From Tubulanus polymorphus (lineage: Eukaryota > Animalia > Nemertea): 64,000 nt of DNA. Location: positions 16,127,653 to 16,191,652 of the forward strand of contig NC_134028.1 of assembly GCF_964204645.1 (NCBI RefSeq), written 5' to 3'. The position numbers were made by a program, and so were the translations under genes. Below, in pieces: positions 1-64,000 of the stretch; position 1 is the stretch's first letter, and every line of letters starts with the position of its first letter. The notes under the pieces are model-generated. The model had not been told where the DNA came from, ran no database searches, and worked only from the letters and a program-made list of their open reading frames with translations.

Positions 1-532
1 TTATATGTTATACAGAGTAATAAAATTTCCAATGGGGTAACAGAACCATGTAGCCGAAAAGAATGAATTGGATCAAAGATATCATCAGAGTTGTTCGAAA
101 ATTATCAAAAATACACTTGGCAATATATGAAATATATACATATTGTTTATTTTTGGTAAACTGTAACATTTATACATTGAGATAAACATTTGAAAATAAA
201 TAATTTCCCATACAAGATAGAAATGTGTTAACCTCATTAATATCATTCGTGTTAGTGGAATTTACGATAAAATGTCACCATTACTGAGAGGAAATAACTG
301 TGAGGAAATATTGAGGAAAATCTAAAACCAGGATTCGAAATCATGGAATGATGCAAAGTGTAAACTAACCGGGCGAAGTTATGACATTTCAAGGGTGGCT
401 CCGAAAACATACAAATTAGAATCTACATTTGAACATCTGTTTCAAAGGGTGGCTCCAGTTAGACTATTGAATATTTACATGAAATGGTTTAAAGACAAAG
501 GGCCAAGGTAGTTATGATACATATTTTTTCAG

Positions 533-691
533 GTGACAAATCGCACATATGTTTCTTCTGATCATTTTAAACCAGATGATTTTAAAAGAACATTTACAGG
601 AATTAAAAAGCTAAAACCTGGAGTTGTTCCAAGTGTATTCTCTTGGAAAACACATCAATCAAGAAAACCACCTGTAGCTAGGAAAAATTAG
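533..691 (+). pseudogene. THAP domain C-terminal exon remnant (probable ISL2EU/Harbinger-type transposase N-terminus)
   Basis: After the acceptor ttttttcag it reads VTNRTYVSSDHFKPDDFKRTFTGIKKLKPGVVPSVF, i.e. the THAP VCSxHF...LKxxAVPS/TxF signature with the Cys lost, and then stops. Confidence 0.6.
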
Positions 692-961
692 CAGCATTTT
701 GAAAAAACACCATTTCAGATGAATTTCATGACGAGTAAGTACCTTTAATTACAAGATACAGCCAGTTATTCTACCCAACTTTGAGCAACTGAGCGGTAGA
801 TAGAGAAAGTTGGCGCCACATAGCTAGTTCAAATGACTCGATTTTTATTTTGTTCTATTTTACCATAATCATTCTATGCAATGAATTATAAAAACCTTGC
901 TTTTTAATCTTTATCTTAGCGTCGCGGAAGAACCGAATTGTCAATTTCAAGACCACGACTA

Positions 962-1191
962 TGTTCGTCAACCAACGTAAGGATAAGCTTATTGCGGCTC
1001 AAAGTAAGAACTCGCAAGCCAAATGTATGGAACCAGGAACGTTGAGCGAAGAGAGCAAAAGAGGAACACGTGCGTTTAGTAAGATGACTATCGAGTGTAC
1101 TGATTTATTTACTAAGACGGAAATACAGATGGTTGATTACAATATAGGTCATTAACAGAGTTCAAGTATAGGATAGATACAATTCCTGACA
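962..1191 (-). repeat. 3' LTR of BEL/Pao element 1
   Basis: TGT...ACA ends; AATAAA on the minus strand; PPT-like GGGGCCGGAG directly upstream on the minus strand (1192-1201); lies downstream of the integrase ORF. No 5' LTR is present to confirm it. Confidence 0.6.
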
Positions 1192-1506
1192 CTCCGGCCC
1201 CAGGAAATAATGGTTACATAAAATCGACACATTACAGAAAAATGATATTTAAACGCAAACTACTAAATATTAATGAACAAACTACATTACCTAGATTGCT
1301 TATGATCGTAGAACATATTGTCATTGCGTTGTGGTTTATAGATTGAATAGAGATTAGAATTATTGTAAGCTAAGAATCAAGGTTACGTAGTTCGAAAGCA
1401 AGATAAGCTTTGGAAACATTAAACTAAACTATGAGTATATATTTCGTTATACAATCACATGTCGTGAGAATTCAATCAGAGTAGATCATTATTTAGTACA
1501 TATCAA

Positions 1507-2895
1507 TCATTTTAAGTTCAATTCAGCAGACCAATCTTTGATGCGACGTTTCGCTTGAACGGTTGCATTTCTCGTTCGGCGCGGGTTGAACGGTATTTCA
1601 TTCGAATTGTCCTTATCGGTATTTGTCGCGTTGTCACATCGCGATCCGGTATCGCACGTTTCGGGATCACAATTGATTTTTAACGGATACAACTTCGTTA
1701 TAGGTCGATTTGTCATACCGTTCTTTGTTTTGATCATCGCAGATTGTACAAGTCCATCGGAGCCGCGATTTATATCATTAACCAAAGCAAGGTTCCAGTT
1801 CGCTCGCTTAGTTTCGTCGGAGTGAACCATGACAACGTCTCCGATTCTAATTTCATTCTCAGTGTGTCCCTTTTTACAGTTATTCGCATGTGCTTCGCGT
1901 AATGCTGGTAGGTATTCGTCTCTCCAACGCTTTTCACATGTTTTGAAAAGATTATCCAAATACACAGATCTTTTCTGAAAATCGGATCTTTCATGCGGTA
2001 TGTAATTCGGATCGATCAGTTCGTCTTTGCAGACAAACGCGTGCGGGAGTGAAGTTAGTCTTCTACCGTTTATTAGGTGAGATGGTGTCAAGGGTTCCAA
2101 TTCGTTTACGTCGGACGACACATATGTTAGCGGGCGGTCATTAACGGCTGCTTCGACTTCCGTAAGCAGGGTGTTCAATTCGTCGGCCGTTACGGATGTT
2201 CGTCCTAGCGTTTTCTTGATCGCATTTTTCGTGACGCCGATTAGTCGTTCGTAGAATCCCCTGAACCATGGGGCGCGTTTGGGAATAAATTGCCATTCAA
2301 CATATTTCGAGAGGAAATCTTTTACGGTTTTCTTCTCCTGTAGTTTCGCGATAAAATCGGCGGCGTTTCTGAAGGTTGACCCATTGTCCGATATCATTAA
2401 TCGCGGTAATGATCTCCTGCTTGCGAACCTACGAAAGGCGCGAATGAATGATTCGGTTTTCATGTCTAAAACCGATTCCAAGTGTACTGCCCTGGTAATA
2501 GCGCACGTGAACAAACAAACGTAGGCTTTATTATCGCGCGCCGTAGCTGACCTATAATAGAGAGCACCGATGAAATCGACACCAGTTACAGCGAACGGTT
2601 CCTTATGATCCACGCGGCTGACTGGTAACGGCGGAGTTAGAGGCGGAGCGTACGGTTTCCCGCCGTTTTTTAAGCAAATCACACATTTTCGGATCACCGA
2701 ATTTACGGCCTGACGAATACGCGGTATCCAGTGTGTTTGACGGATGAACGATATCGTAGATGACGCTCCGGAGTGAAGGGTCAACACGTGTGCGTTCTGA
2801 ATCATCAATCTAGTATACAGATGCTTGGTGGAAAAAATAGAATCGGGTATTTCGCGCCATATTTGATACTCGCATTTTGTAACCGCCCACTGCAT
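1507..2895 (-). CDS. BEL/Pao integrase region (HHCC, DDE core, C-terminal domain); fragment of a broken pol
   Basis: H-x4-H...CxxC, TGVDFIG, ISDNGSTF, APWFRGFYERLIG, RPITKLYPL. Confidence 0.9.
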   Translation of the reverse strand: MQWAVTKCEYQIWREIPDSIFSTKHLYTRLMIQNAHVLTLHSGASSTISFIRQTHWIPRIRQAVNSVIRKCVICLKNGGKPYAPPLTPPLPVSRVDHKEPFAVTGVDFIGALYYRSATARDNKAYVCLFTCAITRAVHLESVLDMKTESFIRAFRRFASRRSLPRLMISDNGSTFRNAADFIAKLQEKKTVKDFLSKYVEWQFIPKRAPWFRGFYERLIGVTKNAIKKTLGRTSVTADELNTLLTEVEAAVNDRPLTYVSSDVNELEPLTPSHLINGRRLTSLPHAFVCKDELIDPNYIPHERSDFQKRSVYLDNLFKTCEKRWRDEYLPALREAHANNCKKGHTENEIRIGDVVMVHSDETKRANWNLALVNDINRGSDGLVQSAMIKTKNGMTNRPITKLYPLKINCDPETCDTGSRCDNATNTDKDNSNEIPFNPRRTRNATVQAKRRIKDWSAELNLK

Positions 2896-5800
2896 CGAAT
2901 GACACCGTTGTCAGTCACGAATAAGTTTAATTGGCGCGCTAAACTAATCTTACGTTTATTGTACGAGGCCATGATTCCCGGAAATTCGTTATCTTGCAGA
3001 TTTCAAATCCACGCTTGTTCTGCTAGACGCAAGTCCGGTACCGAAATGTGACGGGTACTTTTATCCCCTTTGAGTCGCGTTATAAATTTCATGACGAGAG
3101 CGGTAACGCGTAATAATCTTGGCAGCGTCGCGAATTCGGCGATTTCGATTATGTTATGTAATCCGCATATGTCTGTGATCGCAGTAGTGCAGACGAGTTG
3201 CGGCTCGTTGTAGGTGAGCTCGTTGACATGCGTAATAGGCTCATCAAACATTTCGCATACTGGCCAATCGCCGATCGGAAGCCAATGTGGACCGTTCCAC
3301 CACAGATCCGAATTTTGAAGTTCGGTCACTTTTACTCCACGTGTGAGTAAATCGGCTGGGTTGTCTTTCGTGTAACAATACTTGATATCGTCGAAATCTC
3401 TCATTCGAATTTCTTTTACCCCGTTTTCAACAAATAGCTTTTTCTGACTTCTAATCCAGTGAATAACAATTTGACTGTCAGACCATAGGATGGTCTTCAC
3501 AATCTGAGCAGGTTTCGTCAGCGAATCCACGATAAATTTCGATAGTCGCGTCGCAATGAGAGCTGCCATGAGCTCCATTCGTGGTAACGTGATCTCTTTT
3601 AACGGTTTCACTCGCGACTTAGCCATAACAATTGATACGTTATTATGCAATGCAATTCAGATAGGCAACAGCACCGTACGCAACAGTGCTTGCATCGGCA
3701 AACATATGCAATTCGCATTTATCGCATATTCCGATATCGAAATATTTCCGCTTGTAAGATATATCCCTAGCATTTTCGAGTTCCGGATATATATTTCTCC
3801 ATTCGTTCGCAAGATTTTCGGGCAAACATTCATCCCAGTTCAATTTTCCGAGCCATAGCTTTTGAATGAACGTTTTCGCGCGTATGTGTACGGGTGAGAG
3901 TAACCCGAGCAGATCGTAGAGTTCAGACGTAGATCTCACTACTTCGCGTTTCGTTAGTAGTGGCTCAGAGTTATCAGATTTCGACTTCTTGTATGTCAAC
4001 GAATCTTTTACAGTATCCCTTACCAAGCCGACAACGTTGACAGATGCTTCCCGGTCGTATCGATTGTCTTGTTGCATGACTGCTCTGAGTTGGGGGTCGT
4101 TGGTCGCCCACGATCTGAGTAAAAACCCGCCCTTCTCCATCATCCGGTTCACCTCGTTGTAGAATGTGACAGCTTGATCTTCTATTCCAGTTAGAATGTT
4201 ATCGACATAAATGTTCTCCATAATGTTTTCTGCTACCGGACACGATTCATTCTCAAGGTGTGTTTTGATAGCGGCGTTGAGGATGAACGGTGAACTGACT
4301 GACCCAAACAACACTGACTTAAATTGATACACCTTGAACTGACTTTCTCGGTCCTTTGGGTCAGACAGCCACAGAAATTTGGTGTATTTTCAATCTTTTT
4401 CCTCGAGTCATACATTCAGAAAGGCTTTTTCGATATCACTGCTGATTGCAATGGTATTGAGTCGGAATCGTAGAAGAATCTGAACGAGATCGTTGATTAA
4501 CGGTTCTCCGGCTTCCAGGCAATCATTCAGGCTGGGATTCCCTCTTACATTGAAGCTACAATCATAGACAATTCTTATGGGTGTTGTTTGCGAATCTTCC
4601 TTTACTGCGTGATGAGGGATGTAGTGGCCTGTATTCGGGTCGTCGTCTGGTATCTCTTCGATAAAGTCTCTTGCACACTGCTCTCGAATAATGTTGTCAT
4701 AATGCTCTAGTAAATCTGAAGATAGGTTGTGTAACATCGCGCGTGTTCGTCTCTTGCATACACTGTAATTTGACGGAAGTGCTTCCTGATCACCTTTCCA
4801 CGGTAGAGCCGCCACGTATCTCCATCCCGACAAAGTTTTTCGGAACGATAATTGAGATACGATGTCGGTTTCGAGTCGTTTTCGTCCTTTATCCCTATTG
4901 TCTCGAGGTCCCAGTAGCGAGATAGGTTTTCCTCTTCGTGAACAGGGCTCGTTAGAAGCTTAAAGCAAGTGGTCATCACCGTCGTTGATGGGAAATCTGT
5001 TGGTCCTGACAGGAGATAACCCAATTTTGAGGCAACAGCTGTGGGGCCCTGTCCTCTGACGACCTTAAATTCGACTACGGACCAGTAATGGTAAGCACCT
5101 ATCAGGAGGTCAATTTCAAACGAATCGGTCGTAGCGTACGGGCCAACTCAATTTTCTGCAGATAATCATAATTCGTTGCTGCCTTGTATACATAGTTTTT
5201 CATCGGTGTTGAGATCTTGGGTACGATAAGAGCACGTATATCGATGGCTCCCGATGGCGTTTGTAGTTTTAGGTCAGTCACCCCAATTGATTGGATGCCA
5301 GATGTGTTGGCGCCAAATGCCGAAATGCATATAGTTTCCCGGTCGATGAGATTTAGGTCGATCGGAAGTCTTCTAGCGGCATCGTGAGAGATAAAGGAAC
5401 GCTGCGCTCCCTTGTTGAAAAGAATGTTTACGATAGTGGATCCGGAGTTTGCCGAAATTGAACCCACAGCTGTTTTCAATATGACTGTTCCAGATGTTGG
5501 TGTCAATTTGGCCTCTACGATGGTGGGATTCTGCTTCACTGACCGGTTCCCATGGCCTTCTCTCTCAGTGCAAAGTAGTGTGTGGTGTCGCCGATTGCAT
5601 ATTCTGCAAGTCCACCTTGAGTTGCAATTACTAACTTTGTGGGTTCCAAGACAATTAAAACATAGTCTGTTTTTTCGGACAATTTCTTCTCGCTTTTCTG
5701 GCGACGTGACGACGGTGCATTCAATAGGTGTGTGGTATCCTCTACAAAATTGACATTTTCTGATTGGTCGGTCACCCGGTCGTTCGCGTCGTTCGGGGTG

Positions 5801-6823
5801 TTGATTCTGAGTGATGAATGCTGATACAGATGGTAATTCATATACACTGGTAGGCCTATCTGACGATTCCGCTTCTGAGGCTTCTATTTCTTTCTTCAGA
5901 GCCTGTCGAAGCGTAGTGAGCGTCCAGTCTGTGTTGCCATTCCCACGAGTAAGCTGTTTCCTTACTGATCCGGGTATTTTTTCGGGTATAATTGGGACGA
6001 GAAGATCACCATACCCGTCTTCTGTCTTCCCTAGAGCATTCAAACCGCGAATGTAACTTTCTAAATTATCCGAGAATATTTTCAATTGAGTGATGTTTTC
6101 TCCTGGTTTAGGGAGCTCCCATAAAGCTTTCATGTATGAACTTACGATTTTTTGTGGCTGGCCATATCGTGTCGTGAGCAGCTCTAACGCGTTGAGATAA
6201 TTTGCATCGGTTAGAGCTAACCCTTCGATCGTACGCGATGCCTCTCCGGTTACTAATCCTCTGAGGTACTGAAACTTGACGACATTATCGAGATGTTGAT
6301 CGTTATGGATAGCTGAGTTGAAACTGTCCATGAAACTTTACCAAGTGAGTATATCACCGTCAAACTTAGCGAGGGTGAGTTTGGGCAAGTTTAGCGTCTT
6401 GGATGTCCGTTGGGTGGTGGAGATTTCACTTACATTAAATGTTGATGTATCGGCACCTGGAGAGGTTTCAATCCGTTTCCGTTCGAGAAACTTTTTTAAT
6501 TTTTCATTTTTGCTGATAATGGTCGCAAGTTTTTCGGACGCTTCTGATTTGTGTATGGTGGAAACATGTATAAACCAAATATGTAGTTACAATCCATCAA
6601 AGTGTCTTGAAAATTCCAAAAATAACTGGATTCTATCTATGGACGAAAAGTTAATACAGTGGACAAAAGTGGGGTCATTAAAGTTTAACAGATACTTGGT
6701 AAAAAGACATCAAAGTAAAAAAGGGCAATTTTTTCTAGCATTGCATCGAAGAAGTCTCTATCGAAGAAAATCCTTTCCCGGTGATAATCACTGTTTGTGT
6801 AAACAAAAAAGTCGCACCACTTT

Positions 6824-9251
6824 TCACCAGTTATTCCCATCTGAATAGTAATACAGGTGAACTTTCGACAATTTCAAAGTTCCATTTTTCATCTGTTTAA
6901 GGTATTTTACTTCGGAAATACTTTCTGCCAATGGACATTTTATCTCCAGGAGACCATATTTCTCATCACTTTCAGGATCATACACTCGCCTATCAGGTGA
7001 GTAACCCAAATAGGATACACTCGGGTTGACGCCAAAAGTCCTCGAATATGCTTCAGCAGCTTTTGGTTCCATACCTAAACCACGTTTCATCGCTCCAGTC
7101 TGAACAGGACGTCGCTGTAGTTGTGATGCTAATGTTTTGAAGTCCCCTCGATGAGAACAAATTTGTTTAAATTTCGAAGCAGTCAACCTTGCTTGCTTTA
7201 ATTCATACCATAATTTGTTGCTGCTTTGGTCTCTCCGTTGTTCTTCGTATAAGTGTGCTTGTACTGATGTTACATCTAGGCTTCTGAATATGCAATGACA
7301 CTCGTATGACAGTGGTCCTTGGTAGGTTCTATTCAAATCGGGGAAGTTGAACGATGGAGGAGCAGATATTCCAGCTATAATGATGTTGTCGGTTGATTGC
7401 GCTTCGGAGTCTAACTGATACGAGAGAAGACTTCCATGAGGGCCGTCGCCAAAAAACGGTGTTCACTAAAGGGTAATTTCTTACTGTAGGCGACCATAAC
7501 TGCAAATACTTTGGTGATGGATCGATTGTTGCCATGTACTGAACCATTTGCTCATCTAGTCTTATATCCGAGAGATCATCTTCAACCGCTTTATATAATG
7601 TTGACCGCACTCCATAAGTCCGTTTTTCTGACTTCTTAGGCTTTTGAAAAACTATTGAAGGCACTGCTTTTGGTGTCAAGCCTTCTCGGCGAGATGGAAC
7701 ATGCCATTGCTGAAAAATTGTATAAAAATTTCATTAAACAGCCATAAGAAATGCACTATAGATATATGGCAACTACAAAAAAATAAGTGTTGACCAATAT
7801 CACCTTGTTGTATTTTTAGGCTAAACAAAAAGGATAGGCTACCTTGTTTCATCGCATTTGCCGGGTAATTTTGTAAATTCCAATGGAATTTGCAATCAGT
7901 TCATTTCATTAGCTGCCAGGTCTATTATTGTTAGCTTGATCCTGATTTTTAATAAACCAATAGAGGGTAGATAGGCGGCCGGGCTTTTAAGCTCAGCAGA
8001 TGGAGAAACAAGGTATCATTTTTAGCCTTCAGCAGTAAATAAGTTTTTCATTTCAAATGAAAAACTTTCAACTTAAGAACTTCAACTCCTTTTACTTGTC
8101 TGTGCACAAATAAGATTAAGTTAGAAAAATGCAAAAATTTCATTTGAGTTACCTGGGAAAATGATGTTTTCAATTTATCTGGCGGTACGCTCGACAATTT
8201 TAACCTTTGATAGTGCTGTAGTTGACAATGGCTGCCACGTGATGACACAGCCCTTGACCAGCAGCACAACTACACATTGATTTTCTTACATCTATATCAA
8301 AGTAATTGACCTGCCAAGTAAAATTGAGAAAAGAATTTCAATAATTTATCAAAATGTTGCTTAATACAACGCATTCATCATAATTCAATGAGGTAATAAG
8401 AATCAAACAGAACTTAAGCTGAGATATATACCTGTACAGAATGCGGTTCTCAGTCTTTTTCTGTGACTGATACCATTTGCTACGTATGGCCCATTCATTT
8501 TGGTCACCCTCATTGACACACGTAGTTAGTACTGAAAATAAGCAATAAAACCTAAGTTCAAAGTCAAAGACACACTTTAGAGACAATTTTAAAAATCTAG
8601 ATTTTCAAAAAGTTTGGTACCTGAAGTTAAGAAGTTTTGACCTAACCATATGGGCTACACTGCTAAATATACGTTTTATTTCTAAAAGTTTTTGTTAACA
8701 GTTTGTTAATATCTGCCGCATAAAATCATTAAAGCATCGTTGATCACAAGTGCACCAATATGCGTAGTTTGACCCGGCACTTAATCACTATCAATATTAT
8801 CGGCTTTTTGTGGAGTTTAGTGTGTCGCTCCAGACAGCGCGCCACACACTGACACTGTATAACGCAGTAGGCCAGAGAGACTACACTGCAGTACTGTAGT
8901 ACTAAAAATTGGCACGGCGGCCGATTTAGCATCACAGAACCTTTTTATAATACCCCAAAGGCACTTTTATTTAAGATAAACAAGACTATATTAACAATTG
9001 TCTAAGCTACTTAGTCTTATGCACAGTCTACACAATGGCATCGACACGACGGACGACCTTTTAAATCGATTCGATGATTCTTACCTTCAAATTCATGAAT
9101 GTAAGTCTTCGATAAAAAACTTGTAGGCCCTCTCCGAAGTCACCGAGACTGACTTGTTCTTCTTAATCAACGCATCGATAGAATCCATGGGTATAACAGG
9201 TATTGAATCAAGATTTTTGAGCTACAGTTCACGCTTGGCGGCGGCAGCCAT
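6824..9251 (-). pseudogene. Spliced SWIM zinc finger + YqaJ-like exonuclease gene (ISL2EU/Harbinger accessory-gene type), decayed
   Basis: Exons read by eye: ~9251-9085 (MAAAAK...ERAYKFFIE, GTAAG donor), ~8533-8432 (IRSKWYQSQKK..PHSVQ), ~8311-8153 (CSCAAGQGLCHHVAA, SWIM), then from ~7710 QWHVPSRREG into YqaJ motifs WYELKQARLTASKF, GLGMEPKA, LGYSPDR and LLEIKCP. Confidence 0.8.
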
Positions 9252-9354
9252 GAGGACATCTATACTGAGCGCGCGCGCGGTATTTCCACACGGAACTTTT
9301 GCAGTGGCAGCCTCATTTTTGTATCGCTATGGCGATTGTGTGAATAAGGCAAAT

Positions 9355-9797
9355 TCTCGAAAATTGAGCTTTAAATCGGCGAGAAAGACCGCCATTTTGT
9401 TTGTGTTTGCTTATTTCTTTATGCAAATGAGGTATTGCACACATGCGCAATGAGACAGGGATGCGTCAATTATATCATGGGGGATGAAGCAGCTTCTTGT
9501 CGCTAAGAGACTAATCAACGACTCTCACAATATTACCCTAGAAAGCTGTAAATAAACATGGCTTTGTCAAAGCTATCAAAACAATGCGGTTTGGAAATGA
9601 TTTAGGCCTATGATAGTGCAACCATTGCGGCCGTGCCTGCGTAGTGAACCATGTGCGAGCAATGTACTCTCCCCATAAAAAATAAACTTACCCAGATCAC
9701 ATGGTACACACTGCTCATTTGCATTAAGAAATCAACAAACTGGAACAAAATGGCGGTCTTTCTTGCCAATTTAAAGCTGAATTTTCGAAAACTCGAT
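9355..9797. repeat. Imperfect inverted repeat pair (~80-bp arms), MITE-like
   Basis: tcgaaaattgagctttaaatcggcgagaaagaccgccattttgtt...atgcaaatgag (9357-9431) recurs reverse-complemented at ~9714-9791. Confidence 0.5.
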
Positions 9798-9879
9798 ACA
9801 AAATGGATAGGCCTATAACTAGGGGTCCAGGGACACCATGCCCACTTGGGAAGAGGTTTCAAATGCTCAACAATCTAAC

Positions 9880-11055
9880 AATTTCAACATTCAACGCCCC
9901 CTGGTGACCATTTACAAAAACCAATGACCTTAAAAACTCACCACAATCATAGAACATGTCAACAGCTACGATTTTGTAATTGATTGTGATAACAAAATAT
10001 GCCTCATTACCAATTTAATATGGAAATACTAAGTCATTCTACTATTCACTACTTCTATGACCTCGAAACTCACCACAATCATAGAACATGTCATGAACTA
10101 CAACTTTGCAATTGATCATGGTAACAAAATATGCCTAGGTACCAATATAATAAGGAAATACTAAGTTATTCTACTATTCAACGCCCCCTGGTGACCATAT
10201 AGAAAAACTTATGTCCTTAAAACTCGCAACAATCATAGATGATGTCATTAGCTACAACTTTTCAATTGATTGTGGTTACAAAATATGCATAGGTACGAAT
10301 ATAATAAAGAAATGCTAAGATATTGTATTATTCAACGCCCCCTGGTGGCCATATACGAAATCTAATTACCTTGAAACTCACCAAAATCATAGAACACGTT
10401 ATGAGCTACAACTTTCTAATTGATTGTGGTAGCAAAATACGCTTAGGTATCAATATAATGTGGAAAAACTTTTTCCCACTTACGAATGAGTACTGGTGAC
10501 ACCAAGATGGCCGCCAATTGCGTCATAATTGGCTGATGAAAAATACCTGTCTCAGGTATAAAACATCCCTTTCCAAAGAATACCCATCACAAATTGTAAT
10601 GAGAAATGGCAAACCAGTAGGAAGCTACAGGACTCAGAATTCGGGCCAAAATTAACATTTTTGGGCACTAAAAAGGTCATAGGACGGCCATCTTGAGTCG
10701 GACCGACCCAATTTTTGTTATGTTGATGGGCCCTGGGAGGATTCACATATATGCGAAAGATCAAGGTAATTGATCAAAGCGTCTTCAAAATTTCCCTCAA
10801 AAAGCTCAAAAATGTGTAAAAAGTGCTGATTTTGACGAACAACAATGGCTGCCAGTCGGCCATCTTGATTCTGACAGGGCCAGTTTTTGGGCTGAAGATG
10901 TGTCTAGGGTAGATACATGTGTAACCCAAATGTCAAGACGTTACATTGAAGCGTCTTCAAAACTTCCCAAAATAACTGGATTCCGTCTACGGACGGACGG
11001 ACGAAAAGTGAACGCAATAGCCCGCTGGGACTAAAGTCCCAAGTGGGCTAAAAAC
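9880..11055 (+). mobile_element. Non-autonomous element with internal tandem repeats, GGAC microsatellite and 3' hairpin (Helentron-associated/DINE-pearl type)
   Basis: About 4 degenerate 135-155-bp repeats (ttcaacgccccctggtg...), (GGAC)n at ~10990, and terminal hairpin tagccc-gctgggact-aa-agtcccaagt-gggcta followed by an A-run. A fragment of the same family lies at ~6550-6680. Confidence 0.55.
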
Positions 11056-11432
11056 GATGATTTCTCTGGACTGCACGACTCTACTGATTCGATTAAGACC
11101 TATTAGAGGTATGCACACCCAAAAAGATCGTGGACAATCAAAAATAAATAGACTTTAGACATGACGAAGAAGTAAAGGCTGGTTTACACGAGCGGTTTCC
11201 AGCTAGCTTTTTCCAGCTACATGAAAACGACCTCAGCGGCACGCATTTTCACGTAGCCTAGCTGGTTCCAGCCAGCTTTTTCCTGCAGCTTTTTCCAGCT
11301 ACGTGAAAATGCCTCGAGCAACAACAAGCAGGAATGTGCATGGTCACCCGGACAACCGAATTTTAATACCAGCAGCACGCGTTTTTACGAGCCGCTGCCG
11401 CATTTTGACCGTTTTCACGAGCATTTCCTGTC

Positions 11433-11828
11433 GGTCATCCTTATTACCGAGATGATGTATTTTACCGAGATGAACTGAGATGAAATGAAATATAACATAG
11501 GCCTATTTATTTAGGCCCTATTCCTTATCGATTTTAACAATTGAAATCATATTATATCAGTAATAAATGCCTGCTGGAGTCATATTTTACATATTTTGTC
11601 GGATATTTTTGTAGAAAAATAACTTAATTTTACCGAGATGAGATCGTTGATCAATCAAATTCAATGAAGAAATTTTATTGCTAACCGAGTTTACACATTT
11701 GAAGTCAAAATTTTTTTAAATAAAAAAAATATGTAAAATATGACTCTAGAAGGTAGGCCTATTTATTACTGATATAACATGATTGGTTCATCTCGGTAAC
11801 ATACGTCATCTCGGTAATAAGGATGACC
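11433..11828. mobile_element. MITE with long imperfect TIRs
   Basis: ggtcatccttattaccgagatga... at the left end and ...tcatctcggtaataaggatgacc at the right end, with a further inverted block (gagtcatattttacatatttt / aaaatatgtaaaatatgactc). Confidence 0.7.
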
Positions 11829-12262
11829 CTTAATTTAAGCAACTGAAGTTGAGTAGTGTGTGAGCGTCGTTAGCCCCTTGTTATTTTATATAGGCCTACA
11901 TGCGATTAACAGATTTCGTTTTTACATTACGGATTACCTACAACCTACGGGCCCAAGTGAATTGAAACATTTGAACGAATTAGGCCTATCCATACTTACG
12001 AGCTTGGTCAGTTGGGTTCATATATTTCCCACTTTTGGTTGTATTTATCGACCTTCTCCCCATTTCGGCTTCTTAGTGGTAAGAATGAACCGATCATTAA
12101 TAACAGCGCGGCTCCTGAATGAAAGAGGGCGATATTTTTCAATAAGATAGACCTGGGGTACTCCTTCCGGTGAACCTTTTGGAACTGACTATATCAGATG
12201 ACTCAAAACCAGACCGTTCCGTCTACAGATAGTATAGCGGATTAGCGTTTTACATTATCATG

Positions 12263-13063
12263 TTGAATTCAATTCAATTCAATTCATCTTTATTATTCCG
12301 TATTGCTTTACATTATTGGTTTTGCACAATAAAGATGATTACGATTACGATTACGATTTATTTACACTCCAACCATTTCCATGGTATATGGAGGAAAACT
12401 ATTACACATGTATATACAAATATTTACAGAACAACACTAAAGTGATTAAAATTTAGAGAATGAAAACGTAACGAAATATATATATACATCAACTATTTAC
12501 AATACTATATATACTATTGGAGGGATCTATATACATCTAAGCCGGTCTTAATGAATTTAGCTAAGTTGACCGTTGGGTTTTTCAGAATATCAAGGGTATT
12601 AAAGGTATTCAAATTCAAAAAGTTTTTGCGTTGTTCGTTAAGTAAGGTACAGTCAAACAGAAAATGGGATTCGTCACCTAAAGTATTACAAGTGGGGCAT
12701 ATTCTATCGGCTCTGTCTAAATGAAGGTTTGAGAATTTGTTCACAGGTAAAATATAGGACCCGACCCTAAATTCAAATAAACTAGTTCCTAAGTCATCAC
12801 CAAGTTCTATTATATACTTCTCTAACCTAATATCATTTTTATATTGCCTAAAGTTAGTGTATATCGGATTAGTATTTATGGCAGATACAGTTTCTTGAAG
12901 GTGCTGGTCACGGAGTATCTGTTTTATTCGTTTTGAAAAAGATTTACTGTTAGTCATGAATTGCTGCGTCCAAATGCAGGACAAACCACAGTCATCAAAC
13001 GTTTTCTTTATATATGATAACCAAGCACGGCTGTACAAAGTGTCAACTCGCACCTGCCACAAC
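12263..13063 (-). mobile_element. LINE 3' end fragment with (TTGAA)n tail
   Basis: ORF2 C-terminal zinc motif RICPTCNTLGDESHFLFDC; AATAAA followed by a TTGAA repeat tail at ~12263-12295. Confidence 0.8.
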
Positions 13064-13743
13064 CACCTGCGGCAAGGTGCTTTTCTAAGAAATTCGCAAA
13101 GGCCGCTGGGAATATTCCGTGTATCTGTAATGGCTGCCGCTTCAAGCAGTCGGCAAGCCGGCGCGAGCGTTCAATACCGATCCTTAACAGTCGATTATAT
13201 TTCGAAAATGTATAGTAAGTAAAAACACAATATAGTTGTAATATGTGTGAGTAGTATTTATAATTAATTTCCTCTAAGAATTTACCCGTTTTAATCTCCA
13301 CCGGCAAGCGAAAATAAACTTAATCTCCATCTTTTAGTCGCGTTGCTACCCGGAAGTAACTCTCAGCTGTTTCACTTTGTTTAGGCCTAAAATCCTCGGA
13401 AAATAGTAATAACACTACTCAAAGGGTATTTTACGACATATATGTCCGGGAAGAGTCTACTGCTGATCGGAGCATGCACTTTTTAGCTCCGACTAGCGCT
13501 GTGTGTGGCAAAAGCGAGTAGTAGTGTAGGCCTAAAATAGAGCAGGGAACACTAACAGTTCGTCAGTTGTCGGGTCGAGTAAGTTGGCACAGACAGTCTA
13601 CTTAGCGATTAGAGCAGCAAATAGTAGTAGGCCTAGGCCCCAATGTCCTGTGGTTTTCTCAGAGAAAGAGACAAAAGGAAAGCCAATTTGTCTTACATGT
13701 CATCCTTAGGCCACATGATTGGAATAGGCCTAGCCTATGAAAT

Positions 13744-14214
13744 CACAGGCACTTGAATATGGGCTTTGATAATGGATAAATATTTAATAATTCACCAGCG
13801 ATATGTTATTCCTGACTTCGATAATCCGCCATGTTTTATAATGAAGTTACCCGTGATGCAACGCGTGCCCCTCGTCTAACTATACTATACAGAAAGGCTG
13901 GAAACGCTCCTATCTCCGTAATGCTTAAATCTACCCGCAACTATCGGGACAACCGAACACTGCCGATGATTGCCGAAGTACGTCCCAAGTGTTAATTTTA
14001 ATCCTGAAATACAAGGAGCGCCCATAATTTCAATTGTAGATGATTTTTTGGAAATATTGACACTGTTTTAGCTCCGTTAAAGATTTCAACTGGCAACAAA
14101 ATTGATTTTTGAAAATTTGCGATGCCACTTCGTGGTGTTTTTATCGTAAATTACAATAAATTTTATCATTTTTAACACACCAACAAGGTCAAAGCACATA
14201 TTCAAGTGCCTGTG
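13744..14214. mobile_element. Putative non-autonomous CMC-type (CAC...GTG) element
   Basis: 26-bp inverted repeat cacaggcacttgaatatg(g/t)gctttga with one mismatch, flanked by AT on both sides. Confidence 0.5.
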
Positions 14215-14560
14215 ATGAAATTAAAAATTCTTGTCATTCGGGACTGGGACTGTGGGGGGCCGGGTGGCGAGATTCGTCTGACTGGGACTAGCGAAATTTG
14301 TCTTTGAGTCTGAGGTGCCATAAGTGAATCAATTTGTAAAAAGAAGCTGTCACAAAAATTATTTCAGCTTTGTGCTAGTCAGTCCCTTGACCTCGATATT
14401 TTGTCTAAATTTTTGTTGTTGTACTCATTAGGACATAGCCTACTGGAGATGACATACTGCGATGATGCGATATTTCCAAGAGTTAAATTCAAGTGATGCC
14501 GATGTGAAGTAGAAAGGATTGTTGTAAGTAGATTAAGATTTTATTGAAACGTTTACAGCC

Positions 14561-16610
14561 GCTGACAGTAGAGCGAGCGGGAGGGATTAAACCCGAACAT
14601 AACTCTACGGTTTAAAAACCATAGAGTTGCCCATTTCCCATCCACTTCTCTACTGTCAGACAAACAGACAGATAGACTGACAGACAGACATAGACAGACA
14701 GAATACATTAATATTTAATCGGCTGACAGTAGAGCGAGCGGGAGGGATTAAACCCGAACATAACTCTATGGTTTAAAAACCATAGAGTTGCCCATTTCCC
14801 ATCCACTTCTCTACTGTCAGACAAACAGACAGATAGACTGACAGACAGACATAGACAAACAGAATACATTAATATTTAATCGGCTGACAGTAGAGCGAGC
14901 GGGAGGGATTAAACCCGAACATAACTCTATGGTTTAAAAACCATAGAGTTGCCCATTTCCCATCCACTTCTCTACTGTCAGACAAACAGACAGATAGACT
15001 GACAGACAGACATAGACAGACAGAATACATTAATATTTAATCGGCTGACAGTAGAGCGAGCGGGAGGGATTAAACCCGAACATAACTCTATGGTTTAAAA
15101 ACCATAGAGTTGCCCATTTCCCATCCACTTCTCTACTGTCAGACAAACAGACAGATAGACTGACAGACAGACATAGACAAACAGAATACATTAATATTTA
15201 ATCGGCTGACAGTAGAGCGAGCGGGAGGGATTAAACCCGAACATAACTCTACGGTTTAAAAACCATAGAGTTGCCCATTTCCCATCCACTTCTCTACTGT
15301 CAGACAAACAGACAGATAGACTGACAGACAGACATAGACAGACAGAATACATTAATATTTAATCGGCTGACAGTAGAGCGAGCGGGAGGGATTAAACCCG
15401 AACATAACTCTATGGTTTAAAAACCATAGAGTTGCCCATTTCCCATCCACTTCTCTACTGTCAGACAAACAGACAGATAGACTGACAGACAGACATAGAC
15501 AAACAGAATACATTAATATTTAATCGGCTGACAGTAGAGCGAGCGGGAGGGATTAAACCCGAACATAACTCTATGGTTTAAAAACCATAGAGTTGCCCAT
15601 TTCCCATCCACTTCTCTACTGTCAGACAAACAGACAGATAGACTGACAGACAGACATAGACAGACAGAATACATTAATATTTAATCGGCTGACAGTAGAG
15701 CGAGCGGGAGGGATTAAACCCGAACATAACTCTATGGTTTAAAAACCATAGAGTTGCCCATTTCCCATCCACTTCTCTACTGTCAGACAAACAGACAGAT
15801 AGACTGACAGACAGACATAGACAAACAGAATACATTAATATTTAATCGGCTGACAGTAGAGCGAGCGGGAGGGATTAAACCCGAACATAACTCTATGGTT
15901 TAAAAACCATAGAGTTGCCCATTTCCCATCCACTTCTCTACTGTCAGACAAACAGACAGATAGACTGACAGACAGACATAGACAGACAGAATACATTAAT
16001 ATTTTATCGGCTGACAGTAGAGCGAGCGGGAGGGATTAAACCTGAACATAACTCTATGGTTTAAAAACCATAGAGTTGCCCATTTCCCATCCACTTCTCT
16101 ACTGTCAGACAAACAGACAGATAGACTGACAGACAGACATAGACAGACAGAATACATTAATATTTAATCGGCTGACAGTAGAGCGAGCGGGAGGGATTAA
16201 ACCCGAACATAACTCTATGGTTTAAAAACCATAGAGTTGCCCATTTCCCATCCACTTCTCTACTGTCAGACAAACAGACAGATAGACTGACAGACAGACA
16301 TAGACAAACAGAATACATTAATATTTAATCGGCTGACAGTAGAGCGAGCGGGAGGGATAAAACCCGAACATAACTCTATGGTTTAAAAACCATAGAGTTG
16401 CCCATTTCCCATCCACTTCTCTACTGTCAGACAAACAGACAGATTGACAGACAGACAGACATAGACAAACAGAATACATTAATATTTAATCGGCTGACAG
16501 TAGAGCGAGCGGGAGGGATTAAACCCGAACATAACTCTATGGTTTAAAAACCATAGAGTTGCCCATTTCCCATCCACTTCTCTACTGTCAGACAAACAGA
16601 CAGATAGACA
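14561..16610. repeat. 161-bp tandem satellite (12 full copies + 1 partial), each unit a nested hairpin plus a GACA microsatellite
   Basis: Unit starts at 14561, 14722, 14883 ... 16493; outer IR ctgacagtagag/ctctactgtcag; inner IR aactctatggttt-aa-aaaccatagagtt. Confidence 0.97.
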
Positions 16611-16637
16611 GCCGTAAATCATGTTACACAAGCAAGA

Positions 16638-19600
16638 CTAATGTATGTTTGCAATATTTAAACATAATTTACAAGAACGTGTGTCTCCATTTTTTTTGTA
16701 GAAACCTCCACAAAAACATTTTCGTGTAACGCGGACATCGGTTTTGGACTTAGTACTATACAAACCCTGGTTGATAAACATCAGTTTCGCTCGTGTAACT
16801 TTATTTCTCAAGCATGAATAAACACGGACATCCCTATTCATGCTAGCGTGCTTGCTTTCCAAGCCCTGTTCCCCGAACATTCCCAGAGAACGCCAGATAT
16901 TGACAAATTCAGGCACATGAAAAATTAACATATGCATTTTGGGTGTTATTGTTTGTTCCGGGAAAGTTCTTGGAAACCAAGCACCGAAATCCTTACAAAA
17001 GGTTTCCAAATCTGCCACTTCTTCATCTGATAAAAATCTACATGCAGAATACAGTTTGTACATTTGTGCGAACCGTTGAAATAATTCTTGGTATATGAGC
17101 TGAATGTCTGGGTAATCTGATAGTACAGATAGTAATTTAACCGGATTATTTATTCCTTTATCAGGGTTTATGTTCAACAGCTTGTTGATATGGTTACCAT
17201 TGAATGAAAGTGAATGGTAAGCCTGTCTGTCTATTCCAATTTCATGCAGTTTTTCATTGAGCGCTGACTGTAGTGGACCCATTTTTGAGCAAACCTCTTT
17301 GTAAATTTCATCTAGCTTTAATTTTCTAGGTCTTATTTGATCTTTCTTTGCCTTTATGTCAGATTTGATTTTATTAGTTTCAGATTCGAGGTTTTTCAAG
17401 AACTTATGGCCTGTACTATTGGGTTTGAGACACCTTATGCACTTAAACGCTTCCACAGTGCCATAAATCGAAATGCAGTCAGTGTGGTACGGTGAATCAC
17501 AAGAGGTACAGTATTCAAAGTTGTTAACATTTCCATTTTCTATTTCCTGTATGACACAAATTGGGGCACCACAATGAAATGGTGAACGTCGCCTCTGATC
17601 TGCTCTTTTCAATACATCTATAGTCTCGATATTTTGTGCGAGTATTAATTTCAAATCTTCCAATTCATTTACAAGATTTTGGACTACGTTTGATACACTT
17701 TTCCATTTATGGTACAGTTCTGGGTCTCTGTTCCCTAATGTTGAATGGTCGAGATCTTTACATTTGTCTTCGACCATATCATAGATTTTTAGTCCGATTC
17801 CTAATGTTATGTGAAGAGGAGGTGGTACTAAGTGTTCTAAATCAAGTGGCCTATACAGCATAGGACCACTAATACTGTGCGATGACGGGCCAATCATGGT
17901 TGGTGCCGTCTCGATTAATTTAGAACTTTCGATATAGTGGTTAATACTACGGTTTTGATAAGTGTTCGCGGAATGAGAGGTGCCATCTTTTTTTCTCAGA
18001 TGATCAAGAGGCACCATGCACTTAAGACATGGATAAGATGCTGTTGAGCCCTGATGACCCATCATTGTGCTTTGATATGCAAGATCCCCGATGAAAAAAG
18101 TTCGAGCTTGTATTGTTTTTCCATCTAGAAAAATTGTGAATGGGGTTTCTAATGCCTCTTTTAATGGCCCGAAAATCATCTTCAAGTTTTCAGCATTATC
18201 AGTTGCTTCAAAATAACCGACCAATTCACAACTATCGGGGCTATTGGGTGATAGCCCATTAACTATGGAAAAAACCATTTTTGTACTCCCACCCCCCTTA
18301 TCAATTCCTGTCTTAATCCATATTTCATCGTGAAAGTTTTGATGGAATAAGAGATTTCCAATTTTGTGCAGATGTTCTGCATGTCTTTGAGCTTGTGCGT
18401 GAAAATCATCTATGATTACATAGGGCGCAAGTTTTCTTTCGTGTGTACGGGAATTAATCTCTAGGATTTCTTCACCCGCAATGACATAAGGGGCAAATGA
18501 CATTTCTCTGTTTTTTATTTCAGTTCGAATTTCTGCCACAGTTGGAAATACAGGAATGTCAAAGTTTTTTAAATCTCTCTTCAAATCAAGAAGACGAATC
18601 ATTGGCATTCGTTGCCTCAACTTAATGTCAACAGCCTGTTTTGGGGTGAGCATGTGGAACAGTTTGATATCAGCTTCACGTAAGGCTGCATTCGTTACCG
18701 TCGGATACCTTTTGAAAAATTTGGCGAGTGTACAAGCAGAATCTTGGACGTTACTTTCTGGTGATGATATTCCTTCAACAAAATCTTTCAATTTATCTGC
18801 GCGACTATTAAGCGTGTTTCTAGATGCTGACACTGACGGGGTACGGATTACTGGTACATTTGAGTTTAATTGAGATTGTAATGAAGAAATAGTTATATTT
18901 TGCTGATTGATTATTTTGTCTTTTTCTGTTATTTGATTTCTCAAAGTTGAAACTTCATTTTCCAATTCAATGATTCTTGTTGAGTCAGACTTTTGCCAGA
19001 AATTTGATTCTTCGTCAGTTGTAATGCTTATAGTATCTAAGCATGGCTCTGTCAAAGTTGACTCATCTTTATGGGGTGGAGAATTTATGAACTCCAGTTT
19101 TTTTTTACCTAGGCAAATTGAAGTTGAAGATGAGTAAGAGTGAAGAAGATAGAGGCAAAACAATTCATAATTCTAGAGTAATTGATTAATAATCAAATGT
19201 ATTTTACTACGTCACAATTAAGTGCAAGTTTTTCTTTATCTAACTATATCTCAGTGAAATAAATCGTCATAATTGATGAAATTCAGTACATGTATGACAT
19301 TTGTTATTAATCATTTGAAGCTTGATCTGTTTGTGATTTTATTTGAGTTCATTTCTACACCAGGGCTGGGTTTCAGAGATGTGTGGAAGCAAAATAGTTT
19401 CGGAACATTTAGAAAATTGTCAGTTATAACCATGGTTTCTCATTTTCACTATGGTGGTTGTCACACCGATTGAGGATTATTTGGTACTCAGTCTATGAAA
19501 CCGGGCCCAGGATATTCAAGGTTTTATTTATTCAATCTATTTTCCCAAAAAATATCACTACGCGACTACAACCCCGATATGGATTTTCTAATCCCTAAAA

Positions 19601-20057
19601 TTATGACTTCATCCTGGATTCCCATGAACTGGAACAGAGTATTCCAAAATTTGAATAAGACATGTATCTTTTTATAAGAGTAAGCTTTCTGGATTGAATA
19701 ACAAATTCAAGGTTACTGAAAATCTAGAACTTACAAATGCATGATCAATCATGTGAAACACGAACCAGAAACCATTCGCAGAAATAAAATGCAATGAATG
19801 AATTAAAGGAACAATGAATATCTTAAGGAATTCTTTATTAGTATCAAAAAGTCAACAAGAGTTTTTCATGAAATTTAGACTCACAGTTTCTTCTTTTTTG
19901 GCCGAACCGTCGTTTTTTCCCGCCAGCGCCAACTTTTGAACCAAGCGATCCACCTGAAAAATAGAAATAGCAATGTTTTTAAAGATCTTTCAATTTCATC
20001 CATATGAACTAAAAAATTAATTTTGTTGTTGCTCAACTTACCAGAGTGTTGTGACAT
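16638..20057 (-). CDS. Chapaev-like (CMC; Transib/RAG1-related) DDE transposase with inserted PHD finger, 3 exons, ~851 aa
   Basis: Motifs GIDKGGGSTK, FIGDLAY...YPCLKC, PPPLHITLG, QAYHSLSFNGNH, TPKMHMLIFH, GEQGLESKH. Phase-consistent exons 20057-20042, 19953-19885 and 19108-16638 with GT-AG boundaries give MSQHSGGSLGSKVGAGGKKRRFGQKRRNCKKKLEF. Confidence 0.8.
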
Positions 20058-20783
20058 TTTGAAGTTGTAGAAGTCGACAAGAAAACTGAAAATATATTTG
20101 GAAAAATCAGCTTCATGCAGCTTGGCATTTTTAGACAATTTCTGATTTCTGATTAGTAATAGAATACTTACCGAGCGACGACAAAATGTCTGCAACTGCA
20201 ACTGTCTGAATTCAAACAGTGAGAGTTGAAGTAGACCGACGAGAAAACTGAAAATATATATCAACTCCATGTAGTAGGCCTAGTTGTGTGCTTTATAGAC
20301 AATTTCTGATTAGGAATACTAACTGGAGCGACAACAAAATTTTGAGTAAGGGGCTGAATTCGAACTCCAAATTATTTCCAACGAGAAAACTGAAAATATT
20401 CCAAAAATCATAGGGTAGTTGTGCATTTTATAGACAATTTCTGATTAGGAAGCTTAGCCCTACTTACCAAAGTGGAAAGATGTCGAGCTTAAGGGTTCGA
20501 ATTCAAACACCCAAGGCCATTCATCCACCAGCCTACCGACATATGCGTAATAGCAATAAAAAAGAAACTGAAAATGATACCGAAAACCCTACTTATTAGA
20601 CATAAGAGGCCTGGCCTAGATTTGAAAAAATAATACTGGCCCAATGAGTGACCACAGTACTTAGTAATAGTTTGAATAGGCCTTTTGGTATTGTGGTCGA
20701 TCCGGAAAGTGAAGAAGTGTGCTGGATTGTAAACAGGTAAATAGCCTAATGCGACGAGCTCGCATCTCGAGTGGCCTAAATAA

Positions 20784-23700
20784 TTAGCCATAGCCTACAT
20801 TGGTTTGCTTTCCAGATACTGTTTTCACCCAAAAGTTAATCATCCTGCGTCTAACATCTATATTCAAAGGGTAACGTCCTAGCTCTGATAAAACTTGTAA
20901 GTTGCGAGAATATTTCGTCACTTTCATTAAGATTTTACAGAAGAAGCAATGAATATTTTCTAATAAATCAAGATTTTCATATCCCCAGATCTCACACCCA
21001 TACATGGCTATTGGAGCAACACACGTATCAAATAATTTAAACATAACATCTATGGGCAATTTCAAACGTCTGCCTTTTTGAACGATCGAAAACATAGCTC
21101 TGATAGCTTTATCGTAAAGATACTTTTTTGCCTTAGCAAAGTTACCATTTCAATTGAATTTTACTCCGAGATAAACATAATCTTCCACTACCTCTAACTC
21201 TTGATCACCAAACATAAATTTCGAAATCGTTTTTATCCGGGATTTACTTCGCGCAAATACTAGTACTTTAGTTTTCTCTGAGTTAACAGTGAGACCATTA
21301 GCCGCGCAATATTCAAATAAGGTATCTAAGTGTAGCTGAAGAGATTTCTCATCCTCAGCAAGAATAACTGTATCATCTGCGTATAGTATTATGAATAAAT
21401 TCAGTAAAGTATCAATATCCTGATCACGATTCAAATTTAGTTTTTCTATAAATGACAAAGTCGGTTTTCCACGATCAATGAAAAATTCTTCAATGTCGTT
21501 TAAGAATAACGAAAAGAGGATAGGTGAGAGATTTTCGCCTTGTCTTAAGCCTCTATCAGCTGCAAAGTATTGTGACGTGCAACCATTTAATCTAACACAT
21601 GATTTTATGGAGTTATACATATTTTTGACCACATTGAAAAAGTTTCCATTAACATTGTTAGCAATTAATTTTCGCCATAACTTTACCCTACAAATCGAGT
21701 CGAAAGCTTTCTTAAAATCAACAAAGGCGCAAAAAAGTCTTCTTCCCTGACAAAGATACAGCTCTACGATTGTTTTAAGCGTGTAAATATGATCAATGGT
21801 GGAATATTTCGATCTAAAGCCAGCCTGGGCTTCACTTATAATGTGATTCGTATCTAGAAATGTTGACAATCTTTGATTTAGGATACTTGTAAATAATTTA
21901 CCAAGACAGCTAACTAAGGTAATACCTCTATAATTATCAGGATTAGAGGGATCGCCATTCTTTTTGAAAATGGGTTTGATGACGCCTATAGACCACATCT
22001 CTGGAACATATCCTGTTTTAAGAACTAAATTGAATAATTTTTGTAATATATCAACTAAAAACGGATACTGACTAACTCCCAACAGCTCATTCGTGATTCC
22101 ATCAATGCCTGGGGCCTTATTGTTTTTGAGTAAAGAGATAGCCTTAATTACCTCATCACTGGTTATATCACTGTTCAAAATATAATTGTCATAGACAGGA
22201 TGGTCACCCACGTCTGGGGGCTCATCACCGTCATCGGTTTCATTGTTAACATTATTCAAATCATTTAATCTCATAAAATGTTCAAGAAAAATATCAATAT
22301 CTATATTAGCCTCATTATTTTTTGTTCCGCTCGCAGAGTTTAGCATCGACCAATACTTTTTTGGGTTATTAATTTCGCATTCTCTCAATTCCTTAATAAA
22401 TTCATCCTTTTGTTTCTTCTTATTTTCTCGGATGACCTTTTTAGTTTTTAGACGAGTTCTTAAGGGATTCAAAATTGGAAGGGGTAGGGCAACCCCTATA
22501 TCTTTTTTTCATATAATTATATTTCTTCTGTGCATCTCTACAGTCCCTGCCAAACCATCTGTTGCGGACCGGTTTTTTGCAGTTATTACTTTTCCTACTT
22601 TTTCTATGGTACATCAAATTACACTCATCAGCACTTGATAATAAAGAAGATACAAATCTATCGGTAAATCCATTAATGTCATCTGGCGATTGATTTCCTA
22701 GATCTTGCAACCCGTCCAACAGTAACTTATCTAAATCATTATCTCGTAATCTTGATTCTACATTCAGGAAAAATTGATTTGATCTAGTACTGACCCACCT
22801 AATTGAAGTTTTAAAGTTTGCGTGTTCATTACCCCTTTCATTATCGCTAGCAATGGTGTCCCTAGAATTCGTATACACGCGCAGATTAATAGGATTATGT
22901 CCATCAGATAATAACGGGTCAAAAGGCATTATTTCAAAGTCCTTTACATAACCAAACAGTTCTAAATCACACACAAAATAATCGATGACACTAGTGTTCC
23001 TAAAGGCTGGCTTATGTCGACACGCGACGCCTACCGACTCCTACCGACGCAACTGGGAGCAACCGCGATCGCAGCCTAGCTTATGTCGACTGCGCTCTGA
23101 TTCGCAGCAACTGAGGCCGACTAGCGGGATATGAGATCCTCCCAGTTGTTTCCCTGCTTATGTCGGTTGCGATTACTAGCAACCGCAACGGCTCAAATGG
23201 TCACGTGATAAGCATTTTGAGAATAAATTTGAATTATTAGGAAATATATTTCTATTAGAAAAGCTATTTCTTTTAAGACTTTGATCTTTCTGATTCTGTT
23301 TTGAATACAACGTGCTAGTGACATCTATAAAGATGGCCGCTCACACCATAATTCTACCAATTTCGTTTCTAGATCTTCGGTCCAGTCCTCTGCTGTGCTG
23401 AAGGTTTGGTTTACGTTTTGAACTACTTGAATTTGAAAGTTTATGACTAATTACGAATGACGCTAACTAGCGGTGATAATTTGTAATATGTATATACGGG
23501 CTCTCATTGGCTGGAACCCCTGTGCTCAGTTCCGTCGCGTCGCCGATGAGCTTATGTCGGCTGCGATCAAAAGCAACTGCCCGCGTACCGTAGGCCCGAG
23601 TAGAACATGGGCAACTAGCCGGATACAGCTTACGACGAGTCGGTAGGCGTCGCGTTGCCGTCGCATGCCAGCTTATGTCGAATCGATTGAGGAGCAGCTG

Positions 23701-24115
23701 GCGGCCTCTCGTAGGCCGCTAGTTGCCGCGAATCGGCGATAAACCGAGTTGCGTCGGTAGGCGTCGCGTTGCTTGTCGACATAAGCCAGCCTTAAAAGTA
23801 GAATTACCTGTCTGATCATTGCCACATCTGCCATTGAGGGTAATTAGTGAATGGTTCTTACACAAATCTATTAGCTGATAGCCTGTATTATTCGTTCTTT
23901 TGTCCTGATTATTTCTAGTAGTGTGAACGCCTAAACTGATCAACGAGTCAAAATGGTCTAAGTTATCATTTTGAATTATCTGATTATTGGGTTCCAAAAG
24001 TCTGGCATATAAGCGGTGTGAGCATTAAAGTCACCAGAAATTAATACATTGAAATCATACTCAACTTTCAATTTTAATAACTGTATTTCAATTTCTCTGA
24101 TAGCTATTTCTGAAT
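20784..24115 (-). mobile_element. LINE (APE endonuclease + RT), decayed, truncated at both ends, interrupted by a MITE
   Basis: ISGDFNAHT and SVIDY endonuclease motifs; RT motifs KAPGIDGI, NYRGITL, QAGFR, FVDFKKAFD, GLRQGENLSP, LYADD. Confidence 0.9.
23004..23792. mobile_element. PIF/Harbinger-type MITE, 789 bp
   Basis: TIR aggctggcttatgtcgaca / tgtcgacataagccagcct; TAA duplication at 23001-23003 and 23793-23795; internal repeats of gcttatgtcg. Confidence 0.92.
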
Positions 24116-24120
24116 AATAA

Positions 24121-24267
24121 CGTCTTCTTAGAATCTAGTTAAAGCTTGTTATTATAAAAAAGTTAAGATGTCAAACAATTCGTCAATCGTTTTATTAGCA
24201 AATAAACGCATTAATGAACGTTTGTCAATATAAAGAAGAAGTTTGGTTCAATTGATCTATCTCGACA
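24121..24267 (+). repeat. 3' part of the 5' LTR of BEL/Pao element 2
   Basis: Near-identical to ~47954-48097 (cgtcttcttagaatctag...ctatctcgaca). Confidence 0.9.
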
Positions 24268-24271
24268 TAAT

Positions 24272-24619
24272 AGTAATAGGGATAATAGGCTTTCAGGCCA
24301 AAGGTCGAACGGTCGAGCTCGTAAAAATGAAAAACATGAAAATAATTACAATTTCTACTTGAATTACTCGCGAAACTCATAAAAATGAAAAATAAATTCT
24401 CACTCGAATTTATTTTTCATTTTTATGAGTTTCGCGAGTAATTCAAGTAGAAATTGTAATTATTTTCATGTTTTTCATTTTTTACTCACCCGCCCGTTCA
24501 ACCTTTAACCTGAAAGCCTATTATCCCTATTACTCTTAAAATAATCATGTATATGAATACCATTTAAATTGACAGATTATTCAATATAAAAGTGTAAGCT
24601 CTTATAGAATAGATATATA
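24272..24619 (+). repeat. Left TIR; 24272-24534 is a fold-back palindrome
   Basis: Reverse complement of 41245-41594; agtaatagggataataggctttcagg...cctgaaagcctattatccctattact, with loop tcactc near 24400. Confidence 0.95.
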
Positions 24620-24624
24620 AATAG

Positions 24625-25238
24625 TTATTTTATAAATATATATTCATATGGAAATTGTAGTCTCAGTAATAATTTTGAACCTTTATTATTCTTTAATTTA
24701 TTCATATATTCATCATGTAATTCAGTAGGTATAATTTGATTTTCTTCCAATGATTGTTGCATAGATTTTCTATCTTTGTTATAAAATAAAACTAGAAATC
24801 TTATATTCTCCCTAAAGTCTTTAACAATTGAATTATATTTTTGATTTAAAACCCATGTTGTTATCCCAAAATGTCTTCCAGAGAAAGCTAGATAACATAA
24901 CTCACTTTCTCTAACTTTTGAATCATGTAAATTTGGGCAATCATCTATAATGAATAATGTATTTGATCCTTTATAAGTATCAATTGCTATTTTTATACAA
25001 TTATCTAAATTTTCTATTACTGTTTTACAGGATCTAATATAATAAACTTTTTTATCTTAACTATATCTCTATTATATGTTTTATTCATTTCATAAGTAGG
25101 ACAAAATAATATTATATTATCAAAATGATTCTTATAAATAGTTTCTAACAAATCTAATATGAAATGTGTTTTACCACAATTGGTTACACCAGTAACTAAC
25201 ATATTATGCGGTTCAAATATAAATAAATCTTTATTCAT
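24625..25238 (-). pseudogene. Genome-packaging ATPase (A32/FtsK-like), frameshifted near 25017
   Basis: Walker A GVTNCGKT; Walker B LFIIDDC; LAFSGRHFGITTWVLNQ in the downstream frame. Confidence 0.88.
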
Positions 25239-26326
25239 TTATTCTTTTAATTTTACTAGATAAAATCCATTCATTAGATTTATCATCATATCCTTTATAT
25301 TTCACCAAAGAATACTTTTTTCCTTTAAGAGTTTTTGTTTTCAATACTTTTTCTATTTTGTATTCTATTTCATCTGGGTTTGGTACAAGTGATAATTCTT
25401 GTTCATAGAAATAACCTAATATTTCTTCATCTTTTATATCTTCTAATTTATAAACAAATGGTTTAGTTAATATTATCTTTTTAATCTTAAATATTTCTTC
25501 TGTAAAATTTGGGGTATAACCTTTATAAAATGTTTTTCTATATTTAGATATTCTTACATGTTGCCCTATTTTAAATTTAGGTTCACCGAAATCATGTGTA
25601 ACAAACGCGCCATATAAATTAGGCCCTATTCCAAACTATTCCCGAATTATCTTCTTTTCTAGCTTGTATAGGTTTCATATTTATAGAACTATGTTTAGAA
25701 TTATTATAACCTTTCACTAAATCATCTAACACATCGATATATTTATATGTTTCATTAGCAGTAAAATATTTCCACATTCTAGTTTTCAATGTTTTATTAA
25801 ATCTTTCTATAATAGATGCTTTTTTATCTGAATGTGTTGAAAAATATATACATCGTTATCAGATAAGTTTTTTTAAATGTTTGTTATAAAATTCCTTACC
25901 TTCATCAAATTGTATCTTATCTGGAATAGCTTCTTTAAATATAGATTTAAAAGCATTTGTCACTTCTATTCCAGTTTTATTTTTTATTGGAATTGACCAT
26001 GCGTATCTACTGAATATGTCTATAACATTCAGTATCCAGAGATATCCTTTGTTGTATTCCTCTAAGTTCTTCATGTCAATTAAATCAGCTTGCCATTGTT
26101 GATCGATATATGAAACCATAACTTTTCTTGTTAAATAAGTTTTATCCATTTTCTTGTGGATTTGATATGTTGGTTGATTTTGTAACCATGATTTTAATTC
26201 ACTATATTTTATACCACCATTTTCATTATCAGATTTAATTTTATTCCATAATTCTGAAACGTTAGAATATGATACTTCACTTTCTGGGTTGTAATATAAA
26301 TCTCTTAAATATTGTTCTTTTTTCAT
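25231..26326 (-). pseudogene. Retroviral-type (rve) integrase with C-terminal chromodomain, frameshifted
   Basis: QQWQADLIDM, VIDIFSRYAW, QFDEGKEF, ASIIERFNKTLK, KGYTPNFTEEIF, and chromodomain-like LVKYKGYDDKSNEWI. Confidence 0.92.
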
Positions 26327-26332
26327 CTTATT

Positions 26333-26731
26333 TTAATCCATTAATAATAATTTAGATTTAGTTTCAATGGCTTTATGATTTGACTTATTTTCTGGTATAA
26401 TAGGTTTATTGTCTGTACACGGATAACTAAGTTTCCGATTATCATTGGAATCATCTTTATCATCAGATTTGAATTTTGATTTATATATTACACCGGATAA
26501 TATAATAACTGTTACTAATCCAATTGTAATATATAATTTATAATTACTTCCAGCATTAGAAGAATCAGATGGATTATTATTCGAATCAATATCAGATAAA
26601 GTCTGTGATTCATTTATATCAGTTAATTTCTTTTTCTTAGCTTTTTTTAATTCTGAAGATCTTTTACCTAATTCTCTTGCCCATTTAATTTGTTTCTCGG
26701 ATCTAGCCTGTTTCTTAACGCCATCACTCAT
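26333..26731 (-). CDS. Viral hypothetical protein, basic N-terminus and single TM helix
   Basis: 132-aa ORF; hydrophobic LYITIGLVTVIILSGVIY; TAAATG start. Confidence 0.6.
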   Translation of the reverse strand: MSDGVKKQARSEKQIKWARELGKRSSELKKAKKKKLTDINESQTLSDIDSNNNPSDSSNAGSNYKLYITIGLVTVIILSGVIYKSKFKSDDKDDSNDNRKLSYPCTDNKPIIPENKSNHKAIETKSKLLLMD

Positions 26732-27326
26732 TTATTTTAGTTAATTTTTGTTCTGATTCATTTTCTGTTTCGACGTTTGGTTGTAGTACATCTGTTTCGT
26801 TCTTGCCTGATTTATATTCCATAGGCTTGATGTTCGAAAATGTTATGACGCCAGTAGAAATTAATGTCATAACCGATCCTAATTGAAATGAAGCATAACC
26901 AACCCATTTTTGTAATTCAGTCATAACTAAATAGTCATTTTTCAAATCACTATATAATTTATTTTCATCATCAATTGGTATTAACTGGTTACATAACTTA
27001 GAATAACATTTGACAATACCATCTGAAATAGAAGCATTTATTCTAGCTAATCTTGCTTCTTCATAAATCTTAAAATATTTTATTACTTTATCGGGTTTCA
27101 TAGCATCTAATTCTTGAAAAGTAATTATTTTCCCGATAAACTGATTACATTTCCCGCCAGCAATTAATAATTCTAGATGGTGTTTACAATATAAATAGTA
27201 TTCATAATCAATATTGTTATTAACTTGAATAGAATTAGAAACAACTGTATCTTTATTATCACTTATTCCCAAATCATCTAATGTCTTTTCAATATCGGCA
27301 TTATTCTTACTCGATTTCTTTGACAT
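26724..27326 (-). CDS. Viral hypothetical protein (200 aa)
   Basis: Intact ORF in the codirectional gene array; TAAATG start; C-terminal hydrophobic stretch. Confidence 0.65.
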   Translation of the reverse strand: MSKKSSKNNADIEKTLDDLGISDNKDTVVSNSIQVNNNIDYEYYLYCKHHLELLIAGGKCNQFIGKIITFQELDAMKPDKVIKYFKIYEEARLARINASISDGIVKCYSKLCNQLIPIDDENKLYSDLKNDYLVMTELQKWVGYASFQLGSVMTLISTGVITFSNIKPMEYKSGKNETDVLQPNVETENESEQKLTKINE

Positions 27327-28474
27327 TTATATAGGATAAAAATAGCAAGAAAAATATTATAAGTATTCTGATACTAGATAGTTAAAGTTAAAGAATTCTA
27401 GTATTGACTACTGATACTAGCTATTTGAATTTAAAGAATTTCTATTTGAATCTATTCAAAATATAAAGTATTCTCTTTTGAAAAGAAAGTATTAAAAATA
27501 TAATAGAATTCACTAGCTAGTTGAAGTTATTGTTTTTTATTATATTTTATTTAAATTAGGATTTAGATTATCTCACTACTATTGTTTATCTATAGGAGCA
27601 GTAATTATAACTGTCCAGATAAGCCATTTCGGATTCTCGATAAATAAATCCTAAAACTGAAAATAAATTCAAAGAAACGACTGGTGGAAATACTATTTCA
27701 TAAACACACATATATTTTATTCTACAATCATTATCGATTTCCACATTCCTCACCGGGCGTTTGAGGCCCGGCAAGTTATGCGTGGAATGCAGGAATCAAT
27801 AAAATACAATACAACATCTGTCACTGTGTGTCATTAACAACAGCTTAATGACGCAATTGACATTCCGACAAACGTAATGCATTGGAAGCCTATACAGTAT
27901 GGCTAAACTGCTACATGTCTCATGAGTTGAAATATCCATTATTTCTGATTCCACATCCATCTATCTTCACTTTCTTGATTCAATGGCCTTCATTTTGTTA
28001 TCTAAAAGATAAATATCTAGCGTAGAATAAAACTAACTTGAAGTTGTAGTTGTAAAATATTAATTACAACACTTAAACATGACCATTTGTGACGCATCTT
28101 ACCAGGATAAGTTTTACATGTTTAACGTTTCCCGGCGCTTAATAACAACAAAAACAGTACTTACATTTATAACTGTAAACTCCTAAAATTGTGTTTATAG
28201 AGAGAATATCCTATACGTTCCTATGCTTATGTGCTGCGCGCTTATAACTGTCAGTTATTCACTAGCTAAACACTGTCTGAGCAACATATGTTCCTTCCTT
28301 TGTAATATAATTGATTAATCCTTTTCAACTGAAATAGCACATTCGATCAATATTCAAATGAGATACACCCTATTCAACTGAATATAACGTGCGACAGATG
28401 CTTTTGTAAACAACCTAATACAATTACATACAGGCGGTTTGACATAGATCGAGAGTAACCGGTTTTCTAAGCGT

Positions 28475-29128
28475 TTAACATTCAACGTATTTTTCATTAT
28501 GTGTTGAATTCCATAATTCAACAAATGTCTTTGCTTTATCCAGTTGATCTAAATATAACTGTATATCTAGTTTGTTAGATTTAATTATATTTTCTTTCTT
28601 TTCAAGAGGTCTTAAATTTCTCCAGTTCCAGATTAGCTTCTTATTATAATCATCGCTCATGTCAAATTTAGAAATCGGCAACACATGATCAATATGAAAG
28701 TATTCACCATAATTATCTATATTCATTTTATCATCGAATTGATATATTATCCATGATTTGAGAAATTCATCTGTACAACCCAATAAATTAGATAGTGTTT
28801 CTGAATGTGTTTCTTTGTTGAATAATTGTGTTAATCTAGATCTTAAGCATTGTTTCAATCTAAAATTAAGATCTGTTTGATATCTTCCTCTCATATATTC
28901 TGCCATATAATAATTATAATGTTCTATATTATCTTCTCGGTATTGTTTGGTATATAGTTTAAAACAAGTTTTACAGCAATATTGAAAACCATCTTTGCTA
29001 ATCTTACGCTTACTAAATTCTGTTAAAGCTAATTTATCTAATTCACATTTAGAACACTTCTTGTAGTATATATTTATAACACCAGTGTTATTTGTAATAT
29101 TTATAGTTTGTGGTTGTTCTGGTTCCAT
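28475..29128 (-). CDS. HNH-type endonuclease with N-terminal Cys4 zinc ribbon (NCLDV-like)
   Basis: KKCSKC...KDGFQYCCKTC; HIDHVLPISKFD...NWRNLRPL..KENIIKSNK. Confidence 0.75.
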   Translation of the reverse strand: MEPEQPQTINITNNTGVINIYYKKCSKCELDKLALTEFSKRKISKDGFQYCCKTCFKLYTKQYREDNIEHYNYYMAEYMRGRYQTDLNFRLKQCLRSRLTQLFNKETHSETLSNLLGCTDEFLKSWIIYQFDDKMNIDNYGEYFHIDHVLPISKFDMSDDYNKKLIWNWRNLRPLEKKENIIKSNKLDIQLYLDQLDKAKTFVELWNSTHNEKYVEC

Positions 29129-29661
29129 TTATTATACATATTTTTTTACTGAAATTGATTTTAGAAGTTATTCATTTATATGTTATTCATGAATATATAT
29201 GAATTATTTCAATAAAAGTTTATTAACACTTTTAATGTTTAAAAATCTAACTCATACAAATATAAATATTGAAATATGTTTAAAATATACCTATGTATTG
29301 GATACCCTATTAGATACCATATTAGATACCCTAATACCTGATACCCTATTAGATACCTTAAATACTTAAAACCCCCTTTTTTAATATAAATATTATTTAT
29401 ACAATTTTCAACCAATTTATTTTTATTTTTTCAACTAATATATGAATAAGTTTGAAAATAATAAAGGTTATCTATTATTACTGAGGTTTCAATATAAATT
29501 TAAAAAAGAAATATAATTTAAGGTATTTTCAAATAATACGTATTAGATATGTATTAAATATGTATTAAATACGTATTAGATACGTAATACTAATATATTA
29601 ATATTAATACTTAAAACCCCCTTTTTTATTTACTATTATTTTATACAATTTTCAACCTTTA

Positions 29662-30568
29662 TTACTTTTTGAGTGTTAGATAATTACTTTCTGAATCACT
29701 TTCATCATCACTCTCCAATTCACTATCAGACCCTAACAATTTATTCAAATTCTCTACCGAATTTTCTTCTTCAAATTCTCTATTACTTTTATACTTATTT
29801 TTCACCTTTTTTACCGAATCATCAATAGTTGTTTCATTGTTATGCTTATTCATCCAATCAAATTTATCATTATTTTCTACTTTATGTTTCATAGAATCTT
29901 TATTAGTGTTTGCTCCTAATATTTCATTTACAGTGTTTGATCCTAATATTTTATTAGCATCGGTTAAATCTAATTCATCTTTATTAGGTGTTGCTAATAA
30001 AAAAATCTTCATATAATTCTTTACCATTTACTTTTTTATTTGAAACAAATTTTGTAACATATCTAAATGGGTGTTCTATAAATTCTCTTAAACCAACGCG
30101 TTCTATAACATTAGTAATATGTGCATTTGTATTCATATGTTTATTCCAATTTGATGGAGCGTTTGAAAATTCACCTTTACAATAATCACAATAATTTCTA
30201 TTTTCACTAACATTTAATATTATTGCATTATTATATGTAGAAGGTATTACATTATTAGATGTAGTAGGTATTACATTATTTGATGTAGAGGGTATTACAT
30301 TATTAGATGTAGTAGGTATTACTTTATAAGATGTAGTAGGTATTACATTATTAGATGTAGAAGGTATTACATTATTATCAATTACATTACTTAAATTATC
30401 AACAACTTCACTTTTATTATTATATATTTCTATTAGTTTAGTTTTATAAATTTTGAAAATAGGATCAAATATCAAAGCTATATTACAAGGTATTACATAA
30501 TATAAAACATCATTATTTTCATGTGTATCGATATATGGAATATGTTTATATACTTTACCTCCTTCCAT
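29662..30568 (-). CDS. Hypothetical protein(s) with VIP(S/T)TSNN repeats, C2H2-like finger and acidic tail; two overlapping ORFs, possibly one frameshifted gene
   Basis: ORFs 29984-30568 and 29662-30027; 24-bp coding repeat; YCDYC...KHMNTNAH. Confidence 0.5.
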
Positions 30569-30600
30569 TTATTATATATATTTTTATAAAAGTTAAAATT

Positions 30601-31857
30601 TTAATACATAACACTATCTAATTGTGAATTAACAATATTTAATTGTGCGTCAGATATAATATAAATGTGCATTTTGAAATTTAGACTTCCTTTTTTCTTT
30701 GTCATGAATAATTGTATTCCATCTTTAGTGTTTTGTAATTTTTTTCCAGAACCATGTAATGAATTATCCTCTGTTGTTCTAAAATCTAACCATAATGCAT
30801 ATTTATTACCGGTATAATAATCAATTTGATTAACATTACAATTTTCAGATGATTTCACTTTTTCATTCATAAAATGTTTTCTAATTTCTGGCCATTGATC
30901 TATCATTCTCATTCCTTGACAAAATATTTTATTTGCTATTCCTTCGATAGTTATTTCTACTTTTGTTATTTCAGGATTATAATACTTATCAACCTGTATT
31001 GCACCATTAGAATATGTTGCACTGGTAAAAAATATTAATATACCTTTAATAGATCTTCTTGGGAAGTTAAAATTCTCATTAATTATTTCATCATTTGCAT
31101 TAATAGTTACAGTTTTAAATTTATCAATATAATCATATAAATGAAAATATATATGAAAATCCTTGATTGTATTTAGTTTGAATTATACTTGAAATATTTT
31201 CATCAGTTACTGTATCATATTCTAAACATATATTCGATAATTTATAACTCATATCTTTAACAACGCTAGATATTACAATTTCATTAACAGGAGCAAATGT
31301 TATTTCGAATATAACGTCTTCTTGAATTGCGTATTTATATAAAGGCGCATTATCATTTATCAATTCAAAGTCTAATGGAATTTTATATTTGCTTCCATAA
31401 ATCTTTTTATCAAATTATCTGCGGTACGAGTTACTATTGCGTCATTAGCTTCTGATCTTAATTTATTTTGGTTTTCTGATTGGATTCCTTGAAATATCAT
31501 ATTATTTCTATTTTCTTTAGTTAACCATAAATCTTTATAATGCATAAATAAATTATAATCATCTAATGAGAAAACTGTTTCTGGACCAATCTTTATTGTT
31601 AACTTTTTAATCAAATATCTTCCAACATTATCGACAACATAATTATTATTATTACCGAGTACTTTTATATCGGCTGATAAATAAATACTATTTGGAACAT
31701 AAAAAGTATTTTGTGTTAATCGAGGGATTCTAACATATAAAGTTTCATCAGGATTAATATTAGAAGGGTTATGAGTAATTATATGATGTGATCTTTCTGC
31801 TTTAATAGCATTAGATATTCTATGATTCTTAGAAGGATTGATGTAACTCCCACTCAT
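30601..31857 (-). pseudogene. Major capsid protein (double jelly-roll type), frameshifted
   Basis: Three fragments totalling ~1.25 kb, rich in beta-strand pattern (ITHNPSNINPDETLYVRIPRL; LSNICLEYDTV; KYALWLDFRTTEDNSLHGSG), resembling Polinton-like MCPs from recall. Needs structure prediction. Confidence 0.65.
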
Positions 31858-31878
31858 TTATTTAACAAAAAAAATTAA

Positions 31879-33594
31879 TTATTTATTTTTTATCATGTTT
31901 ACTAGCCCAAAAATAATTGCACTTACAACTGTAATTAAAAATAAAATAATATGTTCAGCAGCAAAGTTAATAATGTTTCCTGCAGATTTCAATATAAAAC
32001 CAACAATTGATGCAATAACTCCTGGTAATGCTGCAGCAGATTTTTTAGATAGTTCCCATAAATATTTTGCTAATTTCTTTAAACCATCCTTAACTTTATC
32101 TTGTATAGAATTATTATCATTCGGGGGTTTATCTGGTTTATTGGGAGTAGGAGTAGATTTTAAAGCATTTGATATTGCTAAACCTATTGTTGTGAATACC
32201 ATAGTAACAGCTGTTAGAATTGAAAGAATTGTGATTCCTTCTAATTTAAATAACAATCTTATTCTATCTTTCAATGATATTTTAGAATTTGGTTTTATCA
32301 ACAAATCTTTAAAAATAACTTTTAATTTTTTAATATGATTAAGATCATATGATTTTAATAATGTATCTCTTTCTTCTTTTTGTAATTCTATGTTATATTC
32401 TAAATCATCTATTTTTTTTACTAAAGCTAATTTTCTGCTTTCATAATCAGCTTCCTCTATTACTTGAAGATTTTTATTTAATTCTAATTGTCTTAATTCT
32501 TCATTTGCATTAGCTAATTCTTTTTCTAACATGGTTATTTTAGAAAATCTCATCTTAATATTAGCAATTTCACCAGCTGATATTTGTACACCTTTAATTT
32601 CTCTACGTGCTTTTTCAGGTAATATTTGTAATTGTTCTTCAGTTAAATCAAGTAATCCTTTTTCTAGTAAAGATTGTATTCGATTTATTCCAGTTTCAGA
32701 ACCAGATGTATCTGATATACTATTCATCTCTTCTTCTGAATCTCTTAAACTATCAATTTGTTTTTCTAATGTTAATTGTAATTGACTTGCACCATTAACA
32801 ATTGGTTGAGTGTCTCTTCTCGATGTTTCTGGTGTTGAAGTTCTTAATTTATCTAATCGATTTGCAAAATCTTCATCAGTTTCTGGATCAACATCAGTAG
32901 GATTTGGATTTGGATTTTTAAATGGTGAATATTTGTTAATATCAATATTAGGAATTGGTTCTTCTTTATTTATTCTGTCGAGTGCATTCCATATAATTCT
33001 GAGAAATTCTCTACCACCTTTTGAACCTTCAATTGTAGATAATGCTCGCATTCCAGGTTCAAATATATTTTCTTGACCCATTCTAGATAATTGAATTGAT
33101 ACAGTATTCCTATTTAATTCAAGATTATAATACCATGAATCATTTTTAAATTCTAAATTATTCGTGAAATATGGGTCATCTTTAAAAATTTGTTCTACAA
33201 CATCTTCAGTATCAATTTCATCTATTACAACTTTTGGTAATAATTCGTTAACAATTGTATCTGTTACTCTAGATTTCATTTTATATAATTCCATATGTTT
33301 ATCAGGATATTTTTCTTGTTGTTCTACTAATAGTTCCATAAATTCTTTTCTTTCTGTTCTAGTTGAAATTCTACCACTTTCAGGAGCTTGTAAATATTTA
33401 ATTAATTTTTCACGTAATTCGGAATTAATTCCATCATAATCATCATCATAATCATCATCTTCACCTAAATTAGTATTATATTCTGTTTTATTATCATTAC
33501 TAAAACTTGTTTCACTAAAATCAGGTGGTTGTTCATCACTTATACCAGGTTCATCTAAAGGATCCATTGGAATATCTTCTCCACCTTCTGCCAT
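31879..33594 (-). CDS. 571-aa acidic/coiled-coil protein with C-terminal TM segments
   Basis: Intact ORF; heptad region; hydrophobic GITILSILTAVTMVFTTIGL and IILFLITVVSAIIFGLV. Confidence 0.75.
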   Translation of the reverse strand: MAEGGEDIPMDPLDEPGISDEQPPDFSETSFSNDNKTEYNTNLGEDDDYDDDYDGINSELREKLIKYLQAPESGRISTRTERKEFMELLVEQQEKYPDKHMELYKMKSRVTDTIVNELLPKVVIDEIDTEDVVEQIFKDDPYFTNNLEFKNDSWYYNLELNRNTVSIQLSRMGQENIFEPGMRALSTIEGSKGGREFLRIIWNALDRINKEEPIPNIDINKYSPFKNPNPNPTDVDPETDEDFANRLDKLRTSTPETSRRDTQPIVNGASQLQLTLEKQIDSLRDSEEEMNSISDTSGSETGINRIQSLLEKGLLDLTEEQLQILPEKARREIKGVQISAGEIANIKMRFSKITMLEKELANANEELRQLELNKNLQVIEEADYESRKLALVKKIDDLEYNIELQKEERDTLLKSYDLNHIKKLKVIFKDLLIKPNSKISLKDRIRLLFKLEGITILSILTAVTMVFTTIGLAISNALKSTPTPNKPDKPPNDNNSIQDKVKDGLKKLAKYLWELSKKSAAALPGVIASIVGFILKSAGNIINFAAEHIILFLITVVSAIIFGLVNMIKNK

Positions 33595-33613
33595 TTACAT
33601 AATAAAAAATTAA

Positions 33614-34943
33614 TTAAAATTTAAAATATAATATTCCTCCGATTACAATTCCTATACAAGTTATAGCTAATTTAGCATTTTCATGGGATTTATTATCATT
33701 ATCAGTTTTAATTATATCATGTTGAATAATATCAGTTTTAATATATTCTGATGTATTGTAATCTTTTATTTTAGAATCATTATTTAAGTTAATATTATTA
33801 GTTTTAGTTTCAGTTGATTGAATATGTTTTTTATTTTTTTCACCTTCCATTAATTTTGGAGCAGTGAAAATCTTTTTATTTATATCATTTAATCCAAATG
33901 AATTATTTATTGTTGCAGTTTTAATTAGATTATTATATTATTAGATTATTGTTTCCCATCTTTAATACTAAATCATTAGAAATAATAAATAGATTAGGGC
34001 CTATACAATAATTTAATCTAATATGTGATTTATCTAGATAATTTTGATATCTTACAATGTTTTCTGGAATCGATCTATTTTTATCATTATGAATGGAATC
34101 TTCAAATAATACTTTGAATTGTTTCTGCGCATCGAATGAAGTGTTATCATTTCCAATTATTGGGGATCTTGTTTCAACTTGCGCACCTAAAATACATATC
34201 AAATAAGTTCTAATAGATTGCTTTATTCTTTGTATTCCAGCTTTAGTAAAACCTTCACTATTTTCTAAAATGAAATTAACCCAACCATTATTGTTTTGTT
34301 GTTGTATATTATTATAATATTTTGGTAATTCATTCCAATTTAGTGTTCTTATATCTGAATTTGTGATTATTTTTCCAAATTCTTTAGTATATAATATTCC
34401 TAATCCACCCATTGTTCCAATTTTTGCTCTAAAATCTTTATTTGAATTAATATTAAATTCATTAGATATTTTATAAAACTTAGAAAAATTAATATTATTA
34501 TTCAATTCTTTAAAATATTTTGAACCTGGTAAAGGACATTCTAATTCATCTAATATTAATTTTATTTGAAAATAAGTACGAAATCTAAAAAGTGATAACA
34601 TCAATGGTAAACTTGGTTTGTTTAAATGATCATTCCAACTAATTCCACATCCTGTTGTCGCGCAATAAACAGCAAAATTTAATTGGTTCTGCCAATACTT
34701 CATATTAGATTTTAATAACCATTGTTTTGCCTCATTTAAATTTTTGAAATTAATTGTATACACATGAAATATATTTTCCATCTTTACATGAAAATTATTA
34801 CTTTCAGTAACATAAATATATAAATTAATTAATGAATTTAAAACTTCATTTCTATATGTAATATCTTTATTAAAATCTATTGCTGGAATATTATATTTAA
34901 TTGATTTATTATATTGGAAAGCTTTTGGAAAACTATCTGCCAT
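33614..34943 (-). CDS. Viral hypothetical protein (336-aa ORF; probable frameshifted C-terminal extension 33614-33850 ending in a TM helix)
   Basis: YWQNQLNFAVYCATTGCGIS; GFTKAGIQRI; ILGAQVETRS. The downstream ORF lacks its own TAAATG. Confidence 0.6.
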
Positions 34944-34959
34944 TTATATAACTAAAAAA

Positions 34960-35394
34960 TTAATAATTTATTAATTCTTTTAATAATTTATCTTGTTCTT
35001 CAACTGTTATATGGCCATTTAAACTTATTATATAATCTAGTGTATTCTTTAATATATTAATTTCTTTTATATTAGTTTTAATTTTTTCTTTATTACTTTT
35101 TATATTTAATTTTGAACTTATACCAGTTAAAACACTTGATGATAATCCTAACACACCAATTGATATAGCTAAAGGTGTTAATGGACTGAATATTGCTAGA
35201 AATGTTATTACAGAACTAATTGTAACCGAACCGCTGATAATAAGATAATATATAATTTTACTTTTTAAATATTTTTTCTTTTTTATCTTTAAGTCACTTT
35301 CAAATTCTAATATTTGTTTTTCTAAATATATTTTTAATTTAGTTTTATTTATATCATGAGGAATAATATCAATATTATCAACTTTATCTTCCAT
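34960..35394 (-). CDS. Two-TM coiled-coil viral protein
   Basis: 144 aa with a central hydrophobic hairpin; TAAATG start. Confidence 0.65.
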   Translation of the reverse strand: MEDKVDNIDIIPHDINKTKLKIYLEKQILEFESDLKIKKKKYLKSKIIYYLIISGSVTISSVITFLAIFSPLTPLAISIGVLGLSSSVLTGISSKLNIKSNKEKIKTNIKEINILKNTLDYIISLNGHITVEEQDKLLKELINY

Positions 35395-35414
35395 TTATTT
35401 AGAAAAAAAAATTA

Positions 35415-35837
35415 CTAATTAGTAAACTTATAAGCAACAAATATAACAATAACTGTTCCACCTAAAATCCAAATTATTTCATATTTCTGTTGTTCTTTAC
35501 TTGGGGTATAATAATCTGATAATTTAGGTTTGTATAGATGTAATTTTTCTTTATTGGTTACCGCGATATATAAACTCATTGCATCATCAACTGATTGAAA
35601 ATCTCTATGTGAAATCTTCTGATCATATAATTCCTTGTTAATATAATCCGTATAGTTTTGTCTTTTTTCTCTATATTCTTCTGCTGCTTTATTATATTTT
35701 TCTAATGCTAAGTTATGTCTTTTTTGTTCTGTTAATGAACCATTTTTATCAATATGCTTAAATAAATAACCACCACCAGTAAATGCTGAAGCGTTAACAA
35801 TTGCCGATCCTATAATAGTTATAACTGCAGAAGCCAT
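35415..35837 (-). CDS. Viral membrane-associated hypothetical protein
   Basis: MASAVITIIGSAIVNASAFTGGGYLF, EQKRHNLALEK, C-terminal TM segment. Confidence 0.65.
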   Translation of the reverse strand: MASAVITIIGSAIVNASAFTGGGYLFKHIDKNGSLTEQKRHNLALEKYNKAAEEYREKRQNYTDYINKELYDQKISHRDFQSVDDAMSLYIAVTNKEKLHLYKPKLSDYYTPSKEQQKYEIIWILGGTVIVIFVAYKFTN

Positions 35838-35861
35838 TTATTTAGTAAAATAATTATGTAT

Positions 35862-36083
35862 TTATATGGGAGGAATATATTTTTGTTTTTCCAAATAATC
35901 AATAGTTAAATTAGATAAAGTAACTGCTAATGTTTATTTTAAAATATCATTTATATCAAATCTATCAACATTAACACTTCCCATTTTAAATACTTTTTTT
36001 AATACCATTGAATAACCAACGGTTCCAACTGATAGTAAGGCTTCATTATATAATCCAGTTATTATCCACTTATTATCACTCAT
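35862..36083 (-). pseudogene. Small hydrophobic viral protein, disrupted (not in ORF track)
   Basis: TAAATG start, then LYNEALLSVGTVGYSMVLKKVFKM...TIDYLEKQKYIPP across stops/frameshift. Confidence 0.45.
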
Positions 36084-36439
36084 TTATTTATCAAAAAAAT
36101 TACTATCATCAAAATATTTAGTTAACTTATTTATGATTAATTCAACATTTATTTCATTACTAGTTTCATTTGTATATATTTCAATTATTATTTTTTTAAT
36201 ATCATCGATGATAAAATCTTCATCTAATTCATAAAATCTTAAAGATTCTCTAATTAAATTAGTAATCTTTTCTACATTTAAAATTTCTTTATCTATTGTT
36301 TTTTCATACTCAAATGTTGTTTCATTAGAAAATGTAATATTTTTGATATGTGTAATTACATCATTAACGTTAAATTTCATTTCTTCTCATGTTTAAAATC
36401 AAACCCAAAACATATACTCGGTCCAACAGTTATATTCAT
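36084..36439 (-). CDS. Acidic hypothetical protein (true start probably ~36439, frameshifted)
   Basis: ORF 36084-36380 plus an upstream T-tract-TAAATG at 36439. Confidence 0.45.
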
Positions 36440-36456
36440 TTATATAGTGAAAAAAA

Positions 36457-37216
36457 TTACTCTCTACATCTTATAACTAATTCATAAATTACAGGAAAGT
36501 TATTCAAATCAATTAAATATCCATTGTGATTTCTTATTTCTAATCTAAAATTATTAAATTTAGGAATGCATGGTTTGAAATCACATTCTGTTAAATTATT
36601 ATTTATTTGTGTTCCAAATTGTTTAACATTTTTTAATGGTAAAATATTTAATATACTAGAATTACAAATTGTATCTTTAGTTGCTTCGAATGTTTTTGTA
36701 GGCTCGATTAAATTGCAATAAATATAAAAGTGTGTAAAAGGTATTATATTTGAATTACCATCTACGTTTCCTGTAACAGTATCTGGTGCAATTCCTAACA
36801 GTTTAGCTATAGGTTTTTTTTACCATAAATGCATGTTGACTTTCATCATATACCTTTATTTTAATTTTATTTGTGCTATCACTTTTTATAAATCTAATTA
36901 AAAATTTATCTTCTCTTCTAATTTTCAACCGTGCTCTTCGATTAATTTCTTGAGCTAATGTTTCTAAATTATATAATCCTGGTTTTAAAATTATATGAAA
37001 CCATTTATCTATATTTCCAATATGAGTTAAAAAAGTATTATCTTCAATAGTTTTATCCGTTATATTATAAAAAGAATTACATAAACTTATACTAACTAAT
37101 TTTAAATCTACACAATTTTTATATTCCCTATCTAATTGAACTAGTAAATTATGAGATTTATAATTTGTAAGTTTTCTAGAATCAACAAATATTCTGTATT
37201 CTTTTAATTCTACCAT
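36457..37216 (-). pseudogene. Minor capsid (penton-like) protein, frameshifted near 36803
   Basis: IFVDSR, LVSISLCNSFYNI, KPGLYNLETL, then IYCNLIEP...RLEIRNHNGYLIDLNN, the pattern of Polinton/virophage single jelly-roll pentons. Confidence 0.65.
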
Positions 37217-37233
37217 TTATTTTACATATTTTC

Positions 37234-37587
37234 TTATTCGAAATCTATTTCATGGTGCCCTTTTTCATTCTTACCTTTGTATACGAAATAGAAATCTCCA
37301 GAACATAATTCTTCTAAGTCTTCACTTGATAATCTATGAAATCTATCCGGTAAATATGTTCTGAATTTATATGTATTTCCTTTTAATCCTTCATATTCTA
37401 AGTGTATAACTAATTTATCTCCATAGTTATTAGTAACTGTATCAATATTTGTAATTAGATATTTCTTATGAATTGTTAATTCTGTTAACTTTTTGAATTT
37501 ATAATCTACAGATTTTACATTTGTTATATCTTTAATTCTATCTAGAAATAATTTGTTGTTCTCACTGTGTATTTGTTTACTCTCCAT
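37234..37587 (-). CDS. Small PolB-adjacent protein (possible OB-fold/SSB)
   Basis: FKKLTEL...YLI...TNNYGDKLVIHLE...YLPDRF; the function is an inference. Confidence 0.5.
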   Translation of the reverse strand: MESKQIHSENNKLFLDRIKDITNVKSVDYKFKKLTELTIHKKYLITNIDTVTNNYGDKLVIHLEYEGLKGNTYKFRTYLPDRFHRLSSEDLEELCSGDFYFVYKGKNEKGHHEIDFE

Positions 37588-37616
37588 TTATAATACATAT
37601 TTTTATTAAAATTTGA

Positions 37617-40600
37617 TTAACACGTTAGAATTCTTTTCATTATCTCGTTCTCTTTTGTTTCTTCTCTTTTAAATTTTAAGTATTCATCTAAATTACAACC
37701 ATAAGCAACTGTATGAATTCCATCATCTAAAATATATCTTTTATCATCAAATGGGTTTAGACTAATCTTTTCAATTTCTTCAATAAATATTTCATGATCT
37801 TCAGATCTTAAACATCTCATCTTATGTTTTCTAACTTCTTCATTGAATATACAATTGATGTAATCTTTGAAATGAATATTCTTTTCTACTACACTTTTGG
37901 TTATTCCTTTTAACTTTTTAGCTTCATGTTCTTTAGTTTTATATGAATACATTTTAGATCTAATACCTATGAACTCTATCATTTCTTCACCACCTAATTC
38001 ATCTTTGAATTTACCGGGAACTTTTTTATTATCATTGCTAAACAATTCATGATCTTTAGGATAATTACTGAAATCAAAATGATGTTTTAATGTTTTTAAA
38101 TCATCTGTTATGTTATCAGTTTTTATCTTTAATATGTAACTGTCGGTATCAAAATATAATATTTCTATATGTTTTTCTCCAAAAAGTGGTTGTAATACAT
38201 TATAATAGAATTCATACATTAGTAATTTTGATAATTCTAAAACTGAAGCGCCAACATAGATTGGTTTATTAAATTTCATTGATGTTCTTCTCATTTTAAC
38301 TGCAGCTAAATTTTCATCAAATAATCTGTTACCAATGAACTTAGGATATGATTGTAAATGTCTAATTCTTTTACCATTACTAACTAACTCAATATCATTT
38401 CTATTTCTAATATTTTCACAAGTCTTACCATAGAATGCATTATTCATTAACTTGAAGAAATCTTTCTCGAAATCAGTTTTAGCTTCAGTTCTCTGTTTGG
38501 TGTTAAAATCTATATATTTTTCTAACCACTTAGATTGGCTGAATGAAATATATCTATGTACTTTTTTTAGAATCATTCCTTGTTTTAGATAAAACTTTAA
38601 CATTCTATAATGTACTACATAATTATATTTATCTTCTTGAGTTACCATTAACTTTTCTGTATGAATATGATTTTCGGGTTTAATTCTTTTTTGATAATTT
38701 GATAATTCTTCATGAGTTACAGTTTTATGTTCGGGACAGTAAGCTAGATTTCTAGATTTAAATTTTTTATCATCAGGATATTCTAAATCTACAACAAAGA
38801 AGTAACCAGTATCTGAATCATCTGCAATATCTAGGATTCTTTTCTTCCAATCAAATTTATCATTATTTTCATGTTGTAAAACTTCAGTTAATTCAAATAC
38901 TCCATAAGGTTGTGGTTCCATCATTGCCCATCCATAAAGATTATTTGCATCTATATATAATAACTTATATCCAGGGTTATCATTTACATTGAAATATCTA
39001 TCCCCTCCTCCTCTTATAGATTTTTCAAATAATAATAATTGATCTATATTTGTTAACAAATCCACTTTTATATCTGTAAATTTTAATCCACAATCCCATG
39101 TTAAACATGGACTTGAATAACAATGACATGGATCAATATTAAAATATTTTAGGTTTACATCTCTAAACCTTTCGAATATATCGGTTAATAATAATACATC
39201 TGATTTTAGATATAAATCTACTAATTGTCCATGATTTTCTATTTTGAAATGATTCCAAATATTCAATGTTAGACTTAATTATAGACTTCATCTTTAACAT
39301 ATTCATTTTCCTTCATTCTTTACCTTCTTCTGTCATTATAATTTCTATATTTGTATTCAATAATTTACTAAATCTTATTTCATATTCAATTAATAAGTCA
39401 TAAAAATGATTGATAACATTTTCATTTCTGTAATGATAATATTCACTTTCAATTAGTTCTGGATAATCAGATTTTATATATAACCCGAAAGTTGCAGCTG
39501 ATTGATGAATCTTTTTAATAGTATTTGTTTTTGGTGGTTCATCTGAAAAATCATTTTCATTAGAATTTAATTTCTTTCTTTTATAATATATTTCTTTTCT
39601 ATCTTGATCAGTTTATTCTTTATTTAATGATTCAAAATCTCCATATATTACAAATGGAACTTTATTTTTGTAATCATATTTTTTGAATTCTAATATTTTA
39701 TCTTTTTCATTTGGTAAAACTAATTTACAATAATCATGATTTTCACATAATTGTTTATGATTTAATAATGTACTTTCATTACTGAATCTATGTAAACATT
39801 CTCTACATAGATATATTTTATTATGGTGATCACTTTCTGTTCTAAAGAATAAATCTATTTGTTTAATCCACATATAATGATTCTCATAATATAGTATATC
39901 TAAAACATCGTTTGAATCATAATCTTTTGATAGATATAAAGGTTCTAATGTATAATGTTTTATGTTGTTACCTTTTGTATTTGGTAATTTGATTAAATCA
40001 AATACATTTATCTTTATATTATTATCTCTTTCTATTTTTGGGATGTTTTTAATTATAACAGGATACTTATCTATCTTATAATTATTTTCAAATGGTTTAT
40101 AATGAGTTAATCTATAAGTATGTTTATTATAATCTTCAACTGGGTGTAAACAACTTATTATAGCCCATAGAAAACATTTATCATCTTCATTTTGTACATT
40201 TATTACAGCATTAGTTTTAAATGGTAGTTTAATATAACTCGATGCTTCAATATCTGGTTCTTTATAATATGATACAATATTTTCATGAATTGGTTTTGAT
40301 TTAGTTAACTTATTATATTTTGTGTTATAAACATGTAAAGTCATAAATATTATCTCATCAAATATTAAACCAGACCCTTCAAAATATTTCTCTTCTATTT
40401 TAGTTTTTACTTCATTATAACATTTATCTAATTTATCATCTATATGTTGTTTATATATAATATGTTGTGAATGAGAATTTATATTATATATTGGTTTATC
40501 TTCAGATTTTATAAACTTTACTTTAGAAGATATACTAATTTTAGGATATTCAACATCAGTTATTATTTTTATTATTTCTTTCATATTTTCTAAATGTTTT

Positions 40601-41096
40601 TTATTTTCTTCTAATGTTTTTCCTTTATGAAATTTAAACTCAATAGCTGCTGGCCCAACATCACTTTTAAATGCTTCGGTTATCTCTATATCTTTTTTAT
40701 TATCTAATGAATTAATATATATTTTCTTACATCTTCCATGTATTGTCTTTTATTGTTTAATTTATTTTTTATGCTTTTAATTGTCTTCTGTTCCTTATCA
40801 TTATCTTTATCAAAATAATCTTCACCTAAAATAACATAATTCATATTTCTAATATGACTTTTAGATTTTAAATGTTCATTATAATATCTTTTATCACTGA
40901 ATGATTGATTACATGTATCACATTTATATATTTCTTTTTCATTCTTTAATTCATCTAATTTAGTTTCTAATATATCATCTTTATATTCTAGTTTCAATTT
41001 ATTCTCTAAATGTGTTTTAGTTTTATTGTGTCTTGCTTTTTGGGATTTATCTATATTGATATTACATGTTGGACAGTAGTACTTATTTGCTTCCAT
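37617..41096 (-). pseudogene. polB: Protein-primed family B DNA polymerase with N-terminal C2H2 fingers; frameshifted and internally deleted
   Basis: Exo I YGDFES; Exo III-like YLKSDVLLL; motif A YIDANNLYGWAM; motif B KLMNNAFYGKT; motif C YFDTDS; KMY. Confidence 0.93.
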
Positions 41097-41244
41097 TTTA
41101 ATACTAAAATTTTTATTAAAATTGATTTTAGAAGTTCAATGATTTATATCATGTATTATTTCAATCACACTTTACTAACACTTTTAATGTTTAAAAATCT
41201 AACTCATACAAATATGAATATTGAAATAATGTTTAAAATATATC

Positions 41245-41594
41245 TATATATCTATTCTATAAGAGCTTACACTTTTATATTGAATAATCTGTCAATTTAA
41301 ATGTTATTCATATACATGATTATTTTAAGAGTAATGGGGATAATAGGCTTTCAGGTTAAAGGTTGAACGGGCGGGTGAGTAAAAAATGAAAAAAATGAAA
41401 ATAATTACAATTTCTACTTGAATTAGGAGTGAAACTCATAAAAATGAAAAATAAATTCGAGTGTGAGAATTTATTTTTCATTTTTATGAGTTTCGCGAGT
41501 AATTCAAGTAGAAATTGTAATTATTTTCATGTTTTTCATTTTTACGAGCTCGACCGTTCGACCTTTGGCCTGAAAGCCTATTATCCCTATTATT
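41245..41594 (-). repeat. Right TIR with terminal fold-back palindrome (~41330-41594)
   Basis: Reverse complement of the left TIR with a few mismatches. Confidence 0.95.
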
Positions 41595-43126
41595 CATAAT
41601 TGACGAATTCGGCTACAAAGTGAAAGTAAAGAAAAGAAACCAGTGAAAGATAAGATGCAGTCATTCGGTCTAGAAGTACTTGCGGAAGCAGCACAAATGA
41701 GAATAGATAAGCCAGAAGAAGCCCTCAGCTTAAGAAGTGGAGCCTCATCATGTCACTCCACGTCGTCTGCTTTCCTGAAAATGCGTATGCAGCTCGCAGC
41801 AAAGGCGGCGAGACATGAAACAGAGTTAAAATTCCTACGTTTTGAATCTGAAAAGAAATTTAAGAAACTCAAAGAAGAAGAGGAAATACGGCAGATGACG
41901 TTACGTAAGGAGCTTGCCTGTGCACAAGCCGAACTGAACGCCATAGAAACTGTCGTATCAGAGGGTCATCGTAGCCAGGCAAGATCGATCAAAAGCAGCG
42001 AGAAGGTACAGCAATGTCTTACATCGGACCATCAGCCGTTCGATTCATTAGAAAGGGAAGATAAGGCACTAGTAAAAACTCCTCTAGAGCCCCAGAGAGT
42101 AGAATTAAGAACTTTAGAACATACGAAAGACACACTCAGTAACTGTCAGAACTATCGATCATACGACGATCAAGTGCCTGATACAAGTCTGGAAAATGTC
42201 GTTAATTCGAAATTAACGCCTACAGCACCTACATTCACTCTGTTTGTAGATCACAGCCGTATAGAAAATATTAGCAATAATATCATCCCCGCCAAACAGA
42301 TTACTCCGGTAGCCATTACCTCCGAATTAAGTTCTGTTGTGCGGTATTTGAATCGACCCAACTCCGAAATAGCGAAGTTTGGAGGCGATCCGACCCAGGA
42401 AGTTCATCGGACAGTTTAACAGTAGGATCGTCAGCAATACGGAAGAACCAGAAGAACTGATAGGTTTCCTGGAACAGTACACTACAGGGGAACCGAACAA
42501 GATCGTTTCGGGATTCGCTCAGCTGGACGCGGTTCAAGGGTATAATGCTGCTATGACCGAATTGGAAGAAAGATACGGTAATGCCGAAGTAATCGCGACG
42601 GCGTACGTAAACAAGGCATTAAAGTGGCCACCAGTTAAAGCCGATAACCCAAAATCACTCGACGACTACTCCTTATTCCTAATGGAGTGTAATAACGCTA
42701 TCAAGGCCAACGCTAATGCCATCCGGCTACTCGAATTTCCAGAGAATATGAAACGTCTGGTTGGGAAGTTATCGTTCCATCTCCATGATAGATGGCGAAA
42801 CATAGTACTTACCAACAAGGAGAGGTCGCGACCTTCAACATTTGAGACACTGGTAGATTTTGTTAAAAGAGGGCTAAGAAAGCTATTGATCCTGTCTATG
42901 GTCGCGCTGCTCTCTCCCATATAGTACCAAGCTCGAGCGTGGACAAGAATAGACTAAGGAGACCGACTTTCCCAGCGGGCAGCACTCAGACATCCTCAGA
43001 TCAGAAGAAGAGAACCTGTTCCTTTTGTCAAAAACCAGGACATCAGATAGGATCCTGTTTTAAATTTGCAGACAAACCGCTAAATGAGAAGAGAGAGATT
43101 TTTCAAGCCAAAGGACTTTGTTTTGA

Positions 43127-46100
43127 TTGCGGTCAATCTGGCCACATTGCGGCCAAATGCACCGACCGGATGACAAAGGACTTTGTTTTGATTGCGGTCA
43201 ATCTGGCCACATTGCGGCCAAATGCACCGACCGGATGAAATGTGCCAAATGTGGAAAACAACATCTAACTTCATTCCACAGCGAGACGCCAAGCATACCA
43301 AAGGAACCAAAAGAACCTCCGCCGAAGCTGAATGAAGACGAACCGCCAAAACCAAGTGGAGCAACTATCTCCGTCGATACAGAAAACATACACGGTACCA
43401 TGGCAATCATTCCAGTTCGTCTCCGGCTTAAAGGTGGCATCAAAGAAATAGAAACCTATTGCTTCCTAGATCCAGATAGCTCGATATCGTTTTGTCGAAC
43501 CGACCTCGTAGAAGAACTAGGAGCTAGTAAGAAACCTCAACGTCTAAACATTGGAACTGCTAATCATCCTGATGGTAAACCAGTAAAGACTAACAAAGTA
43601 AACGGACTCGAAATCCTCGAACTTTCATCTAATGAGGCCGTCACTCTCCCGACCATGTTTTCGTTAGACGAGCTGCCAGTTTCGGAAGATCATATGCCAA
43701 CTAAGGACGAAATAGCTGAGTGGCCCCACCTGGACGGTATCCATATGACAAGAAGATTAGGAAAACCAGTTGGCCTAATGATCGGCAGCAACGTTCCTGA
43801 CGCATTCACGCCTCTCGAGATTCGCACTGGTCCAGCCGGTAGTCCATATGCCACACGTTCACGGCTCGGCTGGATTACGTGGAACATAACCAGAATGGAT
43901 CAACGGTCAGGAAGTAAACCAGTAAACCGAACATGGAACACTGAAGAGTCGGATTTGAAATTCATAGAGTCCAGGTTAAAAGAAACATTTAACTTCGATT
44001 TTCCGGAGAAAAGAATAAATGATAAAAAGGAGTGGTCACATGAAGACCAGGAATTCATGAATACAATTCAGAAACGCATCACATTTAGAGACGGACACTA
44101 TGAGATCCCACTGCCGCTTAAAAGCAACGTAAAGCTCCCATGTAACAAGTCGCTGGCAGTATCATGTCTGAACAGTCTTAAAAGAAAATTACTTAATGAC
44201 GAAAAACTATGTAACGAATACAATGAATTCATGAATAAAATAATCGAGAAAGGATTTGCTGAAATCGTACCGGCTGATGAGATGGAGAACGAGAACTCTT
44301 GGTACTTGCCACACCACGCCGTTCGCCACCCGAGGAAACAGAAATTACGTGTTGTCTTCAATGGAGCGGCTAAGTACCAAGGCGTGTGTCTAAACGATGT
44401 GCTAATGCAGGGACCAGACCTGACGAACAATTTAATCGGCGTCTTACTACGATTTCGACAGTGGCCCGTGGCAGTGTCTGCAGATATAGAGTCAATGTTT
44501 TATCAGGTGCGGGTTCCAAAGGAAGATTCGAATTTGTTAAGATTCCTGTGGTGGAAAGACGGAAGATTAGATACAGAACCTATATGCTACCGAATGGTCG
44601 TCCACATATTTGGAAGTGTTTCTTCCCCCACATGCGCTAACTTGGCCTTAAGGGCTACAGCAGAAAATGCCGACGATCATTACGATACTGAATCTCGCCA
44701 GACCATCCTCAAGTCGTTCTATGTAGACGACTGTCTCAAATCCTTTAAGTCTGACCAGAGAGCAACAGAAGTACTCAGCGATACTAAGGAGATTTGCGCT
44801 GACGGTGGATTTCGGTTACACAAGATCCTAAGCAACAGTCGGGATGTGATGGAATCCTTCTCCAGTGAGGAATGGCATAAAGTAGATCTAGACCTAGAAC
44901 AACAACTGCCCACCGAACGTGCTTTGGGCGTGTCTTGGGACCTAGAAACGGACAATTTAACGTTCCAGATCTCAATAGATAAGAACAAGCCTATCACACG
45001 AAGAGGCATATTGTCAACAGTCAGCCCTGTCTATGACCCGCTAGGACTAGCCAGCCCGTTTATCTTGCCTGCCAAGATATTGCTGCAAGAACTGAGAAAC
45101 CATGGTTGGGATGAAGAGGTCAGCGAAGCACAAAGAATCAGATTCACAACCTGGTTAGAGAATCTCGCTACTCTAGAAGAAATAAAGGTGCCAAGATCCC
45201 TCACAACTAGCTGTGAAAATTCGACAAAACACGAACTGCGCTATTTTTCGGATGCCAGTGAGAGTGGCTATGGTGTGGTATGTTATTTAAGATCTGTAGC
45301 CATCAACGGTGAAACAAACTGTACATTTATGATGTCGAAATCGAGAGTATCACCTTTAAAAAAGATCACGATTCAGCGCCTAGAACTTACGGCAGCTGCG
45401 ATTGCAGTTCGAATGAACACAGCGATTCAAAAGGAAATCGAGCTAGAGATCAGCGATGTTAAGTACTGGACAGACAGCAAAACTGTATTGAGATACATAT
45501 GTAACGACACAGCCAGATACCAGACGTTCGTAGCCAATCGAGTGAACACGATCAGAGAAGGCAGTAATAAAGAACAATGGAGATACGTTCCATCTTCACT
45601 GAATCCGGCAGACCTGGCCTCCCGTGGCGTCAGTCCAGGAAATACTATTTTATCAGAGAGATGGTTCAGCGGTCCAGCGTACCTGTACCAGGCTGAGACA
45701 GATTGGCCAGTAGATTCGATAGATAGATCCACTTGTGACGACGACGTCGAAATAAAGAAAACCAAAATGGTCGGATCAACTATTAGCAAAGATGAACCAG
45801 TCCACCCTATAGAGCGGTTAGCCGAACATTATTCATGTTGGTGGAAGCTTAAACGAGCTGTGGCTTGGTTGATCCAGTGTAAAAAGCGACTTCGCAACAA
45901 AGTTCTTGGCTCCGATAGGCCTGCTGGCGTAAAAATGTATCTTACACCGACCATGTTGGACGAAGCGGAGGAAAATATCGTGAAGTATGTTCAGAAATCT
46001 AGTTTAGGAACGGAGGTCACAAACCTGTCCAGTGAGCTTAGTCGTGTTACAAAAAGAAGTCCGTTGCACAATTTGGATCCTTATATGAAAGATGATATTA

Positions 46101-47212
46101 TTCGTGTTGGTGGGCGACTTAGCCGTGCATCCATTCCTTACCAGGAAAAGCACCAGATTGTCCTTCCTAAGTACCACCGCGTATCTAGTTTGATTATTGA
46201 AGATGCTCATAAAGCCACAGGTCATATGGGTAAAAACTCTATCTTAGCGTACATCAGAAAGAAATTTTGGATTATTCATGCGGGAGGTATGATCAAGTCA
46301 ATTACGTCTAAATGCGTTTTATGTAGAAAATACAACGGAAAGAAGGCTAACCAGAAGATGGCTGACGTGCCAATCGATCGGCTCGCATCCGATCAGCCTC
46401 CATTTACGAACACGGGGATTGACTATTTCGGTCCGATCGACATTAAAAGGGGTCGAAGTAGTGTCAAACGATATGGAGTCGTGTTTACATGCATGACCTG
46501 CAGAGCTATACATCTCGAGTCCGCGTCTTCTCTCGAGACGGACGCATGTATAAACGCGATAAGAAGATTTATAGCTCGCAGAGGTGCGGTTAAGCGAATT
46601 CGATCCGACAACGGCACAAATTTGGTCGGCGCTAAATCCGAAATGAAACGTGCGTTAGACGACCTCGATCAAGAAAAACTTACTCGGTTTTGTTCGAAGA
46701 ATAGTGTAGAATGGGTTTTTAATCCCCCGCTCGCGTCTCACGTCGGAGGCATTTGGGAGCGAATGATTAGATCGGTGAGAAAGATCATGTTTCACCTGCT
46801 ACGCGATCAATCGAAAAGTGTGGACGACGAGTTGCTGAATACCGTTCTCTGCGAAGCGGAGATGATTCTGAACAATCGCCCCCTGTACGAGCTGGAGAGT
46901 GGCAACCCGAATGATCCCCAGCCACTGACTCCCAACTATTTGTTGTTAGTGCAGCCGAAATCGGATTTTCCTGTTGGAACATTTAAGAGAGAAGACAGTT
47001 ATTCCGTACGTAGGTGGCGTCAAGTACAGTATTTGGCCCAGATGTTCTGGAAAAGGTGGGCAGAAGAGTACATGCATACTCTCCAAGTTCGGTCTAAGTG
47101 GAATCGATCCCGCCGAAACGTAACCGTGGGCGACGTAGTGCTCATAATGGACACTGGGCAACGGAATTCGTGGGTAGCCGGTCGCGTAACAAGTGTCGAA
47201 TGCGATTGTTAA
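43127..47212 (+). CDS. pol: BEL/Pao pol polyprotein (protease-RT-RNase H-integrase)
   Basis: FLDPDS, WYLPHHAV, ADIESMF, FYVDD, FSDAS, NPADLASRG, GIDYFGP, SDNGTNL, GIWERMIR; premature stop just before the C-terminus. Confidence 0.93.
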   Translation: MRSIWPHCGQMHRPDDKGLCFDCGQSGHIAAKCTDRMKCAKCGKQHLTSFHSETPSIPKEPKEPPPKLNEDEPPKPSGATISVDTENIHGTMAIIPVRLRLKGGIKEIETYCFLDPDSSISFCRTDLVEELGASKKPQRLNIGTANHPDGKPVKTNKVNGLEILELSSNEAVTLPTMFSLDELPVSEDHMPTKDEIAEWPHLDGIHMTRRLGKPVGLMIGSNVPDAFTPLEIRTGPAGSPYATRSRLGWITWNITRMDQRSGSKPVNRTWNTEESDLKFIESRLKETFNFDFPEKRINDKKEWSHEDQEFMNTIQKRITFRDGHYEIPLPLKSNVKLPCNKSLAVSCLNSLKRKLLNDEKLCNEYNEFMNKIIEKGFAEIVPADEMENENSWYLPHHAVRHPRKQKLRVVFNGAAKYQGVCLNDVLMQGPDLTNNLIGVLLRFRQWPVAVSADIESMFYQVRVPKEDSNLLRFLWWKDGRLDTEPICYRMVVHIFGSVSSPTCANLALRATAENADDHYDTESRQTILKSFYVDDCLKSFKSDQRATEVLSDTKEICADGGFRLHKILSNSRDVMESFSSEEWHKVDLDLEQQLPTERALGVSWDLETDNLTFQISIDKNKPITRRGILSTVSPVYDPLGLASPFILPAKILLQELRNHGWDEEVSEAQRIRFTTWLENLATLEEIKVPRSLTTSCENSTKHELRYFSDASESGYGVVCYLRSVAINGETNCTFMMSKSRVSPLKKITIQRLELTAAAIAVRMNTAIQKEIELEISDVKYWTDSKTVLRYICNDTARYQTFVANRVNTIREGSNKEQWRYVPSSLNPADLASRGVSPGNTILSERWFSGPAYLYQAETDWPVDSIDRSTCDDDVEIKKTKMVGSTISKDEPVHPIERLAEHYSCWWKLKRAVAWLIQCKKRLRNKVLGSDRPAGVKMYLTPTMLDEAEENIVKYVQKSSLGTEVTNLSSELSRVTKRSPLHNLDPYMKDDIIRVGGRLSRASIPYQEKHQIVLPKYHRVSSLIIEDAHKATGHMGKNSILAYIRKKFWIIHAGGMIKSITSKCVLCRKYNGKKANQKMADVPIDRLASDQPPFTNTGIDYFGPIDIKRGRSSVKRYGVVFTCMTCRAIHLESASSLETDACINAIRRFIARRGAVKRIRSDNGTNLVGAKSEMKRALDDLDQEKLTRFCSKNSVEWVFNPPLASHVGGIWERMIRSVRKIMFHLLRDQSKSVDDELLNTVLCEAEMILNNRPLYELESGNPNDPQPLTPNYLLLVQPKSDFPVGTFKREDSYSVRRWRQVQYLAQMFWKRWAEEYMHTLQVRSKWNRSRRNVTVGDVVLIMDTGQRNSWVAGRVTSVECDC

Positions 47213-47842
47213 GGATTCGTACGAGCCGCCTCCATTAAAACCTAAACCAGCAATTTCCGTCGACCCGTTGATAAATTGTGTTTTTTGGTCGAGGCTGCGG
47301 TAAAATAATCCGTTTAACCTGACAATCTAATGATCCAGTAACGTTTTATTATACAAGTAGACATAGATTAGCACCGGGTTTAAATAGCTCATATATTGTC
47401 TTTATTGAGAGCCATCAAGTTGGTGATTATTAGATGGAACTCTGTATTGTGACCTGTCATAAGATTCATTATTCTAACATGTGCACTCAGCACATAGTAG
47501 TTTTTAGTTAGTTCGAGTTAGGTATATATTCTAAAATTCTGTCGAAGTAATTATTGGTCTACAGACTCCTTTTATAGAATACTTTTGAGAGTTTTATAGA
47601 ATACTTTTGAGAGTTATGTAGGCTCACCATAATTAATGTGCTAATGCTTATGGTAATTAAGGCTATGGTGTAATTTTGTATCAAGGTACTTCTTATCTAT
47701 GAACGTTAACTTTTATAGCTAAAGCCGTTTGTTTGGCTTAAATTTTTTAGTTTAAGTTTAAGTGTACTATTACACATTCTGTACTAGACGCATTTACCTA
47801 TTGTTTGTTTGTCATAGGTGATTTCCTATTGGAAGGGTGGTA

Positions 47843-48097
47843 TGTTGCGGCAAATGCGCCCTCTTTGTATCGTTGTGGGTAGTTTCGTGTGTTTTGGACG
47901 AGTTTTGTTGAAAATTAGTACGACCTAAGATGGCCGAGAAGATATTTTGAAACCGTCTTCTTAGAATCTAGTTAAAGTTTGTTATTATAAAAAAGTTAAG
48001 ATGTCAAACAATTCGTCAATCGTTTCATTAGCAAATAAACGCATTAATGACCGTTTGTCAATATAAAGAAGTTTGGTTCAATTGATCTATCTCGACA
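47843..48097 (+). repeat. 3' LTR of BEL element 2 (255 bp)
   Basis: TGT after the PPT; AATAAA; ends ctcgACA. Confidence 0.9.
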
Positions 48098-48099
48098 AT

Positions 48100-50690
48100 G
48101 AGAAGAAAAAACAGTATAAAATATGAGAAATTCCTTAACAGTATTTACATTTTGTACATGATAGGAAATTATATACATATCTGGCATAGTTATGTATTGT
48201 TTCTTTATTTACAGCGGGTTTGTTTTGCTAAGCCAAATATATTTGCCAAGGTTATGAGCCATCAGGGGTGAAGACATAATGGTGATAAATTTGTTTTCAG
48301 GGGTTGTAAATTTCTGTTCGGAAAAATAGGTATCAAAAAATTTAATTAGTTCAACTCTGTAGCTATCAAATTTGGTACACTGCATAATAAAATTGAATTC
48401 GTCTTCAATTATATTACATGAGGTGCATAACCTATTTTCCCTTGGGAGGCCAGAATGCCTACCCCTTTCTATTAACAGATGGTGAGCACTCAGTCGCATT
48501 CTTGTGACTTCGGATTTATAGGTTTTGTTGATGCTCATTGATAGATAGTGTTCCATGCTGAATTCATATTTAATTTGGCAGTAGCATTTCAATTTGCTAA
48601 ATTGGAGGATTTTTTGTTTCCAAAATATTTTGTATCTCTCAGTTAGGACGTGTCTTATAGATTTTGAGAGTTCAGCTGGTACTCTGTCAGTATCTAGCTT
48701 GATGTTCCTGTTCGTGGCTGTTAAAAGAGCATCAACAAAACTATTCCATGTACATTTTTTGGACATCATTTCTTTAAAGACTGTATTGATAAGATGACCT
48801 TTTTCGTGCGCAAGCGTGTTCCCAGTATCTAATGACTTGAGTACACTCATTGATGTACATAGGCAATCTCCCTAGTTCCCCTAGGACAGCTAGATTTGTT
48901 GTTTTTCGGTTAACATTCAGAATAAATTTACAGATTTTAATAATCAGTCCAGTTAGATGAGTATCACTGTCAAATGCTTGCTCAATACAATATGGTTTAC
49001 CAGACGACATCTTCTTGCTTAATGTTATATTTGGCAGCCAAATTTCACAGCCGTATAAAATAATGGGCATGACAAGGCTGTCGAAGAGTTTCAGAGAGAT
49101 ATCTGGTGAACAATTTTGTATCCCTATCATTTTCATTATCGATAGCATGGCCCGGTTGGCAGTGCTGTAGAGTATTTCTTTTGCTTTTTTGAATGAACCG
49201 TTGGCTGTAAAAATTAGTCCCAAATATTTGAATTCTCTAACAATTTCGACATTCTTCCCATTTATATCGAATTCAACATTGATTGAAATTTGCCCCTTTT
49301 TGGTAAAGATTATAACTTTACTCTTAACAGTGTTGATACTGAGTTTCTATTTTGAGCAATAGTTAGAAAATTTATCCATACATTTCTGAAGACCTTCTTT
49401 CGAATTTGATACAATGACCAGGTCATCGGCATATAAGAGATAGTTAATAAATGTTTCGCCAAGTAGTACAGGATCACAAAATTCATAAAATATATCGGCG
49501 ACATCATTTATGAAGATATTAAAGAGTAACGGGCTTAAAATATTACCCTGTTGTACACCGTTGTGACACTGGAAAGGCTGTGATGTGGAGTTTTCATTGA
49601 TCTTTAGGCTCCACGAAATATTTTGATACATACTTTCGATAAGTCTGGTGAACCTCTTTCCAAGAGCTAAATTGCTAATTTTGTGGATCAGTCCCTAGGC
49701 ACTAAGTTTCTTGTGAATAAGTCTTTGGAGTGTGAAAAGGTGGTCTGTTGTTCGGCATTTAGGCATAAATCCAATTTGGTTTTTGGTGATAACATTTTTG
49801 GTCTCCAAGTATGACATAAGCCGATTGTTCAATACTGAAGAGAATAATTTGCCGAGACAGCTGTTTAGGGTTATGCCCCTATAGTTATCTGGGTTGCATT
49901 TGTCTCCATTTTTATGGATTGGTACTATCAACCCTTCAGCCCATTGATGCGGGAAGTGCCCGCTTGAATACACACAGTTGAATAGTTTGGCCAGTGGGTG
50001 AATCAGGATATCAATGCCATATTTCAAAATCTCATTTGTTATACCGTCGAGACCAGGCGATTTGTTGTTCTTCAGTTTCTGAACAGCAATTCGAGTTTCT
50101 TTGTCGGTGATCAAGAAGTCTAATTCAGTGAATATATCATCATTTGACAAATTTTTAAGGGGATGTTTTTGCCTTTCATCATTTACATTATCTTGAAAAA
50201 TTGATTTGAAATGATGAATGAATGGTTCCGGGTCATCAATAGAGTTACGTGAGGATCTGTTACTGTTTGATAATTTTTTAACTATTTTCCAAAACTGCTT
50301 AGGATTCCTTTTCGCGTTTCTAAGTTCGTCAAATTGCCCCTGCCTAAACTCAGCACGTTTAGACCTTAGAAGTTTGCGGTGGAGTGTTTTGCGCATAAAA
50401 TATTTTTGCCTATTACATTGACTGGGGTATTTATGCAGGATCTTGCCGAAATGTCGAACTTCAGTTCTTGACCTTTCACATTCTCTATCAAACCACTGTT
50501 TGTTATCAGTTTTTATGGGGGGGGGGGGAGGAGGGGTTAGGATGTCGTTGGGGTTCAGCTACTTTTTCATTTAGGATTAGCATAAAATCGTTGACCACAG
50601 TATCTACAGTGTCATAGCTTGGGTTCAGAGATTGCCATACTGCATCTTCGCAGTAGTTTTGGAGTTTTGAGATGATGTCGTCGTTTGTCA
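48100..50690 (-). mobile_element. LINE ORF2 remnant (RT + C-terminal zinc motif), decayed
   Basis: KSPGLDGI, NYRGITL, QIGFMP, QGNILSPLLF, LLYADD, RLCTSCNIIEDE. Confidence 0.9.
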
Positions 50691-51152
50691 GAATTTCTAT
50701 GATGACATATGTATGGCGGACAATTCGACATTGTCTGCGCTGTCATCTACTGACTGTAGTGATTTTAAGGCCGCCCAGAATGCAATTAAATGGTATAGCA
50801 TTAGGTGTTGCAATAATTTATTACCTGCAATATGTGGTCGTACATACTAGCGCCGTGCTTATCTCTAACAAAATGTTTTGAGGACTGAATGTGTCTTAAC
50901 ATGTAGGCCTAATTGTCTCTGGTATTTTTCAGTTCAGTTCATAAGCTGTTGCGGAATAACCCTTTCGGGTCTTAAGCAAATTTATATTTCACAAAAAAAT
51001 AACTCGAGAGTGCGCATAAAGTTAAAAAATCTACAAAGTCCAAGTACATATCGGAGCCGCTTGATTAATGATAATACGTAGCTAATAGCACGACAAGTTA
51101 AACGACGCAGAATATTCGCAATTAAATAACGGGCTCGACGAACAATACAAAG

Positions 51153-51660
51153 TTAAAACGCGTAGACATCCTCACCGACGGTAACCCAGTGTCGGTCTAA
51201 TCTATTTTTAAAACCGTTTAAGGATGGAGCACATACGACATCTGACGGAAGATTGTTCCAACAGCTTACTATTCTGCGTGTATAGAACGATTGTCCCACA
51301 TTAGATAAAGATCGAATCACGTTCAGTTTATACTGATGACCACAGGTTCTCCGGGATTCTGATTTGATAAACGGCGGGTTCTCAATATTATACAATCCAT
51401 GCATATACTTGTAGACCTCAATTAATTCACTTGGAAGTTTCAGAATCTGGAGTCTTTCTCTGTATGGCAGAAAAGAAATGTTATTTAACAGTTTAGTAGC
51501 CCTGCGCTGGACAGATTCTAATTTCAACACATCTCTTTGTAGGGTTGGGTTCCAACAGCAGGCAGCATATTCGAGGATAGGTCTTACAAGGCCTTTGTAT
51601 AGTTTTAAGAACATTTTTAAGTAATTATCAAGAAACGAGAAACTACTAATATATGCCAAT
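51153..51660 (-). mobile_element. CR1/L2-type LINE 3' fragment
   Basis: YKGLVRPILEYA, LESVQRRATK, RIVSCWNNLP. Confidence 0.85.
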
Positions 51661-52018
51661 ATAGTTTTTCTTTTCTGTTGTCTCTTGTTTTTTCTTTCTC
51701 TAATTTTACAAAGGCTTGTATGGAATTTTGAGATTTGTAAGTCACCTTCCTTCCCTCCAGGGAAAGCCCTTTAAAAATCGGACCTAAAAATCAATCCAGA
51801 GTACACTGAGGTAAGTGGGACTCGAATCCAATGCGATCTTCCATTTGTATATTATATGGATCAATAAAATTAAAGTTCAAGTTCATTTGTTGATGGTATA
51901 AAATCCGAACTATACACACGAAACGAAAAATAGGAACCTGGTTTTGAGTCATCTGAAATTGCAAATACCGAACCTTTTTGCGACAGCGCCACGGCGCTGG
52001 AGCATATTAAGTTGATCA

Positions 52019-52508
52019 GAGCTCAGACCACTATTCCAAAATCTTCTATATCCTACAGTAAAAACAAGAAATTCGAGAGTTTAGTTCATATATAAGCGCG
52101 TAAATTCAGGGGAAATACTGCTTATGGCTCATAGGCCAGCATCTTAGCTACGCATTGAAGTGGTTTTCGCCCCACATACCCAACCTAACTTTTGAAATAA
52201 TCAAACCTTTAGAAAGGAGGGGTATCCCAGTACAGGTATGCCAGTACATCCGAGCCAAATATCTAAGGGAATCCCCCACCGTGTTTGGTACCCTTACTCC
52301 AAGCAAAAAAAGTCCAGGGAATCCCTTATTTCATCATCAAGCTGTCTCTCAGGATCAATGGATTTCATACATATAACCGAAATTCGTTACCTATCCCATT
52401 TGCAGAAATTATGGCAACATTTATAGGGGACCTCTTCTTCACTCTAGGTACTATTTTTGGGGTCCGGCCCTACGCATCTTCGAGCTACTAACCTAATTGT
52501 GGTCTGAT
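52019..52508 (+). repeat. Older, diverged solo long terminal direct repeat of the KolobokP family (last bases displaced to 62548-62550)
   Basis: Colinear but diverged copy of 52509-53002; ATCA duplication at 52015-52018 and 62551-62554. Confidence 0.8.
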
Positions 52509-53831
52509 GAGCTCAGACCACTATTCCAAAGTCTTCTATATCCTATAGTAAAAACATCAAATTCAAGGGTCAATTTCACATATAACCGCGAAAATTCAGG
52601 GGAAATCCAGCTTATGGCTCATAAACGAGAATCTTAGCTACGCATTAACGTGGTTTTCGCCCCACATACCCAACCTAACTTTTGAAATAATCAAACTTTT
52701 ATAGATTAGGGGTCCCCCAACACCAGGTACACCCGTACATTGGAGCCGAATTTCGCAGGGAGTCCCCCAATGTGTTTAGTACTATCACTCCATTGAAAAT
52801 AGTTCCAAGAAATCCCTGATTTTATTATCAATTTGTCTCACAGTACCTACAGATTTTATACCTATAACATTTTACCGTCACGTCTTCTATTTGTGTAACC
52901 ATGGCAACTTAAATGGGAACCCTGCAGTTGATTTTAGGCACTATTTTTGGGGTCCTGCACTACGCGTCTTGAGGCATACTGACCTAATTGTGGTCTCATG
53001 CCTGACTAGTAACCGAAGTTCAGAGTACCATTATTTTTCAAATGGTTTTAGAAAGCATAGAGACACCCTAGTTACACAATGCAATATCAAAGCTCTCCAA
53101 CAATTACACACGTAACAATACCCGTCAGCAAAAATTGCGCGTTTGCACTGAAATGCAATGATATCCCAGTTTCAAATCGGCGTCATCAAAGTGAAACATA
53201 GATTTCAAAATACAATTACAACAACTACAATATTTCCTGGCTACTGCATTGCATTTACATTCGATCGATACAGCTATATGGTCATGGATAATCATTATTT
53301 AAGAAATATTACTCCATTTTCTTGCAAAAATTACCATTTTTATCCCTAAACTGGCTCAAGCCTTTAGATTTGGCGATTTTGCTAGCTGAGGGCAAAGTTC
53401 AAGGGCACTAAACTATTTACACAAGCCTTCGAGCGGGACGAATTTCATACACCAAACACGGTAGTCATCAGTTCTAGTTGGCACAACAATATAAATTCCC
53501 CTTGGATACCACATCATTGGTTGCCATGGTTTCAATGAAAATATGTCTCTTCCCTACCCCTTAAATTCTGACAAAATTTGAGACTAAGATATATTTCAAA
53601 ATATCACTCAAAATAAATTATTACAACTCCAAAAGCTAAATGAATGTGATTTTTCTAAATTGAGCATGGAAGCTTTTTATGACATCACATTTTAGTTGTC
53701 ATGGTCGCGTAACCATGGATACCTTGGCAGTTTGAATTTCAAAAGCTCCCACAGGCTAGGCAAAATATTGCAAAATTCAGCTTTTCATTCACTAAGCAGA
53801 AATCACATACTTTTACATTTTATATACGCTT

Positions 53832-56018
53832 ATGGAGAAAAATATGGACAACATCAACAACAACCAGAGGAGATCAACTACAGCAGCGAGAAGGAGTAGG
53901 AGAGGGCATAAGTTCAAAAAAGGTCACAGGTGTTACTACTACAGGAAACCAAGCACCACCAGGAGCAGCCCGAATCATCACGTCGCCGATGAGGAGCAGC
54001 AAATCGATTCAGCATCAATACCAATCTGGCAGCCGAGGCTGGATAGTGACACTCATAGTATCGTTACTCGGCGGACATTTGACGGTACATATTATATACC
54101 CGACAGTAGTGGTTGCGCGGGTAACGCAAAAATATTGCGTCCAAAACCACAGGAAAAAGACATAATTTGCGATGCGCCGCCTGCAGAGCTCTCGTTAACG
54201 GACATAAAATGTGTAAACTTGAGAAAGACATTTGAAATGTTCAATGCGTCTCTGACGGAACACAATGCGAATTCGAGTTTCTGCGGGCAACCGAATTTTC
54301 AACCCGATCGCGTGATTAAGTGGGGATTGTGCTGGAAAGTGTCGGTACAATGTGTTGCGTGCAATTGGAGAGGAAATCTGCACAAATTGTATGATGAAGT
54401 TGAACAGACACCGGGGAAACCAGGTCCCAGGGCTGCAGCACCGAATGTTGGCTTCCAGGTCGGACTGCAGGACTGTCCGATAGGCAACAGTCGGGCACGG
54501 TATCTATTGGCAACGACGAACGTTCATCCGCCGGCGAGAAGCGGTATGCAGAAAACCGCCAACAAAGTAGGCAACGCCATCACAGAGCTGAACGAGAGTG
54601 ACATGAGCGATCGCCGAGATGAATGTAAGCGAGTGAACGTACTGAGGGGACTCGCCGCAGACGCACCAATAAACGTACAGGTCGATTGTCGATACAACAG
54701 TATAAGTATCGCCGGGCGACGGAAGATGGGACAGAATGCCTCTCAAGCAATCGGTATCTGTCGCGAGGACCAATCCGACAAGCATGCGATCATCGGAGCC
54801 TACCTACAGACGAAACTCTGTCCAACTGGTCAACGCCTACGTAATAAAGGACAAGAGGTCACGTGTCCAGGAGGACACCCGAACTGTACAAGCAACAGGG
54901 CGCCTCAAGAACCTCTCAGTGAGAGAGCTATCGGCCAGCAAATCGGCAGTGATCTAAGCGAGTCAGGTCTTCACCTAAAATATGCAACCAGTGACGGAGA
55001 CAGTCAGTGCGTAGATGGTTTACGTCAAGGGACTGGTGACCCGGTTGAACGCTTAGCGGATACCGTACACTTAGGACAGAGCCAATTCCGCGCAGGTATG
55101 AAGGCAAACTTCTCTGATGATATGTTTCCACCTGGAGCGGATAAACAACAAGCAAAGAAGATGTTCGCGCTCGATGTTAAAAGTCGATGCCACGGCATAT
55201 ACAATGAGTTGCACCGCCAAAATGCCGGTAACATTGATATCATTAGAAAAAAACTACCACGTATCATTGACGTTATGATTCAGTGCTACAGCGGAGACTG
55301 CCGGAATTGTAGGAAGAATGTGGTTTTGTGTGGAGGTGGAAGGAAGACTTGTTGGTGGTACCGATCGCACTACCTATCAACGTATGGCTTGTCGCGATAT
55401 CGGCTACGCATCACAGACAGTGACAAATTAATACTCAGGAAAGTGATCGAAATAAAATTCGGTACGGATAATGTACTCACCACACGACTTAATACGAATA
55501 CGAATAGACGCGAGTCTGCGAATCGATCTATCAGCGTTTCACTACCCAAGAACGTGAACTACGCTAGGAATTCAGCTGGCCGTCTGGCGTCGACGATACA
55601 CAGATTAAATAACGCCGGCGCGAATTCAGCAGCCAAAAAGCTAGTGTTCGTCGGAGCGTCCGTTCACCCGTCAAGCGGAGCTGGAAAAACTCTGAAACAG
55701 ATAGAGCGCGAGAGTCTGTATCACAGGACAAGACAAAATCAAAATACCCACGACAGGATGGCAATTCGATCGAAACTACGCTCGTGGAGAAATCATTTTC
55801 ACTACAAGCGGAACCGTTCTGAAGACGAATATCGTAAAGGAATGCTGGACCCACAACCAAACACATCCAAGGCATGCCCAGTAGTGACGAAAAAACTAGC
55901 AATACGAAAAAAAAAACGCAGCCCTAAATATTTATCAGATCACACATATTCAAGAAATGATAAATCAGTATCAGATCACACGTATTCGAGATTGGCAGAT
56001 GTTGCTGAATTAGATTAG
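53832..56018 (+). CDS. Kolobok (Mutator-like domain) DDE transposase, intact, 728 aa
   Basis: GHKFKKGH N-terminus; WGLCWK..CVAC; candidate triad VQVDCRYN / TSDGDS / NRRESANR; ADTVHLG. Confidence 0.85.
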   Translation: MEKNMDNINNNQRRSTTAARRSRRGHKFKKGHRCYYYRKPSTTRSSPNHHVADEEQQIDSASIPIWQPRLDSDTHSIVTRRTFDGTYYIPDSSGCAGNAKILRPKPQEKDIICDAPPAELSLTDIKCVNLRKTFEMFNASLTEHNANSSFCGQPNFQPDRVIKWGLCWKVSVQCVACNWRGNLHKLYDEVEQTPGKPGPRAAAPNVGFQVGLQDCPIGNSRARYLLATTNVHPPARSGMQKTANKVGNAITELNESDMSDRRDECKRVNVLRGLAADAPINVQVDCRYNSISIAGRRKMGQNASQAIGICREDQSDKHAIIGAYLQTKLCPTGQRLRNKGQEVTCPGGHPNCTSNRAPQEPLSERAIGQQIGSDLSESGLHLKYATSDGDSQCVDGLRQGTGDPVERLADTVHLGQSQFRAGMKANFSDDMFPPGADKQQAKKMFALDVKSRCHGIYNELHRQNAGNIDIIRKKLPRIIDVMIQCYSGDCRNCRKNVVLCGGGRKTCWWYRSHYLSTYGLSRYRLRITDSDKLILRKVIEIKFGTDNVLTTRLNTNTNRRESANRSISVSLPKNVNYARNSAGRLASTIHRLNNAGANSAAKKLVFVGASVHPSSGAGKTLKQIERESLYHRTRQNQNTHDRMAIRSKLRSWRNHFHYKRNRSEDEYRKGMLDPQPNTSKACPVVTKKLAIRKKKRSPKYLSDHTYSRNDKSVSDHTYSRLADVAELD

Positions 56019-56083
56019 AAGATATTTGATAACGAGACAGGTAGAGACAAAAATAGTTTTATATTCAGTGAATACATACACAC

Positions 56084-56482
56084 CTATAATATGCAATTTT
56101 GGTATGAGCCATGCCCCGCGCAATGTCCCTCACTTTTACAGGCTTTCCGCTGATTGTTAACAGCGGTCGACTCGATACATAAATGTTGAGGATTTACACA
56201 GAGCGGGACATGACACAAATGACTGCACGTTTCACCTTCCATGTCTCTGGGCAAAATGCGACGATTTGCACAGACAGATAGCCTGTGGGCGAACATGTTG
56301 ACACTTAACCCCCCAACCCTCCCCTGATACCACCCATACACCACATTAGATTTACTCTTTTTCTTTAGGCGCCCAGTCCAAGTGCTACAGCCATTTGCAG
56401 CAGCAGCCGTCGTCGTCTTCGAATCAATAACCCTACGCGCATCTGTTACGAATTGATCGATAATGGGCACCGTACGCGCCAT
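56084..56482 (-). CDS. His-Me finger (His-Cys box, I-PpoI-like) endonuclease
   Basis: CSTWTG, AHRL, CSHLCHVPLCVNPQHLCIESTAVNNQRKAC...C..H....C. Confidence 0.9.
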   Translation of the reverse strand: MARTVPIIDQFVTDARRVIDSKTTTAAAANGCSTWTGRLKKKSKSNVVYGWYQGRVGGLSVNMFAHRLSVCANRRILPRDMEGETCSHLCHVPLCVNPQHLCIESTAVNNQRKACKSEGHCAGHGSYQNCIL

Positions 56483-58611
56483 CTATTGGATAAGAAGCTA
56501 AGTAGCAACGGGAAAGGGCGTAATTTCCTCTGGTGAAATTACCCCCTTTCCTCAAGTATGTAAACCACCGATTGGCCATATCCCACAGAGATTTGGCCTA
56601 TCAGTTAATCAGACGGACTGACAAACAGGGGGAGGGAGACGGGTGTTAAAAAAAATTGAGAAAAAAATCGCTAGGGTTAGGGTTAGGGTAAGGAAAATCG
56701 CAGTCAAGCGTGCAATCTAGAGGGTGCTCTGTGCAATAGTCAATATAGGCTTAAAGATACATATAGGCCGGCAGTAGATGCCTAGTCTAATGCCTCCAAA
56801 AATGAAAATTTAACTATATCATACCTGAAAAATTATCCAAATTCAGCCTATACAGTACCAAAACCAATAACAACCTTTAAAAAAATGGATAAGATTAAGA
56901 TTATTTGAAAAATTTCATTGAATTCACAAAAATTGTCATTTCGCCTGTATTGGCTGTCAGAGCTCAGACCACTATTCCAAAGTCTTCTATATCCTATAGT
57001 AAAAACATCAAATTCAAGGGTCAATTTCACATATAACCGCGAAAATTCAGGGGAAATCCAGCTTATGGCTCATAAACGAGAATCTTAGCTACGCATTAAC
57101 GTGGTTTTCGCCCCACATACCCAACCTAACTTTTGAAATAATCAAACTTTTATAGATTAGGGGTCCCCCAACACTGTAGCGTTTGTGCAATCGTATTTAT
57201 TAAAATGTATTAAATCGAATTGAATTGAATAATATGTAGAATGTGTATTGATATGTTGTATAGATGGGGGGTGGGATCACTTACTTAAAATGTGTATTTT
57301 TAACCGGCTAAGTATCCGTAAATTTTAATCATGCTGGTAGTGTCCGTAGCACGCGAGTGGCGGCGCTATCAGCTGGTGTGTCGGTTGTCATGTCAGTTGT
57401 TGGGCTAGCGGGGTGGGGTTACCAGGCTGAGCTGCCCGTTGTCATGCTGAGATGCTGGGGTCAACCGATTATCATTATTTAACGATATTAACTGTTTTAC
57501 CGGTCGTATTGACTCCCATCATTTCAGTTTGGCAGTTGACAGCCAGACTTGGTAAGCATCAGTTGATTCGTCGGTCAGCTCCGGTCTTTGACCGGGCTGA
57601 CCGACATTCACGTAATCGGTTCACTATTGATAATTAATAAGTCAGTCAGGCCGGCCGTCTCCTTTTTATCGTTTTCAACGATGATTGTGATTGACAGCTT
57701 GGATTTGTCTGAACTTCCATTAATTTACTCTTCGAACCGTATTTGCGTGATTTGATTGTCGATTCGAATTATATGATAATACGTTTACGTAATAGGTTTT
57801 TGTTCTTTTACGAGATACTTAGACGGTAGATTCGATAAAGAAAAGAATAAGTTATATAGTAGAATTAACCTAATATTTATTCACTTTGAATTATAATAAG
57901 AAAGTATGACTTTAATAAATTAATAATTAGATTCAGTATTTTATATGCGGCTTCAGACTTATCTATTGAGAATGGTCAGAACCTTAATAAGGACTGAGGA
58001 AAAATTATTTATGATATCAGCTTTTTGACAAGATTGAAATGGTGGAGACGAATAGCAGAGGACTATTTAGTAGGGACTTTGAGCCTACAGCCCATAGGTG
58101 GGAGAATCTATGGTAGGATTTTGGACTGCCATTAGTATGAAGTGAGGGTTACGGGATTATTCTATAGACCGGTCGAATGTAGGGTAGATCCAGGTATAAT
58201 TTGGGGTGGCCAACTCAATTATATGCTGTGGGCCTTACGGGCATGTAAGATATATGTTGCTGAGAATAACCGTATACCGGAAAATAGGCTACTCGTGCTC
58301 GGTATGCACGATCTTAACATAGCAGACTATAATTTTCAAATCGTGGCTGTTTTATAGATTTATCTCTCTCGGTTTTTCATGAGGATCATCTCTTGCGGTG
58401 AAATATTATTACCCTTTTTGGTTTCACTACCAGAAATCATTCGACGTAAGCGAACTCCGTAGCGGGCTTGGAAGACTTTAGATTTTACCTTCAAGACCTC
58501 CTGACATATTAGATGAATGACGATTGGAGCAGCAAATTGATGAGCAGAAGAATGACCGCCATATTAGAAGAGAGAGGGCAGCACCGTGTTGCCCCCGTTT
58601 TCCGCTACAAT

Positions 58612-58629
58612 TGGTGTCAGAAGTGGGAT
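58612..58629 (+). promoter_or_regulatory. Primer-binding site, tRNA-Leu type
   Basis: TGGTGTCAGAAGTGGGAT two bases after the 5' LTR, complementary to the 3' end of a Leu tRNA. Confidence 0.8.
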
Positions 58630-58850
58630 GATTCTTTTTGAGATTCCAGATTGAGAGATAATAATTTTTTTTATATAGCCTCGCAACATAACAGATACAT
58701 ATTTAAGTAGATTCTGACCTGTTCCCTTTTAGATAGAGTCGATAAGTTTTGCATAAAGTAGTATATGTAGTTAAGTTTTAAACAAGGACATACAATTTAG
58801 ACTTCGTATTTTATACAGATTCGAAGTCGTACAAGTCAGCAAAAAAAAAA

Positions 58851-59909
58851 ATGAGTTATCCTGTGACTCGTGCATCGCGCGCTCGAATTATGCGTAGTAA
58901 AAGTTCGGAAGATTTATCAAGTCCAGACGGTCTTGTGAATAACGAGACGTCTATAATAGTTCAAGGTGATGTAGGTCCTGTTAGCAAGTCCGCGTCGTAT
59001 CGGTCTAGTATGACTAGTAATCCGACAGGCCAAACGTTCTCTGGCGAGAGTCAAGATGGAACGTGGTCTCAAAGTAGTGGTTCGGCGGATGTAGGTAGAA
59101 CAAGTTCTTCCAGTTCCCGTAATGTAGAACCAAACGTGATCTGTAAGATAAAACCAGAAAATTATTCAGGTGACGGATCATGGCAAGATTACAGATTAGG
59201 GTTTGAAACAGTAGCAAGAATTAATCACTGGTCAAACGATGTTAAAGCCGACTTCTTATTCGCTTCATTACGAGGCGCGGCTAGGCAACTAGTTTGTACT
59301 AAGCTGGTTAACACGGAAAGATTAGAGTATCAAGAAATTTGTAAGATTTTAGACGCAAGATTTGGTCCAGGGGATTTCGCGGAAGTTCATCTGGCCGAAC
59401 TGCGCAATCGAAAACGCAAGAGACACGAAAGTTTAAAAGAATTGGGACAAGCAGTAACAATTCTGTGTGCTCAAGCATATCCTGAATTCTCTTTGGTGCA
59501 AAGAGACAAGCTAGCCAGAACGCATTTCATCGAAGCATTGTCTGATGGTGAAATGAGAATGAGATTATGGCAATCAGATGTAAAGAGTTTTGATGAATTA
59601 ATCTCATACGCGTTACGTTTAGAAAGTATATATATGATGGAATCATCGAATGATAGATTTCCAAGAGAAACATATGTAAGACAAGCAATAGTTTCAGATG
59701 AGGTTTCTGAGCTTAAGAAAGAAATGGCGAGTTTAAGAGAGGATGTGCGACGTATGTGCAATAGTCGCAGAAATAATTATAAATCTCAGTCAACACCATA
59801 TAGAACAAGTAATAACGTAGTTTGTTATAACTGCCAGCAGAAAGGTCATATAGCAAGACAATGTACACAGCAGCCTTTAAACTCTCCCGCGCCGTTCAAA
59901 AGGGAGTAG
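58851..59909 (+). CDS. gag: Gag (capsid domain + CCHC knuckle), intact
   Basis: KPENYSGDGSWQDY..FE..A..N.W, L.GAA, CYNCQQKGHIARQC. Confidence 0.9.
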   Translation: MSYPVTRASRARIMRSKSSEDLSSPDGLVNNETSIIVQGDVGPVSKSASYRSSMTSNPTGQTFSGESQDGTWSQSSGSADVGRTSSSSSRNVEPNVICKIKPENYSGDGSWQDYRLGFETVARINHWSNDVKADFLFASLRGAARQLVCTKLVNTERLEYQEICKILDARFGPGDFAEVHLAELRNRKRKRHESLKELGQAVTILCAQAYPEFSLVQRDKLARTHFIEALSDGEMRMRLWQSDVKSFDELISYALRLESIYMMESSNDRFPRETYVRQAIVSDEVSELKKEMASLREDVRRMCNSRRNNYKSQSTPYRTSNNVVCYNCQQKGHIARQCTQQPLNSPAPFKRE

Positions 59910-60751
59910 GTTCGGCTAGAGTAAATAAATCAAGTCTCCCAAAGAATTTAGAGATTGAAAATAGACAAAAGAAAGATGATTCTAAAGTATACGTACTGTC
60001 CAAAAATGATAAACCACAATCGGCGATTTATTTGTCGGCAGTAGTACACGGAGTGTCTGTGAAGTATCTGGTAGATACCGGTGCTCATAACACAATCATC
60101 AGTAATCGTTTGTATACTGAAATTATAAAGAATCACAAGATAAAATTAGAACAATCAACTATACGACTCTATGCAGCTGATCATAGTAGTATTAGAGTGA
60201 GAGGTACAGCGGTCATTCCCTTAGGCTTATTTGGTAAAAATATACCTTGGGAAGTGATAGTGGCCGAAATTAAAGAAGATGCAATTCTCGGAATGGATTT
60301 TCTGACAGCATATGATTGTCATATCCATTTAAAACAGCGTACGGTGACTTGTCAAGGTCATCAAATGCATGAGGAGCCAATAGCGCCTATTCACGAGAAC
60401 GCAATATTAATTAGATCAACAGACAGAATTAAGGTCCCGCCTTTATCTGAAATAACGGTGCCGGGCTATATCGACGAGAAAGATAAACAGTACTTAGGCA
60501 AGTGGGCGATGGTGGAATCGAACCACAATTGGAAGTTAGGCCCTGAAATGTGTGTAGCACGTAGTGTAGTGGACACGGAAAAATCACAGATATTAGTTAG
60601 AATCGTAAATTTAGGCGATCAGCCGAGAGTATTGTATAAAAATACCTCTATGGCTAAAATATCAAGGGTAAGAGCTATATGGTCACGAGAAGAGGCAAGT
60701 GGTAAATCAGATCCCACAGACCGGTGGAGTGCGAATTTTGTACTATTTTGA
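59876..60751 (+). CDS. Aspartic protease in the -1 frame; terminates before RT
   Basis: T TTA AAC slippery heptamer (59876-59882) followed by a ctccc/gggag stem; YLVDTGA; ILGMDFL. Confidence 0.85.
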   Translation, partial: FKLSRAVQKGVGSARVNKSSLPKNLEIENRQKKDDSKVYVLSKNDKPQSAIYLSAVVHGVSVKYLVDTGAHNTIISNRLYTEIIKNHKIKLEQSTIRLYAADHSSIRVRGTAVIPLGLFGKNIPWEVIVAEIKEDAILGMDFLTAYDCHIHLKQRTVTCQGHQMHEEPIAPIHENAILIRSTDRIKVPPLSEITVPGYIDEKDKQYLGKWAMVESNHNWKLGPEMCVARSVVDTEKSQILVRIVNLGDQPRVLYKNTSMAKISRVRAIWSREEASGKSDPTDRWSANFVLF

Positions 60752-62607
60752 AGAAGTTTTAATTAAATTGTTATGTAATATAGTTATTTTCTGGACGAGG
60801 ACGTCCAGATCTGGAGGGGGGGTAGTGTAGCGTTTGTGCAATCGTATTTATTAAAATGTATTAAATCGAATTGAATTGAATAATATGTAGAATGTGTATT
60901 GATATATTGTATAGATGGGGGGTGGGATCACTTACTTAAAATGTGTATTTTTAACCGGCTAAGTATCCGTAAATTTTAATCATGCTGGTAGTGTCCGTAG
61001 CACGCGAGTGGCGGCGCTATCAGCTGGTGTGTCGGTTGTCATGTCAGTTGTTGGGCTAGCGGGGTGGGGTTACCAGGCTGAGCTGCCCGTTGTCATGCTG
61101 AGATGCTGGGGTCAACCGATTATCATTATTTAACGATATTAACTGTTTTACCGGTCGTATTGACTCCCATCATTTCAGTTTGGCAGTTGACAGCCAGACT
61201 TGGTAAGCATCAGTTGATTCGTCGGTCAGCTCCGGTCTTTGACCGGGCTGACCGACATTCACGTAATCGGTTCACTATTGATAATTAATAAGTCAGTCAG
61301 GCCGGCCGTCTCCTTTTTATCGTTTTCAACGATGATTGTGATTGACAGCTTGGATTTGTCTGAACTTCCATTAATTTACTCTTCGAACCGTATTTGCGTG
61401 ATTTGATTGTCGATTCGAATTATATGATAATACGTTTACGTAATAGGTTTTTGTTCTTTTACGAGATACTTAGACGGTAGATTCGATAAAGAAAAGAATA
61501 AGTTATATAGTAGAATTAACCTAATATTTATTCACTTTGAATTATAATAAGAAAGTATGACTTTAATAAATTAATAATTAGATTCAGTATTTTATATGCG
61601 GCTTCAGACTTATCTATTGAGAATGGTCAGAACCTTAATAAGGACTGAGGAAAAATTATTTATGATATCAGCTTTTTGACAAGATTGAAATGGTGGAGAC
61701 GAATAGCAGAGGACTATTTAGTAGGGACTTTGAGCCTACAGCCCATAGGTGGGAGAATCTATGGTAGGATTTTGGACTGCCATTAGTATGAAGTGAGGGT
61801 TACGGGATTATTCTATAGACCGGTCGAATGTAGGGTAGATCCAGGTATAATTTGGGGTGGCCAACTCAATTATATGCTGTGGGCCTTACGGGCATGTAAG
61901 ATATATGTTGCTGAGAATAACCGTATACCGGAAAATAGGCTACTCGTGCTCGGTATGCACGATCTTAACATAGCAGACTATAATTTTCAAATCGTGGCTG
62001 TTTTATAGATTTATCTCTCTCGGTTTTTCATGAGGATCATCTCTTGCGGTGAAATATTATTACCCTTTTTGGTTTCACTACCAGAAATCATTCGACGTAA
62101 GCGAACTCCGTAGCGGGCTTGGAAGACTTTAGATTTTACCTTCAAGACCTCCTGACATATTAGATGAATGACGATTGGAGCAGCAAATTGATGAGCAGAA
62201 GAATGACCGCCATATTAGAAGAGAGAGGGCAGCACCGTGTTGCCCCCGTTTTCCGCTACAACACCAGGTACACCCGTACATTGGAGCCGAATTTCGCAGG
62301 GAGTCCCCCAATGTGTTTAGTACTATCACTCCATTGAAAATAGTTCCAAGAAATCCCTGATTTTATTATCAATTTGTCTCACAGTACCTACAGATTTTAT
62401 ACCTATAACATTTTACCGTCACGTCTTCTATTTGTGTAACCATGGCAACTTAAATGGGAACCCTGCAGTTGATTTTAGGCACTATTTTTGGGGTCCTGCA
62501 CTACGCGTCTTGAGGCATACTGACCTAATTGTGGTCTCATGCCTGATGCCATCAGACCCTCTGGTGTTTTCCACTACCACCACCTAGCGGGCTATGATTA
62601 CTAGCAA

Positions 62608-63045
62608 ACTGACTCCTGAAACCACGTAAACGGAAATTCTAATAAAGTGCAATTCTGACTTCTAAATCTAAGCTTACTGACTAATTTATCAATTCTAACT
62701 CCTAAATACTAGAAGTAATTCTAATTTCAAAATTCTAAATACTAGAAGTAATTCTAATTTCAAAACTGACTCCTGAAACCACGTAAACGGAAATTCTAAT
62801 AAATTGCAATTCTGACTTCTAAATCTAAGCTTACTGACTAATTTATCAATTCTAACTCCTAAATACTAGAAGTAATTCTAATTTCAAAATTCTAAATACT
62901 AGAAGTAATTCTAATTTCAAAACTGACTCCTGAAACCACGTAAACGGAAATTCTAATAAATTGCAATTCTGACTTCTAAATCTAAGCTTACTGACTAATT
63001 TAGCAATTCTGACTTCTAAATACTAGAAGTAATTCTAATTTCAAA
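62608..63045. repeat. 157-bp tandem repeat, ~2.8 copies
   Basis: actgactcctgaaaccacg at 62608, 62765 and 62922, with an internal duplicated taaatactagaagtaattctaatttcaaa. Confidence 0.9.
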
Positions 63046-63348
63046 GTAGAAAAGAAAAGAAATAATATATCATTTTAATAGAACTATTCGTCACACAGTC
63101 GTCGTATTCGCTTGAGCGGAATGTGGACCAGGCAACAAAACACCAGGTCCGTTGGCCTAATCAACTCTGGATCCACCCGGAAGCGAAAGTTAGTTTCGTT
63201 CTGAAGTCCACGTGCGCGCGTGAGAGACCGTTCGTGAAGATTAGATTCGCTCTCCTAATCCTACTTAATCGTACTCTATCGACACGATCTGAGAAAGAAA
63301 GGTATTTATTTTACACGATTAGGCCTCACTATTCAATCTTATAACAAA

Positions 63349-64000
63349 ATGTTGAACCGTAAGCGAAATCAAGCCTTAGGTTTGAAATCGGTGACTGGAA
63401 GTATTAACCAAGGTGACAGTAGCTTTCCAATAAGTTTACGTGGACGTCAATGTACTGCCATCTGCCTACTCGGAATATTGTTTACATTATTTAACCCACA
63501 GTACCCTCATGATTTGAATAGTTGGACATCTGATCATTTGAACACTATTATACGAAATGGAACATATTTTTATGGCGATATTCTGCAATATATGGGCCTT
63601 GAAAATCCCAGATACCTGGCTCATATTGACTTACCAACTATGGTAACATTATCCATCAATGGATCTTCTGCTCAACTATCAAACAATGATTGTGACATTC
63701 AGATATCTTATTCTTTTGATTTGTTTTATGGTACTGTTGGACAACAAGATGATAATGAAGCATTGTCTTCTTCTTTGTCATCTTCACTACCTGCAGCTTT
63801 TTCATTATCCCATTTCAATTTATTCACTGCAGCAGGTGTGACAATTCTACTCACTTACAATAATGATGGCACATACTCCATTCTAGACTCTCACTGCCGC
63901 AATCAATCAGGGCATTTTGATCCAACTGGAAATGCTGTCATTTTACCTTTCAAATCTCTTGCTGAACTAGAACGTTACCTCCTTGATGTCTACCAAACAG
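63349..64000 (+). CDS. Peptidase C76-like (herpes tegument-type deubiquitinase) domain ORF, runs off the window; probably part of a Helitron/Helentron-type element
   Basis: Open frame missed by the ORF track: MLNRKRN...GSINQGD...GRQCTAICL...WTSDHLNTII..G...YL...DLP...ILDSHCRN..G....GNAVI. Confidence 0.72.
   Translation, partial: MLNRKRNQALGLKSVTGSINQGDSSFPISLRGRQCTAICLLGILFTLFNPQYPHDLNSWTSDHLNTIIRNGTYFYGDILQYMGLENPRYLAHIDLPTMVTLSINGSSAQLSNNDCDIQISYSFDLFYGTVGQQDDNEALSSSLSSSLPAAFSLSHFNLFTAAGVTILLTYNNDGTYSILDSHCRNQSGHFDPTGNAVILPFKSLAELERYLLDVYQT

What the first reader, a model, noticed from the sequence alone, without database searches (positions are those of the whole stretch)
24272..41594. 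Endogenous Polinton-like virus whose genes carry poxvirus-late-type TAAATG promoters: candidate virophage-like hyperparasite
Seen: on the minus strand the ATG is embedded in TAAATG at 25238, 26731, 27326, 29128, 30027, 30568, 31857, 33594, 34943, 35394, 35837, 36083, 36439, 37216 and 37587; integrase has TAAGATG and polB has TAAAATG. Structural-block genes also have a T-tract just upstream (ttttttttgttaaaTAAATG at 31857, ttttttttctaaaTAAATG at 35394, tttttttcactataTAAATG at 36439, ttttagttataTAAATG at 34943). Intergenic gaps are mostly under 35 nt and no introns are evident. Established: T-tract-spacer-TAAATG is the poxvirus late promoter/initiator, T at -3 is a poor Kozak context, and virophages share late promoters with their giant-virus hosts. 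Inference: the element is transcribed by the RNA polymerase of a co-infecting cytoplasmic pox-like virus rather than by host Pol II, i.e. an integrated animal provirophage that might act in antiviral defence.
Basis: partly seen in the sequence, partly recalled or inferred. Interest (0 to 1): 0.88.

Follow-up and report, generated by a model that had tools for sequence, protein, structure and literature searches.

The report
Polinton with poxvirus-style late promoters
A virus-like jumping element, inserted many times in what is likely an animal genome, begins nearly all its genes with the short signal that poxviruses use for their late genes, so it likely borrows the transcription machinery of a larger co-infecting virus that has not been identified; this particular copy is broken.

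Summary
24272-41594 is an integrated, multicopy Polinton-like element (6-bp target duplication, ~350-bp TIRs, pPolB, rve integrase, A32 ATPase, double-jelly-roll capsid; no adenain found). 14 of 16 mapped gene starts read TAAATG (shuffles: mean 1.2). Eight of 14 also have a T-run at -15..-12, where vaccinia late promoters have one. The same two-part signal marks close relatives (26/28 starts) and a distant GC 31-39% clade (88/95), including head-to-head genes. It is absent from other clades of the family (0/33, 0/99) and from five canonical Mavericks (0/48). AT-richness, stop-start coupling and poly(A) signals therefore do not explain it. Sister elements carry other motifs: T-run+TATA (asfarvirus-late-like, with a VLTF3-like gene) or TTGAA. 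Best reading: intact members are likely transcribed by a co-infecting cytoplasmic large DNA virus of poxvirus type. Limits: no helper, transcript or 5' end was found. TAAATG alone is not pox-specific, since an iridovirus contig has it at 11/25 starts, though mostly without the T-run. This copy is broken in most core genes, and antiviral defence is untested.

The parts
24266..24271 (.). Left target-site duplication (CATAAT)
   Evidence: identical 6-mer at 41595-41600
41595..41600 (.). Right target-site duplication
24272..24623 (.). Left terminal inverted repeat, begins AGT; holds a 77-bp perfect internal palindrome with a 6-nt loop
   Evidence: I1-I3; about 1500 reads break off at 24271/24272 into unlike flanks
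41241..41594 (.). Right terminal inverted repeat
   Evidence: I1, I2, I4
37617..41096 (-). [quoted passage not shown]
   Evidence: 42-45% identity in the C-terminal part to pPolB of L001/L046, the latter Pfam DNA_pol_B_2; breaks
37234..37587 (-). 117-aa ORF, no family assigned; A-rich class TAAATG
   Evidence: homolog in L006; no Pfam hit
36457..37216 (-). Probable minor capsid protein (inferred from size, conservation and position), frameshifted; A-rich class TAAATG
   Evidence: family of 36 ORFs in the loci; two pieces
36084..36439 (-). Small gene, broken; T-run TAAATG at 36439
   Evidence: N-terminus 79% identical to L006 protein
35860..36083 (-). Small hydrophobic protein gene with an internal stop; T-run TAAATG
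   Evidence: 75-aa homologs in L006, L007
35415..35837 (-). 140-aa protein with hydrophobic ends, whole; TAAATG
   Evidence: 76% to L006; 19 of 27 listed variants among copies at third codon positions
34960..35394 (-). 144-aa two-helix membrane protein (weak SLATT match); T-run TAAATG
33614..34943 (-). Conserved ~440-aa family marker protein with C-terminal hydrophobic helix, one frame break; T-run TAAATG
   Evidence: 312 homologs; confident model, no clear fold match
31879..33594 (-). 571-aa coiled-coil protein with C-terminal hydrophobic segments, whole; T-run TAAATG
   Evidence: family of 33 ORFs
30601..31857 (-). Major capsid protein, three pieces; T-run TAAATG
   Evidence: 71-75% to L006 MCP, whose model is a double jelly roll matching PBCV-1/SGIV capsids, E 1e-15
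29662..30568 (-). Orphan ORF(s) with 24-nt repeats and a zinc finger; A-rich class TAAATG at 30568; doubtful start at 30027
28475..29128 (-). 217-aa HNH-like endonuclease (label from recalled motif); A-rich class TAAATG, upstream region duplicates the polB upstream region
   Evidence: relatives at 40% in a 719-kb giant-virus contig (L084) and in L015; repeat D17
26724..27326 (-). 200-aa conserved protein, whole; T-run TAAATG
   Evidence: family of 30 ORFs
26333..26731 (-). 132-aa single-helix membrane protein; TAAATG inside the upstream gene's 3' end
25231..26326 (-). rve integrase with chromodomain, broken; start TAAGATG
   Evidence: Pfam rve and Chromo; breaks
24625..25238 (-). A32-type packaging ATPase, two pieces; TAAATG inside the integrase 3' end
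   Evidence: Pfam Pox_A32

Best explanation
This is a broken copy of a multicopy, integrated Polinton-like virus whose gene starts carry a two-part signal, a T-run 12-15 nt upstream and TAAAT overlapping the ATG, that likely serves as a late promoter for the RNA polymerase of a co-infecting cytoplasmic large DNA virus of poxvirus type. Shown: integration, many insertion sites, the motif, its geometry, its conservation in two clades and its absence from canonical Mavericks. Inferred: intact family members stay silent in chromosomes; on infection by the helper they would be excised or copied, enter the helper's cytoplasmic factory, be transcribed from these ~20-nt promoters (predicted leaderless mRNAs with slippage-made 5' poly(A)), replicate with their own pPolB and package with their own capsid and ATPase. 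A second, A-rich promoter class (37587, 37216, 30568, 29128) may be an intermediate-type class; this is untested. Whether the element harms the helper or protects the host is not addressed by any result.
For: 14/16 starts TAAATG vs 1.2 shuffled. Homology-supported starts: 26/28 in the window's clade and 88/95 in a distant GC 31-39% clade, against 0/33 in AT-rich and 0/99 in GC-rich clades of the same family, and 13/285 in 29 other pPolB elements, 0/48 in five canonical Maverick-type contigs. 62 motif starts are head-to-head, 66 tandem, and in 3 the TAA is the neighbour's stop. At least 3 T at -15..-12: window 8/14, L006 12/15, distant clade 32/41, against non-start TAAATG 1/23 and iridovirus-like starts 4/22; higher T there in 10 of 10 gene families of the distant clade. 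Vaccinia late promoters: conserved T ten nt upstream of TAAAT (= -13) and a 5-7 bp spacer (PMC11980589, PMC5294985; passages). No TATA-box excess at -45..-20 (1/16); AATAAA is not avoided in coding regions (obs/exp 1.02). Sister elements have other short motifs and a VLTF3-like gene, as EMALE types carry different promoter motifs for different helpers (PMC10945749). No variant among the 40 shown of 58 falls in three TAAATG sites across copies.
Against: No helper sequence, transcript or 5' end was found. TAAATG is not pox-specific: 22/93 starts in iridovirus-like loci, 11/25 in L236 including its capsid gene. Six of 14 window starts lack the T-run, and L003 has TAAATG at 7/7 starts with the run at only 2/7. 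The -15..-12 window was chosen after seeing the data; at the literature-defined position -13 the window has T in 9/14 against 9/23 at non-start sites. polB and integrase starts deviate from TAAATG. AATAAA is enriched near stops in the distant clade (22/75 vs 12.4 +/- 3.0 shuffled), though not in the window's clade (14/33 vs 13.9), which leaves room for host polyadenylation. Coding-sequence signatures (AATAAA, TTTTTNT, CpG) do not separate motif-positive from motif-negative groups cleanly. No poxvirus-derived gene was found in the window. No vaccinia DNA was analysed; the comparison rests on published consensus descriptions.
Confidence: 0.55

Rival explanations
1. Helper-dependent as above, but the helper is an invertebrate iridovirus or another non-pox large DNA virus whose late genes also start at TAAATG.
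For: Iridovirus-like loci start 22/93 genes at TAAATG; L236 (capsid E 3e-139 to the grouper iridovirus capsid, found by a protein query, not by the motif) 11/25. Iridovirid-like particles are reported from marine invertebrates and late transcription is probably viral (PMC5923455, passages). The window's starts have A at -4 in 13/14, like iridovirus starts (20/22).
Against: Iridovirus-like starts mostly lack the T-run (4/22 vs 8/14, 12/15, 32/41; Fisher p 0.03, 5e-4, 8e-6) and nearly always have AA at -5/-4 (20/22), which the distant clade lacks (7/41). The iridovirus sample is small, and two of its loci were selected by the motif.
Confidence: 0.17
2. The element is transcribed in the nucleus by host machinery. 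TAAATG with the T-run is a lineage-specific initiator or translation-start context that resembles the poxvirus signal by convergence in compact AT-rich genomes.
For: It carries an integrase with a chromodomain and has integrated many times, so its DNA reaches nuclei. AATAAA excess near stops in one positive clade. Expression of endogenous polintoviruses is reported in corals (bioRxiv 10.64898/2026.06.19.733378, passage).
Against: No TATA excess upstream; 20 AATAAA on the sense strand of four long window ORFs; promoter-sized gaps of <=32 nt, some promoters inside neighbouring genes; canonical Mavericks use A-rich starts without the motif; the motif persists at GC 38-44%.
Confidence: 0.2
3. The motif is a by-product of packing: upstream stop codons or AATAAA poly(A) signals abutting the next ATG in AT-rich DNA.
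For: True at 36083; AATAAA overlaps 25 of 66 tandem starts; GC is 24%.
Against: 62 motif starts are head-to-head with no upstream gene on that strand; TAA is the neighbour's stop in 3 of 128; AT-rich relatives lack it (0/33; L098, GC 22%, 1/10).
Confidence: 0.03

Closest known systems
Mavericks/Polintons (Polintoviricetes, 'adintoviruses'; PMC8502044)
   Same: pPolB, rve integrase with chromodomain, A32 ATPase, double-jelly-roll capsid, TIRs, 6-bp target duplication, 17 kb, multicopy integration.
   Different: No adenain protease or PLA2 gene found; the capsid does not hit Pfam DJR-like_dom, which canonical contigs do; many membrane-protein genes; TAAATG promoters absent from the canonical contigs tested.
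Entomopoxvirus-associated Polinton-like viruses (Barth et al. 2024, PMC11296320)
   Same: Small Polinton-type viruses proposed to parasitise poxviruses in animals.
   Different: Those were found in occlusion bodies, encode a cysteine protease, two of three lepidopteran ones use primase-helicase/tyrosine recombinase, and the paper's main text has no promoter analysis (0 hits for promoter, motif, transcription). Here there is promoter evidence but no helper.
Mavirus/EMALE provirophages with CroV, and Gezel-14T (PgVV) with PgV
   Same: Integrated or small dsDNA virus whose promoters match a giant-virus stage promoter; different EMALE types carry different motifs.
   Different: Protist hosts, Imitervirales helpers, virophage-type capsid and protease; dependence and protection were shown by experiment there and are only inferred here.
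Poxvirus late/intermediate promoters; yeast linear plasmids (pGKL) with TAAAN initiators (PMC6211774)
   Same: TAAAT initiator over the start codon, T-run upstream.
   Different: Poxviruses and pGKL plasmids encode their own RNA polymerase; none was detected here.

Membership tests
Maverick/Polinton | pPolB and rve integrase | tested here: met
   (both broken in this copy)
Maverick/Polinton | TIRs, AG start, 6-bp target-site duplication | tested here: met
   the right end reads ATT, one letter off the left end's mirror; the defining values are recalled
Maverick/Polinton | DJR major capsid and A32 ATPase | tested here: met
Group 1 Maverick / adintovirus | Adenain-type cysteine protease (and PLA2 in many) | tested here: not met
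   no Peptidase_C5 or PLA2 hit in window ORFs or the L006 ORFs scanned, whereas L093, L100, L105 give Peptidase_C5 hits; a very divergent protease among orphan ORFs is not excluded
Virophage (Virophaviricetes/Lavidaviridae) | Virophage-type MCP and protease | tested here: inconclusive
   capsid model matches PBCV-1/SGIV (TM 0.57-0.66) slightly better than mavirus/Sputnik (0.51-0.53); no tree against reference MCPs; no protease found
Virophage lifestyle (works like) | Promoters shared with a helper's stage promoter | tested here: inconclusive
   matches published poxvirus late consensus; helper unknown
Virophage lifestyle (works like) | Replication only with helper; reduces helper yield | not testable with these tools
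   needs infection experiments
Poxvirus late promoter | TAAAT overlapping the ATG | tested here: met
   14/16
Poxvirus late promoter | T-run about 10 nt upstream of TAAAT, 5-7 bp spacer | tested here: met
   8/14 window starts, 12/15 L006, 32/41 distant clade vs 1/23 non-start sites; not met at the four A-rich class starts
Poxvirus late promoter | Initiation in TAAAT with non-templated 5' poly(A) | not testable with these tools
   needs 5'-end data

The most novel reading that the evidence does not exclude
A large, protease-less family of animal Polinton-like viruses are provirophages that have rewired all their promoters, more than once, to match different cytoplasmic helpers: poxvirus-type (T-run+TAAATG), asfarvirus-type (T-run+TATA, with a captured VLTF3-like factor) and a TTGAA type. 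The promoter would then be a readable label for the helper, and it predicts undiscovered pox-like viruses in the invertebrate hosts that carry these elements, with an inducible antiviral role as in Cafeteria.
Probability: 0.35. Interest if true: 0.92.

Novelty: new variant of a known kind. Interest (0 to 1): 0.72.

Why it matters
[quoted passage not shown] A promoter code shared with poxviruses turns the question into direct tests: a 25-nt reporter assay in infected cells, 5'-end mapping, and a search for pox-type polymerase reads in the host. If true, germline-encoded virophages exist in animals, and their promoters point to helper viruses not yet found.

Tried and rejected
No whole genome is held. 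Sequencing runs: no RNA holder listed; the one run guessed to be RNA gave only 21-32-nt matches; neither is evidence on expression. Helper search: family marker and capsid alignments found nothing in viral contigs, and the ATPase alignment one distant contig, not followed up. The HNH-like gene's giant-virus relative L084 has TAA-ATG at 2/13 starts. The L006 nucleoside kinase has no named close viral relative. No RNA polymerase subunit was found in 22+33+25 proteins scanned by Pfam; several orphans stay unassigned, and the atlas did not answer for the window proteins or the L006 capsid. Marker protein: no fold match (best Z 4.7). CpG, TTTTTNT and splice-donor counts did not discriminate. Baculovirus-type DTAAG (5/16 vs 5.2), TATA box (1/16 vs 2.7) and early-like TGAAA (3/16 vs 2.3) are not enriched upstream; these motifs are recalled. 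Single origin of the motif: rejected on the marker tree (AU p 6e-10, 32 selected rows, quick tree) but not excluded on the capsid tree, so 'several origins' is not shown. Literature searches for a prior report listed none on TAAATG promoters in Polintons; subscription papers and bioRxiv supplements were not searchable, and no supplement was read.
Full report
THE ELEMENT. The stretch 24272-41594 (GC 24% in a 38% window) is bounded by ~350-bp terminal inverted repeats and a 6-bp duplication, CATAAT, on both sides. All genes lie on the minus strand: pPolB, a probable minor capsid gene, five small or membrane-type genes, a conserved 440-aa marker gene, a coiled-coil membrane protein, the major capsid gene, an orphan, an HNH-like nuclease, two more conserved genes, an rve/chromodomain integrase and an A32 ATPase. 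The capsid of the close relative L006 (71-75% identical) models as a double jelly roll. No adenain or RNA polymerase subunit was detected. This copy is broken in polB, both capsid genes, the marker gene, integrase, ATPase and two small genes. Reads from the same species cover the element at about 500x against about 27x in the right flank, and about 1500 reads leave the left end into unlike sequence: a family with many insertion sites. Among copies, 19 of 27 listed variants in one gene are at third codon positions, so the subfamilies diverged under selection. The host name is coded; BEL/Pao and LINE neighbours indicate an animal (my knowledge).

THE OBSERVATION. All 15 positions read TAAATG. 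Using a start definition blind to the motif, 13 of 20 ORFs >=60 aa have it against 25 of 356 other ATGs; most exceptions are fragments of broken genes. Of 16 mapped starts, 14 have it (shuffled mean 1.2); 30027 was left out as doubtful. Two upstream classes exist: a T-run at -15..-12 (31857, 33594, 34943, 35394, 35837, 36083, 36439, 27326) and an A-rich AAAAT-ATRTA class (37587, 37216, 30568, 29128), with 26731 and 25238 closer to the second.

RELATIVES. The marker gene fetched the best 80 of 140 metagenome loci. With homology-supported starts only, and five near-duplicates plus three unplaced loci left out, TAA-ATG occurs at 26/28 starts in the window's clade, 88/95 in a distant clade (GC 31-39%), 2/3 in L015, 1/5 in L010/L018/L038, 0/9 in the sister pair L008/L009, 0/8 in L012, 0/33 in other AT-rich members and 0/99 in the GC-rich clade; groups were drawn after seeing tree and motif. 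Among 29 other pPolB-bearing viral contigs it occurs at 13/285 starts, and at 0/48 in five contigs with canonical Maverick layout, three of them checked by Pfam for PLA2, DJR or adenain. The motif is therefore neither general in Polintons nor a result of AT content. It is as common at head-to-head starts (62) as at tandem ones (66), and only 3 TAAs are the neighbour's stop, which removes the stop-start and poly(A)-overlap explanations. The marker tree rejects one clade of motif-bearers (L008/L009 are sister to the window's clade at 99-100 support), but the capsid tree allows it, so the number of origins is open.

GEOMETRY. Both positive clades have a T peak at -15..-12; in the distant clade it holds in 10 of 10 gene families, in the window's clade 8 of 10, and it is not significant in negative groups. 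Reviews describe vaccinia late promoters as TAAAT(G) with a conserved T ten nt upstream and a T core 5-7 bp away (PMC11980589, PMC5294985; passages), and TAAAT is kept in salmon gill poxvirus (PMC4542343; passages). At least 3 T in -15..-12: 8/14 window starts, 12/15 L006, 32/41 distant clade, 1/23 non-start TAAATG.

A RIVAL HELPER. A motif scan of viral contigs brought up iridovirus-like records. A protein query then gave L236, an iridovirus by its capsid, with TAAATG at 11/25 starts; all such loci together 22/93. TAAATG alone therefore does not name a poxvirus. The T-run does discriminate (4/22; p 0.03 for the window, 8e-6 for the distant clade), on a small sample.

MOTIF-NEGATIVE RELATIVES ARE NOT PLAIN POL II ELEMENTS. 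L008/L009/L012 have T-run+TATA before 11 of 26 starts (0.5 shuffled; post hoc), resembling the ASFV late promoter TATTT...TATATA, and L009/L012 encode a VLTF3-like protein. The GC-rich clade has TTGAA near -37 (33/79 vs 5.4). This recalls EMALE types with different motifs for different helpers (PMC10945749; passages) and Gezel-14T's shared early promoter (bioRxiv 10.1101/2022.07.28.501842; passages).

RESULTS AGAINST OR NEUTRAL. No helper, transcript or 5' end was found. AATAAA is not depleted in positive coding regions (1.02, 0.97), but neither in the negative groups (0.89, 1.13); TTTTTNT is depleted in all; CpG differences are small and the host flank is not CpG-depleted. AATAAA is enriched near stops in the distant positive clade. 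An earlier AI note on another genome (e1-8580207) reports the same promoter pattern and a poxvirus polymerase subunit in some copies; it is a lead, not support, and I found no such subunit here.

MECHANISM. Most likely (0.55) intact members are silent when integrated and, on infection by a poxvirus-type cytoplasmic virus, are transcribed by its late machinery from these compact promoters, then replicate and package with their own genes. An iridovirus or other helper (0.17) and host nuclear transcription with a convergent motif (0.2) remain. Only the anatomy and the motif statistics are shown. Defence of the host is untested, and this copy is a relic.

KNOWN WORK. Poxvirus-associated PLVs are described from insect occlusion bodies, without promoter analysis in the main text (PMC11296320; abstract and passages). 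The adintovirus paper (PMC8502044), the coral polintovirus paper (PMC11131425) and a 2026 PLV framework (bioRxiv 10.64898/2026.06.19.733378) have no occurrence of 'promoter' (passages, plus one results part). The last mentions animal-derived ATPases outside the main Maverick groups; whether they are this family was not tested. Also read in passages: PMC11788076, PMC6211774, PMC5923455, bioRxiv 10.1101/2024.03.23.586382. No supplements were read.

VERDICT. A real, statistically strong and comparatively well-controlled promoter signature in a protease-less Polinton-like family. It works like a provirophage by inference; it is a member of the Polintons broadly but not of the canonical group 1. 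New variant of a known kind; interest 0.72.

Noticed in passing
L009, L012 (and L008), gene starts; L009:3242-3748, L012:3785-4279: These relatives lack TAAATG but have TTT-N8-12-TATA shortly before the ATG at 11 of 26 starts (shuffles 0.5; pattern chosen after inspection), like the asfarvirus late promoter (TATTT then TATATA), and L009/L012 encode a VLTF3-like protein (Pfam E 6e-4; atlas 0.89).
   Followed up: partly
GC-rich clade (L040, L046, L058, L066, L067, L070 and others): TTGAA upstream of 33 of 79 starts (5.4 expected), median -37, in 10 gene families; no AATAAA excess at gene ends (3/79). An unexplained third promoter type.
   Followed up: partly
L236, L120, L239: Iridovirus-like genomes start many genes, including the capsid gene, at AATAAATG (11/25, 4/8, 4/21); I found no such description in the passages read.
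   Followed up: partly
L003: A different Polinton lineage (protease-like domain fused to integrase, by recalled motif; GC 38%) has TAAATG at 7/7 starts, mostly without the T-run.
   Followed up: partly
window 24323-24482 and 41382-41543: Each TIR holds a 77-bp palindrome with repeated AAAATGAAAA, resembling the A-rich TG-interrupted poxvirus early promoter, but about 370 nt from the nearest start.
   Followed up: no
window 29140-29660 and 27330-28470: Two long non-coding stretches: the first duplicates the polB upstream region and repeats GGTTGAAAATTGTATAAA; the second is a probable insertion of other composition. Reads join 28542 to 41008, suggesting the HNH-like gene sits near the terminus in other copies.
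   Followed up: no
L006:10343-10981: A close, largely intact relative (14/15 TAAATG) carries a deoxynucleoside kinase; the same protein is on a 16.9-kb contig.
   Followed up: partly
L028:7768-11809: A member of the distant motif-positive clade has a different pPolB type from the window, showing module exchange.
   Followed up: no
window 33614-34943: The family marker protein folds confidently (pLDDT 84) with no clear structural match.
   Followed up: partly
window 20784-23040, 41604-47212, 14561-16631: The element sits among a broken LINE, BEL/Pao LTR elements and a 161-bp tandem array; host flanks show no CpG depletion (1.0).
   Followed up: no
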